Shown here: positions 1 through 64,000 of the stretch, piece by piece
Layout of the letters: each line of letters starts with the position of its first letter
Position numbering within the stretch: position 1 is the stretch's first letter
Origin: a virus
IMG/VR virus record: IMGVR_UViG_3300027782_003601
Location: 112,193-176,192 of that record
Reading direction: 5' to 3' (one strand)
DNA: 64,000 bases
Position numbers and translations under genes: made by a program
Notes under the pieces: generated by a model
Seen by the model: the letters and a program-made list of their open reading frames with translations, nothing else
Databases searched by the model: none
Told to the model about the DNA's origin: nothing

Positions 1-10
1 TTCTGAAATT

Positions 11-802
11 ATGTCCACTAATAATTCGGTAGCAGAGAAGATTTTAAAAGAAAATTTTAATTCAAAAAAAGAACTTTCAAAAGAATTAAAATTATATCAG
101 TATCTTATCAACGAAAAATATAATTCAGAATCTAAAGCAGAACAATTTATTAATACAATTTGCGAAGCAAGAAAAAGATTAGATGAAAAAAAACTTATAA
201 AAGAAAAATATAATCTAATTAAACAATTAAAAGAAACTTATAATATTGATGAGTTTATCAAATCATCGGTATCCAATTATAAAACTCTTGCTTCAATTTA
301 CAAAATATTTGAAGTAGTTAGTACCGAAGAACAATACGACCCAACGGATATTGTTAGTTCCCGTTTTACTATTGCAGAAAACATTATCAATACATCTATT
401 CAGAACAAAGATTCAAAAATCAAAAATGCAGTATTAGAAGAATACAGAAAGCAAGATGAAGATTTAAGAGCAATTTCATATAAATTTTTAGTAGAAAATT
501 TTAACAAAAAATATAAAAATTTAACAAATGACCAAAAAAGTTTATTGAGAGAATATATTAATAATATCAATAATACTGGTAAATTAAATGCATATGTTTC
601 TGATGAAGTTTCTAAATTGATTGGTGGATTAAAAGAAGTTGGTGCTAAAATTACAGATAAAGTAACTAAAATTAAATTAGCAGAAACTATTTCCAATATT
701 AGAAAGATTAAATCAGCAAAAAGAATTAAAGAAGAACATCTTTCAGCAATGATGATGATTTATGAATTATTAGGAGAATTAAAAAATAGTTTAAATAAAT
801 AA
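11..802 (+). CDS. Helical head-module protein, probably 5'-truncated by the window edge
   Basis: 263-aa Lys/Glu-rich ORF; the frame is open to the window start; lies upstream of protease/scaffold/capsid genes. Confidence 0.6.
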   Translation: MSTNNSVAEKILKENFNSKKELSKELKLYQYLINEKYNSESKAEQFINTICEARKRLDEKKLIKEKYNLIKQLKETYNIDEFIKSSVSNYKTLASIYKIFEVVSTEEQYDPTDIVSSRFTIAENIINTSIQNKDSKIKNAVLEEYRKQDEDLRAISYKFLVENFNKKYKNLTNDQKSLLREYINNINNTGKLNAYVSDEVSKLIGGLKEVGAKITDKVTKIKLAETISNIRKIKSAKRIKEEHLSAMMMIYELLGELKNSLNK

Positions 803-804
803 AA

Positions 805-1074
805 ATGGTAAATTATAGAATATTTAACGCAAAAGAATTTGTAGCAGCAGGTGCAGGAACATCTGGTTCTTTGGATAAAGCTTGGGGAGTAATGAGAGGT
901 TCGGCAGTATGTTCAGGTTCAATAACATTGGAGGGATTTGTAAATGCATCCGGTTCTAATCCAACTAGTAATCGTGCTACATTAAAATTAGAATCTTTAA
1001 TTCAAGGAGAACCCATTCCATGTTATGTTAGAGATATTACAGTAACAGTAGGAACTGCTTATTTATTAGCATAA
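805..1074 (+). CDS. Small hypothetical virion protein
   Basis: 89-aa ORF tightly packed in the head operon, with SGS motifs like the other virion proteins. Confidence 0.6.
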   Translation: MVNYRIFNAKEFVAAGAGTSGSLDKAWGVMRGSAVCSGSITLEGFVNASGSNPTSNRATLKLESLIQGEPIPCYVRDITVTVGTAYLLA

Positions 1075-1086
1075 AATTATAAAGAT

Positions 1087-2196
1087 ATGCCATCAGTCAG
1101 TAAAGCACAGCAAAAATTTATGGGAATGGTTCATGCTGCCCAACAGGGTGATATGGAAAATCCATCACCCGAAGTTCAAAAAGCAGCAGATTCAATGTCT
1201 GATAAAGATGCCAAAGATTTTGCATCAACAAAACATAAAGGTTTACCTGACCATGTTAAAGAATTTATTATTAGAGAAGTTAGGGGTATTAAAACAATTA
1301 GTAAAGAGTATGGTGATATTGTAGACCAAATTCAAAAACATTTGGAATTATATAAACAAACAAAAGGAACTCCTGCTGAAAAACAACATATTCAACAATT
1401 AAAACAACTTAATGATAAAAAGAAATCATTGGCAGCTGAATTAGACCAAAAAGTTAGTGGGATGTATAAAGATGCGGAATTAAAAGTTGATGAAATAAAT
1501 GTTACTGGCAATATAGATGGATATAATACTCCATATGCATTTAGTGGTAAAGATGATGAAACATCTAAAGGAAAGAAACAAGCAGATTTAACTGGATATT
1601 CAGTAGTTAAAGAATCTTTAATCAAAGAAGATATAGATACTATGTACCTTGCTATGATTGTAATGGCACAAGCAGCAATACTAGGTGGTAATATTGGTAT
1701 GTTAGCCGGTAAATACGTTGATAGTAAAGGTGTATTTCCAAATATTGATGATATAAAAAGATGGTGGAAAGATAGAAAAGATGATAAAGCAGTTAAATCA
1801 ATCATAGCTAAAATAAAGAGTGACCCGGAAATGATTGCATTTTTCAAAATGTCTCAAACTCAACAAAGAGGGAAATTTAGAAAATTGGTTGCTACCAAAC
1901 TATCTCCGGATGAAATTCAATATTTGAATAGAATTAACAAAAGTGATTTACAAGAAAATCGTTGGGTAGCATTACGACAAGAAGAATCAACTCCAACTCA
2001 AAAAATAGGAAGAGGGATTTCAAATATAAATAAACAACTTAAAGAAATGGAACAATTTCTAAGTTGGTACGGTAAAATTAAAAATGAAAACGGAGTTTCT
2101 AATAAAAATTTCTGGAAAAGAACAAATTCTCATATTTATAATATAAAAGAGAGGTTGTTAAAATTAGACCAACAAATTCGTAAAATATCTGAATAA
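1087..2196 (+). CDS. Putative prohead core/internal protein with N-terminal DUF3008-like domain
   Basis: N-terminus MPSVSKAQQKFMG...SMSDKDAKDFASTKHKGLP resembles DUF3008; several (I/L)xE motifs. Confidence 0.55.
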   Translation: MPSVSKAQQKFMGMVHAAQQGDMENPSPEVQKAADSMSDKDAKDFASTKHKGLPDHVKEFIIREVRGIKTISKEYGDIVDQIQKHLELYKQTKGTPAEKQHIQQLKQLNDKKKSLAAELDQKVSGMYKDAELKVDEINVTGNIDGYNTPYAFSGKDDETSKGKKQADLTGYSVVKESLIKEDIDTMYLAMIVMAQAAILGGNIGMLAGKYVDSKGVFPNIDDIKRWWKDRKDDKAVKSIIAKIKSDPEMIAFFKMSQTQQRGKFRKLVATKLSPDEIQYLNRINKSDLQENRWVALRQEESTPTQKIGRGISNINKQLKEMEQFLSWYGKIKNENGVSNKNFWKRTNSHIYNIKERLLKLDQQIRKISE

Positions 2197-2756
2197 TGAA
2201 ATTACACCAATTAAAAGAGCTTGTTAAGCAAGTTGTAAGAGAAGAGGAAGATTACCAACAACTGTTTAAACATATGTTGGATAAATCGGGTAAATCAATT
2301 CCATCTATGTCCGATGATGAAAAAAAGAAATTCTTTAATGCAGTAGATACGGCATACAAAGCAAAATCGGAAGGTAGATTGCGAGGATATAACGAAGAAC
2401 AACTTAATGAAAAAAGTTTTAAAGCAAGTATTGGTAGACGTATTGTAGATGTGGGTGGTCAAAGTAAAGAACAATTTATTAAATATATGAAACATCGTGG
2501 ATTAATTCAAGTTTTTAAAACAAAAGATTTGAAAAATTCAGATTATTTTTATGTATATGAATCTGCAAACGAAGGAACAAACGAAGAAGAAATTAAATGG
2601 AATGCAGTTGAAAACGCAATCATTAACTTTCTAAAAATGAATACAAAGATTTTAGATAAAAGAGTTAAAGATAGAGATACTGATGGTGTTAAAGGTGGTT
2701 TACAATCAATAATTGATGGATTAACTAACGCACAACGTAGTTTAAAATTAAAGTAA
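2196..2756 (+). CDS. Putative prohead core/internal protein
   Basis: TAATG coupling on both sides; N-terminal LKELVKQVVREE motif shared with 3366..3680. Confidence 0.55.
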   Translation: MKLHQLKELVKQVVREEEDYQQLFKHMLDKSGKSIPSMSDDEKKKFFNAVDTAYKAKSEGRLRGYNEEQLNEKSFKASIGRRIVDVGGQSKEQFIKYMKHRGLIQVFKTKDLKNSDYFYVYESANEGTNEEEIKWNAVENAIINFLKMNTKILDKRVKDRDTDGVKGGLQSIIDGLTNAQRSLKLK

Positions 2757-3346
2757 TGAGCAAGGGATTATTGATAGAGACGCATTTGTTTGAAGCAAAA
2801 ATACAAGAAGAATCTAACGGTACTTTACTTGTTAAAGGTGTTTTGCAAAGAGCAGGTGCTGAAAATCAAAATGGTAGAAGATACCCTAAAGAAATTCTTG
2901 AAAGAGAATGTAAAAAATATCAACAACTTATTAACGAAAGAAGAGCATTGGGTGAATTAGACCATCCAGATTCTCCCGTTATTAACTTAAAGAATGTATC
3001 ACATAACATTAGAGAAATTTATTGGGAAGGTGATGATGTATGCGGAGTAGTAGAAATCCTTTCAACACCATCTGGTAACATTTTAAAAGAATTATTAAAA
3101 AACAACATCCGTTTAGGTATTTCATCAAGAGGATTAGGTTCGGTAAAAGAATTAAAAGATGGAACTGTAATGGTAGCAGAAGATTTTGAATTAGTAGGTT
3201 GGGATTTTGTTTCAAACCCATCTACACATGGAGCATTTATGGCACCTGTAAACGAATCCAAACAATGGAAGAAGATTGCAGATGAGTGTGGTAAATGGTG
3301 TAAAGTACAAGATTTAATGAGGGAAATTCTAATAGAATTAAATTAA
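2756..3346 (+). CDS. gp21: Prohead core protease (T4 gp21-like)
   Basis: NQNGRRYP, ALGELDHP, VSH, LGISSRGLGS and DFVSNPS motifs. Confidence 0.95.
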   Translation: MSKGLLIETHLFEAKIQEESNGTLLVKGVLQRAGAENQNGRRYPKEILERECKKYQQLINERRALGELDHPDSPVINLKNVSHNIREIYWEGDDVCGVVEILSTPSGNILKELLKNNIRLGISSRGLGSVKELKDGTVMVAEDFELVGWDFVSNPSTHGAFMAPVNESKQWKKIADECGKWCKVQDLMREILIELN

Positions 3347-3365
3347 TAAAAAAAACAATACAAAT

Positions 3366-3680
3366 ATGAAAGTAGTAGATTTGTCACCTGGAAAAAAAAT
3401 AAATACTCAACAATTAAAAGAACTTATTAAACAAGTTATTAGAGAAGAAAATTATCATAAAAAATTAGCTAAAGAATCATTAGAAGATTTGGATACAACA
3501 TTGCCAGTTGGTGTTGAAAGATATTTAGATAAGATGGTATCTCAAATTAAAGGAATGAATCTTAATCGTAAAAAAGAGATTCTTGTATTAGCAAAAGTAA
3601 TTGATGCTATGGGAATGGATAAGCAAGAATTAATGAGATACATCCAACAAATTAAGAAAAAAGATATTTTAGGAAAATAA
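3366..3680 (+). CDS. Putative prohead core/internal protein
   Basis: 104 aa; QLKELIKQVIREE motif. Confidence 0.55.
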   Translation: MKVVDLSPGKKINTQQLKELIKQVIREENYHKKLAKESLEDLDTTLPVGVERYLDKMVSQIKGMNLNRKKEILVLAKVIDAMGMDKQELMRYIQQIKKKDILGK

Positions 3681-3684
3681 TACT

Positions 3685-4320
3685 ATGATACGTTTAAAAG
3701 ATTTACTTAAAGAATCAGAAGAGCTACAACAACTCCCAACTGAATTAAAAAGACACTTCTTAGAAATCATTTCAACTTATGGTCAACATAGAGAAGGAAT
3801 GACTAGAAAATCTGATATCAGACAAGTTGCAGAAACTTTAGGTGGTATTGCAGATGCAGCACAAGAATATACTTTGAGAGAAGGTGGTGATTGGTTTGAT
3901 AGAGTTACTATTAAACGTAATATGAGTGAGTTAAAAAAATTACAATCTGCATTTGAAAAAGAATCACTAGAAGCAAAAGCACAGGAACAAAGATTGGAAG
4001 CTCTATATGAAGATATGGGGAATGTGTTAGGAAGATATTTTGAGATAGCTAATGTTTCAGAAAAAGTTATGAAAGAAAGATTGGGTAGAACTTCAATTCA
4101 AGAAGCTAAAAAATACGATATAGGTTCTGGATGGATGGGAAATGGTTTAACTATTTGGAATAGAGCTGAAGAACAATATGGTGATTATAAAATAATTGCT
4201 CATATTGGTAAAGATGGTACTTTAAGTATAAGAGATAAAAAATTACCAAATGATATCAAGCAAATGTTCCAAACTTGGGCAGATACTATGAAAAAGGGTG
4301 ATAGACCAGCAACATACTAA
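3685..4320 (+). CDS. Putative prohead core/internal protein
   Basis: 211 aa; begins MIRLKDLLKESEE; coiled-coil-like middle. Confidence 0.55.
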   Translation: MIRLKDLLKESEELQQLPTELKRHFLEIISTYGQHREGMTRKSDIRQVAETLGGIADAAQEYTLREGGDWFDRVTIKRNMSELKKLQSAFEKESLEAKAQEQRLEALYEDMGNVLGRYFEIANVSEKVMKERLGRTSIQEAKKYDIGSGWMGNGLTIWNRAEEQYGDYKIIAHIGKDGTLSIRDKKLPNDIKQMFQTWADTMKKGDRPATY

Positions 4321-4324
4321 TTAA

Positions 4325-4696
4325 ATGGAAGAGTTAGCATCATTATTATTACAAAGTAGAACTCAAGCTCATTCTTTCCATTGGGGAGTTAAAGGTATAG
4401 GTTCACATTCTGCACATTTAGCATTGGGTAATTACTACGATTCAATCGGTGAGTTGGTAGATGGATTAGTTGAAGCATATCAAGGTAAAGAAGGTTTGAT
4501 TCAAATTTCAGGAATTGGAACATTAGATAAAAATAATGATATTAAAAATATTATTAATTACTTTGAAACTCTTTGTAATTTAATTGCAAAATTAAGAAAA
4601 AATCCTAAATTGCAAGATTCTTGGATACAAAATGATATTGATACAATTGTATCTTTACTATATTCTACTAAATATAAATTGGTTAATCACCAATAA
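4325..4696 (+). CDS. Ferritin/Dps-like four-helix-bundle protein (DUF5856-like)
   Basis: HSFHW...SHSAHLALGNYYD...LVDGLVEAYQG pattern typical of phage Dps-like proteins. Confidence 0.75.
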   Translation: MEELASLLLQSRTQAHSFHWGVKGIGSHSAHLALGNYYDSIGELVDGLVEAYQGKEGLIQISGIGTLDKNNDIKNIINYFETLCNLIAKLRKNPKLQDSWIQNDIDTIVSLLYSTKYKLVNHQ

Positions 4697-4725
4697 AATT
4701 TAGTAATATACAAAAAAATACTGAT

Positions 4726-4755
4726 AATTCCAAAGAAATTTGGAATTTTTCTTTA
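4726..4755 (+). terminator. Rho-independent terminator
   Basis: AATTCCAAA-GAAA-TTTGGAATT hairpin followed by a T-rich tract. Confidence 0.65.
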
Positions 4756-4772
4756 GTTTTCTAAAAAGTTAT

Positions 4773-4920
4773 ATACTTATTATTAAATATCCCATTCATT
4801 ATGGGATTACTTTTTATAGTTGATTAATGAATACCCTTCTTTATAAGGCGTGACCGAACAATCAACAGAATATCATTGGAGTTGTAATCAATAACTTCAC
4901 AAGTAAATCATAAAAAATAA
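4773..4920 (+). promoter_or_regulatory. Late-promoter variant (ATACTTATT) plus structured 5' leader of the scaffold/capsid operon
   Basis: Promoter-motif variant followed by four to five compatible helices (see findings). Confidence 0.5.
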
Positions 4921-6252
4921 ATGGCAAACTCAAAATTGTTAAAAGAAGCAATCGCCGATGCTAAAGCCGTAAAGGAAACCGCATTAGCAAACGCAAAATT
5001 AGCTCTTGAAGAAGCATTCACTCCAAGATTACAATCTATCTTATCTCAAAAGATGAGAGCAGAAGCAGAAGAAATGGAAAATGATGACCAAGAAGAAGCT
5101 ATGTATGAAGAATTGGATTCGTCAAACATTGGTTCAAAAGTAGGAACTGATGCGGCGGCAAATCCTGGAGCTCAACCAACATTAGATGCAGATACTGATT
5201 TATCAGTAGGTGTAGCTAAAGATAGTGGAAAACCAGAGCAAGCAGGAACTGACTACAGTAAAGTAGCAGACATCAACGAAGAAGATGATATGGGATATGG
5301 AGATGATGAAAAAGACCAAGAAATTGCTGAATTGAAAGCTAGATTAGCTGAATTAGAAGATGGCGGCGATGATTGGGCAGATGGTTTTTCTCCAGAAAAC
5401 GAAGAAGAAGACCCTTTTGCATCAATGAAAGGGGATGATAATTCTTATGGAATGGAAGATGAGGAAGATGACCATATGGAACCAGATATGGATAATATGG
5501 GTGGTGAAAGTGATAATGATGAAGATAATATGGATTTAGAATCTATTATCAGAGAATTAGAAGCACAATTAGGTGATGATGGAGAAGATGATGAAGAAAT
5601 GCCAAAAGAAGACCCTAATGCAGATAAAATTGCTGAATTAAAAAGACAATTGGCTGAATTAGAAGATGGTGGAGAAGATTGGTCAGATTCCGATGAACCA
5701 AAAACAGAATCTAAAAAATTAAGAGAATCACGTAGAAGATTAAGAGAAGATTATACCGATGGAGCTGAAGTTGGTACTGATGAAGACGGTGAAAAAGTAA
5801 TTGACTTAGAAGAAATTCTTCGTGAAATGGAAGATGATATGAAAGGTGGTTCGGAAGAAGATGATTCAGAAGAATTAAAATCAGATTTAGAAGAAGCATA
5901 CAAGACTATCAAATCATTACAATCAACTATTAATGAAGTTAATTTGTTAAATGCAAAATTATTATTCGCTAACAAATTGTTCAGAGCTCATAATATGACT
6001 AACGAACAAAAAGTTAAAGTAATTGAAACTTTGGATAGAACAAAATCAGTAAGAGAAGTTAAATTGGTTTACTCTACATTGGCAGAGAATTTCAAATACA
6101 CTTCATCAAACAAAATTGTTAAGAAATCAATCGCAGAAGGAATTGCAAGTAAAGTAACTAAATCTACTAAGCCAGCAGCTCAAAAACAAGTAATTTCGGA
6201 ATCTGTTGCAATTTCTAACAGATTTAAAAAATTAGCAGGTATTATTAAATAA
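4921..6252 (+). CDS. Prohead scaffold protein (gp22-equivalent)
   Basis: Very acidic, coiled-coil-like, directly upstream of the capsid gene; C-terminal RFKKLAGIIK; internal repeat IAELKxxLAELEDGGxDW twice. Confidence 0.8.
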   Translation: MANSKLLKEAIADAKAVKETALANAKLALEEAFTPRLQSILSQKMRAEAEEMENDDQEEAMYEELDSSNIGSKVGTDAAANPGAQPTLDADTDLSVGVAKDSGKPEQAGTDYSKVADINEEDDMGYGDDEKDQEIAELKARLAELEDGGDDWADGFSPENEEEDPFASMKGDDNSYGMEDEEDDHMEPDMDNMGGESDNDEDNMDLESIIRELEAQLGDDGEDDEEMPKEDPNADKIAELKRQLAELEDGGEDWSDSDEPKTESKKLRESRRRLREDYTDGAEVGTDEDGEKVIDLEEILREMEDDMKGGSEEDDSEELKSDLEEAYKTIKSLQSTINEVNLLNAKLLFANKLFRAHNMTNEQKVKVIETLDRTKSVREVKLVYSTLAENFKYTSSNKIVKKSIAEGIASKVTKSTKPAAQKQVISESVAISNRFKKLAGIIK

Positions 6253-6275
6253 CGAAAAAACAATTTAATTTAAAA

Positions 6276-7937
6276 ATGAACTTAAAAAAATTAATGACAG
6301 GTGCTAACCCACAAAGCATTATGCTTGAGCAAACTAGAGGTTTGAAAGGCAAGTGGGAAAAAACAGGATTACTTGAAGGAGTAGGTTCTGAAACAACTAA
6401 GCATGGTATGGCAGTGATGTTAGAGAACCAAGCTAAGCAATTATTGGACGAGGCAACTCGTACAGGTACTTCAGCAGGTTCTGAAGAATGGGCAGGTGTT
6501 GCTCTTCCATTAGTAAGACGTATTTTCGGTTCTATCGCAGCAAAAGAATTTGTTTCGGTTCAACCAATGAACTTACCTTCAGGTCTTATTTTCTATATGG
6601 ATTTCAAATATGGTTCAACTGCAGGAAAAGATTCTAATAGACCAGCTTCTGGTTCTTCTTTATTTGGTGATGGTGGTACTTATGGTAAAGATTCTTTATC
6701 TCCAGCAGGTAACAAATTAGGTTCAACTCAAGCTACTACTGGTGGTTTGTATGGAGCAGGACGTTTTGGATACACAATCAATGATACTAAAGTTGCCGTT
6801 GCCGGTAAAACTATTGCAACTGCTTCATTGGCTGATATTTCTTTTGATTTAACTGATTCTACTATTTCTGGTGCATACGCAACAGGTCGTATTAAAAAAG
6901 TAACTGTACCTTTTACTGATTTATCAGGTTCTAGAGGTTCTGCTGACCAAAACGCAGTTAGAGCATTTGATTTTATCAACTCTGGTTCTGGATTTACATT
7001 CTTACCACAATATACTAAAGTTAATGGTGCTAACGTTGAATTCTTAGCTTATACTACTCTTAATACATCTACTGCATTTGGTGGAACTGTTGCAACTGTA
7101 GCAGGTGAGGTTGTTTATGTAGCTCAACCGGGTGCTGATAACAGAGGTGATTTTGAAGATAAAGGTTCTGATTTAGCTATTACAGAAATTGAATTAGAAT
7201 TAAAATCTGAGCCAATTGTGGCTAAGACTCGTAAATTGAAAGCAATCTGGACTCCAGAATTAGCTCAAGATTTAAATGCATATCACTCAGTAGATGCTGA
7301 AGCTGAATTAACTCAAATGTTATCTGAGTATATCTCATTAGAGATTGACTTAGAAATTTTAGAGATGTTGCAGCAAAACGCATTCACAACTGATTATTGG
7401 TCTGCAAAAGTTGGATACGATTTTAACTCAGCAACAAATACTTTCGCAATTGATTCTAACGCAGCTGCTGCAAGTGCTTACCAAAAGAGTAGTTGGTTCC
7501 AGACTTTGGGTATCAAATTACAAAAGGTATCTAATAAGATTCACCAATTAACAATGAGAGGTGGAGCAAATTTTGTCGTTTGTTCTCCTAACGTTGCAAC
7601 TATTTTAGAATCAATGAATGGTTTCTCAGCAAATCCTGGTAAAGATGCTTTACAATTTGCAGCTGGTGTAACTAACATTGGTCAAATTTCTAATAGATAC
7701 GATGTTTATAAGAATCCTTATATGACAGAAAACGTTATCTTATTAGGTTTCAAAGGTTCTAACTTCTTTGAGACAGGTGCGGTTTACGCTCCATATGTTC
7801 CGTTGATTATGACTCCATTAGTGTACGACCCAACTAACTTTACTCCACGTAGAGGTGTTATGACTCGTTACGCTAAGAAAATCGTAAGACCAGAATTTTA
7901 CGGTAAAATCATCGTTGATGGATTAGAGACTCTTTAA
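6276..7937 (+). CDS. gp23: Major capsid protein (T4 gp23-like)
   Basis: LENQ, LPLVRR, VQPMNLPSGLIF, AKTRKLKAIWTPELAQDLNAYH, YAPYVPL and GVMTRY motifs. Confidence 0.97.
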   Translation: MNLKKLMTGANPQSIMLEQTRGLKGKWEKTGLLEGVGSETTKHGMAVMLENQAKQLLDEATRTGTSAGSEEWAGVALPLVRRIFGSIAAKEFVSVQPMNLPSGLIFYMDFKYGSTAGKDSNRPASGSSLFGDGGTYGKDSLSPAGNKLGSTQATTGGLYGAGRFGYTINDTKVAVAGKTIATASLADISFDLTDSTISGAYATGRIKKVTVPFTDLSGSRGSADQNAVRAFDFINSGSGFTFLPQYTKVNGANVEFLAYTTLNTSTAFGGTVATVAGEVVYVAQPGADNRGDFEDKGSDLAITEIELELKSEPIVAKTRKLKAIWTPELAQDLNAYHSVDAEAELTQMLSEYISLEIDLEILEMLQQNAFTTDYWSAKVGYDFNSATNTFAIDSNAAAASAYQKSSWFQTLGIKLQKVSNKIHQLTMRGGANFVVCSPNVATILESMNGFSANPGKDALQFAAGVTNIGQISNRYDVYKNPYMTENVILLGFKGSNFFETGAVYAPYVPLIMTPLVYDPTNFTPRRGVMTRYAKKIVRPEFYGKIIVDGLETL

Positions 7938-7961
7938 TCTCAATCAATTAAAGTAACCATT

Positions 7962-7995
7962 AAGGGAGGACAGAAATGTTCTCCCTTTTGTTTTA
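7962..7995 (+). terminator. Rho-independent terminator after capsid gene
   Basis: AAGGGAGGACA-GAAA-TGTTCTCCCTT hairpin plus T tract. Confidence 0.85.
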
Positions 7996-8024
7996 TAGGA
8001 TATATCAGTTCTTTTTTATTTCTT

Positions 8025-8033
8025 ATATTTATA
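8025..8033 (+). promoter_or_regulatory. Putative late promoter ATATTTATA
   Basis: Same 9-mer recurs in intergenic gaps at 14762, 15120, 20757, 27409, 35782, 39731, 42782 and 48380; variants at 38087, 51039 and 4773. Confidence 0.65.
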
Positions 8034-8057
8034 GGTGTAAAACTATAAATTTTCATT

Positions 8058-9254
8058 ATGTCTGTAAACACATACTGGTCAGGTTCAGTATCTGGCTCAT
8101 TTATATCGGGTTCATCTACTCCTTTTGGAATTTACGATTCGGATACTGGATTTAGAAATGATGCACCTAAAACTGCAACATGGGTAGCAAAGCGTTTAGG
8201 ATATCCAATTGTTAATATTGAATTGAATAATGACCAAATATTTGCTTGCTTTGAAGAATCTGTTTCAGAATATTCAGCACAAGTAAATCAATTTAATCTT
8301 CGTAATAACCTTGATATTTTAAGAGGTCAACCAAAGGGTAAAATTGCAAATTATTCTCAAACTCTTGTAGATGGTTCATATTTGCCAACATCAATTCGTA
8401 TGGCACAACAATATGGAACATTATCAGGTGTAGGAGGTTCAACTGCAATCAAAAAAGCATATATAACATTAACATCATCAGTTCAAGTATATGATTTGAT
8501 GACTCAAGCAACAGATAATGAAAGTAGTCGTTCTTTTGGGTTAATATTTAGTGGTTCATCAACTGTTGATGTTACAAAGGTATTTCACGAAGCAATTCCC
8601 GCAATTACTCGTTTCTTTGACCCATATTCGGTAGGTGCACAAGGTACGTTGAATTTAATGAGTGAGTTAGGTTTTGGTAATTATTCACCTGCTGCACAAT
8701 TCTTAATGATGCCTTTATATGAGGATGTATTGAGAATGCAACATATTGAATTTAATGACCATATTCGTAAATCAGCATTTACATTTAATATTGTAGATAA
8801 TAAATTAGAAATATTTCCCGTTCCAACTATAAATTCACCATCAAGAATATACTTTGAGTATATGAGTAGAGATGAATTTGAACATGATTCTCAAACTATT
8901 CAATCAGAATCACTTTCTGATTATTCAGATATTCCGTATGATTTTATTCAATATTCAAATATAAATGATGTTGGAGTACAATGGATTAGAAAGTATACAT
9001 TAGCACTCTCTAAGGAGTTGTTAGGAGCAATAAGAGAGAAGTATTCATCTATTCCTATACCTGATGCAGAAATCTCTTTAGATGGGGCAGCATTGAGAGC
9101 AGAAGCACAAGTTGAAAAAGATTATCTAATCACTCAATTAAGAGAAAATTTAGAAGAGATGAGTAGAAAAAATGTGATGGAAAATAAAACACATGAATCT
9201 AATCATCATCAAGAAATGTTAAGAAAAGTTCCATTAAAATTATATGTAGGATAA
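8058..9254 (+). CDS. gp13: Neck protein (T4 gp13-like)
   Basis: RLGYPIVNIEL at the N-terminus; WIRKYTLALSKELLGAIREKYSSIPIP...LDG at the C-terminus; follows the capsid gene. Confidence 0.85.
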   Translation: MSVNTYWSGSVSGSFISGSSTPFGIYDSDTGFRNDAPKTATWVAKRLGYPIVNIELNNDQIFACFEESVSEYSAQVNQFNLRNNLDILRGQPKGKIANYSQTLVDGSYLPTSIRMAQQYGTLSGVGGSTAIKKAYITLTSSVQVYDLMTQATDNESSRSFGLIFSGSSTVDVTKVFHEAIPAITRFFDPYSVGAQGTLNLMSELGFGNYSPAAQFLMMPLYEDVLRMQHIEFNDHIRKSAFTFNIVDNKLEIFPVPTINSPSRIYFEYMSRDEFEHDSQTIQSESLSDYSDIPYDFIQYSNINDVGVQWIRKYTLALSKELLGAIREKYSSIPIPDAEISLDGAALRAEAQVEKDYLITQLRENLEEMSRKNVMENKTHESNHHQEMLRKVPLKLYVG

Positions 9255-9255
9255 T

Positions 9256-9711
9256 ATGCCAAAGTTTTCATTAGGTAGAGATTTAGATTTTTTTCATAGT
9301 ATTGCCAGAGAATTGGTAGATACTGTGATAGAAAATACATTTATATTATTTAAAGTAGATTTAAATGCTACAAAAGTAAATATTTACGGAGAAGCATTAG
9401 ATAAAACTTGGCATCCAGGTGTTGAATTATATGGTTTAGTTGATAAAGAACCTGAAGGAGTTTTATATGAAGGATTTGGTCCAGATTTAGTACAAGCTAT
9501 GACTTTTAAAGTTGATAAAGGATTGTGTGAAGAAAGAAACATATATCCCGAAATTGGTGATATTATACATTACGATGATTCCTATTATGAAATTGATAAT
9601 ACAAATGAAATTCAGTTTATAGCAGGTTCACCTGATAATAATTGGAGTATTGTAATTACGGCATTCCAAGTAAGCAAATCAACTCTAAATATAGAACAAA
9701 GAATAGATTAA
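9256..9711 (+). CDS. Neck/head-closure protein (T4 gp14-like)
   Basis: NIYGE and PEIGDII..DDSYYEI motifs; lies between gp13-like and gp15-like genes. Confidence 0.7.
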   Translation: MPKFSLGRDLDFFHSIARELVDTVIENTFILFKVDLNATKVNIYGEALDKTWHPGVELYGLVDKEPEGVLYEGFGPDLVQAMTFKVDKGLCEERNIYPEIGDIIHYDDSYYEIDNTNEIQFIAGSPDNNWSIVITAFQVSKSTLNIEQRID

Positions 9712-9712
9712 T

Positions 9713-10825
9713 ATGTCTACTAACCCATTAAGAAAATCCGATAGGATTCTACAATCAAAATCTACAAAAGAAGATATAAAACAAAGTATATCTCTTTTTG
9801 ATATAGATTATGCAATGATGTCTTATTTAGAAGATACGGCATTGCCTACATTAGATAATAATGGTGTTGGATTAAAAATACCTGTAATTTATGGTAATTC
9901 GGAAAGATGGAATGGTGCAAGAAGACAGGGTGTATTTAGAGATGATAAAGGTAAAATTCAATTACCTTTAATGATGATTCGTAGAACATCAATTGCAAAG
10001 GATGACCAAATGCCAATGCTAAATAGACATGTTTCATATTCCGGTATTACAAAATATTCAAAAGATAATAAATACGATAGATTTACATTATTGGGTAAAA
10101 ATGTACAACCTAAATATGAAATTTATAAAATACAAATGCCAGAATATGTTGAATTAAACTATGATTGTATGGTTTGGACTTCATATACAGAACATTTAAA
10201 TGCAGTAATAGAGCAATTACAATATACAGGAACTTATTGGGGAGATAAAGATAAATTTAAATTTAGAACAACTATTAGTGATTTTAATGTTGTAAATGAA
10301 GTTGGTGAGGGAACGGAAAGAATTAATAGAGTTGAATTTAGTTTATCAGTAAAAGCGTATTTACTTCCAGAAAAATTTGATGGTCAAAATACAACTAAAA
10401 AATCATTTTCTACAAAAAGAATTGTTGTTGCAACTGAAACCGATGTAACTGCAAATGGTAGATTAGAAGGGATGTTAACTACCCCATCTCCATATTATGA
10501 TAATAAAGATTTAATTGATTTTTTATCTATAAATAATAGTAAAACACAAAACCCAATTTCAAATAATACTATTACATTCACATCAATAAAAGCAATAAAA
10601 ACACCATCGCAATTGACATCGGTTGTAACTTCAGGAATGACATATGGTTCAGATGTATATGATATAAAATTATACATAAATGGTGTTAGAGTATTACAAT
10701 CAACTAAATTTACAGTTGTAATAAGTGCTACATCCATTGTGGTAACATTTTTGCCAGCAGGAATTGGATACAACGTAACATCTACAGATGAAATTGCAAT
10801 AACAGGTAAATTTATAGATGTATAA
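9713..10825 (+). CDS. Tail terminator/sheath stabiliser (T4 gp15-like) with C-terminal beta-sandwich extension
   Basis: IPVIYGNSERW, LPLM, PEYVELNY and VKAYLLP motifs. Confidence 0.75.
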   Translation: MSTNPLRKSDRILQSKSTKEDIKQSISLFDIDYAMMSYLEDTALPTLDNNGVGLKIPVIYGNSERWNGARRQGVFRDDKGKIQLPLMMIRRTSIAKDDQMPMLNRHVSYSGITKYSKDNKYDRFTLLGKNVQPKYEIYKIQMPEYVELNYDCMVWTSYTEHLNAVIEQLQYTGTYWGDKDKFKFRTTISDFNVVNEVGEGTERINRVEFSLSVKAYLLPEKFDGQNTTKKSFSTKRIVVATETDVTANGRLEGMLTTPSPYYDNKDLIDFLSINNSKTQNPISNNTITFTSIKAIKTPSQLTSVVTSGMTYGSDVYDIKLYINGVRVLQSTKFTVVISATSIVVTFLPAGIGYNVTSTDEIAITGKFIDV

Positions 10826-11172
10826 TGAAACGAAATATTTTAGATATAACACAAACTATAAGTAGAAAACCTGGAAATGCAATATTAACACCTTATAATT
10901 TAAAGGATTCTACTTATTGGATTTTTGAAGCAAAGGGTTGGAGATTTAAATCTATTTTAAGAGAAATAGAATTTAGAGAAACTCAAAATAGATTAAATAT
11001 TCACATAAATACTCAAAATATAAGTCCAAAAGATTATATTGCAGAAGATGGACCTACTGGATTATTAATAAAATTTATAAAAAATAATTTTGAAATGTAT
11101 ATTATTGATGGGAACTCATTGGATGGTGGAGATTTTATAGAAATAAAAGGAGATATAGAAAAATATGCTTAA
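10825..11172 (+). CDS. Hypothetical virion protein
   Basis: 115 aa; C-terminal DFIEIKG resembles the gp15 extension (DEIAITG). Confidence 0.55.
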   Translation: MKRNILDITQTISRKPGNAILTPYNLKDSTYWIFEAKGWRFKSILREIEFRETQNRLNIHINTQNISPKDYIAEDGPTGLLIKFIKNNFEMYIIDGNSLDGGDFIEIKGDIEKYA

Positions 11173-11836
11173 TAAATTTTCATCAAATGCTAGAAAATTA
11201 AATAGAATCATTCCAAAAGTTAATTTTAACAATTTGAATGATTCTTTATATATTACTGCTAGTCTTTTAAATGTAGAATTACCATCATCATCTTCGTATC
11301 AATCTAATACACGACAAAACCCATTTGGTCCAACTGTTATTAATACAAATAATATTAATGATAGTTTGTATACAACTGCTAGTTTACAAAATATAGAATT
11401 GCCATCATCATCTTCATACCAATCGCATACTCGTTCTAATTCAAATCCAATAAAAGTTATAAACAACAAACAAACTATAGAAGATTTTCATAATGAAATA
11501 TTTGAACATAGTGTTAGATATGTTGAAAGAAAAGTTGATGAATTTAATAATGATTTAAATACATTAACAATGTATAATGTATTTTTAGATTATGGTACGG
11601 AAGGTGCTAATTCGGATAATTTTGAAATATTTGTGTTTGGATTGCAAATACCGGGAGATTATACAATTGTGGAAATAAATAATAATGTTGTAATAAGTTT
11701 AAATGATGAGTATATAGATTTTGATAATGTTACACTTGATGATATTTATGTTATAGGTAAAATAGTAGAAATTGGTTTGAATTCTGAAGATTATTTTGGT
11801 TTAACAACTGAAAATGATGAAAATATAATATTGTAA
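11165..11836 (+). CDS. Hypothetical virion protein with internal duplication
   Basis: NNxNDSLYxTASLxNxELPSSSSYQSxTR occurs twice; ends LTTENDENIIL. Confidence 0.6.
   Translation: MLNKFSSNARKLNRIIPKVNFNNLNDSLYITASLLNVELPSSSSYQSNTRQNPFGPTVINTNNINDSLYTTASLQNIELPSSSSYQSHTRSNSNPIKVINNKQTIEDFHNEIFEHSVRYVERKVDEFNNDLNTLTMYNVFLDYGTEGANSDNFEIFVFGLQIPGDYTIVEINNNVVISLNDEYIDFDNVTLDDIYVIGKIVEIGLNSEDYFGLTTENDENIIL
11228..11433 (+). repeat. Imperfect direct repeat, 120-nt period, in frame
   Basis: 11228-11313 vs 11348-11433 encode near-identical 29-aa segments. Confidence 0.8.
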
Positions 11837-11838
11837 AA

Positions 11839-13920
11839 ATGACAAATAAAAGTAAAAAAATATCGGATTTACCTTCATTAAGCCCCGCATCATTGGATAC
11901 GACTTATGTAGTTGGGATATCAGGTAGTACAACTTATAAGATTTCCATAAATCAATTAACATCTTCATTAGATAGTGTATTTGCAACCGATTTAGCAGCT
12001 GCTGCATTGAGTAGTTCAAATGCAATAATGTATCAGACAGCATCAGCGGCATCAACTTGGACATTTAATCACTTTTTGGCAACTAAATATCCTATTGTAA
12101 ATGTTTATGATAACAACGATAATATTATAATTCCACAATCAATAGTAGCAAACAATAGTAGTTCTTTAACAATAACATTTTCATCACCAAGAACAGGTAC
12201 TGCGGTAGCATCTAAAGGAGGATATGTAGGTTCGGCGGTAGGAAATGCCACAACCGCAAATGCATTAGCAACTGGTAGATTAATAAATAATACCCTATTT
12301 GATGGTACACAAAACATAACAATACCTAATTTAGTTTCGGGTTCAACCCAAATTTCATTAGCAGGTACATCTGATTATAATAGTTTATTTGCAGGGGTTG
12401 CATCATCAACGGCATCATTAAATGTATTTACTTCATCAATAAACAGATGGAGTAGTTCTTTAGCAACAACTGGTTCTAATACATTTATAGGAAATCAAAT
12501 AATAACTGGTTCTTTATTTGTTTCTGGAACTATATTACAAAATGGTGGTGGATTAGCAGTTCAAGATGGTACAATTTTATACCATAGTTCTTCTAATTGG
12601 TTTATTCCAACATCAACTGTTAGTACATCGGGTACAATTGCAACTTCAGTTGGTACTCAGTTTACATCGGCAATGATTGGTGCTAAATTAACCATACTAA
12701 GAGAAAGTAAAATAATAACCGCATTTACATCAAATACACAAGTAACGGTTGATTCTGCCTACTCACAAAACTATAGTTCAATTCCATCTGGTAGTTGGGG
12801 AGTTTGTAGTAAAGCATTTGAAATACAATCTGATAGCAGTATTTATTATTACAATAAAACTGGTGCAGTTGTTTTTGGTAAACGTTCCGATTCAAATGTA
12901 TATGCTGCTAATTTATTATCAACTTCCGGTGATTCATTTTATTTATTGGTAAATTCATTTGGAATAAATAAAAACTTTACTATAAATTGGTCTGATGATA
13001 CATCTGGTGTTAATACCAAAAGTATAGGTTTAAGAAGAAACAATACTGGTTCTTTAGAAATATATGATGGAAATACTGTAGATGGGGCGGTTGCAAATAG
13101 AAGAGATTTAATTGCTAGAGATATTACGGGTTCAAATGCTACATTTAGTGGTTCGTTTAATATAACTGGTTCATTAACAATGTCTGGTGATATTATACCT
13201 TCAGCAGACAATATTAGGTCATTGGGAAAAGCAAATTTTGATTATAATACTGTATGGGCAAGAAAAGTAAGAAGTTCGGGAGGATTAACATTCCAAACAG
13301 ATAATTATAATTTATATTCTGGCACATCATTTACAGAAATATTAAGAATTAATGCGGTATCTAGTAGTTTTATTTTTCAAAATGGAGGTACATTTAATGA
13401 TAATGGATATCGTATACAAATAAACGCATCTGGCTCTGCATCGGGTTCATTATTCGTATCCGGTTCATCTGTATTTTCTGGTTCAATTAATATTAGTAGT
13501 GGTTCAATTACAATGCCAAATAGACCTGCATTTAGAGTGTATGGAGCAGGTGGAGCAACTTCGGCAATAACTACATTATCTGGTAGTATGACAACAATTG
13601 ATTATAATCAAGGTGGTTGGGATAATACAACGGGCACATTTACTGCACCAATTGCAGGATTATATCAAGTAAATTTAGTTTGTAGAACAAATTCAAATTC
13701 AGGTTCGGCAGCACAAATTGTAGTATTTAAAAATAATACAGGTGGTGCTAGTGGAACTGCACAAGTAATGATAGAGTGGGCTTCAAATACAAGTATGAAC
13801 CACACAGGTGGTTCTACTATTTCTAAATTAGCAGTAGGAGATACATTAAAAGCAGTAGTATCGGTTGGAACAATTACATTTGATGCAAACGATAATTTTT
13901 CAGTAGCATATATTGGATAA
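11839..13920 (+). CDS. Fibre protein with C-terminal C1q/TNF-like domain
   Basis: N-terminal KKISDLP; C-terminal PAFRVY...TGTFTAPIAGLYQV...GDTL...FSVAYIG is a C1q signature. Confidence 0.75.
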   Translation: MTNKSKKISDLPSLSPASLDTTYVVGISGSTTYKISINQLTSSLDSVFATDLAAAALSSSNAIMYQTASAASTWTFNHFLATKYPIVNVYDNNDNIIIPQSIVANNSSSLTITFSSPRTGTAVASKGGYVGSAVGNATTANALATGRLINNTLFDGTQNITIPNLVSGSTQISLAGTSDYNSLFAGVASSTASLNVFTSSINRWSSSLATTGSNTFIGNQIITGSLFVSGTILQNGGGLAVQDGTILYHSSSNWFIPTSTVSTSGTIATSVGTQFTSAMIGAKLTILRESKIITAFTSNTQVTVDSAYSQNYSSIPSGSWGVCSKAFEIQSDSSIYYYNKTGAVVFGKRSDSNVYAANLLSTSGDSFYLLVNSFGINKNFTINWSDDTSGVNTKSIGLRRNNTGSLEIYDGNTVDGAVANRRDLIARDITGSNATFSGSFNITGSLTMSGDIIPSADNIRSLGKANFDYNTVWARKVRSSGGLTFQTDNYNLYSGTSFTEILRINAVSSSFIFQNGGTFNDNGYRIQINASGSASGSLFVSGSSVFSGSINISSGSITMPNRPAFRVYGAGGATSAITTLSGSMTTIDYNQGGWDNTTGTFTAPIAGLYQVNLVCRTNSNSGSAAQIVVFKNNTGGASGTAQVMIEWASNTSMNHTGGSTISKLAVGDTLKAVVSVGTITFDANDNFSVAYIG

Positions 13921-13929
13921 AATAAAATA

Positions 13930-14751
13930 ATGGCAATACAAATTACAAATGGATTTAGAGTACAAAGTACGAAAGATGGTATAACTGCTTTAACCGCCGG
14001 GATTTCGGCATTTCAAATTAAAACAGATTTTCCAACTGCAACCGATGGTTTATATTGGATACAAAACCCAAACATAAATAGTGGTAGTGCAGTTCAAGTA
14101 TATTGTGATATGACTACACTTGGTGGAGGTTGGACTTTAATTATGCAGAATAATTATTATGATTGGACTTTTTCAAATTGTTTGTTAAGAAATCAAACAT
14201 CAGCTCCTTCTACTTTGGCAGCAAATAATACATTAGGTAGTGCTGGTAGTAATGGTAATTATAGTATTATTGGTTGGGCGGATTATATTAAAAAATCGGC
14301 AAGTGGATTTGATTATATGTTAGATGCGCAATATAGAGGAAGAAATGGTGGTGCATGGACGGCTAATCAGCCATATAGTTTTGTAGGACAAGTTGATAAT
14401 GCAGCTTATAATGCTTCACCTTCAACTTATTTTGGTGGTGGTGGAAGTGTAATTTCAGGTAATGCTGGATTTCGTCAAGATATAACATTAATTTCTTCTT
14501 TTTATACTGGTGCAAGCGGTGTTGGGACTTGGAGTTATAGTGATGGTGGTATAGAAAAACGAATGCCGTGGTACGCAAATAATGGAAGTAACGCTTCATT
14601 TGTAGGTCAGGCTATCTTTACTACAACACATGATGATAATGGTTCGTGGTGGGGTACATTAATGATGACTGGTACTAATTTCTCCCCTGCACCTTGGCAA
14701 AATGATACCGGTGTAGGTAACCCCAATATTATTTGGTATTGGGTTAGATAA
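13930..14751 (+). CDS. Fibrinogen-related (FReD/NEC-like) domain protein, putative adhesin
   Basis: DGLYWI...QVYCDMTTLGGGWTLI motif. Confidence 0.75.
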   Translation: MAIQITNGFRVQSTKDGITALTAGISAFQIKTDFPTATDGLYWIQNPNINSGSAVQVYCDMTTLGGGWTLIMQNNYYDWTFSNCLLRNQTSAPSTLAANNTLGSAGSNGNYSIIGWADYIKKSASGFDYMLDAQYRGRNGGAWTANQPYSFVGQVDNAAYNASPSTYFGGGGSVISGNAGFRQDITLISSFYTGASGVGTWSYSDGGIEKRMPWYANNGSNASFVGQAIFTTTHDDNGSWWGTLMMTGTNFSPAPWQNDTGVGNPNIIWYWVR

Positions 14752-14776
14752 TTGATTTTTTATATTTATACATAAT

Positions 14777-15082
14777 ATGGCAAACTTAATAAGATTAAAA
14801 CAAATAGAGAGTGGTACAACGTTTACTGCATCCGTATTAAGTGTATTAAATGGTAATACTCTTAATAATATAACAATTGGAACAGCAAATTCTGATAGAT
14901 ATTCATTAATAGTTAGTGGAGCAGTGGCAATTGTGGATGCAAATAATTTACCAGATGGTGGTCTAAATGATATAGATACAAATGTACCTGGGCAATTATG
15001 GTTAAATGGTCAATCATTACCATTAGACCCATCTATTAGTGGAAGTGGTGTATCAAACATTATAGACCAGGGTGAATGGTAA
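14777..15082 (+). CDS. Small fibre adaptor protein
   Basis: 101 aa; preceded by ATATTTATA; ends IDQGEW. Confidence 0.55.
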   Translation: MANLIRLKQIESGTTFTASVLSVLNGNTLNNITIGTANSDRYSLIVSGAVAIVDANNLPDGGLNDIDTNVPGQLWLNGQSLPLDPSISGSGVSNIIDQGEW

Positions 15083-15166
15083 AAAAAATTAATAAAATCA
15101 TTCATTAGTTATAAAACTTATATTTATAGATTGAACACAATTATTGATAAAAAATAATTAAAAAAT

Positions 15167-17974
15167 ATGCCACAAATAATTAAACACAGAAGAGGTAGTT
15201 TAGAATCACTACCATCAATTACATCATCACTTCAAAGAGGTGAACTTGTAATAGCATCTGGCTCAACCAATTTAACCGCATCTAACGGTAATTCTATCAC
15301 TTTTGTTGTTCCTACCGATGGTACGATTCAAGCAACTAATAGAATTATAAGAGGAGCAGTAGCACCAAACGTATTTCCTGGTTCTACTTATGGTGGAATG
15401 TTGAATGGAGTTCCGTTTTATGCAAGTTCTTCAACTCAACTTCCTACTTTATTTTTATTAAATCAAGATGGAAATGAATCTATAAATTTAGTAGGTAACA
15501 TCCAACCATATAGTAGTTCGGTTGCAGCACAAATAGCAAATTTAAGTTCATCGGTTGGTACTGGTAATGTTGGAGCATCGGTTACAAGTTTAAACGCATA
15601 TACTGCATCCGCAGAACAAAAATTTGCAGCAATTGGATTAGTAACATCCTCATTAAATGCATATACTCAAAGTAATGATACTGTAAATACTAATCAAAAT
15701 AATAGATTAAGTAGATTAGAAGAATCAACTGCTTCATTAAATGCTTTTAGTGCATCTCAAAATACTAAAGATACAACACTCGCAACATATACAGGTTCAA
15801 TTGATACTAAGTTTACTGCAGTTGCGGCATCAACTGCATCATTGAATTTATTTACTTCATCAATAAATAATTTAGGATTTGCAACAACGGGTTCTAATAC
15901 TTTTAGAGGAACTCAGATTGTATCTGGTTCAATGTATATAACAGGCGATGTGGTTGTTTTTGGTTCATCATCAATGCAAACACTTTCTCAAAGTGTATTA
16001 AACATTGGAACTAATTTAATTACTGTTAATACGGCAAATCCACAATCTAGATTTGGTGGAATGGCTGTAATTGATTCTGGTTCATCACCATTGGTTTCAG
16101 GTTCAATATTATTTGATTCTCGTGATAATGAATGGGTATTTGTACATCAAGCTATATCTGGCTCACCTTTAACATCATCAATTTTCATTACAGGTCCTGA
16201 AACATTAAATAATTTAGGAAACGAAATAAGTTTAACTACTAATAGATTAACAAAAGCAAGTAATAATTCACACCTTTATGATTCTCAAATAACGGATGAT
16301 GGTTCAACGGTTTCAATTAGTGGTAGTTTACAAGTAACAGGTTCAGTAACTGCATCGGCATTCTTAGGAACAATAAGAGCAACAAATGGTATAGTATCTG
16401 GTTCTTCTCAAGTAGATGTAACGGCTACTACAAACTTTACAACATATAGTGGTTCGGTATCCGCATCATTGGCAGCAATAAATGCAAACGTTGGAGCAGG
16501 TGTAGGTATTTCTATAACCAACTTAAATGCATTTACTGCATCACAAATAGATAAAAACGCAACATTAGCAACTTATACGGGTAGTGTTAATAGTAGATTA
16601 AGTAATTTAGAAATTGCATCAGCATCGGCAATTAGTAGATTAGACCAATTATCAACTGATAGTGGTTCTCAAAATACAAGAATTACTACATTAGAAAATA
16701 AAGCAACAACTTTAGGAACTTATACCGCTTCAGTTGATGCAAAATTTGTATCAATCGGTGCAAGTACTTCTTCTTTAAATACTTATACGGCATCTGCTGA
16801 TAATAAATTTAGTGCAATACAATCATCAACGGCATCATTAAATGTATACACTCAATCTAATGATACAACAAATACTGCACAAAATGCTAGATTAACTGCA
16901 TTGGAAACCGCAACAGGTTCAAATACGGTTGTATCTCAATCAATATATTTAATTAACAACTATACTGGTTCAGCATTTTTATCTCAATCAGTTGTAAATG
17001 CTAGATTAACAGCATTAGAAATTGCTTCATCATCTTTAGAATTTTTTACCTCTTCACAAAATACTAAAAATAGTACATTAGCTCTTTATACAGGTTCTAA
17101 TGATACAAAGTGGAGTAATTTAGCAGTTTATACGGGTTCTATTGATACAAAGTTTGCAGCAGTTCAATCTTCTACAAGTTCATTAAACTTATTTACATCA
17201 TCTATATTGACAGCATTGACTGCAAGTGGTGTAAACTTAACTGCAAACGGAAACTTAACTGTAAATGGTAATTTAACGGTAGGTGGTACACAAACAATTG
17301 TAAACTCTACAACTGTTCAATTAGGTGATAATATAATTGAATTAAATGGCTCAAGCGTTGCAAATGGAGGTATTTATGTAAAAGACCCAACTGCTCCTAC
17401 AACAGGAACTGGTTCATTCTTATGGAATTCAACTGGTGATTTCTGGATAGCAGGATTAAGTGGTTCTGAGCAAAGAATATTAGTAGTGGGTTCAATGGGA
17501 GTTGTATCCGGTTCTTCTCAAATTAGTTTAGCAGGAACTTCTGATTATACATCTTTATTTACAGGTATTGCATCAGCAACCGCATCCCTAAATACTTTTA
17601 GTGGTTCTCAGGTAACAAAGGATTTAACACTCGCAACGTATACGGGTTCAATTGATACCAAATTTACAACATTAGGAACTTATACGGGTTCAATTGATAC
17701 AAAATTCACAGCAGTAGCGGCATCAACTGCATCTTTAAATACATTTACTGCAAGTTTAAGTTCTACATCACAAGTAACATTTGGTGGAGTAACATCTTCA
17801 TTCAATATAGCAGCAGCTAGTGTGAGTGGTTCTACTACTACTAAACGAATTGCATTTAGAGATACAACTGGTAAATTAGAATTAGTCCCATCAGCATCAG
17901 TAAATGGTGATTTTGTTCAATGGGATGGTGGAAGTTTTATAATGAGTAACATAATTGACGGAGGCTCATTCTAA
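15167..17974 (+). CDS. Long fibre protein (Mtd_N-like N-terminus, Ser/Thr-rich coiled-coil repeats)
   Basis: MPQIIKHRRG...LQRGEL N-terminus; TASLN/YTGS repeats; ends IDGGSF. Confidence 0.75.
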   Translation: MPQIIKHRRGSLESLPSITSSLQRGELVIASGSTNLTASNGNSITFVVPTDGTIQATNRIIRGAVAPNVFPGSTYGGMLNGVPFYASSSTQLPTLFLLNQDGNESINLVGNIQPYSSSVAAQIANLSSSVGTGNVGASVTSLNAYTASAEQKFAAIGLVTSSLNAYTQSNDTVNTNQNNRLSRLEESTASLNAFSASQNTKDTTLATYTGSIDTKFTAVAASTASLNLFTSSINNLGFATTGSNTFRGTQIVSGSMYITGDVVVFGSSSMQTLSQSVLNIGTNLITVNTANPQSRFGGMAVIDSGSSPLVSGSILFDSRDNEWVFVHQAISGSPLTSSIFITGPETLNNLGNEISLTTNRLTKASNNSHLYDSQITDDGSTVSISGSLQVTGSVTASAFLGTIRATNGIVSGSSQVDVTATTNFTTYSGSVSASLAAINANVGAGVGISITNLNAFTASQIDKNATLATYTGSVNSRLSNLEIASASAISRLDQLSTDSGSQNTRITTLENKATTLGTYTASVDAKFVSIGASTSSLNTYTASADNKFSAIQSSTASLNVYTQSNDTTNTAQNARLTALETATGSNTVVSQSIYLINNYTGSAFLSQSVVNARLTALEIASSSLEFFTSSQNTKNSTLALYTGSNDTKWSNLAVYTGSIDTKFAAVQSSTSSLNLFTSSILTALTASGVNLTANGNLTVNGNLTVGGTQTIVNSTTVQLGDNIIELNGSSVANGGIYVKDPTAPTTGTGSFLWNSTGDFWIAGLSGSEQRILVVGSMGVVSGSSQISLAGTSDYTSLFTGIASATASLNTFSGSQVTKDLTLATYTGSIDTKFTTLGTYTGSIDTKFTAVAASTASLNTFTASLSSTSQVTFGGVTSSFNIAAASVSGSTTTKRIAFRDTTGKLELVPSASVNGDFVQWDGGSFIMSNIIDGGSF

Positions 17975-18033
17975 TAAAATAATTTAATCTCTTTTTAAAA
18001 AAATGGAGATTTTTAATAGTAATAACTAAATGA

Positions 18034-20040
18034 ATGGCTCCAATATTAAAACATAAACGTGGTAGTTTAGAAGGATTAGCAGCAATAACATCATCTTTAC
18101 AAAAAGGTGAATCGGTATTTGCATCTGGCTCATCTAATATATCTTCGTCAAACGGAAGTTCAATCACATTCATTGCAGCCGAACAAGGTAGATTGCAAGC
18201 CGTTAATAGAGTTATAAAAGGAACTACTGCACCAAATGTATTTTCAAGTTCTGTTTATGGAGGATTAGTAGATGGTGTTCCATATTATGCAAGTTCATCG
18301 GCAATAGTTCCTACATTATATTTGTTAGGAAATAATGGCAATCAAGCAATTGATTTAACTGGAAACATTAACGCATTTTCATCATCAGTTTCTCAACAAT
18401 TTCAAACTTTAAATGCATCAAGTGCTGTAATAGAAAAAGTATTTTATGTAAGTGAAGATGGGTTGGATACCAATGATGGTAAAAGTTTAGGAACTTCTTT
18501 TAGAACAATAAAACAAGCTACAATAGCAGCATCAGCTTCATTGGCATTAAATAATGTAATTCCGGTTTATAGACAAAGTATTCAAATCAAAAGTGGATAT
18601 TATGTAGAGGAAGCTCCAATAACAGTTCCTTCAAATGTTTCTATATTAGGAGATGATTTGAGAAGTGTTGTAATTAGACCTACAACTGGAACAAAAACCG
18701 AAAATTTATTCTTAATGAATAATGGTACATATTGTTGGGGATTAAGATTAGAAGGTTGTGAAATTGATGATTTAGATAACCCAAGAAAAGGATTCTTTTT
18801 TGCATATGCACCTGGTGCATATATTGTAACTTCTCCATATATTCAAAACTGTTCGGCAATATCAACACCTGCAGACAAATTCTATACACCATTGGATTAT
18901 GAAAATAATAACCCATTGATAGGAAACGGACCTGGTGGAATGATTATAGATGATTCGGTATTAGATGGATATTCACCACTTAAATCAATGATTGTAGATG
19001 CATACACTCAGGTAGCATTCAATGGTATTGGTATTTGTATTAGAGGTAGAGGATATGGGCAATTGGTATCATTCTTTACAAACTTTAGTAGTACTGGCGT
19101 ATTTTGTATTGATGGAGGACATGCTTCTTTATTAAACTCAAATACTACATTTGGTGATTATGGGTTAAGAGCACAAGGAAAGAGAATGTTAGTTAAACCG
19201 GATATTGCATCAGTATCCTCTTCAATAGATGTGAGTGGCTCTCTATTGATAAAAGCAGAAAAGGCAAATATACAATCCTATATGATAAGCAAATTAGTTT
19301 TATCGGGTAGTTACAATTATACATATATAAGTGGAAGTGGTAGTAATTATGCTGGGACAATCAAAGATAGTGGTTTGCTAATAGATGCAATCTCAGATGA
19401 TTTACTTGCTCCTAAAGCTAGTAGAACTTTTCAATTTACATCGGGCTTATTCAAAGGACAAGATATTTCAACCGGAAGTATTTATACATTATCTCCGGCA
19501 ACTGGTTCTACATTTGATAAAGGTGCGGTAACTGTGTTTCCATTGATTTCAAATACAAGTGGTTCTTTGGTAGGAGACTATATAAAATCATATGGATATA
19601 TGAAAGAATATATAATTAATGACCCTCAAAATAGGTTTACTACATTAAGTGTAAATGCTAAAAATAAAATAGGTCAGATGTTTGATGTAGTTTCAGATAC
19701 TCTTACACAAGTTGTTGTTCAAAACTCAGGTTCAAATTTATTAGAAGAATTTGGTTCATTGGTAACTTCAACTTCACATGATTTTTCATACGCAGGAGCT
19801 GGAGTAAACTTTTTAGCACTTCCTGTAAATCAAGGTGGTGTTGGTGAAACCAATTTTGATATTAGAATTTCCGAAATTAGTGGTGGTAGAGTATATCATA
19901 CATCAGGAGATGAAACAGGTGATTTTTATGCAGGTAATGATTTTATTATTAGACAACAAACGGGTACAATTGATGGTAGAACTTTTACAAAAGCTTTAGC
20001 AGCAAGATTTACTCCATTAAATTTAGCATTAGAAAGTTAA
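18034..20040 (+). CDS. Fibre/spike protein with pectin-lyase-like beta-helix (possible depolymerase)
   Basis: First ~130 aa paralogous to 15167; FYVSEDGLDTNDGKS..FRTIKQA, IKSGYYVE and SILGDDLRSV are typical of the entry to a beta-helix. Confidence 0.65.
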   Translation: MAPILKHKRGSLEGLAAITSSLQKGESVFASGSSNISSSNGSSITFIAAEQGRLQAVNRVIKGTTAPNVFSSSVYGGLVDGVPYYASSSAIVPTLYLLGNNGNQAIDLTGNINAFSSSVSQQFQTLNASSAVIEKVFYVSEDGLDTNDGKSLGTSFRTIKQATIAASASLALNNVIPVYRQSIQIKSGYYVEEAPITVPSNVSILGDDLRSVVIRPTTGTKTENLFLMNNGTYCWGLRLEGCEIDDLDNPRKGFFFAYAPGAYIVTSPYIQNCSAISTPADKFYTPLDYENNNPLIGNGPGGMIIDDSVLDGYSPLKSMIVDAYTQVAFNGIGICIRGRGYGQLVSFFTNFSSTGVFCIDGGHASLLNSNTTFGDYGLRAQGKRMLVKPDIASVSSSIDVSGSLLIKAEKANIQSYMISKLVLSGSYNYTYISGSGSNYAGTIKDSGLLIDAISDDLLAPKASRTFQFTSGLFKGQDISTGSIYTLSPATGSTFDKGAVTVFPLISNTSGSLVGDYIKSYGYMKEYIINDPQNRFTTLSVNAKNKIGQMFDVVSDTLTQVVVQNSGSNLLEEFGSLVTSTSHDFSYAGAGVNFLALPVNQGGVGETNFDIRISEISGGRVYHTSGDETGDFYAGNDFIIRQQTGTIDGRTFTKALAARFTPLNLALES

Positions 20041-20050
20041 AAAATAAATT

Positions 20051-20395
20051 ATGGCAACTACAATACCATTAAATAGGTTTAGATTACTTACAAAAGTTTT
20101 AGCTAGTGGAAGTAATACTCTATATCAACAAACGGATGATGTATCTACTATTATATTATCATGTCAAATAACAAATGTAACATCTAGCATTCAAAGTGCA
20201 AGTGTTCAAATACAAAAAAGTGGTTCGGCAGGAAGTATTACTCTTTTAAAAAACGGAGGAATACCACCAGCGGAATCATTAAATCCATTTGGAGGAAAAA
20301 TTGTATTAGAAACTTCCGATAAATTACTTATGTTAACCGCAACATCGGGTTCTTTGGAAGTAGTATTATCAGTATTAGAAAATGCAAATAATTAA
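20051..20395 (+). CDS. Small virion beta-sandwich protein
   Basis: 114 aa; GKIVLETSDKL...VVLSVLE pattern seen in phage fibre-associated proteins. Confidence 0.55.
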   Translation: MATTIPLNRFRLLTKVLASGSNTLYQQTDDVSTIILSCQITNVTSSIQSASVQIQKSGSAGSITLLKNGGIPPAESLNPFGGKIVLETSDKLLMLTATSGSLEVVLSVLENANN

Positions 20396-20403
20396 TAGTA
20401 AAA

Positions 20404-20736
20404 ATGTCTAAATTAATAGGTAGAAAACCCATAGAAGTAAACATAACCGCTCAATCGGGTGGGGTTCTTCCTATATACAATAGTCAATACGGTGGCTGGG
20501 ATACTATTAGTAAAAATGATTTAATTTCAAGTAGTGTTCAATTAAGTGGTTCAAACACAATAATTGGAAATCAAATAATTAGTGGTAGTTTAAGAGTAAC
20601 TCAAACGGTATCTGCATCCCTATTTTCAGGTTCATTTTATGGTATAGGTGATATATTGGCATTTAGTGGTTCAGTAGCAACTAGATTGTATAATTTAGAA
20701 TTATCAGCATCAGTTTTAGATGCGGGAACATTTTAA
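20404..20736 (+). CDS. Small fibre adaptor protein
   Basis: 110 aa; SGSNTIIGNQIISGS fibre motif; ends LDAGTF. Confidence 0.55.
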   Translation: MSKLIGRKPIEVNITAQSGGVLPIYNSQYGGWDTISKNDLISSSVQLSGSNTIIGNQIISGSLRVTQTVSASLFSGSFYGIGDILAFSGSVATRLYNLELSASVLDAGTF

Positions 20737-20764
20737 TATTTTTATTTATATTTAATATATTTAT

Positions 20765-20796
20765 AAGGGTAGTATATACTACCTTTTTTGTTTTTA
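20765..20796 (+). terminator. Terminator-like hairpin overlapping a late-promoter motif
   Basis: AAGGGTAGT-ATAT-ACTACCTTT followed by TTTGTTTTT. Confidence 0.55.
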
Positions 20797-20824
20797 TATA
20801 ATCTATTAAATATAGACCATAAAT

Positions 20825-23800
20825 ATGGCTCAAAGCATTATACTAAAGCGTTCAGCGCTTCAGGGGAAAGTTCCTACCACATCCTCACTTAGTTTAGGTG
20901 AAATAGCAATTAATACTTACGATGGTAAGCTATATTTAAATCGCTCTGGGTCAATACAATCTATACAAGAGATAATAACAACAAACGTAGTTAATACGGG
21001 TTCAATTACCCTAACTCAAACGGGTTCATTTGGTGAATTAGTAGTTTCACAAGATGGAAATTTTCAAAGAGATTTATATGTAACAAGAGATGTAATTACA
21101 AATGGTAGTTTAGATATACTATACGATGTATCTGCATCCGTATTCTTAGGAGCAATTAGAGCAACCAATGGTGTAATATCGGGCTCATCACAAATAACTT
21201 CATTGGGATTTATTAGTTCATCACAAACGATAAATACAGGTTCATTAGCAACTACGGGTTCAAATTCATTTAAAGCAGACCAACAAATAACAGGTTCTTT
21301 AGGAGTAAGTGGTGATATAACTGTATTGGGTTCAGTTAATGCAAGACAATTCAATATTGGTATAATTTCATCATCCGTTTTATACACATCAGGTTCTACC
21401 AAATTTGGAGATACCGGAGATGATATAATGAGTGTAACAGGTTCTTTACAAGTTAGTGGTTCATTAACTGTAACAGGTAGTGTTACTGCAGCAAACGGAT
21501 TTACAGGTTCATTATTTGGTACTGCATCTAATCTTAGTAATAGTGCTACTATTAGGACCAGTACTGCTGGTGGTCATGGATTTGGTATATTAACTCCCGA
21601 CACTACTATATATTTAACAGTTGGTATAAATGGTGGTAATGCTATAGCAAGTTCAGGAAATGTATCCGGAATTAGAACAATACCAACTCAAACAGGTACA
21701 GGTGGTGTAGTTGGAATTTATTCAAATCCAATATTAAGTGGTACTCTTCCCAATTCATCATCACTTACTTCAATACAAGCGGGAGTTAGAGCAGCAAATG
21801 CAAGTGCTTCGTATGGTAGAGCTTTAGAAGTAATTAGTCCTACCATAAATGGCACTTCTTCAATTAACATAAATACGGGTTTATACATTAACGCTCAAAG
21901 TGCTTCGGGTGTAACAACGGGATACGGTATTTATCAATCATCATCATTAGATTTAAATTACTTTGCAGGAAATTTGGGATTAGGACCTAATAAGATGTTC
22001 CCTACTGCTCAATTAGATATTTCTGGTTCTGCAATAATAACCGGTTCATTAGTTGTAACAAATGGTATTACGGGTTCTTTATTTGGTACGGCATCTTATG
22101 CATTAAACGGAAGTTCAAATGCAATAATGTATCAGACAGCATCAGCGGCATCAACTTGGGTATTTAACCATTTCTTAGCAACTCCATATCCTGTTGTAAC
22201 TGTTTACGATAATAATAATAGTGTAATCATACCTCAATCTATTGTTTCAAATGATAGTAGTTCTTTAACAATAACTTTTTCATCAGCAAGAACGGGAGTA
22301 GCAGTAGCATCAAAAGGTGGTTATGTTGGTTCATCGGTAGGAACTGCAACTGTTGCAAACGCATTGACAACGGCAAGGTTAATAAATGGAACTTCATTTG
22401 ATGGTACTCAAAATATAACAATACCAAATTTAGTTTCAGGTTCAACTCAAATTAGTTTAGCAGGAACTTCGGATTATGGTAATTTGTTTGGAGGTATTGC
22501 ATCGGCAACTGCATCATTAAACACATACACAGGCTCAGTTTCAGACCCTAAATTTGGAATTTTGTCAGTCGTATCAGGAGCATTAAATCAATTTACTGCA
22601 TCAATAAACGGATGGAGTGGTTCAATAGCAACAACTGGTTCTAATTCATTTAGAGGAACACAACAAATAACTGGTTCATTATCGGTAAGTGCAGCTATTA
22701 CAGGTTCAAATGGTAAATTTACTACTGGTATTTCAGCAGGTCAATTATCAACACCAACTATATCCACAATATCTGCATCATCCGCAGGTGGAACTATACC
22801 TGCAGGAACTTATTATTATAAAGTAGCGGCATTAGATTACAATGGTACTCAAACACCTGGAAGTAGTGAAGTTTCAACTACAGTAACAGGTTCAACGAGT
22901 AATATATTTTTATCTTGGAGTCTTATACAAGGAGCAAGTTCATATAGAGTATATAGAAGTACTACATCAAATACATATGGTTCATATGTTGCAGTAAATA
23001 ATGGTGTTAATGGAACATTTACAGATACAAACCAAGCCGTAACATCTGGGAGTATAGCTACACTAAATGATACTGGGTATGGATTTTTTGATGCATCCAA
23101 ACTTAGAACAAACAATATTACATTAGTTAATAATGGCATTGGCCAATTGGCTACAATAACATTTGAAAAATCAACTGATGGTGCGGCAATCAACGTTGCA
23201 GAATACTCATCTGATTCCACAATGTTTGAATTTAAAACAACCGATAATCCAGATGGTACTGGTGACTTTTTTCATTGGTTTACAGGAGATTATCAAAACC
23301 CAAGTTCAGGATGGAAACCACTTAAACTAACAAATTTTACAAATCAATTTGTTGCACAAAATACAAACTTTTGGAGTTCATTTAATTTACCATCAAATAC
23401 AGGATATTATACTACAAATGCTGATACTTTAGCAAATGCTACAATAAAAGCAGACCCATATACAAGTAACTCATATAGTTTATTAAAAGATAGTGGTACA
23501 GGTACTGGGATATTGAACGTAGAAATAAGTGGATTTACGGGAACCAGTATGAGAACTTACTGGATAAGTATTGCATCATCGACAACATTTGATTGGGGAA
23601 TTAATTCTCAAACATATGGAACTACATTAGGAACGGGCGTTATAATAACGGGAGCATTCCAAACATTAGATAATGGTCTTCAAATTAAATTATCAGCAGG
23701 TGGACATGTTGCCGGAGATAGATGGGCATTTAGAGCATTCCCAACACCTAAATTTGTTATTGGTAAATCAACTACTGGTAATGCACCTTTTGATTTATTA

Positions 23801-26800
23801 GGTAATGGATTGATTACGGGTTCATTAGGAATAACGGGTTCATTAGTAGTAACGGGTTCAATCATCGCAACAAATGGCATTACGGGTTCAATCGCAGCAA
23901 CTAATGGTGTTGTAAGTGGTAGTTCACAAGTAATTGGAATATTAAGTTCATTAAACACATATACTGGTTCAAATGATACTAAGTTTTCTACATTAGCAAC
24001 TCTTACAGGTTCAATTGAAACTAAATTTACATCAATAGGGGCAAGTACTTCTTCATTGAATACCTATACTGCATCTACTGATACTAGATTTAGTGCATTA
24101 CAAGCATCAACTGCTTCATTAAATGTATATACTCAATCCAATGATACGGTAAATACTACGCAAAATAATAGATTAACTGCGTTAGAAACTGCAACGGGTT
24201 CAAACACAGTTGTATCTCAATCAATATTTTTTATAAACAATTACACTGGTTCCGCATTCTTATCTCAATCGGTTGTAAATGCTAGATTGACTGCATTAGA
24301 AATTGCATCGGCATCTTTGGAGGTATTTACTTCTTCACAAAATACTAAAAATTTAACTTTAGCAACTTATACAGGTTCTAATGATACAAAGTGGAGTAAC
24401 TTAGCAATTTACACTGCTTCGGTTGATACAAAATTTGGAGCTATCCAATCAACTACGAATTCATTAAACTTATTTACATCATCTATATTGACAGCATTAA
24501 CTGCAAGTGGTGTAAACTTGACTGCAAATGGTAATTTAACAGTTCAAGGTAACTTAACAATTGCAGGAACTCAAACAATTATAAACTCTACAACCGTTCA
24601 ATTGGGTGATAATATTATTGAATTAAACGGCTCAAGTGTTGCAAATGGTGGTATTTTTGTAAAAGACCCAACTGCACCAACTACTGGTACGGGTTCATTC
24701 TTATGGGATTCAACAAACGACTTTTGGAGAGCAGGATTAAGTGGTTCTGAAAGTAGAATATTGGTAGTAGGTTCAATGGGTGTAGTTTCAGGTTCTTCTC
24801 AAATTTCAATAGCAGGAACATCAGATTATAGTAGTTTGTTTGGTGGAATAGCATCGGCAACTGCATCACTAAATTTATTCACATCTTCGGCGGCATTAAG
24901 ATTAACAAACTTAGAAACTACTTCAGCAAGTGTAAATATTTCATTAAGTAACTTAAACTCATTTAGTGCATCCGAAAATACTAAAGCTAGTACATTATCA
25001 ACCTATACAGGTTCTATTGATACTAAATTTACAGCAGTAGCAGCGAGTACTGCATCACTAAATTTATTCACATCTTCGGTAGCATTAAGATTAACAAACT
25101 TAGAAAGTACTTCAGCATCTGTTAATATTTCCGTAAGTAATATAAATACTTATACCGCAAGTGTTAGTAATTCAATACAACAATTAAGTTTAAAAACCGG
25201 TTCATATGCAACAACAGGTTCAAACGCATTTATAGGAAATCAAACTATATCGGGTAGTTTAACAATTGGTTCAGCATCAGTAGCAACGGAAAATACATTA
25301 TTAGTAGGACCAGCTCCAGCAGGAGGAAATGGAGAAGGTGGGCAAATTTTATTAGCAGCAAGTGGTGGATTATATACATCCGCTTCAATGTTTGATACTT
25401 ACCAAAATAGATTTAGAGTATTAAGAGGAACTAATGCTGCAAGTGATGCTGAATTTTTAAATATAAATTTATCTACAGGTCAATTAGGATTAAATAAATA
25501 TACAGGTTCGGGAGCATTCCCTGGAGCTTCTACTGGATATTTGGCAGTAGATAATGCAGGAAATGTTATAACTGTAACACCAAGCTCAACCGATTTAACT
25601 CAATTAAATTCATTTTCTGCTTCAGCAGCAATACGATTAACAAACTTAGAAACTACAACTGCGAGTTTAAATATTTCAGTAACAAACTTAAATTCTTATT
25701 CAGCAAGTGTAAGTAATTCAATATTAAATTTAAACGCATTTAGTGCAAGTAATGCAAATACTTCTTTAAACACTTATACGGGCTCTATTTCAGACCCTAA
25801 GTTTGTTCAGATTGGAGCAAGTACTTCATCATTAAATGGGTTTACATCTTCTGCGGCATTAAGATTAACAAACTTAGAAACTACTTCAGCAAGTGTAAAT
25901 ATTTCGGTAAGTAACTTAAACACATATTCCGCATCAGTAAGTAATTCAATACAACAATTAAATACATTTACTGCTTCAGCAGCAATACGATTAACGAACT
26001 TAGAAACAACTTCGGCAAGTGTAAATATTTCAGTAAGTAATTTAAATACATATTCAGCTAGTGTAAGTAATTCAATTCAACAATTGAGTACATTCACTGC
26101 AAGTAATGCAAATACTTCTTTAAACACTTATACGGGTTCAGTATCAGACCCTAAGTTTATTCAAATAGGGGCAAGTACTTCATCATTAAATGCATTTACA
26201 TCTTCTGCGGCATTAAGATTAACAAATTTAGAAAGTACTTCAGCATCTGTTAATATTTCGGTTTCAAACCTAAATACATATTCAGCTAGTGTTAGTAACT
26301 CAATACAACAATTAAATACATTTACTGCATCAATTGCACCGAGATTAACAAATTTAGAAACTACTTCGGCAAGTGTAAATATTTCAGTAAGTAATATTAA
26401 TTCTTATACTGCAAGTGTAAGTAACTCAATACAACAATTAAGTTCAAAAACTGGTTCATACGCAACTACTGGTTCAAACTCATTTAACGGAAACCAAATA
26501 ATAACAGGTTCGTTAACTGTAACATCATTGACAACAATTGCAACATCACTTACAACAAATAGTTCATCTTTTGTTTTAACAAGTGGTAGTAATTTAATTA
26601 TACAAAATGCAGGATTAGCGGAAATAACAGGCTCATTAAGAGTTTCGGGTTCTACTACAATAACAGGTTCGGTAAGTGTAAGTGGTTCAGTAACTGCAAC
26701 ATCATTTACTGGCTCACTATTAGGTACTGCATCTTATGCATTAAATGGTTCATCTAATGCATTTTTATACCAAACTTCATCGGCAGCATCTGTATGGACA

Positions 26801-27391
26801 TTTAATCACTACTTACAAACAAGATATCCTATTATTCAAATTTATGATAATACTGATAGTGTAATTATACCGCAATCAATAACTGCAGTAGATACCAATA
26901 CAACAACTATTACATTCTCATCTGCAAGAACAGGAACGGCAGTAGCATCAAAAGGTGGATATGTGGGTTCGGTTGTAGCATCGGCAACAATCGCATCATC
27001 ATCAGTATCAGCATCGGTAGCAACTACTGCATCATACGCAATATCTGCATCGGCAGCAGCAACTACTTTTTCAATAGGAGCAAGTTCTACAACATATGGT
27101 TCTTATATTAATACAATTCAAGGAGCAAATACAATTATATCAACCCCAACGGGTTCTTATAGTGGGGCATTCTATAAATATGTTGCAACAAGTGGTTCAA
27201 ATGCGAGAGCAGGGGAAGTAATGGCAATTTGGAATAACACAACAACTCAATTTACTGATGTAACTACAAACGATATAGGTTCAACAACAATGGTAACATC
27301 ATCGGTAGCATTATCAGCAGGAAGTGCAGTATTAAGTTTTACAACTAATACTAACGGATGGAATATAAAAACTTTTGTAACATACTTATAA
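20825..27391 (+). CDS. Giant mosaic tail fibre protein (2188 aa)
   Basis: MAQSIILKRS...LGEIAINTYDGKLY (Mtd_N-like); FN3-like segment (YYYKVAALD...LSWS..GASSYRVYRS); long coiled-coil repeats. Confidence 0.8.
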   Translation: MAQSIILKRSALQGKVPTTSSLSLGEIAINTYDGKLYLNRSGSIQSIQEIITTNVVNTGSITLTQTGSFGELVVSQDGNFQRDLYVTRDVITNGSLDILYDVSASVFLGAIRATNGVISGSSQITSLGFISSSQTINTGSLATTGSNSFKADQQITGSLGVSGDITVLGSVNARQFNIGIISSSVLYTSGSTKFGDTGDDIMSVTGSLQVSGSLTVTGSVTAANGFTGSLFGTASNLSNSATIRTSTAGGHGFGILTPDTTIYLTVGINGGNAIASSGNVSGIRTIPTQTGTGGVVGIYSNPILSGTLPNSSSLTSIQAGVRAANASASYGRALEVISPTINGTSSININTGLYINAQSASGVTTGYGIYQSSSLDLNYFAGNLGLGPNKMFPTAQLDISGSAIITGSLVVTNGITGSLFGTASYALNGSSNAIMYQTASAASTWVFNHFLATPYPVVTVYDNNNSVIIPQSIVSNDSSSLTITFSSARTGVAVASKGGYVGSSVGTATVANALTTARLINGTSFDGTQNITIPNLVSGSTQISLAGTSDYGNLFGGIASATASLNTYTGSVSDPKFGILSVVSGALNQFTASINGWSGSIATTGSNSFRGTQQITGSLSVSAAITGSNGKFTTGISAGQLSTPTISTISASSAGGTIPAGTYYYKVAALDYNGTQTPGSSEVSTTVTGSTSNIFLSWSLIQGASSYRVYRSTTSNTYGSYVAVNNGVNGTFTDTNQAVTSGSIATLNDTGYGFFDASKLRTNNITLVNNGIGQLATITFEKSTDGAAINVAEYSSDSTMFEFKTTDNPDGTGDFFHWFTGDYQNPSSGWKPLKLTNFTNQFVAQNTNFWSSFNLPSNTGYYTTNADTLANATIKADPYTSNSYSLLKDSGTGTGILNVEISGFTGTSMRTYWISIASSTTFDWGINSQTYGTTLGTGVIITGAFQTLDNGLQIKLSAGGHVAGDRWAFRAFPTPKFVIGKSTTGNAPFDLLGNGLITGSLGITGSLVVTGSIIATNGITGSIAATNGVVSGSSQVIGILSSLNTYTGSNDTKFSTLATLTGSIETKFTSIGASTSSLNTYTASTDTRFSALQASTASLNVYTQSNDTVNTTQNNRLTALETATGSNTVVSQSIFFINNYTGSAFLSQSVVNARLTALEIASASLEVFTSSQNTKNLTLATYTGSNDTKWSNLAIYTASVDTKFGAIQSTTNSLNLFTSSILTALTASGVNLTANGNLTVQGNLTIAGTQTIINSTTVQLGDNIIELNGSSVANGGIFVKDPTAPTTGTGSFLWDSTNDFWRAGLSGSESRILVVGSMGVVSGSSQISIAGTSDYSSLFGGIASATASLNLFTSSAALRLTNLETTSASVNISLSNLNSFSASENTKASTLSTYTGSIDTKFTAVAASTASLNLFTSSVALRLTNLESTSASVNISVSNINTYTASVSNSIQQLSLKTGSYATTGSNAFIGNQTISGSLTIGSASVATENTLLVGPAPAGGNGEGGQILLAASGGLYTSASMFDTYQNRFRVLRGTNAASDAEFLNINLSTGQLGLNKYTGSGAFPGASTGYLAVDNAGNVITVTPSSTDLTQLNSFSASAAIRLTNLETTTASLNISVTNLNSYSASVSNSILNLNAFSASNANTSLNTYTGSISDPKFVQIGASTSSLNGFTSSAALRLTNLETTSASVNISVSNLNTYSASVSNSIQQLNTFTASAAIRLTNLETTSASVNISVSNLNTYSASVSNSIQQLSTFTASNANTSLNTYTGSVSDPKFIQIGASTSSLNAFTSSAALRLTNLESTSASVNISVSNLNTYSASVSNSIQQLNTFTASIAPRLTNLETTSASVNISVSNINSYTASVSNSIQQLSSKTGSYATTGSNSFNGNQIITGSLTVTSLTTIATSLTTNSSSFVLTSGSNLIIQNAGLAEITGSLRVSGSTTITGSVSVSGSVTATSFTGSLLGTASYALNGSSNAFLYQTSSAASVWTFNHYLQTRYPIIQIYDNTDSVIIPQSITAVDTNTTTITFSSARTGTAVASKGGYVGSVVASATIASSSVSASVATTASYAISASAAATTFSIGASSTTYGSYINTIQGANTIISTPTGSYSGAFYKYVATSGSNARAGEVMAIWNNTTTQFTDVTTNDIGSTTMVTSSVALSAGSAVLSFTTNTNGWNIKTFVTYL
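25585..26470 (+). repeat. Tandem in-frame coiled-coil repeat array (RLTNLETTSASVNISVSNLNTYSASVSNSIQQ)
   Basis: At least 5 imperfect copies here; the same units recur at ~31210-31900. Confidence 0.8.
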
Positions 27392-27430
27392 TAATAAACT
27401 AAAATACTATATTTATAATAAATAATTAAG

Positions 27431-27565
27431 ATGATAATAGATAGTCCAAATTTATCGGGTTCGGTAATAATAAGTGGTAGTATAAATATACAACTACCTG
27501 CAACTGGAAGTAATATTCCTACTACAAATACAATCCTTGCATTATCAATTGCATATGGTGGTTAA
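27431..27565 (+). CDS. Unannotated 44-aa adaptor peptide (MIIDSPNLSGS...LALSIAYGG)
   Basis: ATG 13 nt after ATATTTATA; open to TAA at 27563-27565; SGS motifs; below the ORF-track size cutoff. Confidence 0.65.
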   Translation: MIIDSPNLSGSVIISGSINIQLPATGSNIPTTNTILALSIAYGG

Positions 27566-27589
27566 AATAAAAATAAAATAAAAAAATAA

Positions 27590-28441
27590 ATGGCTAAGAA
27601 ACTAATTAGAACGTACACATTCACTCCGGCATCAAAGCAGATATCGTTTGATGGGTTTGTTAATTTAACCAATTTAGTATTAATTACCAACACCACTAGA
27701 AATACAATTATCTACAACTTTGCAGATGCTTCGTTGGGTGGTACATCTACATACAATGCAGCAACAAACAGAACAACTGTTACGTTGACATTTAACACAT
27801 CAACCGCAGGACATCTTGCAGCCGATAGTTTAATGATTTATGTAGATGATTTATTTAATACGTTCAGACCAGATGAAGCATATGCCGATGCTACCGATAA
27901 GTTAAGAGTTACAACTCCTCAGGCTTTAATTGATACGGACTTTGAATATGGTACTCAAATTTCTAAGTGGGAAAACTTAGGTATGACAAACAATAGACCA
28001 TTTGCATACGCAGTTCCAACTCAAATTCCAGGTGTTACTGCGATGAGTTTTCCAACGGGTTCTAGAATTGTAACGGCATCGTTATCGGCAGGAAATTTAG
28101 CACCGGCAAATGGTACTCCAATTACAATTCAAGATTCATTTTTAACATTAGCTAATGGTGTATATTTAATTGAAAGTGGTGGATTAACTCCTAACTTTAC
28201 ATATACTGCAAGAGGTACAAATACAACTGCAATAAGTGGTGTGTTTGACCCAAATAAAACAAATTTATTTAGAGGAACTACATATACATCAGCATCAATT
28301 GGTTTAGCACCAACAACATTTACTGCAACGGGTTCTTTAATAACTGTTCAAACTTCAGTTCCACATGGTTTACAAATTGGAAATGAAATTGCAATAACTG
28401 GTTCACAAGCATCTGCAAATCCACCAATGGTTCGTTTGTAG
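27590..28441 (+). CDS. Virion structural/fibre protein, N-terminal part of one ~1004-codon gene (27590..30604)
   Basis: Same frame as 28955..30604; interrupted only by TAG TAG at 28439-28444. Confidence 0.7.
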   Translation: MAKKLIRTYTFTPASKQISFDGFVNLTNLVLITNTTRNTIIYNFADASLGGTSTYNAATNRTTVTLTFNTSTAGHLAADSLMIYVDDLFNTFRPDEAYADATDKLRVTTPQALIDTDFEYGTQISKWENLGMTNNRPFAYAVPTQIPGVTAMSFPTGSRIVTASLSAGNLAPANGTPITIQDSFLTLANGVYLIESGGLTPNFTYTARGTNTTAISGVFDPNKTNLFRGTTYTSASIGLAPTTFTATGSLITVQTSVPHGLQIGNEIAITGSQASANPPMVRL

Positions 28442-28954
28442 TAGCAAACTGTTAAAGACCCAACAACTTTTTGTTATTATGCACCAGTTGCACCAACATC
28501 TTTATCGGGAACTATATCAAACATATTAATTTATGCAAGACCGCAAGCGGCATTCTTACATAGACCTTTTGATGGTGGAGTATTTTTTACATCAAATGGT
28601 TCTTCAAATTATGAACAAGCAATTAGACAAACAAGAAGATATTTCCGTTATCAATCAGGTAAAGGACTTCAAGTAAGTTCTGGTACAATTTTAAAACCAA
28701 ACTTACAAATTGATTCTTTAACTTCAATTGGTACAACTGTATACGTTCAAACAAAAGAACAACATAATATTCAACCTGGTACTCAAATAACTGTAACGGG
28801 TGCAAATGAATCAGCATATAATGGTACATTCAATGTAGCAAATATTACAGGATTTAATACATTTACTTATACTGCATTATCAACCCCATCATCAGCTACT
28901 GCATCTGGAATTTATTATATAAACCTTTCAAATTGGTACGGAGCAGTAAATAGA

Positions 28955-30604
28955 TTGGGTATGTTTGATGAACAGAATGGAGCATTCTTTGAATTCAATG
29001 GTCAAGAACTATTTGCAGTTAGAAGAAGTTCAACATTCCAATTGGCAGGTGAGGTAACGGTAACGCAAGGTTCTCAAACGGTAACACAAACTAGTGTATC
29101 TTTCCCAACAACTTTTTCTAGACAATTAAATATTGGTGATTATATAGTATTAAGAGGGCAATCATATAGAGTACAAGATATTGCATCGGATACATCAATG
29201 ACTATTACACCATCGTATAGAGGAATGACTTCACAATATGTACTTGCATCAAAAACAATAGATTACAAAGTTCCACAATCTCAATGGAATTTAGATAAAA
29301 TGGATGGTACAGGTCCTTCCGGATATAATATAGACCTTTCCAGAATGCAAATGTTCTTTATAGACTATACTTGGTATGGTGCAGGAACAATTCGTTGGGG
29401 ATTAAGAGGAACTGAAGGTAGAATTACTTATGTTCACAGAGCTCCACAAAATAACGTAAACCAAGAATCTTGGATGAGAACCGGTAACTTACCTGCTAGA
29501 TATGAATCTAATACAACTCCTCCTATTACGGCATTATCCGCTTCATTAGCAGTTGGTGGAACAACTTTATTTGTTAGTAGTAGTACAGGATTCCCGGTAA
29601 GTGGTACATTATTAATTAGAAACTCAAATCAATATGAGTATGTAAACTATACTGGAACTGGTTCAACTTCATTTACCGGATTAACAAGAGGGCAATCTGG
29701 TTCTGCGGCATTGGCATTAACAATAGCAGTTGGAGCAAATACAGGTTCTGTAACAGGTTCGGCAAACTTACAAGTAGGACAAAGAATTATTAGTTCTTCT
29801 GCATTCCCTGACGGAACATTTATTACAAATATTAATGGTACTACATTAACTCTTTCTCAGGCATCAACTGCAACAAACCCAATAGTGGTAGCAGCACCAA
29901 TGGGAGGACAAAACTTACCATTTACATATTCGGCAACTGCACCAACTTCGGTAGAATTGGCATATCCAACTTTTGCACCTTCAATATCACATTGGGGTAC
30001 ATCGGTAATTATGGATGGTAGATTTGATGATGATAAATCCTTACTATTTACCTACGGACAGATTGCATCATCATCACTTGCAGTTGGACAAACCAGAGCT
30101 CTATTCTCAATTAGAGTAGCACCTTCGGTAGATAATGGTATTCCTGCATCTTTTGGAGCTAGAGAATTAGTAAATAGAGTTCAGTTGGTATTAAGACAAT
30201 TGGGTGTAGCGGTTAACTATACACCTGGTTCAGCCGTTCCAAACATTTTGATTAGAGCAAATTTGAACGGAACACCAAATTCAGCTAGTTTATGGACAAA
30301 CGCAGTAGGTAATGATACGGGAAGTGTAAACTCATCATTGGCTCAAATTGCAGACCACGCTCGTAGTGTAGTGCAAGTAATTGGTGGTGAAACAACCGCA
30401 GGATTCTTTGTGGAAGGTACTTCAACTACGGATTTATCACTTGTAAGAGATTTGGGTAACTCAATCTTAGGTGGTGGACAATCAACGGCTGATAGAGGTA
30501 TTTTTCCAGACGGTCCAGATGTCATAACATTTACCGCTACTAACGTAGGATTAACTGCGGCAAACATATTTTGTCGTGTATCTTGGACAGAAGCACAAGC
30601 ATAA
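28955..30604 (+). CDS. Virion structural/fibre protein, C-terminal part (frame is open from 28445)
   Basis: 28445-28954 reads in frame as ...HRPFDGGV...RQTRRYFRYQSGKG...; ends SWTEAQA. Confidence 0.7.
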   Translation: MGMFDEQNGAFFEFNGQELFAVRRSSTFQLAGEVTVTQGSQTVTQTSVSFPTTFSRQLNIGDYIVLRGQSYRVQDIASDTSMTITPSYRGMTSQYVLASKTIDYKVPQSQWNLDKMDGTGPSGYNIDLSRMQMFFIDYTWYGAGTIRWGLRGTEGRITYVHRAPQNNVNQESWMRTGNLPARYESNTTPPITALSASLAVGGTTLFVSSSTGFPVSGTLLIRNSNQYEYVNYTGTGSTSFTGLTRGQSGSAALALTIAVGANTGSVTGSANLQVGQRIISSSAFPDGTFITNINGTTLTLSQASTATNPIVVAAPMGGQNLPFTYSATAPTSVELAYPTFAPSISHWGTSVIMDGRFDDDKSLLFTYGQIASSSLAVGQTRALFSIRVAPSVDNGIPASFGARELVNRVQLVLRQLGVAVNYTPGSAVPNILIRANLNGTPNSASLWTNAVGNDTGSVNSSLAQIADHARSVVQVIGGETTAGFFVEGTSTTDLSLVRDLGNSILGGGQSTADRGIFPDGPDVITFTATNVGLTAANIFCRVSWTEAQA

Positions 30605-30648
30605 CATAGTAAACTCCATTCGGGGATAGAGAACCGAATATATAACAT

Positions 30649-33600
30649 ATGGCGAATGAATTTAAAGTAAAAAACGGTCTCATTGTAGATGCTGGTGGTG
30701 CACAAATAACAGGTGGCATCACCGGCTCTACAGACTTTAATACAATTGTAAATAAACCAACTCTAATTAGTAGTTCGGCGCAATTTAGTGGTGATAATAT
30801 TACGGGTTCAAATCTTAGAGCAACATCTGCAATTGTTTCACCAAACATTACTTATACAAGCCAATTAGGTACAAATGGTGGTGAAATAAGACTTCAACAA
30901 GCTGCATATAGAAATGGTAATCAAGTTATATTTCAATATAGTCATAATACAGATTCAAACGGGAGTAGAGATTTAGGATTTCGTAGAAATAATACTGGTT
31001 CTTTAGAAATATATGATGGTAATACCGTAGATGGTGCAGTAGCAAACAGAAGAGATTTAATTCTAAGAAACATTACAGGTTCCAATGCATTCTTTAGTGG
31101 CTCTGTTAACATAACTGGTTCATTAACGGCATCATTAGCAAATGGATATACTTGGGTTGGTGATGGTAATAACATTTCTGTTTTAGTAGCAACATCTTCA
31201 TTTACGGGTGGTTCAACCGATTTATCCCAATTAAATACATTTACTGCTTCAGCAGCAATACGATTAACAAACTTAGAAACAACTTCGGCATCCGTAAATA
31301 TTTCAGTTTCAAATCTGAATACATACTCAGCAAGTGTAAGTAACTCAATACAACAATTAAATACATTTACTGCAAGTAATGCAAATACTTCATTAAATAC
31401 ATATACGAGTTCAGTATCAGACCCTAAATTTGTTTCAATTGGTGCAAGTACTTCATCATTAAATTTATTTACATCATCTGCAGCATTAAGATTAACAAAC
31501 TTAGAAACAACTTCGGCATCCGTAAATATTTCAGTAACAAACTTAAATAGTTATTCAGCATCTGTAAGTAATTCTATTTTATATGTAAATACCGTTACTG
31601 CTTCGTTAAATACATTTACTGCTTCAGCAGCAATACGATTAACAAACTTAGAAACTACATCTGCATCTGTTAATATTTCAATAACAAATATTAATACATT
31701 TACTGCAAGTAATGCAAATGCATCACTAAATACATATACTGGTTCAATTTCCGACCCTAAGTTTGTACAAATTGGTGCAAGTACTTCTTCATTGAATGCA
31801 TTTACATCTTCCGCGGGATTAAGATTAACAAACTTAGAAACTACTTCGGCATCTGTAAATGGACACATTGCAGATATTAATTCTAAAACGGGCTCATACG
31901 CAAGAACAAATTCGGCAAATACATTTAATGGAACACAAATAATTAGTGGTGCATTATATATAACACAAGATTTAGTTGTATTAGGTTCATCATCTATTCA
32001 AAACATTAGTTCTTCAAATTTAGTTATTGGAACTTCATATGTAACATTAAATACATTTTCACCATTATCAAGATATGCAGGATTTAACTTTATAGATAGT
32101 GGTTCTGCTGGTTTATCTGGTTCATTATATTATGATTCAGTAGATGATGAAATAGTATTTGTTCATAGAGGAAATGGAACAAATGTAACATCATCACACA
32201 TTGTTATGGGTCCTGAAACTTATGATAACTTAGGTAATGAGACCTATATGGTAGTAAATAGAGTTCCAAAAGTTACTAATTTTGAACATATTGGTAATTC
32301 AAATATATCCGATACAGGTACTGAAATTTCATTGAATTCTTTAACATCGGTAACGGGTTCATTCATAGTAACAAATGGTATTACAGGTTCAATTAGAGCA
32401 ACAAACGGAGTAGTTTCAGGTTCAACTCAAATTAGTTTAGCAGGAACATCCGACTATACTTCTTTATTTGGTGGAATTGCAGCATCTACATCTTCATTAA
32501 ATACATTGACTGCTTCATTAGCAACAACATATGAAGGTAGAGCATCTGCAACTAAAACAATATTTTCAGGTTCATCTCAAATTTCAATAGCAGCAACTTC
32601 TGATTACACTTCTTTATTTGGGGGTATTGCATCAGCAACTGCATCTTTAAACGTATTTAGTGCATCCGAAAATGCTAAAAATAATACATTAGCAACTCTT
32701 ACAGGTTCTATTGAAACTAAATTTGCGGCATTTGGTGCAAGTACTTCATCTTTAAATGCATTTACCGCATCTATTGATAGTAGATTTAGTGCATTGCAAG
32801 CATCAACGGCATCACTAAATGTGTACACACAATCTAATGATACCCTAAATACTACACAAAATAATAGATTAACTGCATTAGAAAATTCAACGGGTTCTTC
32901 ATATTTTGTATCTCAATCTGTATATTTAATTAACAACTATACTGGTTCTGATGCAATATCTCAATCAGTTACAAATGCTAGATTGGCATCATTAGAAATT
33001 GCTTCATCATCTTTACAATCGTTTACTTCTTCGCAGAATACTAAAAATAGTACATTAGCTCTTTATACAGGTTCTGTTGATACTAAATGGTCTAACTTAG
33101 CGGTTTACACTGGTTCTATTGATACTAAGTTTTTAGCAGTTCAATCAACTACAAATTCATTAAACTTATATACGGCATCTGTATTAACCGCATTGACAGC
33201 AAGTGGTGTAAACTTGACTGCAAATGGTGCTTTATTGGTAACTTTGGATATTACAGGTTCTACTTTTAGAGGTGCAATTAGAGCAACAAATGGTGTAATT
33301 TCTGGTTCATCTCAAGTAGTTGGTTCTTCAATCACTACAAATACTATTACAATCGGTTCAACTTCAATTACATTGGGTGGAACTGCAACAACAATAGCTG
33401 GATTAACATCAGTAACTTCAACCGGATTTACGGGTGCTTTGACGGGTAATGCAGCAACTGCTACTACTGCAGTTTCTAGTCAATTTGTTGATTTATTGGC
33501 AGGAAGAACAGATTCTACTGCATACCCTGTTTTATGGGGAGTGAGTCAAGGAACTAATGGAACAACAGGTAATCCTAAAACATATGCGTTTTCATGTTCT

Positions 33601-33948
33601 AGTGTAACTATTACATCATCAACAGGTACTTTAACTGCTTCTGGATTAACAGAAACTTCTTCTAAGAGATACAAGGAAAATATTATACCTTTAGAAAACT
33701 CATTAAATAAGATAATAAAGTTAAGAGGAGTAAAGTATAATAAAATAGGAAACGATTCCCAAGAAATAGGAGTTATAGCAGAGGAGGTAGAGGAAGTAAC
33801 ACCTGAGTTTGTAGTTTATAATGATGAAGGTCAAGCAGACTCTGTTAATTATGGTAGAATGACTGCATTATTAATAGAGGGAATGAAAGAACAGCAAAAA
33901 CAAATAGAACAATTAAAAGCAGAAATAGAACTGTTAAAACAAAAGTAA
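30649..33948 (+). CDS. Tail fibre with C-terminal intramolecular chaperone (Peptidase S74-like)
   Basis: C-terminal SSKRYKENI..L..I.KLRGVKY...IGVIAEEV...VNYGRMTALLIEGMKEQ followed by a coiled coil. Confidence 0.85.
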   Translation: MANEFKVKNGLIVDAGGAQITGGITGSTDFNTIVNKPTLISSSAQFSGDNITGSNLRATSAIVSPNITYTSQLGTNGGEIRLQQAAYRNGNQVIFQYSHNTDSNGSRDLGFRRNNTGSLEIYDGNTVDGAVANRRDLILRNITGSNAFFSGSVNITGSLTASLANGYTWVGDGNNISVLVATSSFTGGSTDLSQLNTFTASAAIRLTNLETTSASVNISVSNLNTYSASVSNSIQQLNTFTASNANTSLNTYTSSVSDPKFVSIGASTSSLNLFTSSAALRLTNLETTSASVNISVTNLNSYSASVSNSILYVNTVTASLNTFTASAAIRLTNLETTSASVNISITNINTFTASNANASLNTYTGSISDPKFVQIGASTSSLNAFTSSAGLRLTNLETTSASVNGHIADINSKTGSYARTNSANTFNGTQIISGALYITQDLVVLGSSSIQNISSSNLVIGTSYVTLNTFSPLSRYAGFNFIDSGSAGLSGSLYYDSVDDEIVFVHRGNGTNVTSSHIVMGPETYDNLGNETYMVVNRVPKVTNFEHIGNSNISDTGTEISLNSLTSVTGSFIVTNGITGSIRATNGVVSGSTQISLAGTSDYTSLFGGIAASTSSLNTLTASLATTYEGRASATKTIFSGSSQISIAATSDYTSLFGGIASATASLNVFSASENAKNNTLATLTGSIETKFAAFGASTSSLNAFTASIDSRFSALQASTASLNVYTQSNDTLNTTQNNRLTALENSTGSSYFVSQSVYLINNYTGSDAISQSVTNARLASLEIASSSLQSFTSSQNTKNSTLALYTGSVDTKWSNLAVYTGSIDTKFLAVQSTTNSLNLYTASVLTALTASGVNLTANGALLVTLDITGSTFRGAIRATNGVISGSSQVVGSSITTNTITIGSTSITLGGTATTIAGLTSVTSTGFTGALTGNAATATTAVSSQFVDLLAGRTDSTAYPVLWGVSQGTNGTTGNPKTYAFSCSSVTITSSTGTLTASGLTETSSKRYKENIIPLENSLNKIIKLRGVKYNKIGNDSQEIGVIAEEVEEVTPEFVVYNDEGQADSVNYGRMTALLIEGMKEQQKQIEQLKAEIELLKQK

Positions 33949-33949
33949 T

Positions 33950-34306
33950 ATGGAAATTAATTATACTTATAAGTTAGTAGGAGTAAAAAAAGTAAAATCA
34001 TTTGATGGATTAGATGATATTATTATCAGTGCGGATTTTATAATAAGTGGTGAAATACCAGGACTACCAAAATTTGATTGGGCATTAGGTAGTGTTCCTG
34101 TTGATATTCCTGACCCGCTAACTTTTAAACCTTTTGCGGAAATAACAGAACAAGACATTATAAGTTGGGTACAAAATTCGCAGCCTATAGCTCATGTAAA
34201 GGATAGTTTAAGAAGAAGTATTAATGAACGATTTAGTGGGATTGAATATGTTGCATGGAATAATGAACCCACCTTTATGGAGACACAAGACCCAATCATT
34301 TCATAA
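33950..34306 (+). CDS. Fibre-associated small protein
   Basis: FKPFAEITEQDIISWV motif, common downstream of S74-type fibres. Confidence 0.55.
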   Translation: MEINYTYKLVGVKKVKSFDGLDDIIISADFIISGEIPGLPKFDWALGSVPVDIPDPLTFKPFAEITEQDIISWVQNSQPIAHVKDSLRRSINERFSGIEYVAWNNEPTFMETQDPIIS

Positions 34307-34309
34307 ATT

Positions 34310-34771
34310 ATGAGAATAAATAACCAATCATTACAGGGTTATACTGCTACTCAATCATCAACTATAGGATGGAAAGATTGTGCTTGCGGTAAATCTGGTA
34401 CTGCTACATATCAAAATCTTGGTTGTTTACAATTAGCTATAGCAAGTGGAAATCCTGAATTTTACTTTACAACATTTCAAGAAGAAATGGTTTCCAACAA
34501 TAGTGGAGCTGATATACGGCATATAGGATGGACTACGGGTTGGAGAGTTAATACAAGTGGTACTATAGATAATCCAACTGGTAATGGAGCTTGTTATTTT
34601 ATCCCTATGCAATACGATACTGATTCTGGTAATACAGACTGGTCTTATTGGGATATAACTACAAGAGCAATAACATGGAGGGCTTCAAGTTCAGCGGCTA
34701 TATCAACTACTGTGCAACGTGTGATTGTGTATAGTGAACGAATAGATTTAATAACATTATCCTGCGTATAA
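34310..34771 (+). CDS. Putative fibre-tip adhesin, paralog 1
   Basis: 153 aa, Trp/Cys/Gly-rich; shares SGNP, NTSGTI and C-terminal motifs with the next two ORFs. Confidence 0.5.
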   Translation: MRINNQSLQGYTATQSSTIGWKDCACGKSGTATYQNLGCLQLAIASGNPEFYFTTFQEEMVSNNSGADIRHIGWTTGWRVNTSGTIDNPTGNGACYFIPMQYDTDSGNTDWSYWDITTRAITWRASSSAAISTTVQRVIVYSERIDLITLSCV

Positions 34772-34772
34772 T

Positions 34773-35240
34773 ATGGCTGTTTTAAAATCAAGTGAAGGTA
34801 TATTTCTTAACAATTATTATAGCCTTAATAATAATTATGGATGTAAAATACATACATCAACTAGAACTTGGGCAGCATATGAAACGGGTATTAACATGTT
34901 TCAGATATACCAAAATGGTGCAACAAGTACTAGACAAACAATATCTATAGCTATAAAATGGGCAGCTATAAGAACATCGGGTTCTAAAACAGAATTACCT
35001 GCTCTTCATGCATCTGCTAGAGCTTCTTTAAATACTAATGGTACAATTAGTTTTGATTCTGGGTTTGATTGGCATGCTAATGGAGGTAACGGAATATTAT
35101 GGCCAAGCATTGGAATGGGTGGTTCTTCTTTATTTATAGGTGCAGATAATGGACAATCTACAGGAATAATTGCTTCAATATGGATGAGTATATGTGTTCT
35201 TGAATGGGATAAATTAGTAGTAAATCCTTATAGCGATTAA
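34773..35240 (+). CDS. Putative fibre-tip adhesin, paralog 2
   Basis: 155 aa; N-terminal SEG, NTNGTI, C-terminal EWD. Confidence 0.5.
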   Translation: MAVLKSSEGIFLNNYYSLNNNYGCKIHTSTRTWAAYETGINMFQIYQNGATSTRQTISIAIKWAAIRTSGSKTELPALHASARASLNTNGTISFDSGFDWHANGGNGILWPSIGMGGSSLFIGADNGQSTGIIASIWMSICVLEWDKLVVNPYSD

Positions 35241-35246
35241 ATTATT

Positions 35247-35678
35247 ATGGCAAGAATAATAGGAAGTGAGGGATTGATTATGAACCAAGCCAATGGTAAT
35301 GCATATTGGATGTTATACTCACGTGGTAAAAATGATGTTGGTCCTTATATCCGATTTACTGTTTCTAGTGGGAATCCTGCCGTACATGTTTTTGTTAAAG
35401 GTTATGCTGCATTTACTCAAACAAATGGTTCTTTTGATTTTAATACATCATCTACATACTTTTTAGGTTTTTATTGTGATACTAGTGGAGGTATAACCGC
35501 TAATACTGGTACTTCATGGGTTAGTGGAGCAAATCTGAGTTTTGGTTGGAATACAGCAACTAGACAAGCTGATTTATGGCTTTCTTCTTCTAGTAATGGT
35601 GGATTTCCCGGTAAAGCAAGTATGGAGTGTGAAATATTTTGTGATAGATGGGATTATGTTTCCATATCCAATTTATAA
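35247..35678 (+). CDS. Putative fibre-tip adhesin, paralog 3
   Basis: 143 aa; N-terminal SEG, SGNP, DTSGGI, C-terminal RWD. Confidence 0.5.
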   Translation: MARIIGSEGLIMNQANGNAYWMLYSRGKNDVGPYIRFTVSSGNPAVHVFVKGYAAFTQTNGSFDFNTSSTYFLGFYCDTSGGITANTGTSWVSGANLSFGWNTATRQADLWLSSSSNGGFPGKASMECEIFCDRWDYVSISNL

Positions 35679-35824
35679 AACAATTGTTTACTAATTATTT
35701 ATTATTTATATGTGTACAATTAACTACTACATAATATGATTGATATGTCAAAAAATATTTAATGTTTTGAAAATAATTTTTATATTTATATTGAGATAAT
35801 AAAATTTTTAAATTAGAATACAAA

Positions 35825-38074
35825 ATGGCAGACAAAATAGTATCACCAGGTGTTTTTACAAAAGAAAACGACCTATCATTTTTACAACAAGGTGTAGCTG
35901 ATATTGGTGCAGCATTTATCGGACCTTTTAAAGAAGGACCATTAGTTCCAACAATTGTTAATTCTCAAGCAGAATTTCAAACTTTGTTCGGAACAGTTGA
36001 TGATACATACTACACACCTTTAGCAGTACAATCATATTTAAGAGAAGCAGGAACTGCTACAATTTGTAGAGTTGGGGGGATTGGTGGATATACTGAAACT
36101 GCTCCTTTATTATTAACAGTAACATCGGGTTCTATATCGGCATCTCTTGGTATTATTTATGGTACTGCAAGTGGTTCAAATGCAGGATTTACAGGAACAA
36201 CTGTATCTGCAAATGGTTTTGGTGATTTTTTAATCTCTGGTTCAAACACAGGATTATTATCAGCATCATTAGACCCACAAGATACAAACGATATTGAAGC
36301 AGTATTTGGAACATCTCCATTTGGTTCTAAGAAACCATATGTTTATGGATTTTTCCAAAATGCATATTCAAATCAAGGACAAGCAATTGGGTATACAATA
36401 GCAGCAACTGCATCTGTAACTGTTTTAGGAAATCAATTATATACATTTGATGCACAGGAAGCTAAAACTCCATTTATTCAATCACAATTGATTTCTGGAG
36501 ATAGAACAAATCTTTTCCGTTTTGAAACAATTGGCGCAGGAAATGCGGCAAATACTAAAGTTAAAATTGCTATTACAAATATTAAAGCAGCAGGTTCTGT
36601 AAATGGTACTGATTATGGTATATTTACAGTTGTTGTTAGAGATGGCGCTGATACAAACAAAAAGAGAGTTGTATTAGAAACATTTGCTAATGTAAATTTA
36701 GACCCTAACTCACCTAACTTTATTAATAGAGTTATTGGAGATAGAAAAAGAACTATTGGTTCAGATGGTAAAATAACTGAAACAGGTGATTGGGTTAATA
36801 ACTCAAAATATATCAGAGTTACTGATATAAACTTAAATTCACCAGTTCAAGCAGTACCTTTTGCACATAATGCATATCAATTACCTATTTCTACATCAGC
36901 AGCAATTGGAAGTTTAATCCCATCCGCATCATTTGTTAGTTCTTCAGCAACACAATATGGTGGTATTGATTTAGATAATAATATAGATAATTCATTCTAT
37001 TTAAATCCAATTCCAACTGGAGCAGGTGTAGGTGGAAACGTTGTATTTGGTTTAGATTCCGTTAATGGTGGTGCATTATCAGTAGGTTCAACATCGGCAC
37101 AATTTTTAGTAGCATTCCAAGAAGGATTTAATGGTTTAGCACCAACAACACCTATCTATAAAGGAACTGATATTACCGCAGGAAACTCACAAGGATTTAA
37201 CCTTTCTACATCATTATCATCTGGTTCAATTGCATACGGAAAACATATATCGGCATTATCTAATCAAGATGAATACGATGTTAATATGATTGTAACTCCT
37301 GGTGTTATTAGAAGATTGCACACATCTGTAACAACTAATATTTTGGATATGGTTGAAGCAAGAAGTGATTGTTTCTACATTATGGATACAACTTCATATA
37401 CGGACACTATTTCACAAGCAATAACGCAAGCAGATGCAATTGATTCAAACTACGCAGCAACTTACTACCCTTGGATTAAAACTATTGATGTTAACACTAA
37501 CAAATTAATTGCAGTACCACCATCAGTATTATTACCTGGAGTATTTGCATCAAATGATAGAGTAGCAGCTGAATGGTTTGCACCAGCAGGTTTAAATAGA
37601 GGTGGATTGATTGGAGCAGTTTCTGTTCAAAATCGTTTAACTCAATCGGAAAAAGATACATTATATGATGGAAAAGTAAATCCTATCGTTCAGTTTCCAG
37701 GACAAGGCATCGTAGTGTTTGGACAAAAAACATTACAAGATAAACCATCTGCATTAGATAGAATTAATGTAAGAAGATTATTATTAACCGTTAGAAAATA
37801 CATCGCATCTACTTCAAGATATTTAGTGTTTGAACAAAATACTGCTGAAACTAGAAATAGATTTTTAAACATTGTAAATCCTTATTTAGAATCAATTCAA
37901 CAAAGACAAGGACTTTACGCATTTAAAGTTGCGATGGATGATTCAAACAACACACCAGATGTAATTGATAGAAACATTATGAAAGGAGCTATCTACTTAC
38001 AACCAACTAAGACAGCTGAATTCATTCAAATTGATTTCAACATCTTACCAACTGGCGCAGCGTTTAACGGATAA
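35825..38074 (+). CDS. gp18: Tail sheath protein (T4 gp18-like)
   Basis: SPGVFTKEND, YYPW, WFAPAGLNRG, VNPI, GQKTL and DRINVRRL motifs. Confidence 0.95.
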   Translation: MADKIVSPGVFTKENDLSFLQQGVADIGAAFIGPFKEGPLVPTIVNSQAEFQTLFGTVDDTYYTPLAVQSYLREAGTATICRVGGIGGYTETAPLLLTVTSGSISASLGIIYGTASGSNAGFTGTTVSANGFGDFLISGSNTGLLSASLDPQDTNDIEAVFGTSPFGSKKPYVYGFFQNAYSNQGQAIGYTIAATASVTVLGNQLYTFDAQEAKTPFIQSQLISGDRTNLFRFETIGAGNAANTKVKIAITNIKAAGSVNGTDYGIFTVVVRDGADTNKKRVVLETFANVNLDPNSPNFINRVIGDRKRTIGSDGKITETGDWVNNSKYIRVTDINLNSPVQAVPFAHNAYQLPISTSAAIGSLIPSASFVSSSATQYGGIDLDNNIDNSFYLNPIPTGAGVGGNVVFGLDSVNGGALSVGSTSAQFLVAFQEGFNGLAPTTPIYKGTDITAGNSQGFNLSTSLSSGSIAYGKHISALSNQDEYDVNMIVTPGVIRRLHTSVTTNILDMVEARSDCFYIMDTTSYTDTISQAITQADAIDSNYAATYYPWIKTIDVNTNKLIAVPPSVLLPGVFASNDRVAAEWFAPAGLNRGGLIGAVSVQNRLTQSEKDTLYDGKVNPIVQFPGQGIVVFGQKTLQDKPSALDRINVRRLLLTVRKYIASTSRYLVFEQNTAETRNRFLNIVNPYLESIQQRQGLYAFKVAMDDSNNTPDVIDRNIMKGAIYLQPTKTAEFIQIDFNILPTGAAFNG

Positions 38075-38124
38075 TTTTAAAAAACCATATTTATTATAGA
38101 GAATAACATTTAAATAAAAAGAAA

Positions 38125-38613
38125 ATGCCAGAAATATTAGAATTTGACAAGATATTTTATAAGAATTTTGAACCAAAACTTGGTAATAGATTCATTATGG
38201 AAATCAATGGTATAGAATCATACATTATCAAAACTGCAAGTAGACCAACATTTACTTCGGAAATAGTTGAATTAGACCATATCAACGTAAAACGTAAGAT
38301 AAAGGGAAAATCTAACTGGGATGATATGAACATCACACTTTATGACCCAATTGTTCCATCAGGAGCACAACAAGTTATGGAGTGGATTAGAACATCACAT
38401 GAATCCCTAACAGGAAGAGATGGATACGCTGCATTCTATAAGAAAGACATTACTTTTTATTTGTTAGGACCAGTAGGTGATAAAATTGAACAATGGACAA
38501 TCAAAGGAGCATTCATTACATCAGCAAACTTTGGTGATTTAGATTGGTCTTCAAATGACCCGGTTTCAATTGAATTAACTTTAACGTTTGATTACGCGGT
38601 ATTAGAGTATTAA
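38125..38613 (+). CDS. gp19: Tail tube protein (T4 gp19-like)
   Basis: NRF...W..MNITLYD...WTIKGAF...LDW...LTLTFDY; directly after the sheath gene. Confidence 0.9.
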   Translation: MPEILEFDKIFYKNFEPKLGNRFIMEINGIESYIIKTASRPTFTSEIVELDHINVKRKIKGKSNWDDMNITLYDPIVPSGAQQVMEWIRTSHESLTGRDGYAAFYKKDITFYLLGPVGDKIEQWTIKGAFITSANFGDLDWSSNDPVSIELTLTFDYAVLEY

Positions 38614-38636
38614 AATTAAATAAAGTAATTGAAATA

Positions 38637-38670
38637 AGAGGGGAGCAGAAATGTTCCCCTTTATTTTTTT
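38637..38670 (+). terminator. Rho-independent terminator after tube gene
   Basis: AGAGGGGAGCA-GAAA-TGTTCCCCTTT plus T tract; same CA-GAAA-TG cap as the capsid terminator. Confidence 0.85.
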
Positions 38671-38710
38671 AAAAATGTAATATATATTAATAAACACATT
38701 AAGTTATATT

Positions 38711-39523
38711 ATGGAAGAACAATTAGAACAACAAGTTACGAGAGGTTTAGGTACACCCCAAACTACAACTCAAAGAAACTTCCCATTTGCAACGGAAGTT
38801 ATTTCATTACCATCAAAAGGATTACCATATCCAGAGCATTCGCCATTATCAAAAGGAGAAATAACTCTTAAACTAATGACTGCAAAAGAAGAAGATATTT
38901 TAACTTCTACAAATTTAATTCGTAAAGGAATTCATTTGGATAAGTTATTAGAATCTATTGTAGTAGAGCCTGGTGTTAATATAAATGATATTTTAATTGG
39001 TGATAAAAACGCAATTTTGATTATTACAAGAATGTTGGCATTTGGACCTGAATATGAGGTTACTGTAACAGATTCTGAATCAGATGAGGATGTAATTATA
39101 AAAGTGGATTTATCTAAATTAAAAACAAAAGAAATTGATTATTCTTTATTAAATAGAAATAATGAATACGATTTTACATTGCCAAAATCAAAAAATGAAA
39201 TTAAATTTAAATTACTTACTCATGGAGATGAACTTGCAATTCAAAAAGATGTTGAAGCAAGTGAAAAAATATTAAAACAAGGTAATGAAATTACTACAAG
39301 ATTTAGAAGAATTATTACAGAAGTAGATGGTAATAGAGATTTAGGATATATTAGTAATTTTGTTTCAAATAGATTATTGGCAATGGATTCAAAAGCATTG
39401 AGAAAGCATATTTTAGAACTTACTCCTGATTTGGATTTAAATATGGAATATGAAAATTCAATAGGTGAGACGGAGGCTCTCCGAATCCCGTTTGGGGTTG
39501 ACTTTTTTTACCCTTCCGAGTAA
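38711..39523 (+). CDS. Tail/baseplate-hub assembly chaperone (T4 gp26-like)
   Basis: LPSKG, MTAKEEDIL, GDKNAILI..R..AFG..Y; ends IPFGVDFF; lies between tube and tape measure. Confidence 0.75.
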   Translation: MEEQLEQQVTRGLGTPQTTTQRNFPFATEVISLPSKGLPYPEHSPLSKGEITLKLMTAKEEDILTSTNLIRKGIHLDKLLESIVVEPGVNINDILIGDKNAILIITRMLAFGPEYEVTVTDSESDEDVIIKVDLSKLKTKEIDYSLLNRNNEYDFTLPKSKNEIKFKLLTHGDELAIQKDVEASEKILKQGNEITTRFRRIITEVDGNRDLGYISNFVSNRLLAMDSKALRKHILELTPDLDLNMEYENSIGETEALRIPFGVDFFYPSE

Positions 39524-39731
39524 TTATTCTGTAGTATTGCATCAAACCATTTTTCAAATGATTTATTATGCAAATGGTGGATTTAATTGGAACGATTTAT
39601 ATTTTATGCCAACTAAACTTAGAGAGTTTTATTGGAAAGAATTATTAAAAACAAAAGAAGAAGAAAGGGAGCAAATTGAAAAATCCAAACCATCAACTTC
39701 AAATAATTCATCTAAAACTAAAAGAAGATGA
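39504..39731 (+). CDS. gp51-like chaperone extension, probably reached by frameshift
   Basis: GGFNWNDLYFMPTKLREFY motif; overlaps the upstream gene at a T7 run; no convincing own start upstream of the conserved part. Confidence 0.6.
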   Translation, partial: FFTLPSNYSVVLHQTIFQMIYYANGGFNWNDLYFMPTKLREFYWKELLKTKEEEREQIEKSKPSTSNNSSKTKRR

Positions 39732-39766
39732 TATTTATAATAAAAATATAAATAAAATAAGGTATT

Positions 39767-40024
39767 ATGCACAAAAAATTAATAGTAGAAGTTGATATCT
39801 TTGCCAAATTATTATCACTATTTTATGATAAAAAAGCAAAAGGTGAAGAAGATGATTTGGAAACGGTCATTGATTCATCCAATAATGTTGCATTTGATAA
39901 AGCATATAAAGCTTGGAAATCTGATAGTGAAAAACTATTAGTAAGTACTAAAAATTTATTAAAACAATCCGGAGAAAGTACTGCTAAGATAGATGCATTA
40001 TTAAAAAAATACCATAATTATTAA
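39767..40024 (+). CDS. Hypothetical protein
   Basis: 85 aa; preceded by ATATTTATA at 39731. Confidence 0.55.
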   Translation: MHKKLIVEVDIFAKLLSLFYDKKAKGEEDDLETVIDSSNNVAFDKAYKAWKSDSEKLLVSTKNLLKQSGESTAKIDALLKKYHNY

Positions 40025-40035
40025 TAATATTATAG

Positions 40036-42765
40036 ATGGCTAAATCGGACAATCTTAATTCTAGATTACTTTCTTTGAAAGAAGAAACTGACCAACTGAA
40101 AGAAAATCAATTGCAGTTGAAAAAGTTATATGCGTTAGAAGATAAGATAACCAATACTCAATTCAAAAAAATAGAATCATTAGAAACTCAGAACAAAGAA
40201 TTAGAAAAATCTAAAAATAAATACGAAGTATTATTAAAATTACAAAAAGATAAGGCAAAAATATTAAAAGCTGAACTAAATGATTATGATGCTATTGATG
40301 CAAATTTAATTAGTATTGGCAATACTATAGGGAAAAATACAAAAGCATATCAGTTTCAAAAAGAAAAATTAGATAAAACAAAAGGTGTATTAGAAAGTAT
40401 TGGAATTGTTATAAGTAAGAATTCAAAAATTAGTAATAAGGATAAAGGCCAGATGGTAAAGGTCTTAAAAGCTTATAAACAAAACCAATCTTCAATTTTA
40501 GAAGCAAGTAAGTTAAAAATTAAAGGTAAAATAACTGAACAAGAGTATCTTAAAATTATTGAAGAATCTAGAAAAGCATATTCCGATGTAAGGTCTGAAA
40601 TTGAATTATCCGTTGATGCAAGTGAATTATTAGCACAAAACATTACTGATATGGATAATGAAATAAATTCATTTGCAAATTCGGCTAAAAAATCAGCATC
40701 GGTATTAAAAGGTTTTGAAAATTCAATAAATACAATAGCGGGTAGTGGTGTAGATGGTGTCAAAGAATTAGGAGATGTTTTAAAAATTGCCACTAATGGT
40801 GGAAAGGGGTTATCATTAGCATTGGGTGCATTAGCAGGTGTAGCCGCTGGTATGGCTTATAATTTTGGATTAATTGGTAATAAACTCGCTACAATAGCGG
40901 GATATGATTCAAAAATTGCCGGATTAACAGGAGAAATTGATGCAATAAATCAAAAAGTAAATATGGGTGTAAATGGTTTCGGAGAACGAAACTTTGTAAT
41001 GGAACAAGCAATGCTTGATTTTAATTCATCCGTACAACAAATGGGAGCTGCATTTAATGCAGCATCTAAAACGGCATTATTTGGTAATAAATTAGGTAGT
41101 GTTGGATATGGTGCTGCTCAATTACAATTAGCAGGAGTTAGTGCTGAAGAAATTTCAACTTCATTATCCGCTGCAAGTAATGTAATGGGTAAACGGTTAT
41201 CAAGTCAATTGGCTGCCGATATGGCAGTTATGTCAAAAAGAACAGGACAATCTGCTGAAAATCTTGCATCGGTTACAGAATACTTTATGAGAACGGATAA
41301 AGTAGGAGCAAAATCTGCAATTAATATGCAGGAAGGATTAAGAGCAATGGCGGATAGTGCTAAAGTTGATTTGGGCGGAGTAATGGAAGAGGTTGCAGAA
41401 GCATCAAAAGAAGCATTAGGATACCAAATTAAATCAGGTCCTGCATTAGCAAAACAAGTAATTTATGCAAAATCATTAGGTGTTTCATTTAATGATATAG
41501 CAAAAGCTGGTAAAAGTATGGTTTTGAACTATAAAGATAGTATCAAAAACGAAATGCAATTATCGGCAATGTTGGGTAGAAATGTAAATCTTTCAGAAGC
41601 CCGTTCTTTATTTGCACAAGGTAAAAACGATGAAGCATTAAAATCCATTCAAGCACAAGGTTTAGACCCTGCTAAAATGAATATGTTCCAACAAGAAGCA
41701 TTACAACAAGCGTTGGGTGGGTTGGACTTAAATTCAATACAGAAAGTTGCACAAAATCAAGCTAGAAGTGGAGGCAGTTTAACAGAAGGAAATGTAGGTA
41801 CTGGTAATAAAGAATTTTTATCTAGAGTAAAAGAAAGAGAGACTAGTTTAGCAGGAGCTAATGCTATGATTTCGGCAGCAACTGAATTACAAAGAATAGG
41901 ATTAAATGCTGCATCAGAACAACAAAAACAACAAGCTATTATAGATGATGTTGGGGGTATTGCAAAATTAATAAATGAAAGAGACCAACAAGGTTTTTTA
42001 AAGAATGCCGAAACAATGCTAACAACTGCTTTAATAAGTACTGTTGCAACTGTTGTTACAACTTTTTTAATGAATAAAGGTGGTGGGTTATTAAGTAAAT
42101 TTACAGGTAAAGGTATTGAAAAACCTCTTTCAAAAACGGCTGAAAAACCTCTTTTAAAAACGGCTGAAAAACCTCTTTCAAAAACGGCTGAAAAACAACT
42201 TACAAAACAAGCTGAAAAACAACTTGCAAAACAAGGTGGAAGAACCGCAGCAAAAGCTTTGGGAAAATCTTTACTTAAAAAAATACCATTTTTAGGACTT
42301 GGTATGGGTTTATTATTTGCAGGACAAAAAGCGCTTGCAGGCGATTTTACGGGTGCAGGATTGGAAGTGGCAAGTGGTGGGGCATCTATGATTCCTGGAT
42401 TTGGAACTGCTGCTTCTTTTGGAATAGATGCAGCAATTGCAGCTAGGGATATGGGAGCATTTGATAGTAAAAACCCAACTGCTACTGTTAAAAAACCAGG
42501 AACAGTTTCTGCAAAATCAGCTTCTGTGGTAGGAAAGTCATCATTAGTATTATCCGATGTTCAATATCAGACAAGATTACAAATGAAAATGGTTGAATTA
42601 CTTGGTACAAATGCTATATTATTACAATCAATTTTAGAAGAAACAGATAAAGATAAGAGTATTAAATTAAATGGAGTTAAATTAAATACCCAATTAATGT
42701 TTAATGCACGAAAGCAAATGGCAGTTTCAAGAAAAGAAGCAATAGGTACAAACGCATCTATGTAA
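40036..42765 (+). CDS. Tape measure protein
   Basis: 909 aa, helical and Ala/Gly-rich with hydrophobic segments; canonical position after tube and chaperones. Confidence 0.8.
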   Translation: MAKSDNLNSRLLSLKEETDQLKENQLQLKKLYALEDKITNTQFKKIESLETQNKELEKSKNKYEVLLKLQKDKAKILKAELNDYDAIDANLISIGNTIGKNTKAYQFQKEKLDKTKGVLESIGIVISKNSKISNKDKGQMVKVLKAYKQNQSSILEASKLKIKGKITEQEYLKIIEESRKAYSDVRSEIELSVDASELLAQNITDMDNEINSFANSAKKSASVLKGFENSINTIAGSGVDGVKELGDVLKIATNGGKGLSLALGALAGVAAGMAYNFGLIGNKLATIAGYDSKIAGLTGEIDAINQKVNMGVNGFGERNFVMEQAMLDFNSSVQQMGAAFNAASKTALFGNKLGSVGYGAAQLQLAGVSAEEISTSLSAASNVMGKRLSSQLAADMAVMSKRTGQSAENLASVTEYFMRTDKVGAKSAINMQEGLRAMADSAKVDLGGVMEEVAEASKEALGYQIKSGPALAKQVIYAKSLGVSFNDIAKAGKSMVLNYKDSIKNEMQLSAMLGRNVNLSEARSLFAQGKNDEALKSIQAQGLDPAKMNMFQQEALQQALGGLDLNSIQKVAQNQARSGGSLTEGNVGTGNKEFLSRVKERETSLAGANAMISAATELQRIGLNAASEQQKQQAIIDDVGGIAKLINERDQQGFLKNAETMLTTALISTVATVVTTFLMNKGGGLLSKFTGKGIEKPLSKTAEKPLLKTAEKPLSKTAEKQLTKQAEKQLAKQGGRTAAKALGKSLLKKIPFLGLGMGLLFAGQKALAGDFTGAGLEVASGGASMIPGFGTAASFGIDAAIAARDMGAFDSKNPTATVKKPGTVSAKSASVVGKSSLVLSDVQYQTRLQMKMVELLGTNAILLQSILEETDKDKSIKLNGVKLNTQLMFNARKQMAVSRKEAIGTNASM
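42118..42237 (+). repeat. 24-nt tandem repeat x5 (EKPLSKTA / EKQLTKQA)
   Basis: GAAAAACCTCTTTCAAAAACGGCT x3 (one mismatch) plus 2 diverged copies. Confidence 0.9.
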
Positions 42766-42809
42766 TAAATTTTAATAACTCATATTTATAGTAAATCAAT
42801 AAACTATAA

Positions 42810-44129
42810 ATGCCTACAATATTAGAACTTTTTAATTCTGGAAAAAAAGAATTATACGATAAAGAAATTATTCGTATAGAAAGTAAAGGATTAATTAATC
42901 CACCAAGAGTAGCAGCATTAGCAGCATCTTCTCCAAATACCCTTGCAGATTTAGTAGGTGGTCAATTAGCGGGAACAATTGGTGGAACTGCAAATAGACC
43001 TTCGGATACAATATTTAAAAAATATAATCCATTAGCTAAACCAATTACATTAACTGCCGCAACAACTGCTCAATTGCAAGATGTAGTTGAACCTGGTAAA
43101 GATTATGTGGTAAAACAAAACCCATCTCCGTCTTCAATTATAAATGATTTAGCAAAAGGAGGAGTATCGGCACAAAATGTTGTAACTAATTTGGCAATTC
43201 ATGATTTAAATAAATATGGAAATAAAAATGGTTTAAAAAAATTAGGAGATTCTTTAAAAAATAAAACTAATAATACCGTTTATACAAACATAAAACCATT
43301 TTCAACACATTTAAATGGAAAGCAAAGAGATAAAACACAATTAAAAACATGGGATATGTCAAATGAAGATTTGAACACTATTTCATATTTTGAAGATGAT
43401 AAGCAATTAAAAAATTGGATAAATGAAAATCGTTTTCAAAATCAAGTTACAATAACATTTCAAAAATATGGTAATAAAACAATAATTCCATTTGTAGGAG
43501 CAATAAGTGGAATAAGTGAAGATATACAACCTGAATGGAGTAATTTTAAATATGTAGGTTCACCATTTAAAACATATAGATATGGTGGAGTTGAACGTTC
43601 TGTAAAGTTTAATTTAAAATTATACTACATGGGAGTTGATGGAAAACAAACAATGGTTAAAAAAGTAAATTATCTTAAATCTTTAGCGTTTCCTGATAAT
43701 GAAATTTCTGAAATAACATATGGTACTAATCAACAATCAAATCAATACGCATTTTCACCAAATTTAGTATTATTTTCAATTGGTGATTTATATAAAAATA
43801 TGTTTGGATATATGGAAAGTTTATCAATTAGTATAGATGATAATACGGTTTGGTCAAATTTTAATCCAACAAATGAATCTCGTGGTGATAATGAATTATA
43901 TCCATCTGTAATTGATGCATCTATTGGAATAAAAATAATTGAAAATCACAAAACTGAAAAAGATGGAACTATTACTAAATACAAATATAATTTTGATGGT
44001 AGAGGTGATACTTTTATAAAAGAAGAAAAAAAACCAGGAAATCCATTTAATTCAGATGGTTCAATTAAAAATAAAGAAATTAAACAAACATCTGTAAATA
44101 TTACGCCACCTGTAATAAAATACCCATAA
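42810..44129 (+). CDS. Baseplate tube-initiator-like protein (gp48/gp54-like)
   Basis: W..FKYVG.....RYGGVERSVKFNL motif; follows the tape measure. Confidence 0.55.
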   Translation: MPTILELFNSGKKELYDKEIIRIESKGLINPPRVAALAASSPNTLADLVGGQLAGTIGGTANRPSDTIFKKYNPLAKPITLTAATTAQLQDVVEPGKDYVVKQNPSPSSIINDLAKGGVSAQNVVTNLAIHDLNKYGNKNGLKKLGDSLKNKTNNTVYTNIKPFSTHLNGKQRDKTQLKTWDMSNEDLNTISYFEDDKQLKNWINENRFQNQVTITFQKYGNKTIIPFVGAISGISEDIQPEWSNFKYVGSPFKTYRYGGVERSVKFNLKLYYMGVDGKQTMVKKVNYLKSLAFPDNEISEITYGTNQQSNQYAFSPNLVLFSIGDLYKNMFGYMESLSISIDDNTVWSNFNPTNESRGDNELYPSVIDASIGIKIIENHKTEKDGTITKYKYNFDGRGDTFIKEEKKPGNPFNSDGSIKNKEIKQTSVNITPPVIKYP

Positions 44130-44431
44130 TGGCAAGTAGATACCAATATACAACTCAATTAACAACATATAATACTAAAAGAAAGTATTTAAGTTCTGTT
44201 ATATATCCTAAAATACAACCAACGGATAATGATATGTATATAATATCTGAATCAAGTGATAGATTGGATATATTAGCAAGTAAATATTATGGTGATAAAT
44301 CTTATTGGTGGGTAATATCAATTGCAAATAATTTAAATGATGCATCATATCATATACAACCAGGTCTTCAATTAAGAATTCCATCCGATTTATCTACCAT
44401 TTTAAGAAATTTTGACAAATTAAATAAATAA
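44129..44431 (+). CDS. LysM-type baseplate protein (gp53/tail X-like)
   Basis: DRLDILASKYYGDKSYWWVISIANN...GLQLRIP. Confidence 0.8.
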   Translation: MASRYQYTTQLTTYNTKRKYLSSVIYPKIQPTDNDMYIISESSDRLDILASKYYGDKSYWWVISIANNLNDASYHIQPGLQLRIPSDLSTILRNFDKLNK

Positions 44432-44434
44432 GTT

Positions 44435-46702
44435 ATGTCAGTACCACATATAGAACCTCTTACAAAATGGGTTACAGATGAGTTAGATAGTAGAATTAAA
44501 AATCCAACTAATTTAATTAAAAGAATGCCATTTGTTATGCTTACATCTGCGGCAGTTGTAACAAAGCAAAAACAAACTCAAGAACAATTAAGAGAATCAT
44601 TTGTTAATAAAAACTATAATGGTGAATATTATGGGTGTGTTTTAGCAAATACAACCGATGTAAGTAGATTATATCAAATAGGTGAAAGTATAATTGGATA
44701 CGATTTAAAAGGTAAACCAATTAAAGTAATTGGTGAAACTAATAGAAAAACATCTGTACCATTAATTACTAGTTTAGAAATAGATACCGATGGTAATAAT
44801 AATACATTAAAAACTGCAACATTACAAATAAAAGTTTTTACATTAAAACAATTAGAAATGTTTGAATTGTTTTTTTTAAGACCAAGTATGCGAGTTTTGT
44901 TAGAATATGGTAGTAATTCTGATTTGGTTTCCGATAATACTCTTATTAAATCAAATATGTTTCCAAAAAATAATTATGATGATTTTATTCAACAATTTAC
45001 AGAATGGTTTTCACCACTGCCTAATGGTTGGAAAAAATCTAAAAAAAATTATTTAGAAAAATTAAAAGAAACAAAAGGAAATTATGATTATTGGGCTGGT
45101 CAAATTACTCAATTTTCATTTTCTATTGATGTAGATGGTACTTATAATGTTAGTTTAGAAGTTAGTGCAGGAAATGAATTAGTAACACAAATTCCTACCC
45201 AAGAAGCAAAGCCCGAAGGAAAGAAAAAAGCAAAAATTGAAAAAAATAATTATTTATCATATATTGCTAAAATAGAAGAAGATATTAACACTAAATTTGA
45301 TACATTTAAAAATAAAACAAAATGGGAAAAAGAATTTTTTAATTGGGATGCAGTAAATTTAGAAACAAAAGATAATGCAATATCAAAAGATGCATATATT
45401 TCATTTCGTTTAGCATTAGAAATTATAAATTCATTAAATACCGATGTTCATATTAGATATGGGACATACGATGGGGGTAAAGATATTATACCAATAACAT
45501 CTACCAAATATATCATGTCATCTTGGAAAGATTTTATTTTGCCTGGTGTTTTACCCAAAATAGAGGTAAATAAATTAACTGGAAAAATTGTAGTACAAAC
45601 TAAACCAATTAAAAAAAATGGTAAAGATGTATATGAGATTGTACCAAACGATTTAACTATATCTTCTACGATAAATGGGTACTCATTTAATGTAAGTGAT
45701 GAAAAAGATGCTATTAAAGATTATCAAATACCAACCGATGGAACTAATATAACTTTACCATATGTTGGAAATTTACTTAATGCATTTATAAAATATGATA
45801 CATTTGTAAAAATTCATAAAAATTCATTTACGGTTGCAGATGCAATAACTTCATTATTAGAAATGTTTAATTTACATATGTATGGATTATGTTATTTAGA
45901 ATTAGCATCCAGTGATGGAATTTTTTCAGATAGAAGTAAAGGGTTGACTATAATTGATAGAAAATTATTAAGAATAAAACCAAATACAAATGTTTATAGA
46001 TTTAAAGTTGGGGCAATAGATTCAATTGTTCGTAATTTTTCATTTAGTTTAGAAATGAGTACCCTAATGCAAGGCCAAGCATTATATTCATCTCAATTGG
46101 CAATTGCATCGGCAGGAAAAAAAATAGATGATTTAAAAGATAAAAATTTAAAATATCCAATGGAAGCATTTTCAAATGCAGATTTATCATATGCAAAAAA
46201 TGCAGATGGATATTATTCTATAAATTCAATTGAAGTTGAATTACAACATATATTGGCAAAAGAAAGAGAAGACAGAAATAAAGAACCAAATCCAACTGTT
46301 TCAACCGGAATTACTACAGATGATACAAACAAAGAAGAAAAAAATATTGTAGAAGAAGGAAAAAAAAATGAAGATATAATGAATGATAAATTCATTAGAT
46401 TTAAAATGTCAAAAAATGAAAAATCAAGTATTAATTTAATATATGAAGACCCACAATTATTACAATATCATTTACATAAACAAAGTGAACCAAATGCAGT
46501 TATGATTTCTCCCATAGAAATTACTCTATCAATTGATGGGTTAGCAGGAATAAGTTGTGGTCAATATTTTAATATAGATGGTGTTCCGGAAATATATAAT
46601 CAAAATGGAGTATTTCAAATTATGAATACAAAACAGGGAATTAATGAAGAAGGATGGTTAACTACTATAGTTGCAAATTGGCTACCAAAATATGAAATGT
46701 AA
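44435..46702 (+). CDS. Baseplate hub-like protein
   Basis: 755 aa after the LysM gene; C-terminal ITLSIDGLAGISCGQYF...GWLTTI typical of hub proteins. Confidence 0.55.
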   Translation: MSVPHIEPLTKWVTDELDSRIKNPTNLIKRMPFVMLTSAAVVTKQKQTQEQLRESFVNKNYNGEYYGCVLANTTDVSRLYQIGESIIGYDLKGKPIKVIGETNRKTSVPLITSLEIDTDGNNNTLKTATLQIKVFTLKQLEMFELFFLRPSMRVLLEYGSNSDLVSDNTLIKSNMFPKNNYDDFIQQFTEWFSPLPNGWKKSKKNYLEKLKETKGNYDYWAGQITQFSFSIDVDGTYNVSLEVSAGNELVTQIPTQEAKPEGKKKAKIEKNNYLSYIAKIEEDINTKFDTFKNKTKWEKEFFNWDAVNLETKDNAISKDAYISFRLALEIINSLNTDVHIRYGTYDGGKDIIPITSTKYIMSSWKDFILPGVLPKIEVNKLTGKIVVQTKPIKKNGKDVYEIVPNDLTISSTINGYSFNVSDEKDAIKDYQIPTDGTNITLPYVGNLLNAFIKYDTFVKIHKNSFTVADAITSLLEMFNLHMYGLCYLELASSDGIFSDRSKGLTIIDRKLLRIKPNTNVYRFKVGAIDSIVRNFSFSLEMSTLMQGQALYSSQLAIASAGKKIDDLKDKNLKYPMEAFSNADLSYAKNADGYYSINSIEVELQHILAKEREDRNKEPNPTVSTGITTDDTNKEEKNIVEEGKKNEDIMNDKFIRFKMSKNEKSSINLIYEDPQLLQYHLHKQSEPNAVMISPIEITLSIDGLAGISCGQYFNIDGVPEIYNQNGVFQIMNTKQGINEEGWLTTIVANWLPKYEM

Positions 46703-47076
46703 TGTACGCAGATTTAATTAAAAATAAAAAATTACCATCATTAAATATACCACAGACGATTGTACCATCGCCAACGGAAAATGATTATGCAAAAGGTTTT
46801 ATAGAAAGATTTTTTACTCAAAAAGCAAATGATATAAACGGGTTTGTTTATGAAATAGACCAAAAAACTTATATAAAATTATTAAAAAATCCATATTGGA
46901 TATCTGAAAGTATTTATTGGAGAATAACTGGTCCTTTGGATATGGTATATAATGATAATGGTATGGTTATTGATAAAGGAGTATTTAATGGAAATACCGC
47001 ATCTATAAGATTGGGTGCAGAAAAAATAAAGAATTTAGGGTTATATCTACTTAACATTTTACAATTTCATAAATAA
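46702..47076 (+). CDS. Hypothetical protein
   Basis: 124 aa, TAATG-coupled; PTENDY.KGFIERFF and WRITGP. Confidence 0.55.
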   Translation: MYADLIKNKKLPSLNIPQTIVPSPTENDYAKGFIERFFTQKANDINGFVYEIDQKTYIKLLKNPYWISESIYWRITGPLDMVYNDNGMVIDKGVFNGNTASIRLGAEKIKNLGLYLLNILQFHK

Positions 47077-47078
47077 AT

Positions 47079-47109
47079 TTTGAAATGTAAATTATTTTTT
47101 GTATCTTTG
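47079..47109 (+). promoter_or_regulatory. Bacteroidota-type sigma-A promoter
   Basis: TTTG (47079-82), 19-nt spacer, TATCTTTG (47102-09). Confidence 0.75.
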
Positions 47110-47114
47110 TAGAT

Positions 47115-48374
47115 ATGAATATAATTGAGAAAGATAAAGATTTACACCTATTAAATCCAAAGGAGATTTTACTGATAGTTCCTGTATGGAGTTCTCAAAG
47201 GGGGCATCAATCAATGTTTCCAATTTCATTTGTATATATAAAAACCAAAGATACGGATTTTATTTTAAATTTCCAACACATAGATGCAGATTCCGTTACT
47301 CCATTTCCAATATCCAAACTCTGCAATCCAAATACATTAGTATTAGGAAACCGATATATCCAATCAATCGGACTTGATTATGAGTGGGTATACTTTGAAT
47401 CAGTAGGTAAACCATTTGTATTTAATGATTTTGCAGAAACTCTTTTTAAAGGGTATAGAAACGATTATCTTTTTAACAACGATTGTATTCCTCTTATGAA
47501 GTGGTACGAACTCTTAAAATTAATACCTGAAGGTTTTGAGATAAAGAATTGGTATCGTAAGTATTCAGATTCAATCTCCTTATTAGGAAAAGTGGAAGGG
47601 GCGGGGGTTGCAGTTGAAGTGGAAAATTTTATTGATAGATTTAGCTTCAATTCCCACTACATCAATGAGGGTAAGGTACACACACAATACAATCCATATA
47701 CCATTACGGGTAGACCATCTAATAGACATTTAAACGTAAACTACTCTGCTCTTCCTAAAGGTGATGGGAGTAGGGGAACTATCATTAGTAGGTGGAGTTT
47801 TGGGAGTTTAATTGGATTTGATTATGAATCGTATCATATCCGTTTGATTGCGGGGTTGATAGGGTATAAGTTTCCAACGGGTATATCTGCTCACCAATAT
47901 CTTGCAAACCATTATGGGTGTGATTACGAAACCTCAAAGGGATTAACCTTTAAGTATTTGTATGGGGGGTTGGATGAATTTGCAAGAGGGATACCATTCT
48001 TTCAAAAAGTAGATTCATATATAGAAAGTTTGTATCAACGGTATGTAATTTCGGGTAAGTTAACGACACCTCTATTTAAAAGAGAAATCCAACATAACCG
48101 AATTGAATCACCTAATCAACAAAAAATATTTAACTATCTTCTACAAGCATTAGAAACTGAAATAAACTATATGAAGATGGTAGAGATGTTAGAATTTATG
48201 AGTGGGATGAAATCAAAAATTGTTTTATATACTTATGATGCATTCTTAATCGACACTCACCCATCGGAGAGGGAAAGGATTTTGAACCTCCTACCGACCA
48301 TTATAGAAAAAGGTGGATTCCCCGTTAAAGTAGAGGAAGGAAAGAATTATGATAATTTAGTTCATTTACAATAA
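47115..48374 (+). CDS. Atypical short family-A DNA polymerase-like protein
   Basis: TGRPSN, motif A FDYESYHIR, motif B KGLTFKYLYGG, NYLLQ, motif C YTYDAF; only 419 aa. Confidence 0.8.
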   Translation: MNIIEKDKDLHLLNPKEILLIVPVWSSQRGHQSMFPISFVYIKTKDTDFILNFQHIDADSVTPFPISKLCNPNTLVLGNRYIQSIGLDYEWVYFESVGKPFVFNDFAETLFKGYRNDYLFNNDCIPLMKWYELLKLIPEGFEIKNWYRKYSDSISLLGKVEGAGVAVEVENFIDRFSFNSHYINEGKVHTQYNPYTITGRPSNRHLNVNYSALPKGDGSRGTIISRWSFGSLIGFDYESYHIRLIAGLIGYKFPTGISAHQYLANHYGCDYETSKGLTFKYLYGGLDEFARGIPFFQKVDSYIESLYQRYVISGKLTTPLFKREIQHNRIESPNQQKIFNYLLQALETEINYMKMVEMLEFMSGMKSKIVLYTYDAFLIDTHPSERERILNLLPTIIEKGGFPVKVEEGKNYDNLVHLQ

Positions 48375-48418
48375 AATTTATATTTATACAATATACAGAA
48401 ATACAAACATATAAAGGT

Positions 48419-48832
48419 ATGAAAAAAACTATATTGAAAGAAATTAAAGAAATGAATAAAATTGCAGGTACTAAAATGACCAAAGAGCAAGAAATTTCTT
48501 TTATTAAAAATCGTTTAAATGAATTAGAATTTAATTCTCAAAAAGAATTAGATGATTATAAAAAAAATCATAAAGTAAGACCTGGAACTAAATTAACAGT
48601 AGCACCTTTAACAAAAAGAATAGGTAATGCAGTTTCCAAAGGAACGGAAAAAGCTGCCGATGCTATTGGTAAAGTAATCTATACAACTAAATTAGGTAAT
48701 TCTACTATGAAAGGAGCACTTCGTATAGGAAACAAAGTTGCTAATAAATTAGGATTGGGTGGTATGACTGACAAAGAAAGTGATGCAGAAGTAGATGCAT
48801 GGAAAAGAATTTATAGTAAAAAGAAAAAATAA
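48419..48832 (+). CDS. Basic hypothetical protein, putative internal virion protein
   Basis: Late motif at 48380; N-terminal ILKEIKEMNKIAG resembles the scaffold C-terminus KKLAG; internal LNE. Confidence 0.5.
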   Translation: MKKTILKEIKEMNKIAGTKMTKEQEISFIKNRLNELEFNSQKELDDYKKNHKVRPGTKLTVAPLTKRIGNAVSKGTEKAADAIGKVIYTTKLGNSTMKGALRIGNKVANKLGLGGMTDKESDAEVDAWKRIYSKKKK

Positions 48833-51015
48833 TGTATCCAAATTTTGAAGAGATATTAGAAGAGTTAAGTTATAAGGTAGGGATTGTGGATTTAACAAAC
48901 GAATCCCACAAACAAATATTGGTAAAACTTTTAAGAGAAAGAGGTATAGATTCTGCACAACAACTTACAGATAGAGCATCTGTTGTATTTGAGTATATAA
49001 AAGAAGAAACTAAGAAAGACCCGGCACTTTCTGCAATGCCAAAAGATGGTGGTAAGTTGGTTTACTTTGGTAGTAAGGAAGCAAAAGCAGATGCATTAAA
49101 AGCAGGAACTCACACAGAACCAACATCTCCAAAAACAGCTACACCACAAACTGCACCAAAAGTAGATATTGGGGTTAGTAGTGCTGAAAAGAATGCAAAA
49201 CCAACTCCAACAGAACCAACAACCAAAACCGTAACAAAAGCACCTAAAGAATTAGATGACAAGCAAGAAAAAGTTAGACAAAATTTAAACAACGGAGATT
49301 TATCAGAACTTATTAAAACATCGGATGAAGTAAATGATTTAAGAGATAGGGGTATTGCGGGAGCAGGTGGTTCAGTTGCATCATACGGTGAAATGGCATT
49401 GACACGTGCTGCAAATGATTTAAAAGGAGATGGGTATTCTAAATTTAAAGAAACTAATAAAGAAGCAATTGAAGTAGAAAAGAAAAATATTCTTGCAAAC
49501 TCAAAAGCAAATGCTAGAAAAGTTAAAGAAGTTTCTAAACAATTGGGATATAAATTACCTGAAGATGAAGAAAAGGTTATTGAATATATTGCAGAAAGAA
49601 AAGTATATGGTGATTTAGAGTTAGAAAGATTAAAATCCAACCCTAACTCCCTTTGGCATAATAAAGGTACTAAAGGTTTTAATCAACCTGATGAAGCCAA
49701 AAAAGAAATCGCATTTAGAAACTGGGCTGATGCTGAATTTGATGGGGCACTTGCTACTTTATATGAGATTGAAAATAGTAGTAATATTGATACATCACAA
49801 CCATATCATGTAATTCAAAATAATCCATTAAAAGGTGGTGCAGATGATGCAATATATACTCATTTAATTGATAAGTTAGAAGAAGCAAAAAAATCTGGAA
49901 ATGCAGATGATATTAAACATTATGAACAAGAAATCAGAGCATTTGAGAAATTAGGATTCCATGATACTATGGCAATTGGTAAAGATAAAAATGGAAGAAC
50001 TACCATATTGCATATTACAAATAAAAAAGCAAATGATTTGAAAGATATGTGGGCAAACACTACTCCTGAGTATATGTTGGCTAGTATCATAAAACAATTT
50101 GGTCCAGAAGTATCCGAAGCAGTAGTAAATTTTGCAAAAGATGGTATTGAAAGATGCAAAGATGGTAAGCAAGCAACTAATAGAGCGTTTGCATCTATGA
50201 AAATTGATGAAAATTTTGTTAAAATTAGTGAAACTGAAGAAATGCAACCATATATGAATGCTTTAAAAGAACAAAAAGAATTCAATAAATGGGCTAAGTC
50301 AAACGGTGTGGATTTAGAAACGGCATCAAATGCGGAAGTTTTAGCAGCTACTCAACAATATATAAAATCGGAAGAAGCGAAAGGTAAAACAGTTGGTTAT
50401 AAAAAATTTGGTAAAGTTCTTACAAAAGTTGGTGAATTTGCACAAACTACAAAAATGAAACAAAAATATACTGATATAGATTTTAATTCAGAATCAGTTG
50501 CATCGGCAGTTAAGAATAAAAATGATGAAAAAGATTTAGTTTCAGCGGTTCATACCGATATGGTAAATGAAATTTCTAAAGCTGATAAAGAAAAAGGATT
50601 TCCAGATAAAGATGGAAATAATGGTCCTCACACAGAAGCATATATTACAACAGTATTTCATTCAATGCACTTTGATTTAATGGTTGAAAACTTTGATAAT
50701 AGTTTAGCAGCAGTAACTGGTATTAGAGGAAGTAGACCTGCTGATTTTAGAGGATGTTTAGCAGAATTAAGTGGATTTAAAGGAGATATTGAATCGGAAG
50801 AAGGAAGAGCAAAATTAAATCAACACCTATTAAAGAAGTGTAAAATAAACGCAACTACTGGATTTATTGAAATTACAAGTCCAAACGGAACGGTTTCATT
50901 AGCAGAAGATAGTTGGAGAACATCGGGTGAAAGTAAAAAAGTTGAGAAAAAATTAGGTGATGGGTTGAGTCAATGTGTTGCTTCAAAAGTAGATAGTAGA
51001 AAAAGTAGTAAATAA
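48832..51015 (+). CDS. Large hypothetical protein, putative internal/ejected virion protein
   Basis: 727 aa; N-terminal leader ending IKEE, then a Pro/Thr linker and a globular region. Confidence 0.5.
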   Translation: MYPNFEEILEELSYKVGIVDLTNESHKQILVKLLRERGIDSAQQLTDRASVVFEYIKEETKKDPALSAMPKDGGKLVYFGSKEAKADALKAGTHTEPTSPKTATPQTAPKVDIGVSSAEKNAKPTPTEPTTKTVTKAPKELDDKQEKVRQNLNNGDLSELIKTSDEVNDLRDRGIAGAGGSVASYGEMALTRAANDLKGDGYSKFKETNKEAIEVEKKNILANSKANARKVKEVSKQLGYKLPEDEEKVIEYIAERKVYGDLELERLKSNPNSLWHNKGTKGFNQPDEAKKEIAFRNWADAEFDGALATLYEIENSSNIDTSQPYHVIQNNPLKGGADDAIYTHLIDKLEEAKKSGNADDIKHYEQEIRAFEKLGFHDTMAIGKDKNGRTTILHITNKKANDLKDMWANTTPEYMLASIIKQFGPEVSEAVVNFAKDGIERCKDGKQATNRAFASMKIDENFVKISETEEMQPYMNALKEQKEFNKWAKSNGVDLETASNAEVLAATQQYIKSEEAKGKTVGYKKFGKVLTKVGEFAQTTKMKQKYTDIDFNSESVASAVKNKNDEKDLVSAVHTDMVNEISKADKEKGFPDKDGNNGPHTEAYITTVFHSMHFDLMVENFDNSLAAVTGIRGSRPADFRGCLAELSGFKGDIESEEGRAKLNQHLLKKCKINATTGFIEITSPNGTVSLAEDSWRTSGESKKVEKKLGDGLSQCVASKVDSRKSSK

Positions 51016-51072
51016 AATCGTTTTTAGTTTGTAATTTTATATTTATCCGTAAAGTTAATAAACTAATAATAG

Positions 51073-51480
51073 ATGAATACACAGTTATTATGTCTCTTTA
51101 CTACCAAAGAAGAACTAGATAAATCATTAGAATTCGTTCTAAACCAATATATACTTACAAATCCAAACGTTTTTGTATTAGAAAGCAAAACAAATTTAGG
51201 AGAACTTTACATTACATTTAATGTAGAAAAGGGTTCTTCCGCAATTTCTTCCGAATGGAAGACAATTTTAGTTCATAGAAAAAAACAATCCAATACAATC
51301 TACACTATCAACGCACTTAATGAAGTTGTTAAATCAAAAACAGGTGGTATGTTAGATAATACTTATCAATTAGAGTGGGATGAATACAAAAATTGTATCA
51401 TCACAACATCTCCAACAGGATACAAAAAAATTCCTACAAAAGTTTTTAAAGCAATTAATATAGATAATTTGGAAAATTAA
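51073..51480 (+). CDS. Hypothetical phage protein
   Basis: 135 aa; HRKKQSNTIYTINALN. Confidence 0.6.
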   Translation: MNTQLLCLFTTKEELDKSLEFVLNQYILTNPNVFVLESKTNLGELYITFNVEKGSSAISSEWKTILVHRKKQSNTIYTINALNEVVKSKTGGMLDNTYQLEWDEYKNCIITTSPTGYKKIPTKVFKAINIDNLEN

Positions 51481-51499
51481 AATATTTTCCGTATATTTG
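51468..51499 (+). promoter_or_regulatory. Bacteroidota-type sigma-A promoter
   Basis: TTTG (51468-71), 20-nt spacer, TATATTTG (51492-99). Confidence 0.75.
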
Positions 51500-51504
51500 T
51501 ATTA

Positions 51505-51834
51505 ATGAAAGCAGAAAAATTCGTCCCATTACAAATTTCGGAGAATAATCCAAACGAAGTATTTGAAAATCATAAAAAGGATATTGCAAAGGCAATAATT
51601 CTTGCAATAGATTATGCAATTAGAACTAGAAAAAAGAAGATTGATTTTGCTCAAATAAATGTTAAAGGTGTTCTTATTATTGCGCTTTCAATTAAAAATA
51701 ATGAATTTGGTGGATTAATAGCAGATAATTTAAAAATATTAGAAGAGGAGGAAGAATACGAAATATGTGCTTTAGCTTTAAAACTTAAAAACAAAATAGA
51801 TAAACAAAATGAAACAGTTACTAAAAAGGATTGA
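51505..51834 (+). CDS. Hypothetical protein with UVR-like C-terminal hairpin
   Basis: 109 aa; EEEEYEICALA. Confidence 0.5.
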   Translation: MKAEKFVPLQISENNPNEVFENHKKDIAKAIILAIDYAIRTRKKKIDFAQINVKGVLIIALSIKNNEFGGLIADNLKILEEEEEYEICALALKLKNKIDKQNETVTKKD

Positions 51835-51934
51835 ATTTTGGTGTGATATTCACTTAGTGTATTTCCTATATAATGGAAACAAAACGGAAAAATATTATCA
51901 AATGTTAGAAAATAAATGGGGAATTAAAAAATAA
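51809..51934 (+). CDS. Unannotated 41-aa protein (MKQLLKRIEFWCDIHLVYFLYNG...)
   Basis: A-rich ATG context; fills the gap exactly, ending 3 nt before the next ATG. Confidence 0.55.
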   Translation: MKQLLKRIEFWCDIHLVYFLYNGNKTEKYYQMLENKWGIKK

Positions 51935-51937
51935 GTT

Positions 51938-52291
51938 ATGACAGAAACACAAATGCCTGAAGCAATTGCATATTGCGAAGAAATGTATCCACAAACAACG
52001 GATGAATTTAAAAATATTTTAGATGAGATGTATCTTACATTTTGTAAGAAACAAAGAAACTACGGACCTGGAAACATCTCAGTAGGAACTACTTTACAAA
52101 CCAAAGAAGATATTAAGTTATCATTAACAGGATTGTGGTTTAGACAAAACGATAAAATAAACAGATTAAAACAATTAGTAGTTATGGGGCAACCAGATGA
52201 AGTTGGAGAATCTGTTGAAGATACTTACCAAGACCTTGCCGTATATTCCGTAATTGCTCAATTAGTGAGTAGAGGAAAGTGGGCAAAATAA
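51938..52291 (+). CDS. Nucleotide-modification-associated domain 1 (DUF1599/Nmad1-like)
   Basis: KKQRNYG...RQNDKINRL...ESVEDTYQDLAVYSVIA. Confidence 0.75.
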   Translation: MTETQMPEAIAYCEEMYPQTTDEFKNILDEMYLTFCKKQRNYGPGNISVGTTLQTKEDIKLSLTGLWFRQNDKINRLKQLVVMGQPDEVGESVEDTYQDLAVYSVIAQLVSRGKWAK

Positions 52292-52293
52292 AG

Positions 52294-52325
52294 TTTGGAA
52301 AAGTGAAAAAAATATTGTATCTTTG
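52294..52325 (+). promoter_or_regulatory. Bacteroidota-type sigma-A promoter of the SSB-RecA operon
   Basis: TTTG (52294-97), 20-nt spacer, TATCTTTG (52318-25). Confidence 0.75.
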
Positions 52326-52423
52326 TTACAATAAAAGTAAAAAGGTTATATTTAGATATAGGTAATCATGATATAACCTTAAAATTTAAAACAATTTATT
52401 AACACTTAAAATTTAAAAAAGCA

Positions 52424-53275
52424 ATGGATATTTCATTAGCATTAAAGAGATTTAGCTCTCTTCAAACAAACACAAAGAAATCGGATTCAATCTGGAAACC
52501 GGCAAACGGAAAATCTCAAATCCGTTTAGTACCTTACAAATTTAATAGGGATAATCCTTTTATTGAATTGTATTTTCATTACAACATTAATAACAAAACT
52601 TATTTATCTCCAATTTCATTTGGTAGACCTGACCCAATCGTAGAGTTTGCAGAAAAACTTAAACGTACAGGTGATACAGATGATTGGAAAGCAGGTAAGA
52701 AGATGGAGCCAAAATTAAGAACATTTGCACCAGTTATTGTTAGAGGTAAAGAAAATGAAGGTGTAAAATTTTGGGGATTTGGTAAGACTGTATATCAAGA
52801 TATTTTAGGATATATTGCAGACCCGGATTATGGTGATATTACAGACCCACATTCAGGACGTGATATTGTATTAGAAGTAGTATCTGCCGAAGAATCAAAT
52901 GCAGCATACCCAACAACTACAATCAGAGTTAAACCTGCGGTATCTAAAATTTTATCAGATGCAGAAGCAGTAACTGAATTATTGAACTCACAAAAAGATA
53001 TTACGGAATTATATTCTGAATTATCTTATGCAGAATTGAAATCAGTATTAGAAAATTGGCTAAACCCAACTGCAGGAGCAAATGGAGATAGTGATGAGGT
53101 TGTTGCTGAATTAGAAGCACCAAAATCAAAACCATCCGGCATCATTCCCGAATCAAAACCAGTAATAGATACACTACCTTGGGATGATGGAATTTCTTCA
53201 GCTCCCGCACCAAAAGCAGCAGTAACAACAAAAGATGATGTTACTTCGGCATTTGATGATTTATTTAACAACTAA
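52424..53275 (+). CDS. Single-stranded DNA-binding protein (T4 gp32-like)
   Basis: WKP...IR, NPF, GVKFWGFGK, DITDP..GRD; acidic tail ending FDDLFNN. Confidence 0.85.
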   Translation: MDISLALKRFSSLQTNTKKSDSIWKPANGKSQIRLVPYKFNRDNPFIELYFHYNINNKTYLSPISFGRPDPIVEFAEKLKRTGDTDDWKAGKKMEPKLRTFAPVIVRGKENEGVKFWGFGKTVYQDILGYIADPDYGDITDPHSGRDIVLEVVSAEESNAAYPTTTIRVKPAVSKILSDAEAVTELLNSQKDITELYSELSYAELKSVLENWLNPTAGANGDSDEVVAELEAPKSKPSGIIPESKPVIDTLPWDDGISSAPAPKAAVTTKDDVTSAFDDLFNN

Positions 53276-53287
53276 AAAAAGTTACAA

Positions 53288-54391
53288 ATGGCAAAAAGAG
53301 AAGATGATTTAGCAAGTTTACTTGCCGATTCTCTAAACAAACAAAATAAGGATGGGAAGATTGCCTATTTCTTAGACGATGATAGTTCGGATGCACCGAC
53401 AAACGTCAAAGATTGGTTATCTACGGGAAACGCAATGTTAGATGTTGCAATCTCAAACAGACCTTATGGTGGATTGCCAGTTGGTAGAATAACAGAAATA
53501 ACGGGTTTAGAGCAGAGTGGAAAATCTCTGCTCTCTGCCCATTTATTAGCTGAAGCACAACGTAAAGGTGGTGTTGCAGTTCTGATTGATACCGAAACCG
53601 CAGTTAGTAGAGAATTTTTAGAAGCAATTGGAGTGGATATTTCCAAACTCCTTTATGTTTCAGTAGATACCGTTGAAGGTATTTTTGAAGCTTGTGAAAC
53701 AATTATTGAGCAAGTTCGTAAGGGTGATAAAGATAGACTAGTTACAATCGTAGTAGATTCAGTAGCAGCAGCATCTTCAAAGAAAGAGATGGAAGCTGAT
53801 TATGATAAAGACGGTTACGCAACTGATAAGGCAATCATCATTTCAAAAGCAATGAGAAAGATTACCAATATGATTGGTAGACAATCTATTGCGTTAGTAT
53901 TCACAAACCAATTAAGACAGAAGATGAACGCAATGTTTGGAGACCCGTGGACAACATCGGGTGGTAAAGCATTGGCATTCCACGCATCTGTTAGATTGAG
54001 ATTGAAGAATATGGGACAATTAAAAGCAGGAGATAGAATCGTAGGTATTAAGGTTCGTTGTCAGGTTATCAAAAACAGAATGGGACCTCCTTTAAGACAC
54101 GCAGATTTTGATATTTTCTTTGATAGAGGTATTGATAATTATGGTGGATGGATTTCAGTTATGAAAGAGCAAAAATTGGTAAAACAAGGTGGTGCTTGGT
54201 ACACATATACTGATATTGCTTCAGGTGAAGAAATTAAATTTCAAGCAAAAGACTTTGTATCTATTTTAGAAGATGAGGAATTGAAAGACCAAATCTATCG
54301 TAGAATTTGCGAAGCAACTATTTTACAATACAAAACATCAGCATCAGAGGAAGTTGAAATAACAACGGATGAAGGCAATGAGTCAGATTAA
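53288..54391 (+). CDS. recA: RecA/UvsX recombinase
   Basis: Walker A GLEQSGKS; IDTE, VVDSVAA, NQLR, GGKALAFHASVRL, KNR. Confidence 0.95.
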   Translation: MAKREDDLASLLADSLNKQNKDGKIAYFLDDDSSDAPTNVKDWLSTGNAMLDVAISNRPYGGLPVGRITEITGLEQSGKSLLSAHLLAEAQRKGGVAVLIDTETAVSREFLEAIGVDISKLLYVSVDTVEGIFEACETIIEQVRKGDKDRLVTIVVDSVAAASSKKEMEADYDKDGYATDKAIIISKAMRKITNMIGRQSIALVFTNQLRQKMNAMFGDPWTTSGGKALAFHASVRLRLKNMGQLKAGDRIVGIKVRCQVIKNRMGPPLRHADFDIFFDRGIDNYGGWISVMKEQKLVKQGGAWYTYTDIASGEEIKFQAKDFVSILEDEELKDQIYRRICEATILQYKTSASEEVEITTDEGNESD

Positions 54392-55436
54392 CAGAAGGTA
54401 TTTAGATATACTAAAACAAATAGATAAAGAACATAATGAATTTGGTGATTTACATCGTAACTCCAAAACATTAATTATTGATGGTCTTAATACTTTCATT
54501 CGTTCTTGGTCAACTGCTCCAAATCTTAATGATAATGGAGACCACATAGGAGGCATAGTCGGTACTTTAAAAAGTATCGGCTACGCAATCCGTACAATCA
54601 ATCCTACCCGATGCATTATTGTATTTGATGGTAAAGGTGGTAACAAAAGCAGACAAGATATATACTCTGGTTACAAAGCAGATAGAGGCAACAACAAAAT
54701 CAAAATGAGATTGAATCGTGCTGCATCTGTTGAAATGAATCCGGAAGAGGAAAGTCAATCTATAAGAAGACAAATGGTCGGATTAGGTGAATTACTGTCT
54801 TCTTTACCAGTATCCATTATGATTTATGATGGGATTGAAGCGGATGATGTTATTGCTTATATTACTACTCAATTAAAAAAAGAAGATGAGAAGATTGTGA
54901 TAATGAGTTCCGATAAAGATTTCATTCAATTGGTAAATAAAGATGTGAGTGTTTATTCGCCATCTAAAAAGAAAATCTATAATATACCAGAAGTGGTAGA
55001 AGAATTTGGTATTCATCCACACAATTTTATCAATTTCAGAATGATTGATGGTGATAAATCTGATAATTTAAATGGGTTACCTGGATTAGGATTAAAAACA
55101 ATTATAAAAAACTTTCCAATATTAAGTGAAGAAACGGTACAAACTACTGAATCTTTATTAGAATTTATCAAAGAGCAACCAAAGAAAACAAAAGCTTACG
55201 ATTTATTTGAAAATAACTTGGAAATATTAAAAAGAAATCGTAAATTGATGCAATTATCCGAACCAGAATTTAGTGGTACTCTTCGTATGAAGATTATAGA
55301 TAGATACAACGAAAATACTGTTAAGTTTGATAAGCAAGGTTTCTTAAAATTGGGATTAAAGCATAAAATATTAGATGCATTCCCTAACATAACCGATTGG
55401 TTACAAAGTACATTTTTACACATTTCACAATTTTAA
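54369..55436 (+). CDS. 5'-3' exonuclease/flap endonuclease (T4 RNase H-like); alternative start 54378
   Basis: IDG, FDG, YKADR, EADDVI, SSDKDF and GDKSDN..G..GLG.KT motifs. Confidence 0.92.
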   Translation: MKAMSQINRRYLDILKQIDKEHNEFGDLHRNSKTLIIDGLNTFIRSWSTAPNLNDNGDHIGGIVGTLKSIGYAIRTINPTRCIIVFDGKGGNKSRQDIYSGYKADRGNNKIKMRLNRAASVEMNPEEESQSIRRQMVGLGELLSSLPVSIMIYDGIEADDVIAYITTQLKKEDEKIVIMSSDKDFIQLVNKDVSVYSPSKKKIYNIPEVVEEFGIHPHNFINFRMIDGDKSDNLNGLPGLGLKTIIKNFPILSEETVQTTESLLEFIKEQPKKTKAYDLFENNLEILKRNRKLMQLSEPEFSGTLRMKIIDRYNENTVKFDKQGFLKLGLKHKILDAFPNITDWLQSTFLHISQF

Positions 55437-55441
55437 AACAA

Positions 55442-55750
55442 ATGGCAGAAGAAAGATTAGCAAAACCGTTAGGAGATAGAGTTCTTCTAACAGAATTAGA
55501 ATCAGAGGTTTCACAAACAGCAGGTGGCATTATTATACCTGATTCGGTTAAAAACGAAGATATTAAAAGAGCAAAAGTAGAATCAGTAGGACCTGGTATT
55601 TACACACAATCTGGAACATTGATTCCAATGAATTTAGAAGTAGGTGATGAAGTAATAATTCCACCATATCATCAAGGATTGGAAATTAAAGTAGGAGGTA
55701 ACAAATACATCCTATTAAGAGAATCAGAAATTTTAATGGTAGTTAAATAA
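55442..55750 (+). CDS. groES: Co-chaperonin GroES
   Basis: KPLGDRVL, TAGGIIIPD, VGPG, VGDEV, LRESEIL; start moved to ATG 55442. Confidence 0.93.
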   Translation: MAEERLAKPLGDRVLLTELESEVSQTAGGIIIPDSVKNEDIKRAKVESVGPGIYTQSGTLIPMNLEVGDEVIIPPYHQGLEIKVGGNKYILLRESEILMVVK

Positions 55751-55771
55751 TTTAAACAAAACACGGAACAT

Positions 55772-55990
55772 ATGAAGTGTATTAAAAGTAAAGAAGGAGA
55801 AATCCGCAGAGTAAAAGAAGAGGAAGCAGATTTAAAAGTATTACAATATGGTTGGGTGTTTGTTCCTAAATCAGAATGGAAAGCATTACGAAAACCAAAG
55901 AAAACCGACGTAGTTAACGACCAAGCTACCGACGTAGCTGAATTATCAATTGAGGAAAAAAGATTAGCTAGAAAGAAAAAAAATAAATAA
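55772..55990 (+). CDS. Small basic hypothetical protein
   Basis: 72 aa; GWVFVPKSEWK. Confidence 0.55.
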   Translation: MKCIKSKEGEIRRVKEEEADLKVLQYGWVFVPKSEWKALRKPKKTDVVNDQATDVAELSIEEKRLARKKKNK

Positions 55991-57348
55991 TGGAAGCAGT
56001 AGATACATTGGTAAAGTATGGACAATCGTATCAATCTAAAGTAGTTGCTTCTCTTATATCAGATGTAAAATTTTTAGAGCAGGTAAGTGAAATCACCAAA
56101 GCCGCATTCTTTGAATCCGAAGCAAATAAATGGATTATAAACGAAGTAATTGATTACTTTGGTGAATATCGTGCAGTACCAACAATGGAGGTTTTCAAAA
56201 TCAAAGTTGGTACGATTGAGGATAAAGGATTAAAACAAACAATTATTGAACAACTTAAAAATGTGTATCAACAATTGGAGGCAAATGATTTGCCTTATGT
56301 TAAAAACGAATATCTTACATTTGCTAAAAATCAAAAAGTAAAAGATGCTCTTTTAAAATCTGTTGAATTATTAAAGTTAGGTCAATACGATAGAATTATT
56401 GACACTATGACAGCAGCATCCAAAGTAGGTGTTGAATCCGATTTAGGTTTAGATTACATTGAAGAATTTGAATCAATTATGGAGGACGTAAAAAGAGATT
56501 CAGTACCTACTGGATGGGATGTGATTGATGAACTAATGGATGGTGGGTTAGGACCAGGAGAATTGGGAGTAGTTATGGCGCCATCTGGAATCGGTAAGAG
56601 TTGGTTTTTATCTAAAATAGCTTGTTCAGCATTACAAAGAGGAATTGATGTATTACATTATACATTGGAATTATCTGAAAGTTATGTAGGTCAAAGATAT
56701 ACAACAATCCTTACTAATATTGGAACATCCGAACATAAGGATAGAAAGGATGAAGTTATTAGAAAAATTAAAGCAGTTCCTGGTAGAGTTCGTATTAAAT
56801 ATTATCCACCACAATTCGCATCAGCTAAAACCCTATCTGCTCACGTTGAGAAGATGAGACAAATTGGTTTTAATCCAAAACTTATTATTATTGATTATGC
56901 CGATTTATTAAAATCCGGAAATGGTAGTAGAGATGGGTTGTATGCAGAGTTGGGTGGAATCTATGAGGAGTTGAGAGGATTGAGTGGTATTGCTAAAATA
57001 CCCATATGGACTGCAACACAAACTAATAGAGCAGCAATTGACCACGAGGTTATTCAAGCAGATTCGGTTGGGGATTCTTATAAGAAAGTTCAAACTGCTG
57101 ATTTTATTATGAGTGTTAGTAGAAAGACTAAAGATAAGTTATCAAACACAGGTCGTATTCACATCGTTAAAAATCGTTTTGGACCAGATGGATTAACATT
57201 TCCTGCAAAGATTGATACGTTTACAGGTGTTATGGATGTGTTTGCAGCTTCATCCGCAGATGGTATGGCATCTACTAGAGATAGTAAAAATGGAGAGGGA
57301 TTGGAAAAGAAATTACTACACAAAAAGTATGTTGATAATATGGGATAA
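55990..57348 (+). CDS. dnaB: Replicative DnaB-family helicase (T4 gp41-like)
   Basis: APSGIGKS, TLE, IIDYADL, TATQTNR and KNRFG motifs. Confidence 0.93.
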   Translation: MEAVDTLVKYGQSYQSKVVASLISDVKFLEQVSEITKAAFFESEANKWIINEVIDYFGEYRAVPTMEVFKIKVGTIEDKGLKQTIIEQLKNVYQQLEANDLPYVKNEYLTFAKNQKVKDALLKSVELLKLGQYDRIIDTMTAASKVGVESDLGLDYIEEFESIMEDVKRDSVPTGWDVIDELMDGGLGPGELGVVMAPSGIGKSWFLSKIACSALQRGIDVLHYTLELSESYVGQRYTTILTNIGTSEHKDRKDEVIRKIKAVPGRVRIKYYPPQFASAKTLSAHVEKMRQIGFNPKLIIIDYADLLKSGNGSRDGLYAELGGIYEELRGLSGIAKIPIWTATQTNRAAIDHEVIQADSVGDSYKKVQTADFIMSVSRKTKDKLSNTGRIHIVKNRFGPDGLTFPAKIDTFTGVMDVFAASSADGMASTRDSKNGEGLEKKLLHKKYVDNMG

Positions 57349-57435
57349 TTGTATAAAATTTTCTAAAGAAAACGGAAAATTTATGAAATGATTACATAGT
57401 TATAACTACACTTTGAACAACAAATTTTAAAAAAT

Positions 57436-58449
57436 ATGAGCAAATTATTTACCGAAAGGATACCATACAAACCATTTGAATATCCTATTTATTACACAGA
57501 TGGTTGGTTACAACAAGCTCAGGCATTTTGGTTGCATACTGAAATTTCAATGCAAGGAGATGTTAAAGATTGGAACGAAAATCTATCAGCAGAAGAAAAG
57601 CATTTAGTTGGAAATATTCTTTTGGGTTTTGCTCAAACAGAATGCGCAGTTTCCGATTATTGGACAGGTATGGTTACTAAATGGTTTCCAAAACATGAAA
57701 TTAGACAGATGGCTATGTTATTTGGTTCACAAGAAACAATTCATTCAGTTGCATATTCTTATTTAAATGAAACATTAGGATTAGATGACTTTGCAGGATT
57801 TTTGCATGATGATTCAATGAAAGCTAGATTTGAAAACTTAACTCAAACTACGGCAGATTGGACACCTGAAGATTTACAAAAAAATGTAAAAGCAAGAATT
57901 GAAGTAGCAAAAAGCTTAGCAATCTTTTCAGCATTCACAGAGGGAGTAGCTCTTTATTCATCATTTGCAGTTCTTTATAGTTTCCAAATGAGAAACAAAT
58001 TGAAAGGAATTGGACAACAAATGAAATGGAGTGTTAGGGATGAATCATTACATTCAAAGATGGGATGTCAATTATTCAGACATATGTGTAGTGAATATCC
58101 TGAATTGTTAGAAGAAGCAAAATCTGCAATCTATCAAGCAGCACACATTATGCAAGGGTTGGAGTTTAATTATATTGATAAGATTTTTGAAATGGGTGAT
58201 TTAGAAAATCTTAAAAAAGAAGACCTTAAAAACTTCATTTCACAACGAATTAACGAAAAATTAGGAGAATTAGGTTATAATCCTACACCCGGAGGAGATG
58301 AGTATTTTACTTACAATGCAGAATCGGCAAATCAATTGGAATGGTTTTATAATCTTACCGGTGGCGTTACACATACTGATTTTTTTGCTATGAGACCTAC
58401 CGATTATTCAAAACCAGGTGAAGGTGAAGATTGGGGAGATATATTTTAA
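57436..58449 (+). CDS. nrdB: Ribonucleotide reductase class Ia beta subunit
   Basis: ETIHSVAYS (radical Tyr), EGVALYSSF, RDESLH, DFF. Confidence 0.95.
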   Translation: MSKLFTERIPYKPFEYPIYYTDGWLQQAQAFWLHTEISMQGDVKDWNENLSAEEKHLVGNILLGFAQTECAVSDYWTGMVTKWFPKHEIRQMAMLFGSQETIHSVAYSYLNETLGLDDFAGFLHDDSMKARFENLTQTTADWTPEDLQKNVKARIEVAKSLAIFSAFTEGVALYSSFAVLYSFQMRNKLKGIGQQMKWSVRDESLHSKMGCQLFRHMCSEYPELLEEAKSAIYQAAHIMQGLEFNYIDKIFEMGDLENLKKEDLKNFISQRINEKLGELGYNPTPGGDEYFTYNAESANQLEWFYNLTGGVTHTDFFAMRPTDYSKPGEGEDWGDIF

Positions 58450-58456
58450 TTAAATT

Positions 58457-60238
58457 ATGAGAAATTACGGAGAAGAATTAGGCTGGCAAATAAATGTAGA
58501 TTTTCCAGACTGGGGAAATAATGAGGTATATGTAAAAACTATATCTAAAGGATATTTACAATATGGTGAGAAACCAAAGGATGCCTATTGGCGTGTATCT
58601 ACAAAAATTGCACAACGATTAGGAAAACCACAACTTGCTACAAAGTTTTTTGATTATATTTGGAAAGGGTGGTTGTGTTTAGCAACGCCGGTATTATCAA
58701 ACACAGGTACAGATAGAGGATTACCAATCTCTTGTTTTGGTATTGATGTTGGAGATAGTATCTATGAGATTGGCTCAAAGAATTTAGAATTAATGTTGTT
58801 AGCAAAGCATGGTGGTGGTGTTGGTATTGGTATAAATCAAATCAGACCGGCGGGTACAAAGATTACAGGCAATGGTACATCGGATGGTGTAGTTCCATTT
58901 TGTAAGATTTATGATTCAACTATCCTTGCTACAAATCAAGGTTCAGTTCGTAGAGGTGCAGCATCTGTAAATATGAACATTGAACACAAAGATTTTGAAG
59001 ATTGGTTAGAGATTAGAGAACCAAAAGGTGATGCAAACCGTCAATCTTTAAACTTACATCAATGTGCAGTAGTTGGTGATAAGTTTATGAGAAAGTTGCA
59101 AGAAGGAGACCCGGAAGCTCGTAGAAAATGGAGTAAACTATTACAAAAAAGAAAAGCAACTGGTGAACCTTATATTATGTTTAAGGGTAATGTAAACAAA
59201 CAAAATCCAGAAGCATATAAAAAGAACGGATTGAAAGTTCATATGACAAACATTTGTTCTGAAATAGTTTTACACACAGATGAATCGCATTCATTTGTAT
59301 GTTGCCTTTCATCTTTAAATTTAGCTAAATACAATGAATGGAAAGATACTGATTTAATTTATACATCTACAATCTTTTTAGATGGTGTATTAGAGGAGTT
59401 TATCCAAAGAGCTAAAGGATTGACTGGATTTGAAAATTCAGTTCGTTCTGCATCAAAAGGAAGAGCATTAGGATTAGGGGTTTTAGGATGGCATACATAC
59501 CTACAACAAAAGGGTATTCCATTTGAAGGATTGTCAGCACAATTTGAAACTCGTAAGATATTTTCTCAAATGAAAATTGAATCAGAAAGAGCAAGTAGAG
59601 ATATGGCATCTGAATACGGAGAACCCTTATGGTGCAGAGATACGGGTTTCCGTAATACTCATTTAAGAGCAGTAGCACCGACGGTATCTAACTCTAAATT
59701 GAGTGGTAATGTAAGTAGTGGTATTGAGCCGTGGGCAGCTAATGTATTTACAGAACAAACTGCAAAAGGAACATTCATTCGTAAAAATCCAGAGTTAGAA
59801 AGGGTGTTAAGAAAGATGAGTAAAAACACCAAAGAAGTTTGGGATAAGATTTTAGCAGATGAAGGATCTGTACAAGATTTGGACTTTTTAGATGATTGGT
59901 GTTTTTCAGATGGTAAATTAGTTGAATGTAACGAAATATCAATAGATGAAAGAGCACATAGAGCTAGTTCGGTTAAAGATGTATTTAAAACATTTAAAGA
60001 AATTAATCAATTGGATTTAGTAAGACAAGCAGGTGTAAGACAACAATATATTGACCAATCAGTTTCATTAAATCTGGCATTCCCTGCAACCGCAGAACCA
60101 AAATGGATAAACAATGTAACAATGACCGCTTGGAAAGAAGGTGTAAAAACCCTATACTATATGAGAACTGAAAGTGTATTAAGAGGAGATATTGCTGCAA
60201 GAGCAATGGATGAGAATTGTGTTAGTTGTGAAGGTTAA
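58457..60238 (+). CDS. nrdA: Ribonucleotide reductase class Ia alpha subunit (short, no ATP cone)
   Basis: ISCF, GGGVG, RRGA, TNICSEI, CCLSSLN, APT, KTLYY and C-terminal CVSCEG. Confidence 0.95.
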   Translation: MRNYGEELGWQINVDFPDWGNNEVYVKTISKGYLQYGEKPKDAYWRVSTKIAQRLGKPQLATKFFDYIWKGWLCLATPVLSNTGTDRGLPISCFGIDVGDSIYEIGSKNLELMLLAKHGGGVGIGINQIRPAGTKITGNGTSDGVVPFCKIYDSTILATNQGSVRRGAASVNMNIEHKDFEDWLEIREPKGDANRQSLNLHQCAVVGDKFMRKLQEGDPEARRKWSKLLQKRKATGEPYIMFKGNVNKQNPEAYKKNGLKVHMTNICSEIVLHTDESHSFVCCLSSLNLAKYNEWKDTDLIYTSTIFLDGVLEEFIQRAKGLTGFENSVRSASKGRALGLGVLGWHTYLQQKGIPFEGLSAQFETRKIFSQMKIESERASRDMASEYGEPLWCRDTGFRNTHLRAVAPTVSNSKLSGNVSSGIEPWAANVFTEQTAKGTFIRKNPELERVLRKMSKNTKEVWDKILADEGSVQDLDFLDDWCFSDGKLVECNEISIDERAHRASSVKDVFKTFKEINQLDLVRQAGVRQQYIDQSVSLNLAFPATAEPKWINNVTMTAWKEGVKTLYYMRTESVLRGDIAARAMDENCVSCEG

Positions 60239-60252
60239 TAAATAAACATTTT

Positions 60253-60981
60253 ATGGGTGAGAACATATCAAGTAAAAACAAAGAATTGACTGAAAAAATA
60301 AAAGAAGAATTAATTGATAAACCAAAAGGACCAATTAAGTTTCAGATACAATTAAACGAAGAACAAAAAGAAGCAAAAGAAAAAATATTAAATAACGCAA
60401 TTACAATCCTAAGTGGTAAAGCAGGTAGTGGTAAAACGCTTTTAGCTTGTCAAGTAGCATTGGATATGTTATTTAAAAAAACAGTTCATAAAATTATCAT
60501 CACTCGTCCAACGGTATCAAAAGAGGAGATTGGATTTTTACCAGGTGATTTAAGAGAAAAAATGGAGCCGTGGATGCAACCCGTATATTCCAATTTTTAT
60601 CAATTATATAACAAAGAAAAAATTGATAAAATTTTAGAAAACGGACAAGTTGAAATTGTACCCCTTGCATTTATGCGAGGTAGAACATTTTTGGATTCGT
60701 TTATTATTGTAGATGAAGCACAAAATTGTACCAATGACCAGATGGAAATGATTACATCTCGTTTAGGTTTACGAAGTAAAATGGTTGTATGTGGTGATTC
60801 ACAACAAGTAGATTTAAAGTATAAAGGAGAAAGTGGATTTAAGTTTTTAGTAACTGCTGCAAAGAAGATTAAAGATATGGATTCCCAAACTTTATTAGTA
60901 AATCACAGGCATCCAGTAGTAGATGCATTATTAGATGCATATGATGAATTTAAAGAAAAACAAAATAAAGAAGGAAAATAA
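60253..60981 (+). CDS. phoH: PhoH-family ATPase
   Basis: GKAGSGKT, RP, GFLPG, MRGRTF, DEAQN, GD..Q.D. Confidence 0.95.
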   Translation: MGENISSKNKELTEKIKEELIDKPKGPIKFQIQLNEEQKEAKEKILNNAITILSGKAGSGKTLLACQVALDMLFKKTVHKIIITRPTVSKEEIGFLPGDLREKMEPWMQPVYSNFYQLYNKEKIDKILENGQVEIVPLAFMRGRTFLDSFIIVDEAQNCTNDQMEMITSRLGLRSKMVVCGDSQQVDLKYKGESGFKFLVTAAKKIKDMDSQTLLVNHRHPVVDALLDAYDEFKEKQNKEGK

Positions 60982-60983
60982 TT

Positions 60984-61256
60984 ATGATTAGTGTAAAAAA
61001 ATTCTCCGCAAGTTGGTGCGGCCCATGCAAAACTTTAAAACCAATTTTTGAAGATGTAAAAAATGGTTATGGTAATGGAATTGTTCAATTTGAAGAATAT
61101 GATGTAGATGAATCGTCCGATGTTGCATCTAAATATAGTATCCGTTCAGTGCCAACTGTTATTATTGAAAAAAATGGTAAAGAAGTGGGTAGATTTGCAG
61201 GTGTTCAATCTAAACTTGCTTATGTAAATTTAATCAACGAACATATATTAAAATAA
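60984..61256 (+). CDS. trxA: Thioredoxin
   Basis: WCGPC active site; IRSVPT cis-Pro loop. Confidence 0.93.
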   Translation: MISVKKFSASWCGPCKTLKPIFEDVKNGYGNGIVQFEEYDVDESSDVASKYSIRSVPTVIIEKNGKEVGRFAGVQSKLAYVNLINEHILK

Positions 61257-61262
61257 AATAAA

Positions 61263-61294
61263 TTTGTGATTATCAAAAAAATTGGTTATATTAG
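61263..61294 (+). promoter_or_regulatory. Bacteroidota-type promoter variant for the HTH-mom operon
   Basis: TTTG (61263-66), 20-nt spacer, TATATTAG (61287-94, one mismatch). Confidence 0.5.
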
Positions 61295-61298
61295 AAGT

Positions 61299-61499
61299 AT
61301 GTTAAGAGGTGAAGCGCATCCAATGCACAAATTGACTGAAGAGCAAATATTGCAAATCAGAGATTTATGGAAAATAGGTCATAGAAATATTAGAGTTATA
61401 TCCAGAAACTATGGAGTTTCACCTGCTAATATAAAAAAAATAGTTACGAACAAAACATGGACACACATGATAAAGTGGCCTTATGAAAGAACTCAATAA
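61299..61499 (+). CDS. Stand-alone HTH of the type found C-terminal to HNH homing endonucleases
   Basis: RGEAHPMHKLTEEQILQIR...YGVS...I.KI....TW.H; no HNH motif; ATG 61299 preferred over GTG 61266, which lies inside the promoter. Confidence 0.65.
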   Translation: MLRGEAHPMHKLTEEQILQIRDLWKIGHRNIRVISRNYGVSPANIKKIVTNKTWTHMIKWPYERTQ

Positions 61500-62247
61500 G
61501 TTATATTGTGATACATCAAAATTAGTTGTAAGGCAAGTAAACAAAAATATAGCAAAAGATATCATTGTCAATAACCATTATAGTGGTATATGGACGAAGG
61601 TATCTTATGCTATTGGTTTGTTTCATGTATCAAATGATGAACACAAATTCTTTGGTGGAGTTAATGAAAAACTTATTGGAGTAGCTTGTTATGGTGACCC
61701 AGTTGGTAGACATTCCGGCGCATCAATTTCGGAACTATTGGATAGAACTGAAGTATTGGAATTGACACGATTATTTGTATTTGATGGATATGGTTCTAAC
61801 ATTGAAAGTTGGTTTGTTGGTAAATCATTTGAATGGTTGAGAAAAAATGTACCACATATTAAAGCATTGGTATCATATTCAGACCCAAAAGCAGGTCATT
61901 TAGGAACTGTATATCAAGCAACAAATTGGATTTATCAAGGAAATAGAATCAGACCAAATGATAGTTGGTCTTTTAAATGGAGTGAGGATGATGAATGGCA
62001 TCATAGTAGAACATCATTTGTAAGATATGGTACTAATGACCCAAAAGCAATTCAAACAATGGTATCAATGCCATTTTGGATTAAGAAAGAACCGAGAAAA
62101 CATCGTTATGTTTATATACTTTTGAATGGTAGAGAAAGAAAGAAATTATTAAAATCTTTAAAGTATCCATCATTACCATACCCAAAAGCAAAGGAGGAAT
62201 TTATTGAAGAAATACATAAATTAGAACCAATTGAAAGAATTAAATAA
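61483..62247 (+). CDS. mom: Mom-like (GNAT-fold) DNA adenine modification protein, copy 1
   Basis: NHYS, LELTRL, NIESWF, SYSD...H.GTVYQATNW.Y.G, KHRY. Confidence 0.8.
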   Translation: MKELNKLYCDTSKLVVRQVNKNIAKDIIVNNHYSGIWTKVSYAIGLFHVSNDEHKFFGGVNEKLIGVACYGDPVGRHSGASISELLDRTEVLELTRLFVFDGYGSNIESWFVGKSFEWLRKNVPHIKALVSYSDPKAGHLGTVYQATNWIYQGNRIRPNDSWSFKWSEDDEWHHSRTSFVRYGTNDPKAIQTMVSMPFWIKKEPRKHRYVYILLNGRERKKLLKSLKYPSLPYPKAKEEFIEEIHKLEPIERIK

Positions 62248-63034
62248 GTTATATTGTGATACGAGCAAAGTATCTATTAGAGAAATCAATAGTAATGTAG
62301 CCAAAGAGATTATAGTTAAAAAACACTATACTCACGCTTGGACTGCTTGTAGATATGCATTAGGTATATTTTACAAAACTGATAATCAAAATGTAATTGG
62401 TGATGATGAAATCCTAATTGGATGTATGGTTTATGGATTTCCAGTAGGAGCTAGAGCATCTACATCGGTATGTGAGGGATTGACAAAAGATAACATTTTA
62501 GAATTGACACGATTATATTGCGATGATGGTTATGGTTCTAATATTGAATCATACTCATTAGGACAATCATTCAAATGGTTTAAAGAAAATGATAAAGCAA
62601 TTAAAGTATTAATTTCTTATGCAGATAATGGACAAGAACATTTGGGTGGTATTTACCAAGCAACAAATTGGATTTATCAGGGATTAAATACAGATATTGC
62701 TTTAATGCCAAATTATGGTATTTCATTATCGGATTCCCCATTCAAATGGATTCATAGTAGGACTGTATTTACCAAATGGGGTAGTGGTAATTTAGAACAT
62801 CTTCGTAGAGAAATCGGTAAAGATGGTTATAAACAATTTTGGAGAAGAGAAGAGCCACCAAAACATAGATACATACAAATCATAGGAGCAGATAAAAAAG
62901 ATAAAAAAGATTTGATTAAGAGGTTAAAACATGAGGTTAGACCCTATCCTAAGAATGCTAGAGAATACAATAAAGGAGTAGAAATGCACACTACAATAGA
63001 ACCGGATTCAGAAATATCCGTTAAGTTTTGGTAA
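62231..63034 (+). CDS. mom: Mom-like (GNAT-fold) DNA adenine modification protein, copy 2 (TTG start)
   Basis: KHYT, LELTRL, NIESY, SYAD...HLGGIYQATNW.Y.G, KHRY; paralog of the preceding gene. Confidence 0.8.
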   Translation: MKELNKLYCDTSKVSIREINSNVAKEIIVKKHYTHAWTACRYALGIFYKTDNQNVIGDDEILIGCMVYGFPVGARASTSVCEGLTKDNILELTRLYCDDGYGSNIESYSLGQSFKWFKENDKAIKVLISYADNGQEHLGGIYQATNWIYQGLNTDIALMPNYGISLSDSPFKWIHSRTVFTKWGSGNLEHLRREIGKDGYKQFWRREEPPKHRYIQIIGADKKDKKDLIKRLKHEVRPYPKNAREYNKGVEMHTTIEPDSEISVKFW

Positions 63035-63058
63035 TACCAATAATTTTTCGTATATTTG
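63027..63058 (+). promoter_or_regulatory. Bacteroidota-type sigma-A promoter
   Basis: TTTG (63027-30), 20-nt spacer, TATATTTG (63051-58). Confidence 0.7.
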
Positions 63059-63184
63059 ATAACATTGTTGCAACAATAGTGGTTAATCAACACTTAAAAC
63101 TGATTAGAAAAGGTCATTATCTTTGTGGTAATAAGCACCCGAACTTGGACCTTAAATTTATTAAATAACTAAAAAAGACTAAAA

Positions 63185-64000
63185 ATGTCAAAAACAAAAC
63201 AAAACGCTCCCGTCATTGAAGGCGTTACCGAAAAATTTGATGAATTATACCCTGTAAACTTATTAACATATGGGGAAGATAATTATGATTTGTATTACGA
63301 TAAAGATGATAGTTCGTATTATACAGATTTAAAAGCATCCATATATGACTATGGATTAAAATCTCCAATACTTGTATATTCAACAGATGAAGTTAAATCT
63401 GGAAATACAAGATTGAGAGCGTGTATTGAATTAGGATATGAATATATTCCTATTGTTCGTTCAATATTAGATAAGCCAAAGGATAAATTTTCTAACCTTA
63501 TGGCTTTACAAATGGAAAATCAAACCAGACCTAGTAATCTTCGTAGACAATACAACCAAATATACAAAACCATTTCAGCATATGAACAGGTTAATAATAA
63601 AACTTGTTCGGCTAATATTATTGAAAAAGAGATTTGTACAGCTGCACAAATGAGTTACAATCAATATAAAAATCTTTCTACTTTAGAATCAAACAGACCT
63701 GATTTATTTCAACGAGTAATTGATAGTAATGGTTCTAAACTTTCCCCTGGAAAAGCTATTGAGCTAATGAAGCAAGATTTATTAAAATCAAAACAACTTA
63801 ATATATCCAAAGCTTTAGAAAACGCTGTTACTAGAGAAGATGTAACATATGCAGTTAATGCTGTTTCAAATGCATTAAATACAATGTTTGGTGTTAAAAT
63901 TAATGGTAGAGATGGTAGTCAAATTAATGCATTCAATAACATACAACAAAATACAATAGGTGGTTTAGTTCATGAAGTATTTACTAATGCTATTGCACAT
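63185..64000 (+). CDS. ParB/Sulfiredoxin-like N-terminal domain protein, 3'-truncated by the window (absent from the ORF track)
   Basis: Own translation: LKASIYDYGLKSPILV...SGNTRLRACIELG...IPIV...ENQTR; open to the window end. Confidence 0.75.
   Translation, partial: MSKTKQNAPVIEGVTEKFDELYPVNLLTYGEDNYDLYYDKDDSSYYTDLKASIYDYGLKSPILVYSTDEVKSGNTRLRACIELGYEYIPIVRSILDKPKDKFSNLMALQMENQTRPSNLRRQYNQIYKTISAYEQVNNKTCSANIIEKEICTAAQMSYNQYKNLSTLESNRPDLFQRVIDSNGSKLSPGKAIELMKQDLLKSKQLNISKALENAVTREDVTYAVNAVSNALNTMFGVKINGRDGSQINAFNNIQQNTIGGLVHEVFTNAIAH

Follow-up and report, generated by a model that had tools for sequence, protein, structure and literature searches.

A thumb-truncated family-A DNA polymerase of the divPolA1 type, with a histidine at the steric-gate position, in an uncultured phage

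The gene at 47115-48374 of the viral DNA analysed here (a stretch of 64,000 nucleotides, hereafter the window) raises the question of what purpose is served by a family-A polymerase that has a histidine in place of the steric-gate glutamate and very little thumb, and whether such an enzyme replicates the phage genome at all. An earlier note, made from the sequence alone, had suggested that the product is possibly not a replicative DNA polymerase, and is rather a non-processive enzyme with altered substrate choice. We find that the product (419 aa plus stop; plus strand, as are all features of the window given below) is a genuine, strongly conserved, pared-down family-A DNA polymerase of the published divPolA1 type, and that the first part of the suggestion fares considerably better than the last.

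A pared-down polymerase of the divPolA1 family

A Pfam scan of the query alone returned no family-A match, although PF00476, which it missed, was matched by many of its homologues. [quoted passage not shown] A profile built from 127 homologues matched immuto gp001 with a probability of 100% (E 1e-81, 434 columns; hhalign, profile-sequence), gp001 carries the same His gate and YD motif as this profile, and the query itself is 30% identical to it (tblastn, E 2e-27). Length class, truncation of the thumb and inactivation of the exonuclease lobe are alike, the downstream module is identical (SSB, recombinase, 5'-3' exonuclease, DnaB, RNR), a regular polymerase presumably coexists here too, and nothing essential differs; the protein here is a new, uncultured member of divPolA1. 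Homologues of 419-423 aa numbered more than 1,700 in a search of the 90% collection, and the family comprises 992 clusters at 50% identity, with no second copy (paralogue) found in the genome. As it stands, the finding correctly rediscovers a family already described and adds a few details at the level of single residues; PMC11348598 makes no mention of the His gate, the Arg-to-Tyr change or the Y-D-S/A motif. What is new beyond the published family is the invariance of the His gate, an evolution faster than that of PolB and a putative early-type promoter element in common with the primase.

An AF2 model of the protein (pLDDT 96.2) has a Klenow-like fold with a reduced thumb, matching ten family-A DNA polymerases at Z ~21-22.5 over 376-408 aligned residues. 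These scores included Pol nu (Z 22.5), Klenow (Z 22.2, 406 residues, 3.4 A), Pol theta (22.1), DpoZ (21.5) and T7 DNAP (20.9), and the top Foldseek matches were all Pol I large fragments. The arrangement of exonuclease lobe, palm and fingers is common to Klenow, KlenTaq and Bst, as are motifs A, B and C and the minor-groove sensors, whereas sequence identity to the Pol I large fragment is only ~15% and ~80 thumb residues are absent from the divPolA1 protein. What remains of the thumb is a pair of short helices (residues 147-185; 47553-47669), delimited by the AF2 model and profile alignment. Only 18 residues separate VEGAGVAV (160-167) from GKVHTQY (186), compared with ~100 in Pol I, and the family profile aligns with Klenow 524-558 and picks up again at ~634, which places the loss at ~75-85 residues and bears out the truncation noticed earlier.

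The N-terminal domain (residues 1-140; 47115-47534) was likewise rightly said to show no clear Exo motifs, as the homologue alignment contains neither a D-x-E on strand 1 nor a conserved DEDD set, yet residues 1-160 of the model match DEDD exonucleases (ExnV1 at Z 8.2, RRP6, RNase D) and the exonuclease lobe of Klenow. Since the DEDD-exonuclease fold is kept without the DEDD residues, the modelled domain is vestigial rather than absent. The exonuclease lobe of KlenTaq is similarly vestigial. Strand 1 ends in P-V-W, the Exo II region has Lys-Lys, and the lobe has a conserved set of its own (H31, H55, D/E57 and D88) in which the acidic D/E57 and D88 occupy non-DEDD positions; exact exonuclease-site equivalences follow the structure-guided alignment of PMC11348598. 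The family profile matched the canonical 778-aa Pol A of immuto weakly (hhalign, E 0.26) and in the polymerase domain only, with Exo motifs not mappable. With so little thumb and a dead exonuclease, the enzyme would be expected to have low processivity and no proofreading, which supports the proposal of a non-processive enzyme.

Of the family-A motif set (DYSQIELR, RxxxKxxxFxxxYG, HDE), both catalytic Asp and the K, F and Y of motif B are kept, and four other residues are replaced. Motif A (47808-47861), LIGFDYESYHIRL, aligned by phmmer to Taq LVALDYSQIELRV, contains the catalytic D236 and, at D+5, H241 (codon 47835-47837) for the gate Glu (E710). Motif B, or the O-helix (47925-47969), reads YETSKGLTFKYLYGG and, by profile alignment and homologue conservation, retains K275, F279 and Y283 (equivalents of K758, F762 and Y766), with Y271 at K-4 where Pol I has Arg (R754). 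In motif C (48216-48254), VLYTYDAFLID, both His and Glu of H-D-E are replaced to give Y374-D375-A376. Retention of both catalytic Asp and the three motif B residues, and the His, Tyr and YDA substitutions, therefore stand as first read. DNA minor-groove sensors are also retained: R200, corresponding to Klenow R668, in the GKVHTQY..TGRPSN block (47670-47723; homologue conservation, profile alignment), and K337, N340 and Q344, corresponding to R841, N845 and Q849, in a helix (48123-48161) that also holds the invariant E347. When conservation was counted over the 127 homologues (~30% identical to the query), H241, D236, K275, Y283, Y374 and D375 were each found in 127/127, R200 and Q344 were also invariant, F279 was present in 124 and Y271 in 94, and the third position of motif C was Ser in 105 and Ala in 17. 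Because these residues are invariant at such low identity and the gene has a dN/dS of 0.12-0.18 against close relatives, the substitutions represent family signatures, not chance or decay.

A catalytically dead relic retained for a structural or regulatory purpose would account for the replacement of E710, R754, H881 and E883, all of which are regarded as important in Pol I. This reading is scarcely credible, however, given that both metal-binding Asp and the equivalents of K758, Y766, Q849 and R668 are invariant over ~1,000 clusters, that dN/dS is low, and that the replacements are themselves invariant, as would be expected of a site that is altered but still works. R754 of Pol I contacts the dNTP phosphates. 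With Tyr at the equivalent position and Ser or Ala for the motif C Glu, catalytic efficiency or substrate could differ from those of Pol I.

The histidine gate and the choice of substrate

Replacement of the gate Glu raises the further reading that the enzyme has an altered choice of sugar or substrate, acting as an RNA polymerase or primase, or inserting rNTPs, 2'-modified or otherwise modified nucleotides. In its favour, fixed replacements are seen at three positions: the gate Glu, the R754 equivalent and the Glu of motif C. Motif C Y-D-S also resembles the H-D-S of T7-like RNA polymerases, in which Ser follows the motif C Asp. The palm and fingers core is common to those enzymes, but the model matches them much less well (Z 8.8-12.8, versus 21-22.5 for DNA polymerases), has no promoter-binding N-terminal domain, bears an exonuclease-like N-lobe as DNA polymerases do, and keeps both the F762 equivalent and the minor-groove sensors, with His rather than Gly at the gate. 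The presence of a DnaG primase in the genome also speaks against this reading. A Glu-to-His change does not in itself imply rNTP use, because a bulky His is a proven gate in PolD, where mutagenesis and kinetics identified H931 as the steric gate that excludes rNTPs and aids dNTP binding (PMC7708050); H760 of Pol III alpha is a proposed steric gate (PMC8485763). In both of these enzymes the His faces the sugar of the incoming nucleotide, and as their folds are unrelated to that of divPolA1 the analogy is functional only. By this analogy, the invariant His most likely still excludes rNTPs. RNA priming appears unlikely, since the model resembles Pol I-type enzymes far more than T7-like RNA polymerases and a His gate is proven in PolD, and the earlier proposal of altered substrate choice, priming in particular, is not upheld.

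A comparable case is divPolA2 of barbaviruses, also a second divergent family-A polymerase without exonuclease activity beside a regular PolB. Its N-terminal globular domain is unrelated, its gene context varies, and the authors who described it consider it a possible RNA polymerase (PMC11348598). In contrast, the protein here combines an exonuclease-like N-lobe with a fixed replication context.

Incorporation of modified nucleotides, also put forward in the earlier note, draws some interest from the hypermodified DNA of phages in this group: fdPreQ1 fully replaces G in immuto, and the phage studied here has two Mom-like genes and a DUF1599 gene. However, in immuto it is the phage's own DpdA transglycosylase that puts the modification in place, DpdA/TGT is absent from the record analysed here, and no single modification system tracks with the divPolA1 gene. 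We rejected 7-deazaguanine modification as a general explanation on the grounds of this absence. Altogether, we give an altered choice of sugar or substrate only a slim chance of being correct.

Gene context and the separate replicase

Downstream of divPolA1, the window encodes a gp32-like single-stranded-DNA-binding protein (SSB; 52424-53275; PF08804, E 8e-17), a UvsX-like recombinase (53288-54391; phrog_97, E 2e-76), a 5'-3' exonuclease of the FEN or Pol I N-terminal-domain type (FEN; 54369-55436; PF02739, E 3e-32; PF01367), a DnaB-like replicative helicase (55990-57348; phrog_19, E 3e-75) and RNR. This gene order, from divPolA1 through SSB, UvsX, FEN and DnaB to RNR, is kept in ~80 loci and in immuto. 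Unlike in Pol I, a gene of its own, three genes downstream, encodes the 5'-3' exonuclease. No primase lies in the window, as first stated, and a DnaG-type primase is encoded elsewhere in the genome, at 85433-86374.

Between the polymerase and this module lies p135 (51073-51480), a conserved 135-aa neighbour found linked to divPolA1 wherever a locus has sufficient flank. It is 67-97% identical where divPolA1 is 59-95% identical (the 67% match being truncated by a contig end), and its homologue in immuto (42%) is directly downstream of divPolA1. The p135 model has a pLDDT of 65, leaves the most conserved stretch (66-98) unmodelled and gives generic fold matches of ferredoxin/ACT/RRM-like type (Z <= 6.1). 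For the immediate neighbours (124, 137, 727, 135 and 109 aa), PHROG and Pfam scans returned nothing usable.

The gene had also been credited with a host-type promoter of its own. A generic sigma-70 scan of the surrounding sequence found no more sites than expected by chance (13 versus 15.8), but a conserved element does lie directly upstream: an early-type, putative promoter, TTTG-N19-TATCTTTG, at 47079-47109, ending 5 nt before the ATG. It is part of a long element conserved ahead of six genes, at a distance of 4-47 nt, one of which encodes the DnaG primase, and full motifs on the plus strand number 12, compared with 3.3 +/- 2.0 in shuffles. The genes flanking divPolA1 bear the late motif ATATTTATA instead. 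The divPolA1 gene comes after baseplate genes. A virion protein, the candidate raised by this position, was rejected on account of a promoter class unlike that of the flanking late genes and of the place of divPolA1 at the head of the replication module in immuto.

A separate full-size polymerase was found in every relative for which enough sequence was available, namely a PolB of 852-862 aa in five (G001, G003, G005, G007 and G008) and, in immuto, the canonical Pol A (gp199). In G005, the closest relative (94% identical), the full-length, T4 gp43-like PolB (phrog_262, E 8e-183) lies ~19 kb downstream and adjoins a dUTPase and both clamp-loader subunits. Searches of the record analysed here with PF00476, PF00136 and PF07733 did not find a second polymerase. 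In our view this does not speak for a true absence, because the record breaks off at its right end before the expected PolB: it is collinear with G005 up to its position 173448 and ends 2.7 kb later. A separate full polymerase is therefore present in the relatives, and this phage too presumably encodes one, judging from those relatives and the truncation. In the same genome pairs, identity was 62-67% for divPolA1, 82-89% for PolB, 84-87% for DnaB and 89-91% for UvsX; by this comparison divPolA1 evolves faster than the core replisome proteins. Given the separate polymerases and the clamp loader beside PolB, the divPolA1 enzyme is very probably not the main replicase, in support of the original suspicion.

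The opposite assignment has arguments of its own: the genuine core replicase would be divPolA1, with processivity supplied by a partner acting in trans, and the accessory enzyme would be the regular polymerase, whose family (A, B or C) can be swapped. Regular polymerases are exchanged between families, and their gene context is less conserved than that of divPolA1; from the context it has been argued that divPolA1 takes part in replication and that what the 'regular' polymerases do is less obvious (PMC11348598). Moreover, divPolA1 heads the SSB-UvsX-FEN-DnaB module and has a very conserved small neighbour in p135. Such a replicase would nevertheless have to copy genomes of 160-240 kb without thumb or proofreading, and it is PolB that is conserved like DnaB and UvsX and, in the closest relative, placed beside the clamp loader, whereas divPolA1 evolves much faster. 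We accordingly see a small chance that this assignment is right.

Fast evolution relative to the replisome would also suit a specialised bypass polymerase, one that copies or extends where damage or hypermodification of the phage template stalls the main replicase, as would the diverse DNA modification systems of these phages. The top structural matches, Pol nu and Pol theta, are exonuclease-dead family-A enzymes of low processivity used beside main replicases. Both of these have a full thumb and lineage-specific inserts and keep the Glu gate. Their scores are, however, tied with those of ordinary Pol I enzymes, and the sequence relationship is no closer than to Pol I. Furthermore, the conserved linkage of divPolA1 is to SSB, UvsX, FEN and DnaB rather than to modification genes, and active-site sensors for Watson-Crick geometry are retained, which leaves bypass an unlikely though not negligible reading.

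A proposed accessory role in replication and recombination

We consider that divPolA1 is probably an accessory DNA polymerase of the replication-recombination module, template-directed, dNTP-using, of low processivity and without proofreading, that would make short patches. The enzyme may be regarded as Klenow-like minus ~80 thumb residues and the exonuclease catalytic residues, with a polymerase active site that is complete and under selection. It would serve the module of SSB, UvsX, 5'-3' exonuclease, DnaB helicase and DnaG primase, candidate patches being those made when gaps left by removed primers are filled, when primers or recombination intermediates are extended, or in repair synthesis. 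Bulk synthesis would fall to a separate, clamp-loaded replicase, whose family would be B in the nearest relatives and A or C in the rest. We found no biochemistry for any member of the divPolA1 family in the literature.

More speculatively, and with the balance of probability clearly against it, divPolA1 could be a conserved 'initiator' polymerase that briefly extends DnaG RNA primers or recombination intermediates and then hands over to a processive replicase of family A, B or C. Eukaryotic Pol alpha and DnaE of Bacillus subtilis carry out short primer extension and hand-over of this kind. If true, this would explain how these phages can exchange the main replicase for one of another family while keeping divPolA1 and its module, and also the early promoter class that divPolA1 and the primase have in common. 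Loss of the thumb would then relax the need for a B-form primer-template duplex, and both the His gate and Tyr at the R754 position would be adaptations to this role, possibly with relaxed sugar selectivity.

Overall, the divPolA1 family is very widespread in aquatic phage metagenomes, always tied to the replication-recombination module, and is carried by large aquatic phages beside a main replicase. These enzymes constitute a natural experiment in a minimal Pol I-type polymerase, with no thumb, no proofreading and three near-universal positions changed. Should the His gate, the Tyr for R754 and the Y-D-S/A motif alter sugar or substrate selectivity, members of the family may also be of use in biotechnology.

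Sequence and predicted fold of the polymerase

The 419-codon ORF at window 47115-48374 (+ strand) had been described in an earlier note as a family-A polymerase short of a thumb and of Exo motifs, with histidine at the steric gate, and these sequence statements were all borne out. In a phmmer search against PDB sequences, LIGFDYESYHIRL aligned to LVALDYSQIELRV of Taq and VLYTYDAFL to LLQVHDELV, and a profile of 127 homologues matched Klenow (E 2e-11), pairing motif B (ES-K-xx-TF-xx-LYG) with RRSAKAINFGLIYG and the KLFNYxxQ helix with AAINAPMQ. In Klenow numbering, equivalents of D705, K758, F762, Y766, D882, R668, R682, N845 and Q849 are kept, and E710 is replaced by His, R754 by Tyr, H881 by Tyr, E883 by Ala and R841 by Lys. 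The family profile covers Klenow 524-558 and then resumes near 634, leaving ~75-85 thumb residues absent, with only 18 residues between VEGAGVAV and GKVHTQY in the target. Residues 1-160 alone match DEDD exonucleases (Z ~8), which identifies the N-terminal lobe, as modelled, as a vestigial exonuclease domain; the fold is present, though the DEDD residues were not found in this lobe in the family alignment. Four positions of the lobe (H31, H55, D/E57 and D88; window 47115-47534, residues 1-140) are 92-98% conserved and could constitute a different metal or ligand site.

All top Foldseek matches to an AlphaFold2 model built from the 127-homologue alignment (pLDDT 96.2, pTM 0.93) were Pol I large fragments. 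An all-against-representatives structure search returned Z 21-22.5 for Pol nu, M. smegmatis Pol1, Aquifex Pol I, Klenow (406 residues superposed at 3.4 A), Pol theta, the apicoplast polymerase, DpoZ, phage G20c Pol I and T7 DNA polymerase, whereas the mitochondrial, T7 and N4 RNA polymerases reached only Z 8.8-12.8, which argues against an RNA-polymerase-like reading.

Family membership and the histidine gate

Homologues of 419-423 aa number more than 1,700 in a 90%-clustered collection, and clustering at 50% identity gave 992 clusters, nearly all of 410-470 aa. Conservation was counted in an alignment of 127 representatives (~30% identical to the target), in which R200, D236, H241, K275, Y283, Q344, E347, Y374 and D375 are invariant and F279 is present in 124. 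The R754-equivalent position is Tyr in 94 of the 127 and Arg in only six. The motif C Asp is followed by Ser in 105 sequences and by Ala in 17. This invariance and a dN/dS of 0.12-0.18 (target versus four close relatives) rule out gene decay as the source of the substitutions, which on these comparisons are a family signature. Further tblastn matches, of 33-36% identity, confined to the palm/fingers half (residues ~185-419) and annotated as hypothetical or not at all, were obtained in jumbo phage LR756508 (484 kb) and the cyanophage Microcystis phage Mel-JY01 (PP395634, 50946-51620), which may be more divergent branches of the family.

[quoted passage not shown] The family profile matched gp001 over its full length (probability 100%, E 1e-81), and the motifs DFDGYHLRL, Y-xxx-K and LYTYDAF are common to both. 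Judged by sequence, the target is a new member of the group named divPolA1 in PMC11348598 (Virol J 2024;21:200). That study described conserved catalytic palm residues, a shortened thumb, replacement of all three catalytic Asp in the exonuclease domain and a conserved replication gene context, and concluded that divPolA1 probably still has DNA polymerase activity. It makes no mention of a steric gate, histidine or ribonucleotides, and the name divPolA1 appears in the literature only there and in its preprint.

The proposal that Glu to His signals altered sugar choice found no support in the literature. Mutagenesis and kinetics established H931 of PolD as a steric gate that additionally promotes dNTP binding (PMC7708050), and the invariant H760 of Pol III alpha is a proposed gate (PMC8485763); by analogy with these, a bulky His at D+5 of divPolA1 would be compatible with rNTP exclusion. 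Loss of the R754-equivalent Arg and the motif C Glu could affect triphosphate handling.

Genomic setting, promoter-like element and accompanying polymerases

With its T4-type portal, major head protein, sheath and baseplate genes, the source phage is, by gene content, a large myovirus. The window forms the right-hand 64 kb of the linear 176,192-bp record (31% G+C, estimated ~92% complete), whose genes lie nearly all on one strand. The divPolA1 gene follows the last genes of the baseplate module and is followed by five small or unknown genes, then a gp32-like SSB, UvsX recombinase, Pol I-type 5'-3' exonuclease and DnaB-like helicase, and beyond these by both ribonucleotide reductase subunits, PhoH, two Mom-like genes and a ParB-like gene cut by the record end. 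Wherever a locus has enough flank, divPolA1 is accompanied by a linked gene for a 135-aa protein that matches no known family (window 51073-51480) and whose homologue directly follows divPolA1 in immuto. This protein is better conserved than the polymerase (67-97% identity among relatives where divPolA1 has 59-95%), and its long invariant stretch, WKTILVHRKKQSN.IYTINALNEV, is the part that AlphaFold leaves unplaced, the fold prediction being uninformative. Its gene may be part of the late unit beginning at 48419. Also amid the replication genes, a 137-aa and a 727-aa Lys/Glu-rich ORF (window 48419-51015), preceded by a late-type ATATTTATA motif at 48380, vary strongly among relatives (26-96% identity), have no family match and may encode virion or internal proteins.

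The claim that the gene has its own host-type promoter stood in modified form: a generic sigma-70 scan around it gave no excess over chance, but the 38-nt gap ahead of it contains a shared element, TTTG-N19-TATCTTTG, which we take to fit the Bacteroidetes -33/-7 consensus. On the + strand the complete pattern was counted 12 times, versus 3.3 +/- 2.0 in shuffles. Six copies carry a longer common consensus of this Bacteroidetes-type pattern, TTTGGAAA..AAA..TTTTCGTATNTTTG (genome 21488, 59317, 59670, 85397, 159271 [window 47079] and 163660 [window 51468]), and precede, by 4-47 nt (4-6 nt in four of the six), ORFs that include DnaG primase and divPolA1. The six-copy element may define a class of early or middle promoters, possibly giving leaderless mRNAs. 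Because the flanking units at 42810 and 48419 bear the late motif ATATTTATA rather than the TTTG-N19 element, divPolA1 would be a separately timed unit amid late genes.

A DnaG-type primase is encoded at genome 85433-86374, whilst a full polymerase was found only in relatives: the record itself, which ends within a variable island, yielded no family-B, family-C or canonical family-A polymerase. The complete immuto genome has a canonical 778-aa Pol A adjoining GroES/GroEL, and a PolB of 852-862 aa lies 17-22 kb downstream of divPolA1 in five related genomes (G001, a complete 202-kb relative, G003, G005, G007 and G008). G005, its divPolA1 94% identical to the target, is collinear with our record over genome 147941-173448; past this block G005 has five different genes and then PolB, whereas our record has Mom-like and ParB-like genes and ends after 2.7 kb. 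Downstream of the G005 PolB, a full-length T4 gp43-type enzyme (phrog_262, E 8e-183), lie dUTPase and the two clamp-loader subunits; neither this PolB nor the genes after it have a counterpart anywhere in our record. Since relatives carry PolB or Pol A and the record ends before the expected PolB, truncation is the best explanation for the missing second polymerase.

The island between a 90-aa ORF and PolB (window 61300-64000, the record end, versus 8743-14344 of L095, part of G005) holds two Mom-like genes and the ParB-like gene in our record, which stops ahead of the expected PolB, dUTPase and clamp-loader genes, and QueC-like and methyltransferase-like proteins in G005. The tandem Mom-like DNA modification genes (window 61483-63034) and a DUF1599 'nucleotide modification associated' protein (window 51938-52291) suggest that the phage DNA is hypermodified, by a route that would differ from the 7-deazaguanine of immuto as DpdA/TGT was not found in the record. 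Elsewhere, an SbcD-like metallophosphoesterase and an SbcC/SMC-type ATPase are fused in one 1053-aa protein directly after the primase gene (genome 86977-90138; L005 coordinates 6977-10138), and the segment at genome 98421-104887 (L006 coordinates 421-6884) holds a 1513-aa ORF with a cytidylyltransferase-like N-terminus and, downstream of it, a 381-aa ORF whose first part matches the C-terminal splicing block of inteins (Pfam PF14890, E 6e-4).

Likely role of divPolA1

The predicted enzyme is most likely a template-directed DNA polymerase, because minor-groove sensors, O-helix residues and metal ligands are retained, the modelled fold is DNA-polymerase-like and linkage to SSB, UvsX, FEN and DnaB is fixed. 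The suggestion of RNA priming or an RNA enzyme was not borne out, and is unlikely given that fold, to which RNA polymerases are far less similar, and the kept minor-groove sensors. With the thumb missing and the exonuclease dead, synthesis would be short and without proofreading, and the clamp-loaded PolB of the nearest relatives points to divPolA1 as an accessory enzyme; the view that it is not the main replicase is thus probably right. Within the same genome pairs, identity is 62-67% for divPolA1, 82-89% for PolB, 84-87% for DnaB and 89-91% for UvsX, consistent with an accessory enzyme on which purifying selection is less strict. Together with the separate 5'-3' exonuclease gene, three genes downstream and of Pol I N-terminal-domain families, divPolA1 resembles a split, KlenTaq-like Pol I, so that filling the gaps left by primer removal would be an attractive role, with extension of recombination intermediates or of primers as equally plausible alternatives.

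Newly described here are the invariant His gate, the Tyr/Y-D-S pattern, the size of this very widespread family, evolution faster than that of PolB and the putative promoter class common to divPolA1 and primase.

What the first reader, a model, noticed from the sequence alone, without database searches (positions are those of the whole stretch)
61263..64000. HTH - mom - mom - ParB-like locus: candidate two-subunit DNA hypermodification system
Seen: two intact but diverged Mom-family paralogs in tandem, both starting KELNKLYCDTSK. They are preceded by a stand-alone HTH gene and followed by a ParB/Srx-domain gene, and an Nmad1-like gene lies at 51938. Core GNAT motifs are shared, while the C-terminal parts differ (SWSFKW...HHSRT vs NYGISL...IHSRT). 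Known: Mu Mom modifies adenine to block restriction, acts as a single gene, is toxic, and is controlled by a small overlapping upstream gene (com); ParB-like and Nmad domains recur in phage base-modification neighbourhoods. Inference: a heterodimer or two-specificity anti-restriction system with its own regulator.
Basis: partly seen in the sequence, partly recalled or inferred. Interest (0 to 1): 0.75.

Follow-up and report, generated by a model that had tools for sequence, protein, structure and literature searches.

The report
Two conserved Mom DNA-modification genes in tandem
A T4-like phage from a metagenome carries two old, intact copies of the Mom enzyme (which decorates adenine in phage DNA using charged tRNA) side by side. 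Most relatives keep the pair, but it looks like two separate enzymes rather than a two-subunit machine with its own regulator and ParB partner.

Summary
Window 61483-62247 (Mom1, 254 aa) and 62231-63034 (Mom2, 267 aa, TTG start) are full-length Mom-family ORFs (Pfam PF25680, 151 and 148 bits) and 43% identical. Both keep Mu Mom's H58, Y59, R111, S124, D149, Y159 and W181, and both AF2 models best match Mu Mom (8BV8).

The pair is conserved. All 60 related IMG/VR loci with enough DNA have both ORFs intact (dN/dS 0.14 and 0.10). In a sample anchored on a neighbouring gene, the site holds Mom1+Mom2 in 22 loci, Mom2 alone in 6, no Mom in 1 and Mom1 alone in 0.

The four-gene system is not supported:
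- Complete relatives carry Mom2 alone, with at least 2 independent Mom1 losses.
- The HTH gene persists in Mom-less relatives and sometimes sits between the two Moms.
- A ParB-like gene follows Mom2 in only 7 of 90 loci.
- The Nmad1-like gene varies independently of Mom.

Best reading (0.55): two separately acting tRNA-dependent adenine-N6 modifiers with diverged specificity, in a variable accessory-gene site. A facultative heterodimer is not excluded. I found multi-copy Mom arrays (up to four genes) in related contigs and no description of them in the papers searched.

The parts
61483..62247 (+). Mom1: Mom-family GNAT, predicted tRNA-dependent adenine-N6 DNA modifier (254 aa)
   Evidence: PF25680 150.7 bits. 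AF2 pLDDT 93.4, and the top Foldseek hit is 8BV8 Mu Mom, E 1e-13. Mu H58, Y59, R111, S124, D149, Y159 and W181 are kept. dN/dS is 0.135 over 65 orthologs.
62231..63034 (+). Mom2: second Mom-family GNAT (267 aa, TTG start, overlaps the Mom1 stop by 17 nt)
   Evidence: PF25680 148.1 bits. AF2 pLDDT 91.5, and the top Foldseek hit is 8BV8, E 5e-13. The same catalytic residues are kept. dN/dS is 0.096 over 64 orthologs. It is the only Mom in records G006 (100% complete) and G007 (90%). Its start codon is TTG in 30 and ATG in 23 distinct pairs.
61484..61514 (+). 5' direct repeat, copy 1 (HTH stop / Mom1 start junction)
   Evidence: 29 of 31 nt are identical to 62232-62262, including a 21-nt exact run. 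The HTH/Mom1 and Mom1/Mom2 junctions share the same -17 nt overlap geometry.
62232..62262 (+). 5' direct repeat, copy 2 (Mom1 stop / Mom2 start junction)
   Evidence: It is a footprint of tandem duplication or gene conversion, and a ready substrate for a precise deletion of Mom1.
61266..61499 (+). Small stand-alone HTH protein (77 aa), a backbone neighbour of uncertain role, overlapping the Mom1 start by 17 nt
   Evidence: Weak HTH_7 match; PHROG matches to the HNH-endonuclease C-terminal HTH at E 1e-4. dN/dS is 0.157 over 66 orthologs. It is also found without any Mom and between the two Moms.
63185..64000 (+). ParB/Srx-like gene, cut by the contig end; a variable neighbour, not a conserved part
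   Evidence: ParB_N 18.9 bits, below the cut-off; phrog_3951 1e-9 and phrog_4715 3e-8. The full 399-aa form is in L004. It follows Mom2 in 7 of 90 distinct loci.

Best explanation
These are two separately acting Mom-family enzymes. By homology with Mu Mom, each is expected to form its own homodimer, take an aminoacyl group (glycine in Mu) from charged tRNA, and put it on N6 of adenine in double-stranded phage DNA late in infection, which blocks host restriction. The two copies split long before this phage clade diversified and have since fixed different residues next to the catalytic site and in the Mom-specific HTH-like insertion, which in Mu is predicted to read the DNA major groove. The most likely gain from keeping both is coverage of two different DNA sequence contexts, so that more adenines and more restriction sites are protected. 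The genes sit in a variable accessory-gene site between thioredoxin/HTH and a DruA-like gene plus DNA polymerase. That site holds two Moms in most relatives, Mom2 alone in some and none in a few. Shown here: family membership, intact catalytic residues, fold, conservation, purifying selection and Mom2 standing alone. Inferred: the chemistry (from Mu), the homodimeric state and the difference in specificity.
For: Family, fold and residues. Mu mechanism and essential residues: PMC13219725. Conservation: both ORFs are intact in 60 of 60 loci with enough DNA, and every 'single' case in that set lies at a contig end. Selection: dN/dS is 0.135 and 0.096. Each paralog forms its own well-supported clade (95-100 SH-aLRT). 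Independence: Mom2 is the only Mom in G006 (238 kb, 100% complete) and G007 (175 kb, 90%); the single Mom2s are nested among paired ones and need at least 2 changes. In the DruA-anchored sample the site holds M1+M2 in 22 loci, M2 in 6 and none in 1 (after correcting 3 loci that the script mislabelled). The two genes are separated by 78-796 nt or by inserted ORFs in 3 distinct pairs. Alleles reassort: relative to the window, Mom1 is 63% and Mom2 80-85% identical in one group, and 96% against 79% in another; pairwise distances correlate at only 0.50. Contig L081 has four Mom genes scattered among dUTPase, DNA polymerase and dCMP deaminase. Divergence: of the 28 positions fixed differently in the two paralogs, 17 lie beside R111, S124 or D149 or in the insertion (the regions were defined after seeing the data).
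Against: No experiment or modification data exist for either protein, so a difference in specificity is inference only. Mom1 never occurs without Mom2 in the core clade (0 of 29 covered hot spots; 60 of 60), which would also fit Mom1 needing Mom2. 50 of 53 distinct pairs overlap or lie 4 nt apart, which suggests coupled translation. Mu R151, essential in Mu, is K in Mom1 and G in Mom2; it is also M in the single-copy Polaribacter phage Mom and is not conserved across the family. Mu W48, needed for Mu dimerisation, is N in both, so the oligomeric state here is unknown.
Confidence: 0.55

Rival explanations
1. Facultative or obligate Mom1:Mom2 heterodimer. Mom is a dimeric enzyme, and the two paralogs form a mixed dimer with an asymmetric or extended DNA or tRNA recognition surface. 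Mom2 can also work as a homodimer, but Mom1 needs Mom2.
For: Mu Mom is a tight homodimer, and the monomeric W48A mutant is nearly inactive (PMC13219725). The genes overlap by 11-17 nt or lie 4 nt apart in 50 of 53 distinct pairs. Mom1 is never seen without Mom2 in the core clade. In many genomes the first 13 codons of the two genes resemble each other more than the next 25 codons do (nt identity 0.70 against 0.60 on average).
Against: Mom2 stands alone in complete genomes, and Mom1 was lost at least twice. Mom1 and Mom2 alleles reassort. ORFs are inserted between them in some relatives. Related Mom paralogs are dispersed rather than adjacent in L081 and G010. The absence of Mom1-only genomes can instead be explained by deletion between the 5' direct repeats, which removes Mom1 only.
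Confidence: 0.18
2. Two different chemistries. The paralogs use different aminoacyl-tRNA donors (or one uses another acyl donor) and install two different N6-adenine adducts.
For: Paralog-specific fixed differences flank the catalytic residues: F98Y, V99C and F100D after R111, and S133A and P135N around D149. The Mu authors state that donor and substrate could not be predicted from the structure, so specificity in the family is open (PMC13219725). The genome encodes 23 tRNAs, including three tRNA-Gly(UCC), two of them aberrant.
Against: All residues known to matter in Mu are the same in both paralogs. Only glycine has been shown as a donor in the family. The aberrant tRNA-Gly genes do not track the Mom pair: they are absent from the complete, pair-bearing G002.
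Confidence: 0.12
3. A four-gene system: an HTH regulator, two Mom subunits and ParB-like, with Nmad1 as a distant helper.
For: The HTH overlaps the Mom1 start by 17 nt, as com overlaps mom in Mu. The HTH is immediately upstream of the first Mom in most loci. ParB-like genes of different lineages recur directly after Mom2 in 7 loci.
Against: The HTH has no Cys, so it is not a Com-type zinc finger (sequence). It persists directly upstream of the DruA-like gene in Mom-less relatives and lies between the Moms in another. No HTH homologue was found near four more distant Mom homologues: the Polaribacter phage Mom and P0004-P0006. ParB-like is absent from 83 of 90 loci. The Nmad1-like gene is present in G011, which has no Mom match and an empty hot spot (53% complete), and absent from Mom2-only G006.
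Confidence: 0.05
4. Redundant duplicates kept for dosage.
For: A tandem arrangement with near-identical 5' ends.
Against: Identity is only 43%. 28 positions are fixed differently in each paralog over about 50 distinct orthologs each. Both are under purifying selection, and each forms a separate deep clade.
Confidence: 0.05

Closest known systems
Bacteriophage Mu Mom (PDB 8BV8; Silva et al. 2026, PMC13219725)
   Same: Same Pfam family and the same GNAT fold with the Mom-specific HTH-like insertion. H58, Y59, R111, S124, D149, Y159 and W181 are kept. A small upstream ORF overlaps the start codon.
   Different: About 26-28% identity. Mu has one gene; here two diverged paralogs are conserved in tandem. 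R151 and the dimer residue W48 are not kept. The upstream ORF is an HTH, not the Com zinc finger. The genome is a roughly 190-kb T4-like lytic phage of low G+C, not a transposable temperate phage.
Polaribacter phage P12002L Mom-like protein (NC_028924, gp53)
   Same: The closest cultured relative (46% identity to Mom1). It is the same subfamily and comes from a Bacteroidota phage.
   Different: A single copy in a 48.7-kb siphovirus, next to a DNA methyltransferase, with no HTH, second Mom or ParB-like gene. All 313 cultured phage records with a Mom match have just one place.
Mom domains fused to restriction-endonuclease domains in jumbo phages (Iyer et al. 2021, PMC7824862)
   Same: Another case in which large phages elaborate on the single-gene Mom scheme.
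   Different: Those are fusions to a nuclease. Here there are stand-alone paralogs with no nuclease domain.
Fem transferases with several paralogs (FemX/A/B) and dedicated tRNA-Gly in staphylococci (from my own knowledge)
   Same: GNAT-fold, aminoacyl-tRNA-dependent transferases in which paralogs divide the substrate positions among them.
   Different: Their target is peptidoglycan, not DNA. This is an analogy only, and no link between the phage's odd tRNA-Gly genes and Mom could be shown.

Membership tests
Mom family (Pfam PF25680 / PHROG 1384) | Profile match above the curated threshold over the full domain | tested here: met
   Mom1 150.7 bits (profile 2-202 of 202) and Mom2 148.1 bits (3-202), against a cut-off of 27.1. 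PHROG 1384 gives 2e-52 and 4e-47. phmmer against PDB finds 8BV8 at 6.5e-11.
Mom family (Pfam PF25680 / PHROG 1384) | GNAT fold with the Mom-specific HTH-like insertion | tested here: met
   AF2 models have pLDDT 93.4 and 91.5. The best Foldseek PDB hit for both is 8BV8 (E 1e-13 and 5e-13, TM 0.57-0.74), and ordinary GNATs follow only at E about 1e-4. Two helices are predicted in the insertion region (Mom1 175-182 and 187-191; Mom2 176-183 and 188-197).
Mom family (Pfam PF25680 / PHROG 1384) | Residues required for Mu Mom activity (R111, S124, D149, plus H58, Y59, Y159, W181) | tested here: met
   H58, Y59, R111, S124, D149 and Y159 are invariant in alignment A1 for both paralogs and their orthologs, and W181 is kept in both window genes. 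The same positions are at least 90% conserved in the 97-sequence family alignments.
Mom family (Pfam PF25680 / PHROG 1384) | R151 (essential in Mu) | tested here: not met
   It is K in Mom1 and G in Mom2. The position is also M in the single-copy Polaribacter phage Mom and is not among the family-wide conserved columns, so it does not define the family.
Mom family (Pfam PF25680 / PHROG 1384) | Homodimer through the W48 interface | tested here: inconclusive
   W48 is N in both paralogs. No dimer model was obtained.
Mom family (Pfam PF25680 / PHROG 1384) | Gly-tRNA-Gly-dependent conversion of dA to 6-NcmdA in dsDNA | not testable with these tools
   This needs expression followed by nucleoside LC-MS and SMRT or nanopore sequencing.
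Com-type translational activator of mom (Mu) | Small Cys4 zinc-finger protein whose gene overlaps the mom start | tested here: not met
   The overlap is present (17 nt). But the 77-aa protein has no cysteine, matches HTH families, and persists in relatives without mom.
ParB/Srx N-terminal domain protein as a partner of the modification system | ParB_N domain plus conserved linkage to the Mom genes | tested here: not met
   ParB_N scores 18.9-19.0 bits, below the 26.3 cut-off, while PHROG ParB-like families match at 1e-7 to 1e-9. Linkage holds in only 7 of 90 distinct loci.
Nmad1 (DUF1599) as part of the locus | Domain match plus co-occurrence with Mom | tested here: not met
   The domain match is marginal (26.0 against 25 bits). 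The gene is present in G011 (no Mom match; 53% complete, hot spot covered and empty) and absent from the complete Mom2-only G006.

The most novel reading that the evidence does not exclude
The Mom paralog arrays of these T4-like phages (two in the window, up to four in relatives) form a combinatorial DNA-hypermodification kit. Each paralog would use a different aminoacyl-tRNA donor and/or DNA motif, so one genome would carry more than one kind of N6-adenine adduct. The two aberrant G33 tRNA-Gly(UCC) genes of this phage would serve as dedicated non-ribosomal donors, as staphylococcal tRNA-Gly do for the Fem enzymes.
Probability: 0.1. Interest if true: 0.85.

Novelty: new variant of a known kind. 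Interest (0 to 1): 0.5.

Why it matters
The Mom mechanism (charged tRNA as donor, dsDNA as target) was solved only in 2026, and its authors say that what sets donor and DNA specificity in the family is unknown. Naturally paired paralogs that share one genome, one host and one tRNA pool, yet have kept different residues around the active site and the DNA-reading insertion for a long time, are a ready-made comparison for mapping those determinants. Relatives with Mom2 only and with no Mom are natural controls. The data also show that Mom is not always the 'single gene' strategy seen in Mu. In a large group of uncultured T4-like phages its copy number varies from 0 to 4, consistent with selection from host restriction systems. 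If the paralogs have different motifs or products, they would also be new tools for site-specific DNA modification.

Tried and rejected
1. Complex prediction on Mom1 plus Mom2 with 97-row alignments returned 'no answer' (ipSAE 0.00, 0.00; controls not run).

2. Dedicated donor tRNAs. The two G33 tRNA-Gly genes were followed into relatives. They occur in 5 records, all of which carry the pair. But the complete, pair-bearing G002 lacks them, and about 75% of the clade has the pair anyway, so no link can be claimed.

3. HTH as a Mom-specific regulator was rejected after finding it in Mom-less relatives and between the two Moms.

4. ParB-like and Nmad1-like as components were rejected on co-occurrence.

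5. A recent duplication in this lineage. The ML tree places other metagenomic Moms between the two clades, but the AU test does not reject Mom1+Mom2 as one clade (p 0.40). The age and origin of the pair relative to other lineages are unresolved; only 'older than this clade's diversification' is safe.

6. DruA-like protein as a hidden Mom or GNAT relative: hhalign probability 0.9%, rejected.

7. The sigma-70 promoter scan gave fewer sites than shuffles (20 against 24.9). It is uninformative, because the host is probably a Bacteroidota with other promoter types.

8. blastn against cultured phages found only the PhoH gene (68% identity to Flavobacterium phage immuto), so no cultured close relative is available.
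Full report
WHAT IS THERE

The window is the last 64 kb of a 176,192-bp IMG/VR virus record that is linear and 92% complete by CheckV. G+C is about 31%. Upstream of the finding lies a T4-like replication module: gp32-like, RecA/UvsX, RNase H-like 5'-3' exonuclease, Cpn10, DnaB-like helicase, NrdB, NrdA, PhoH and thioredoxin. The only cultured phage matched at the DNA level is Flavobacterium phage immuto, through PhoH alone at 68% identity.

- HTH, 61266-61499, 77 aa.
- Mom1, 61483-62247, 254 aa.
- Mom2, 62231-63034, 267 aa, with a TTG start.
- A ParB-like ORF from 63185 that is cut by the contig end.

Both Moms are full-length members of Pfam Mom PF25680, scoring 150.7 and 148.1 bits against a cut-off of 27.1, and of PHROG 1384. 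They are 43% identical to each other.

ARE BOTH COPIES LIKELY TO BE ACTIVE?

The Mu Mom mechanism was published in 2026 (PMC13219725). Mom is a GNAT-fold enzyme that transfers glycine from Gly-tRNA-Gly to N6 of adenine in dsDNA, and the adduct then rearranges to 6-NcmdA. The crystal form (8BV8) is a tight homodimer. R111, S124 and R151 are essential. Mutating H58, Y59, W48, Y159 or W181 drastically reduces activity, and D149A greatly reduces it. An HTH-like insertion (residues about 175-209) is required and is modelled in the DNA major groove.

Aligned with Mu Mom (fetched), both window paralogs and their orthologs keep H58, Y59, R111, S124, D149 and Y159, and the window genes keep W181. The same positions are at least 90% conserved across 97 family members. 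R151 is K in Mom1 and G in Mom2, but this position is not conserved in the family and is M in the single-copy Polaribacter phage Mom. W48 is N in both, so the dimer interface cannot be read from sequence. AF2 models of both are confident (pLDDT 93.4 and 91.5), and their best PDB match by far is 8BV8. Nothing suggests that either copy is inactive.

IS THE PAIR CONSERVED?

A scan of IMG/VR with Mom1 gave 72 loci. The order HTH-Mom1-Mom2 recurs throughout, with Mom1 at 62-98% and Mom2 at 58-98% identity to the window. Both ORFs are intact in all 60 loci that hold enough DNA, and the nine loci with a single full-length copy all lie at contig ends. Median pairwise dN/dS is 0.135 for Mom1, 0.096 for Mom2 and 0.157 for the HTH.

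By contrast, 313 cultured phage records match Mom1 and every one has a single place. A wider profile-guided scan found more pair-bearing lineages, triple tandems (L106-L108) and other arrangements; 53 of 80 loci held more than one Mom ORF. One Logan contig has four Mom genes within 9 kb around the DNA polymerase (L081).

TWO SUBUNITS OR TWO ENZYMES?

Several results argue against an obligate two-subunit enzyme.
- Mom2 stands alone in some relatives, directly after the same HTH gene (L141, L144, L145, L153, L157). In two of them a whole-record search finds no second Mom: G006 (238 kb, 100% complete) and G007 (175 kb, 90%).
- On a Mom2 tree the single copies are nested among paired ones in three places, and strongly supported branches force at least two changes.
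- In a sample anchored on the neighbouring DruA-like gene rather than on Mom, the interval from thioredoxin to DruA-like holds Mom1+Mom2 in 22 loci, Mom2 alone in 6 and nothing in 1. These counts correct three loci that a DruA fragment made the script mislabel.
- Mom1 and Mom2 alleles reassort. One group has Mom1 at 63% but Mom2 at 80-85% identity to the window, and another has 96% against 79%. Pairwise distances correlate at only 0.50.
- Other ORFs lie between the two genes in some relatives.

Two facts keep a facultative heterodimer alive. Mom1 is never seen without Mom2 in the core clade. And 50 of 53 distinct pairs overlap by 11-17 nt or lie 4 nt apart. The first fact has another possible cause. 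The first 31 nt of the two genes are 29/31 identical, and the HTH/Mom1 and Mom1/Mom2 junctions have the same -17 geometry. Recombination between these direct repeats would delete exactly Mom1 and leave HTH-Mom2, which is the arrangement found in the Mom2-only genomes. The one complex-prediction job gave no answer (see Tried and rejected).

WHERE DO THE PARALOGS DIFFER?

Across about 50 distinct orthologs of each, 79 alignment columns are conserved and shared, and 28 are conserved but different between the two. Of these 28, 17 lie in one of three places:
- the loop and strand around R111 (Mom1 87-90 and 98-100);
- next to D149 (133, 135);
- the start and helices of the HTH-like insertion (156-164, 184-191).

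Mom2 also has two conserved small insertions in the insertion region. I defined these regions after seeing the data, so this is suggestive only. It does fit diverged recognition of DNA context or of the donor.

Each paralog is a well-supported clade. The ML tree places other metagenomic Moms between them, but an AU test does not reject a single Mom1+Mom2 clade (p 0.40). I therefore claim only that the split predates the diversification of this phage group.

THE NEIGHBOURS

HTH. Its family consists of 59-77-aa stand-alone proteins, all unnamed apart from a 'homeodomain-like' label. It has no cysteine, so it is not a Com-type zinc finger. In one relative it lies between the two Moms. In others a 59-aa form lies directly upstream of the DruA-like gene with no Mom at all, and record G011 has no Mom match in its 100 kb. 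No homologue of it was found near four more distant Mom homologues: the Polaribacter phage Mom and P0004-P0006. It behaves as a backbone gene at the edge of an insertion hot spot, and a regulatory role is possible but not shown.

ParB-like. The full form is 399 aa (L004). The ParB_N match is below Pfam's threshold, though several PHROG ParB-like families match. It directly follows Mom2 in 7 of 90 distinct loci, in several diverged versions. That makes it a recurrent but minor tenant of the same hot spot.

Nmad1-like. The gene at 51938-52291 is a marginal DUF1599 match. It is present in G011, which has no Mom match, and absent from the complete Mom2-only G006.

VERDICT

The proposed four-gene, two-subunit system is not supported. 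The best reading is two independently acting tRNA-dependent adenine-N6 DNA modifiers with diverged specificity, kept together in most members of a large uncultured T4-like phage group (confidence 0.55). A facultative heterodimer (0.18) and different donors or chemistries (0.12) are the main rivals.

I found no description of multi-copy Mom arrays in the papers searched; the Mu paper's title and discussion stress a single enzyme. I rate this a new variant of a known kind, of moderate interest. Its value is as a natural experiment on what sets specificity in a newly understood enzyme class. The scan's earlier notes on this genome concern other loci and did not bear on this one.

Noticed in passing
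L162:2352-2425 and L162:2429-2500 (= G000:C1:14352-14425 and 14429-14500; outside the window): Two adjacent aberrant tRNA-Gly(UCC) genes. The anticodon loop reads CGUCCAG, so G33 replaces the universal U33. The T-stems are rich in G.U pairs, yet G1:C72, C2:G71, G3:C70, U73, C35 and C36 are kept. A third, canonical tRNA-Gly(UCC) lies at 14861-14933. An orthologue in G001 has the lowest Rfam tRNA score of that genome (34 bits). The odd tRNA occurs in 5 records, all with the Mom pair, but the complete pair-bearing G002 lacks it, so no link to Mom could be shown.
   Followed up: partly
G000:C1:12589-12975 and 14352-21309 (outside the window): The phage record encodes a tmRNA-like gene and 23 tRNAs in one cluster (aragorn). 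The relatives checked carry 9-27 tRNAs.
   Followed up: no
L014:9515-10741 and orthologues (L038:6603-7829, L048:6584-7759): A 408-aa protein of the Druantia DruA family (Pfam PF14236 4e-20; PADLOC DruA 1e-20) is a conserved backbone gene next to the family-B DNA polymerase in these T4-like phages, whether or not Mom is present. A defence-system protein family in a phage replication module is unexplained. hhalign finds no relation to Mom.
   Followed up: partly
L249:4497-5200, L251:5648-6400, L206:6432-7150: A short extra DruA-like fragment lies between the HTH and the Mom cassette, with the full DruA-like gene after it. It looks like a target duplication left when the Mom (and ParB-like) cassette was inserted.
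   Followed up: no
L081:1-506, 2473-3186, 4001-4783, 7755-8339: Four Mom-family genes lie within 9 kb of a 58.7-kb contig, interleaved with peptide deformylase, dUTPase, DNA polymerase B, a pyrimidine-dimer excision enzyme and dCMP deaminase.
   Followed up: partly
L043:10233-10757; L125-L127, L130, L135, L137, L139, L140, L142: A third, much more divergent and shorter Mom type (about 175-220 aa) recurs in relatives: just downstream of the DNA polymerase in L043, and 2-3 kb downstream of a full-length Mom in other clades. PF25680 gives 5.6e-34 for the L043 copy.
   Followed up: no
L106:6098-8360, L107:8093-10350, L108:7855-10110: A triple tandem: Mom1, an extra 239-aa Mom and Mom2 in a row after the HTH.
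   Followed up: no
window 61486-61521 and 62234-62269, and orthologues: The first 13 codons of Mom1 and Mom2 tend to co-vary within a genome (for example MKVEGK with MKEEGK, MKELNK with MKVENK), and in the L048 group the MKELNKLY variant sits on Mom2 rather than Mom1. This suggests short-tract gene conversion between the paralogs' 5' ends.
   Followed up: partly
P0062 (1439 aa), P0037 (612 aa), P0130 (583 aa), P0136 (516 aa), P0027 (408 aa): Proteins in the 1.8-billion-protein library carry a Mom domain within, or at the C-terminal end of, much longer proteins. The partner domains were not examined.
   Followed up: no
L014:8410-9513 and orthologues (367-377 aa): A conserved backbone protein between the Mom site and the DNA polymerase has no Pfam, PHROG or NCBIfam match. 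Like the DruA-like protein, its N-terminus carries an 'FW(D/E)' motif.
   Followed up: no
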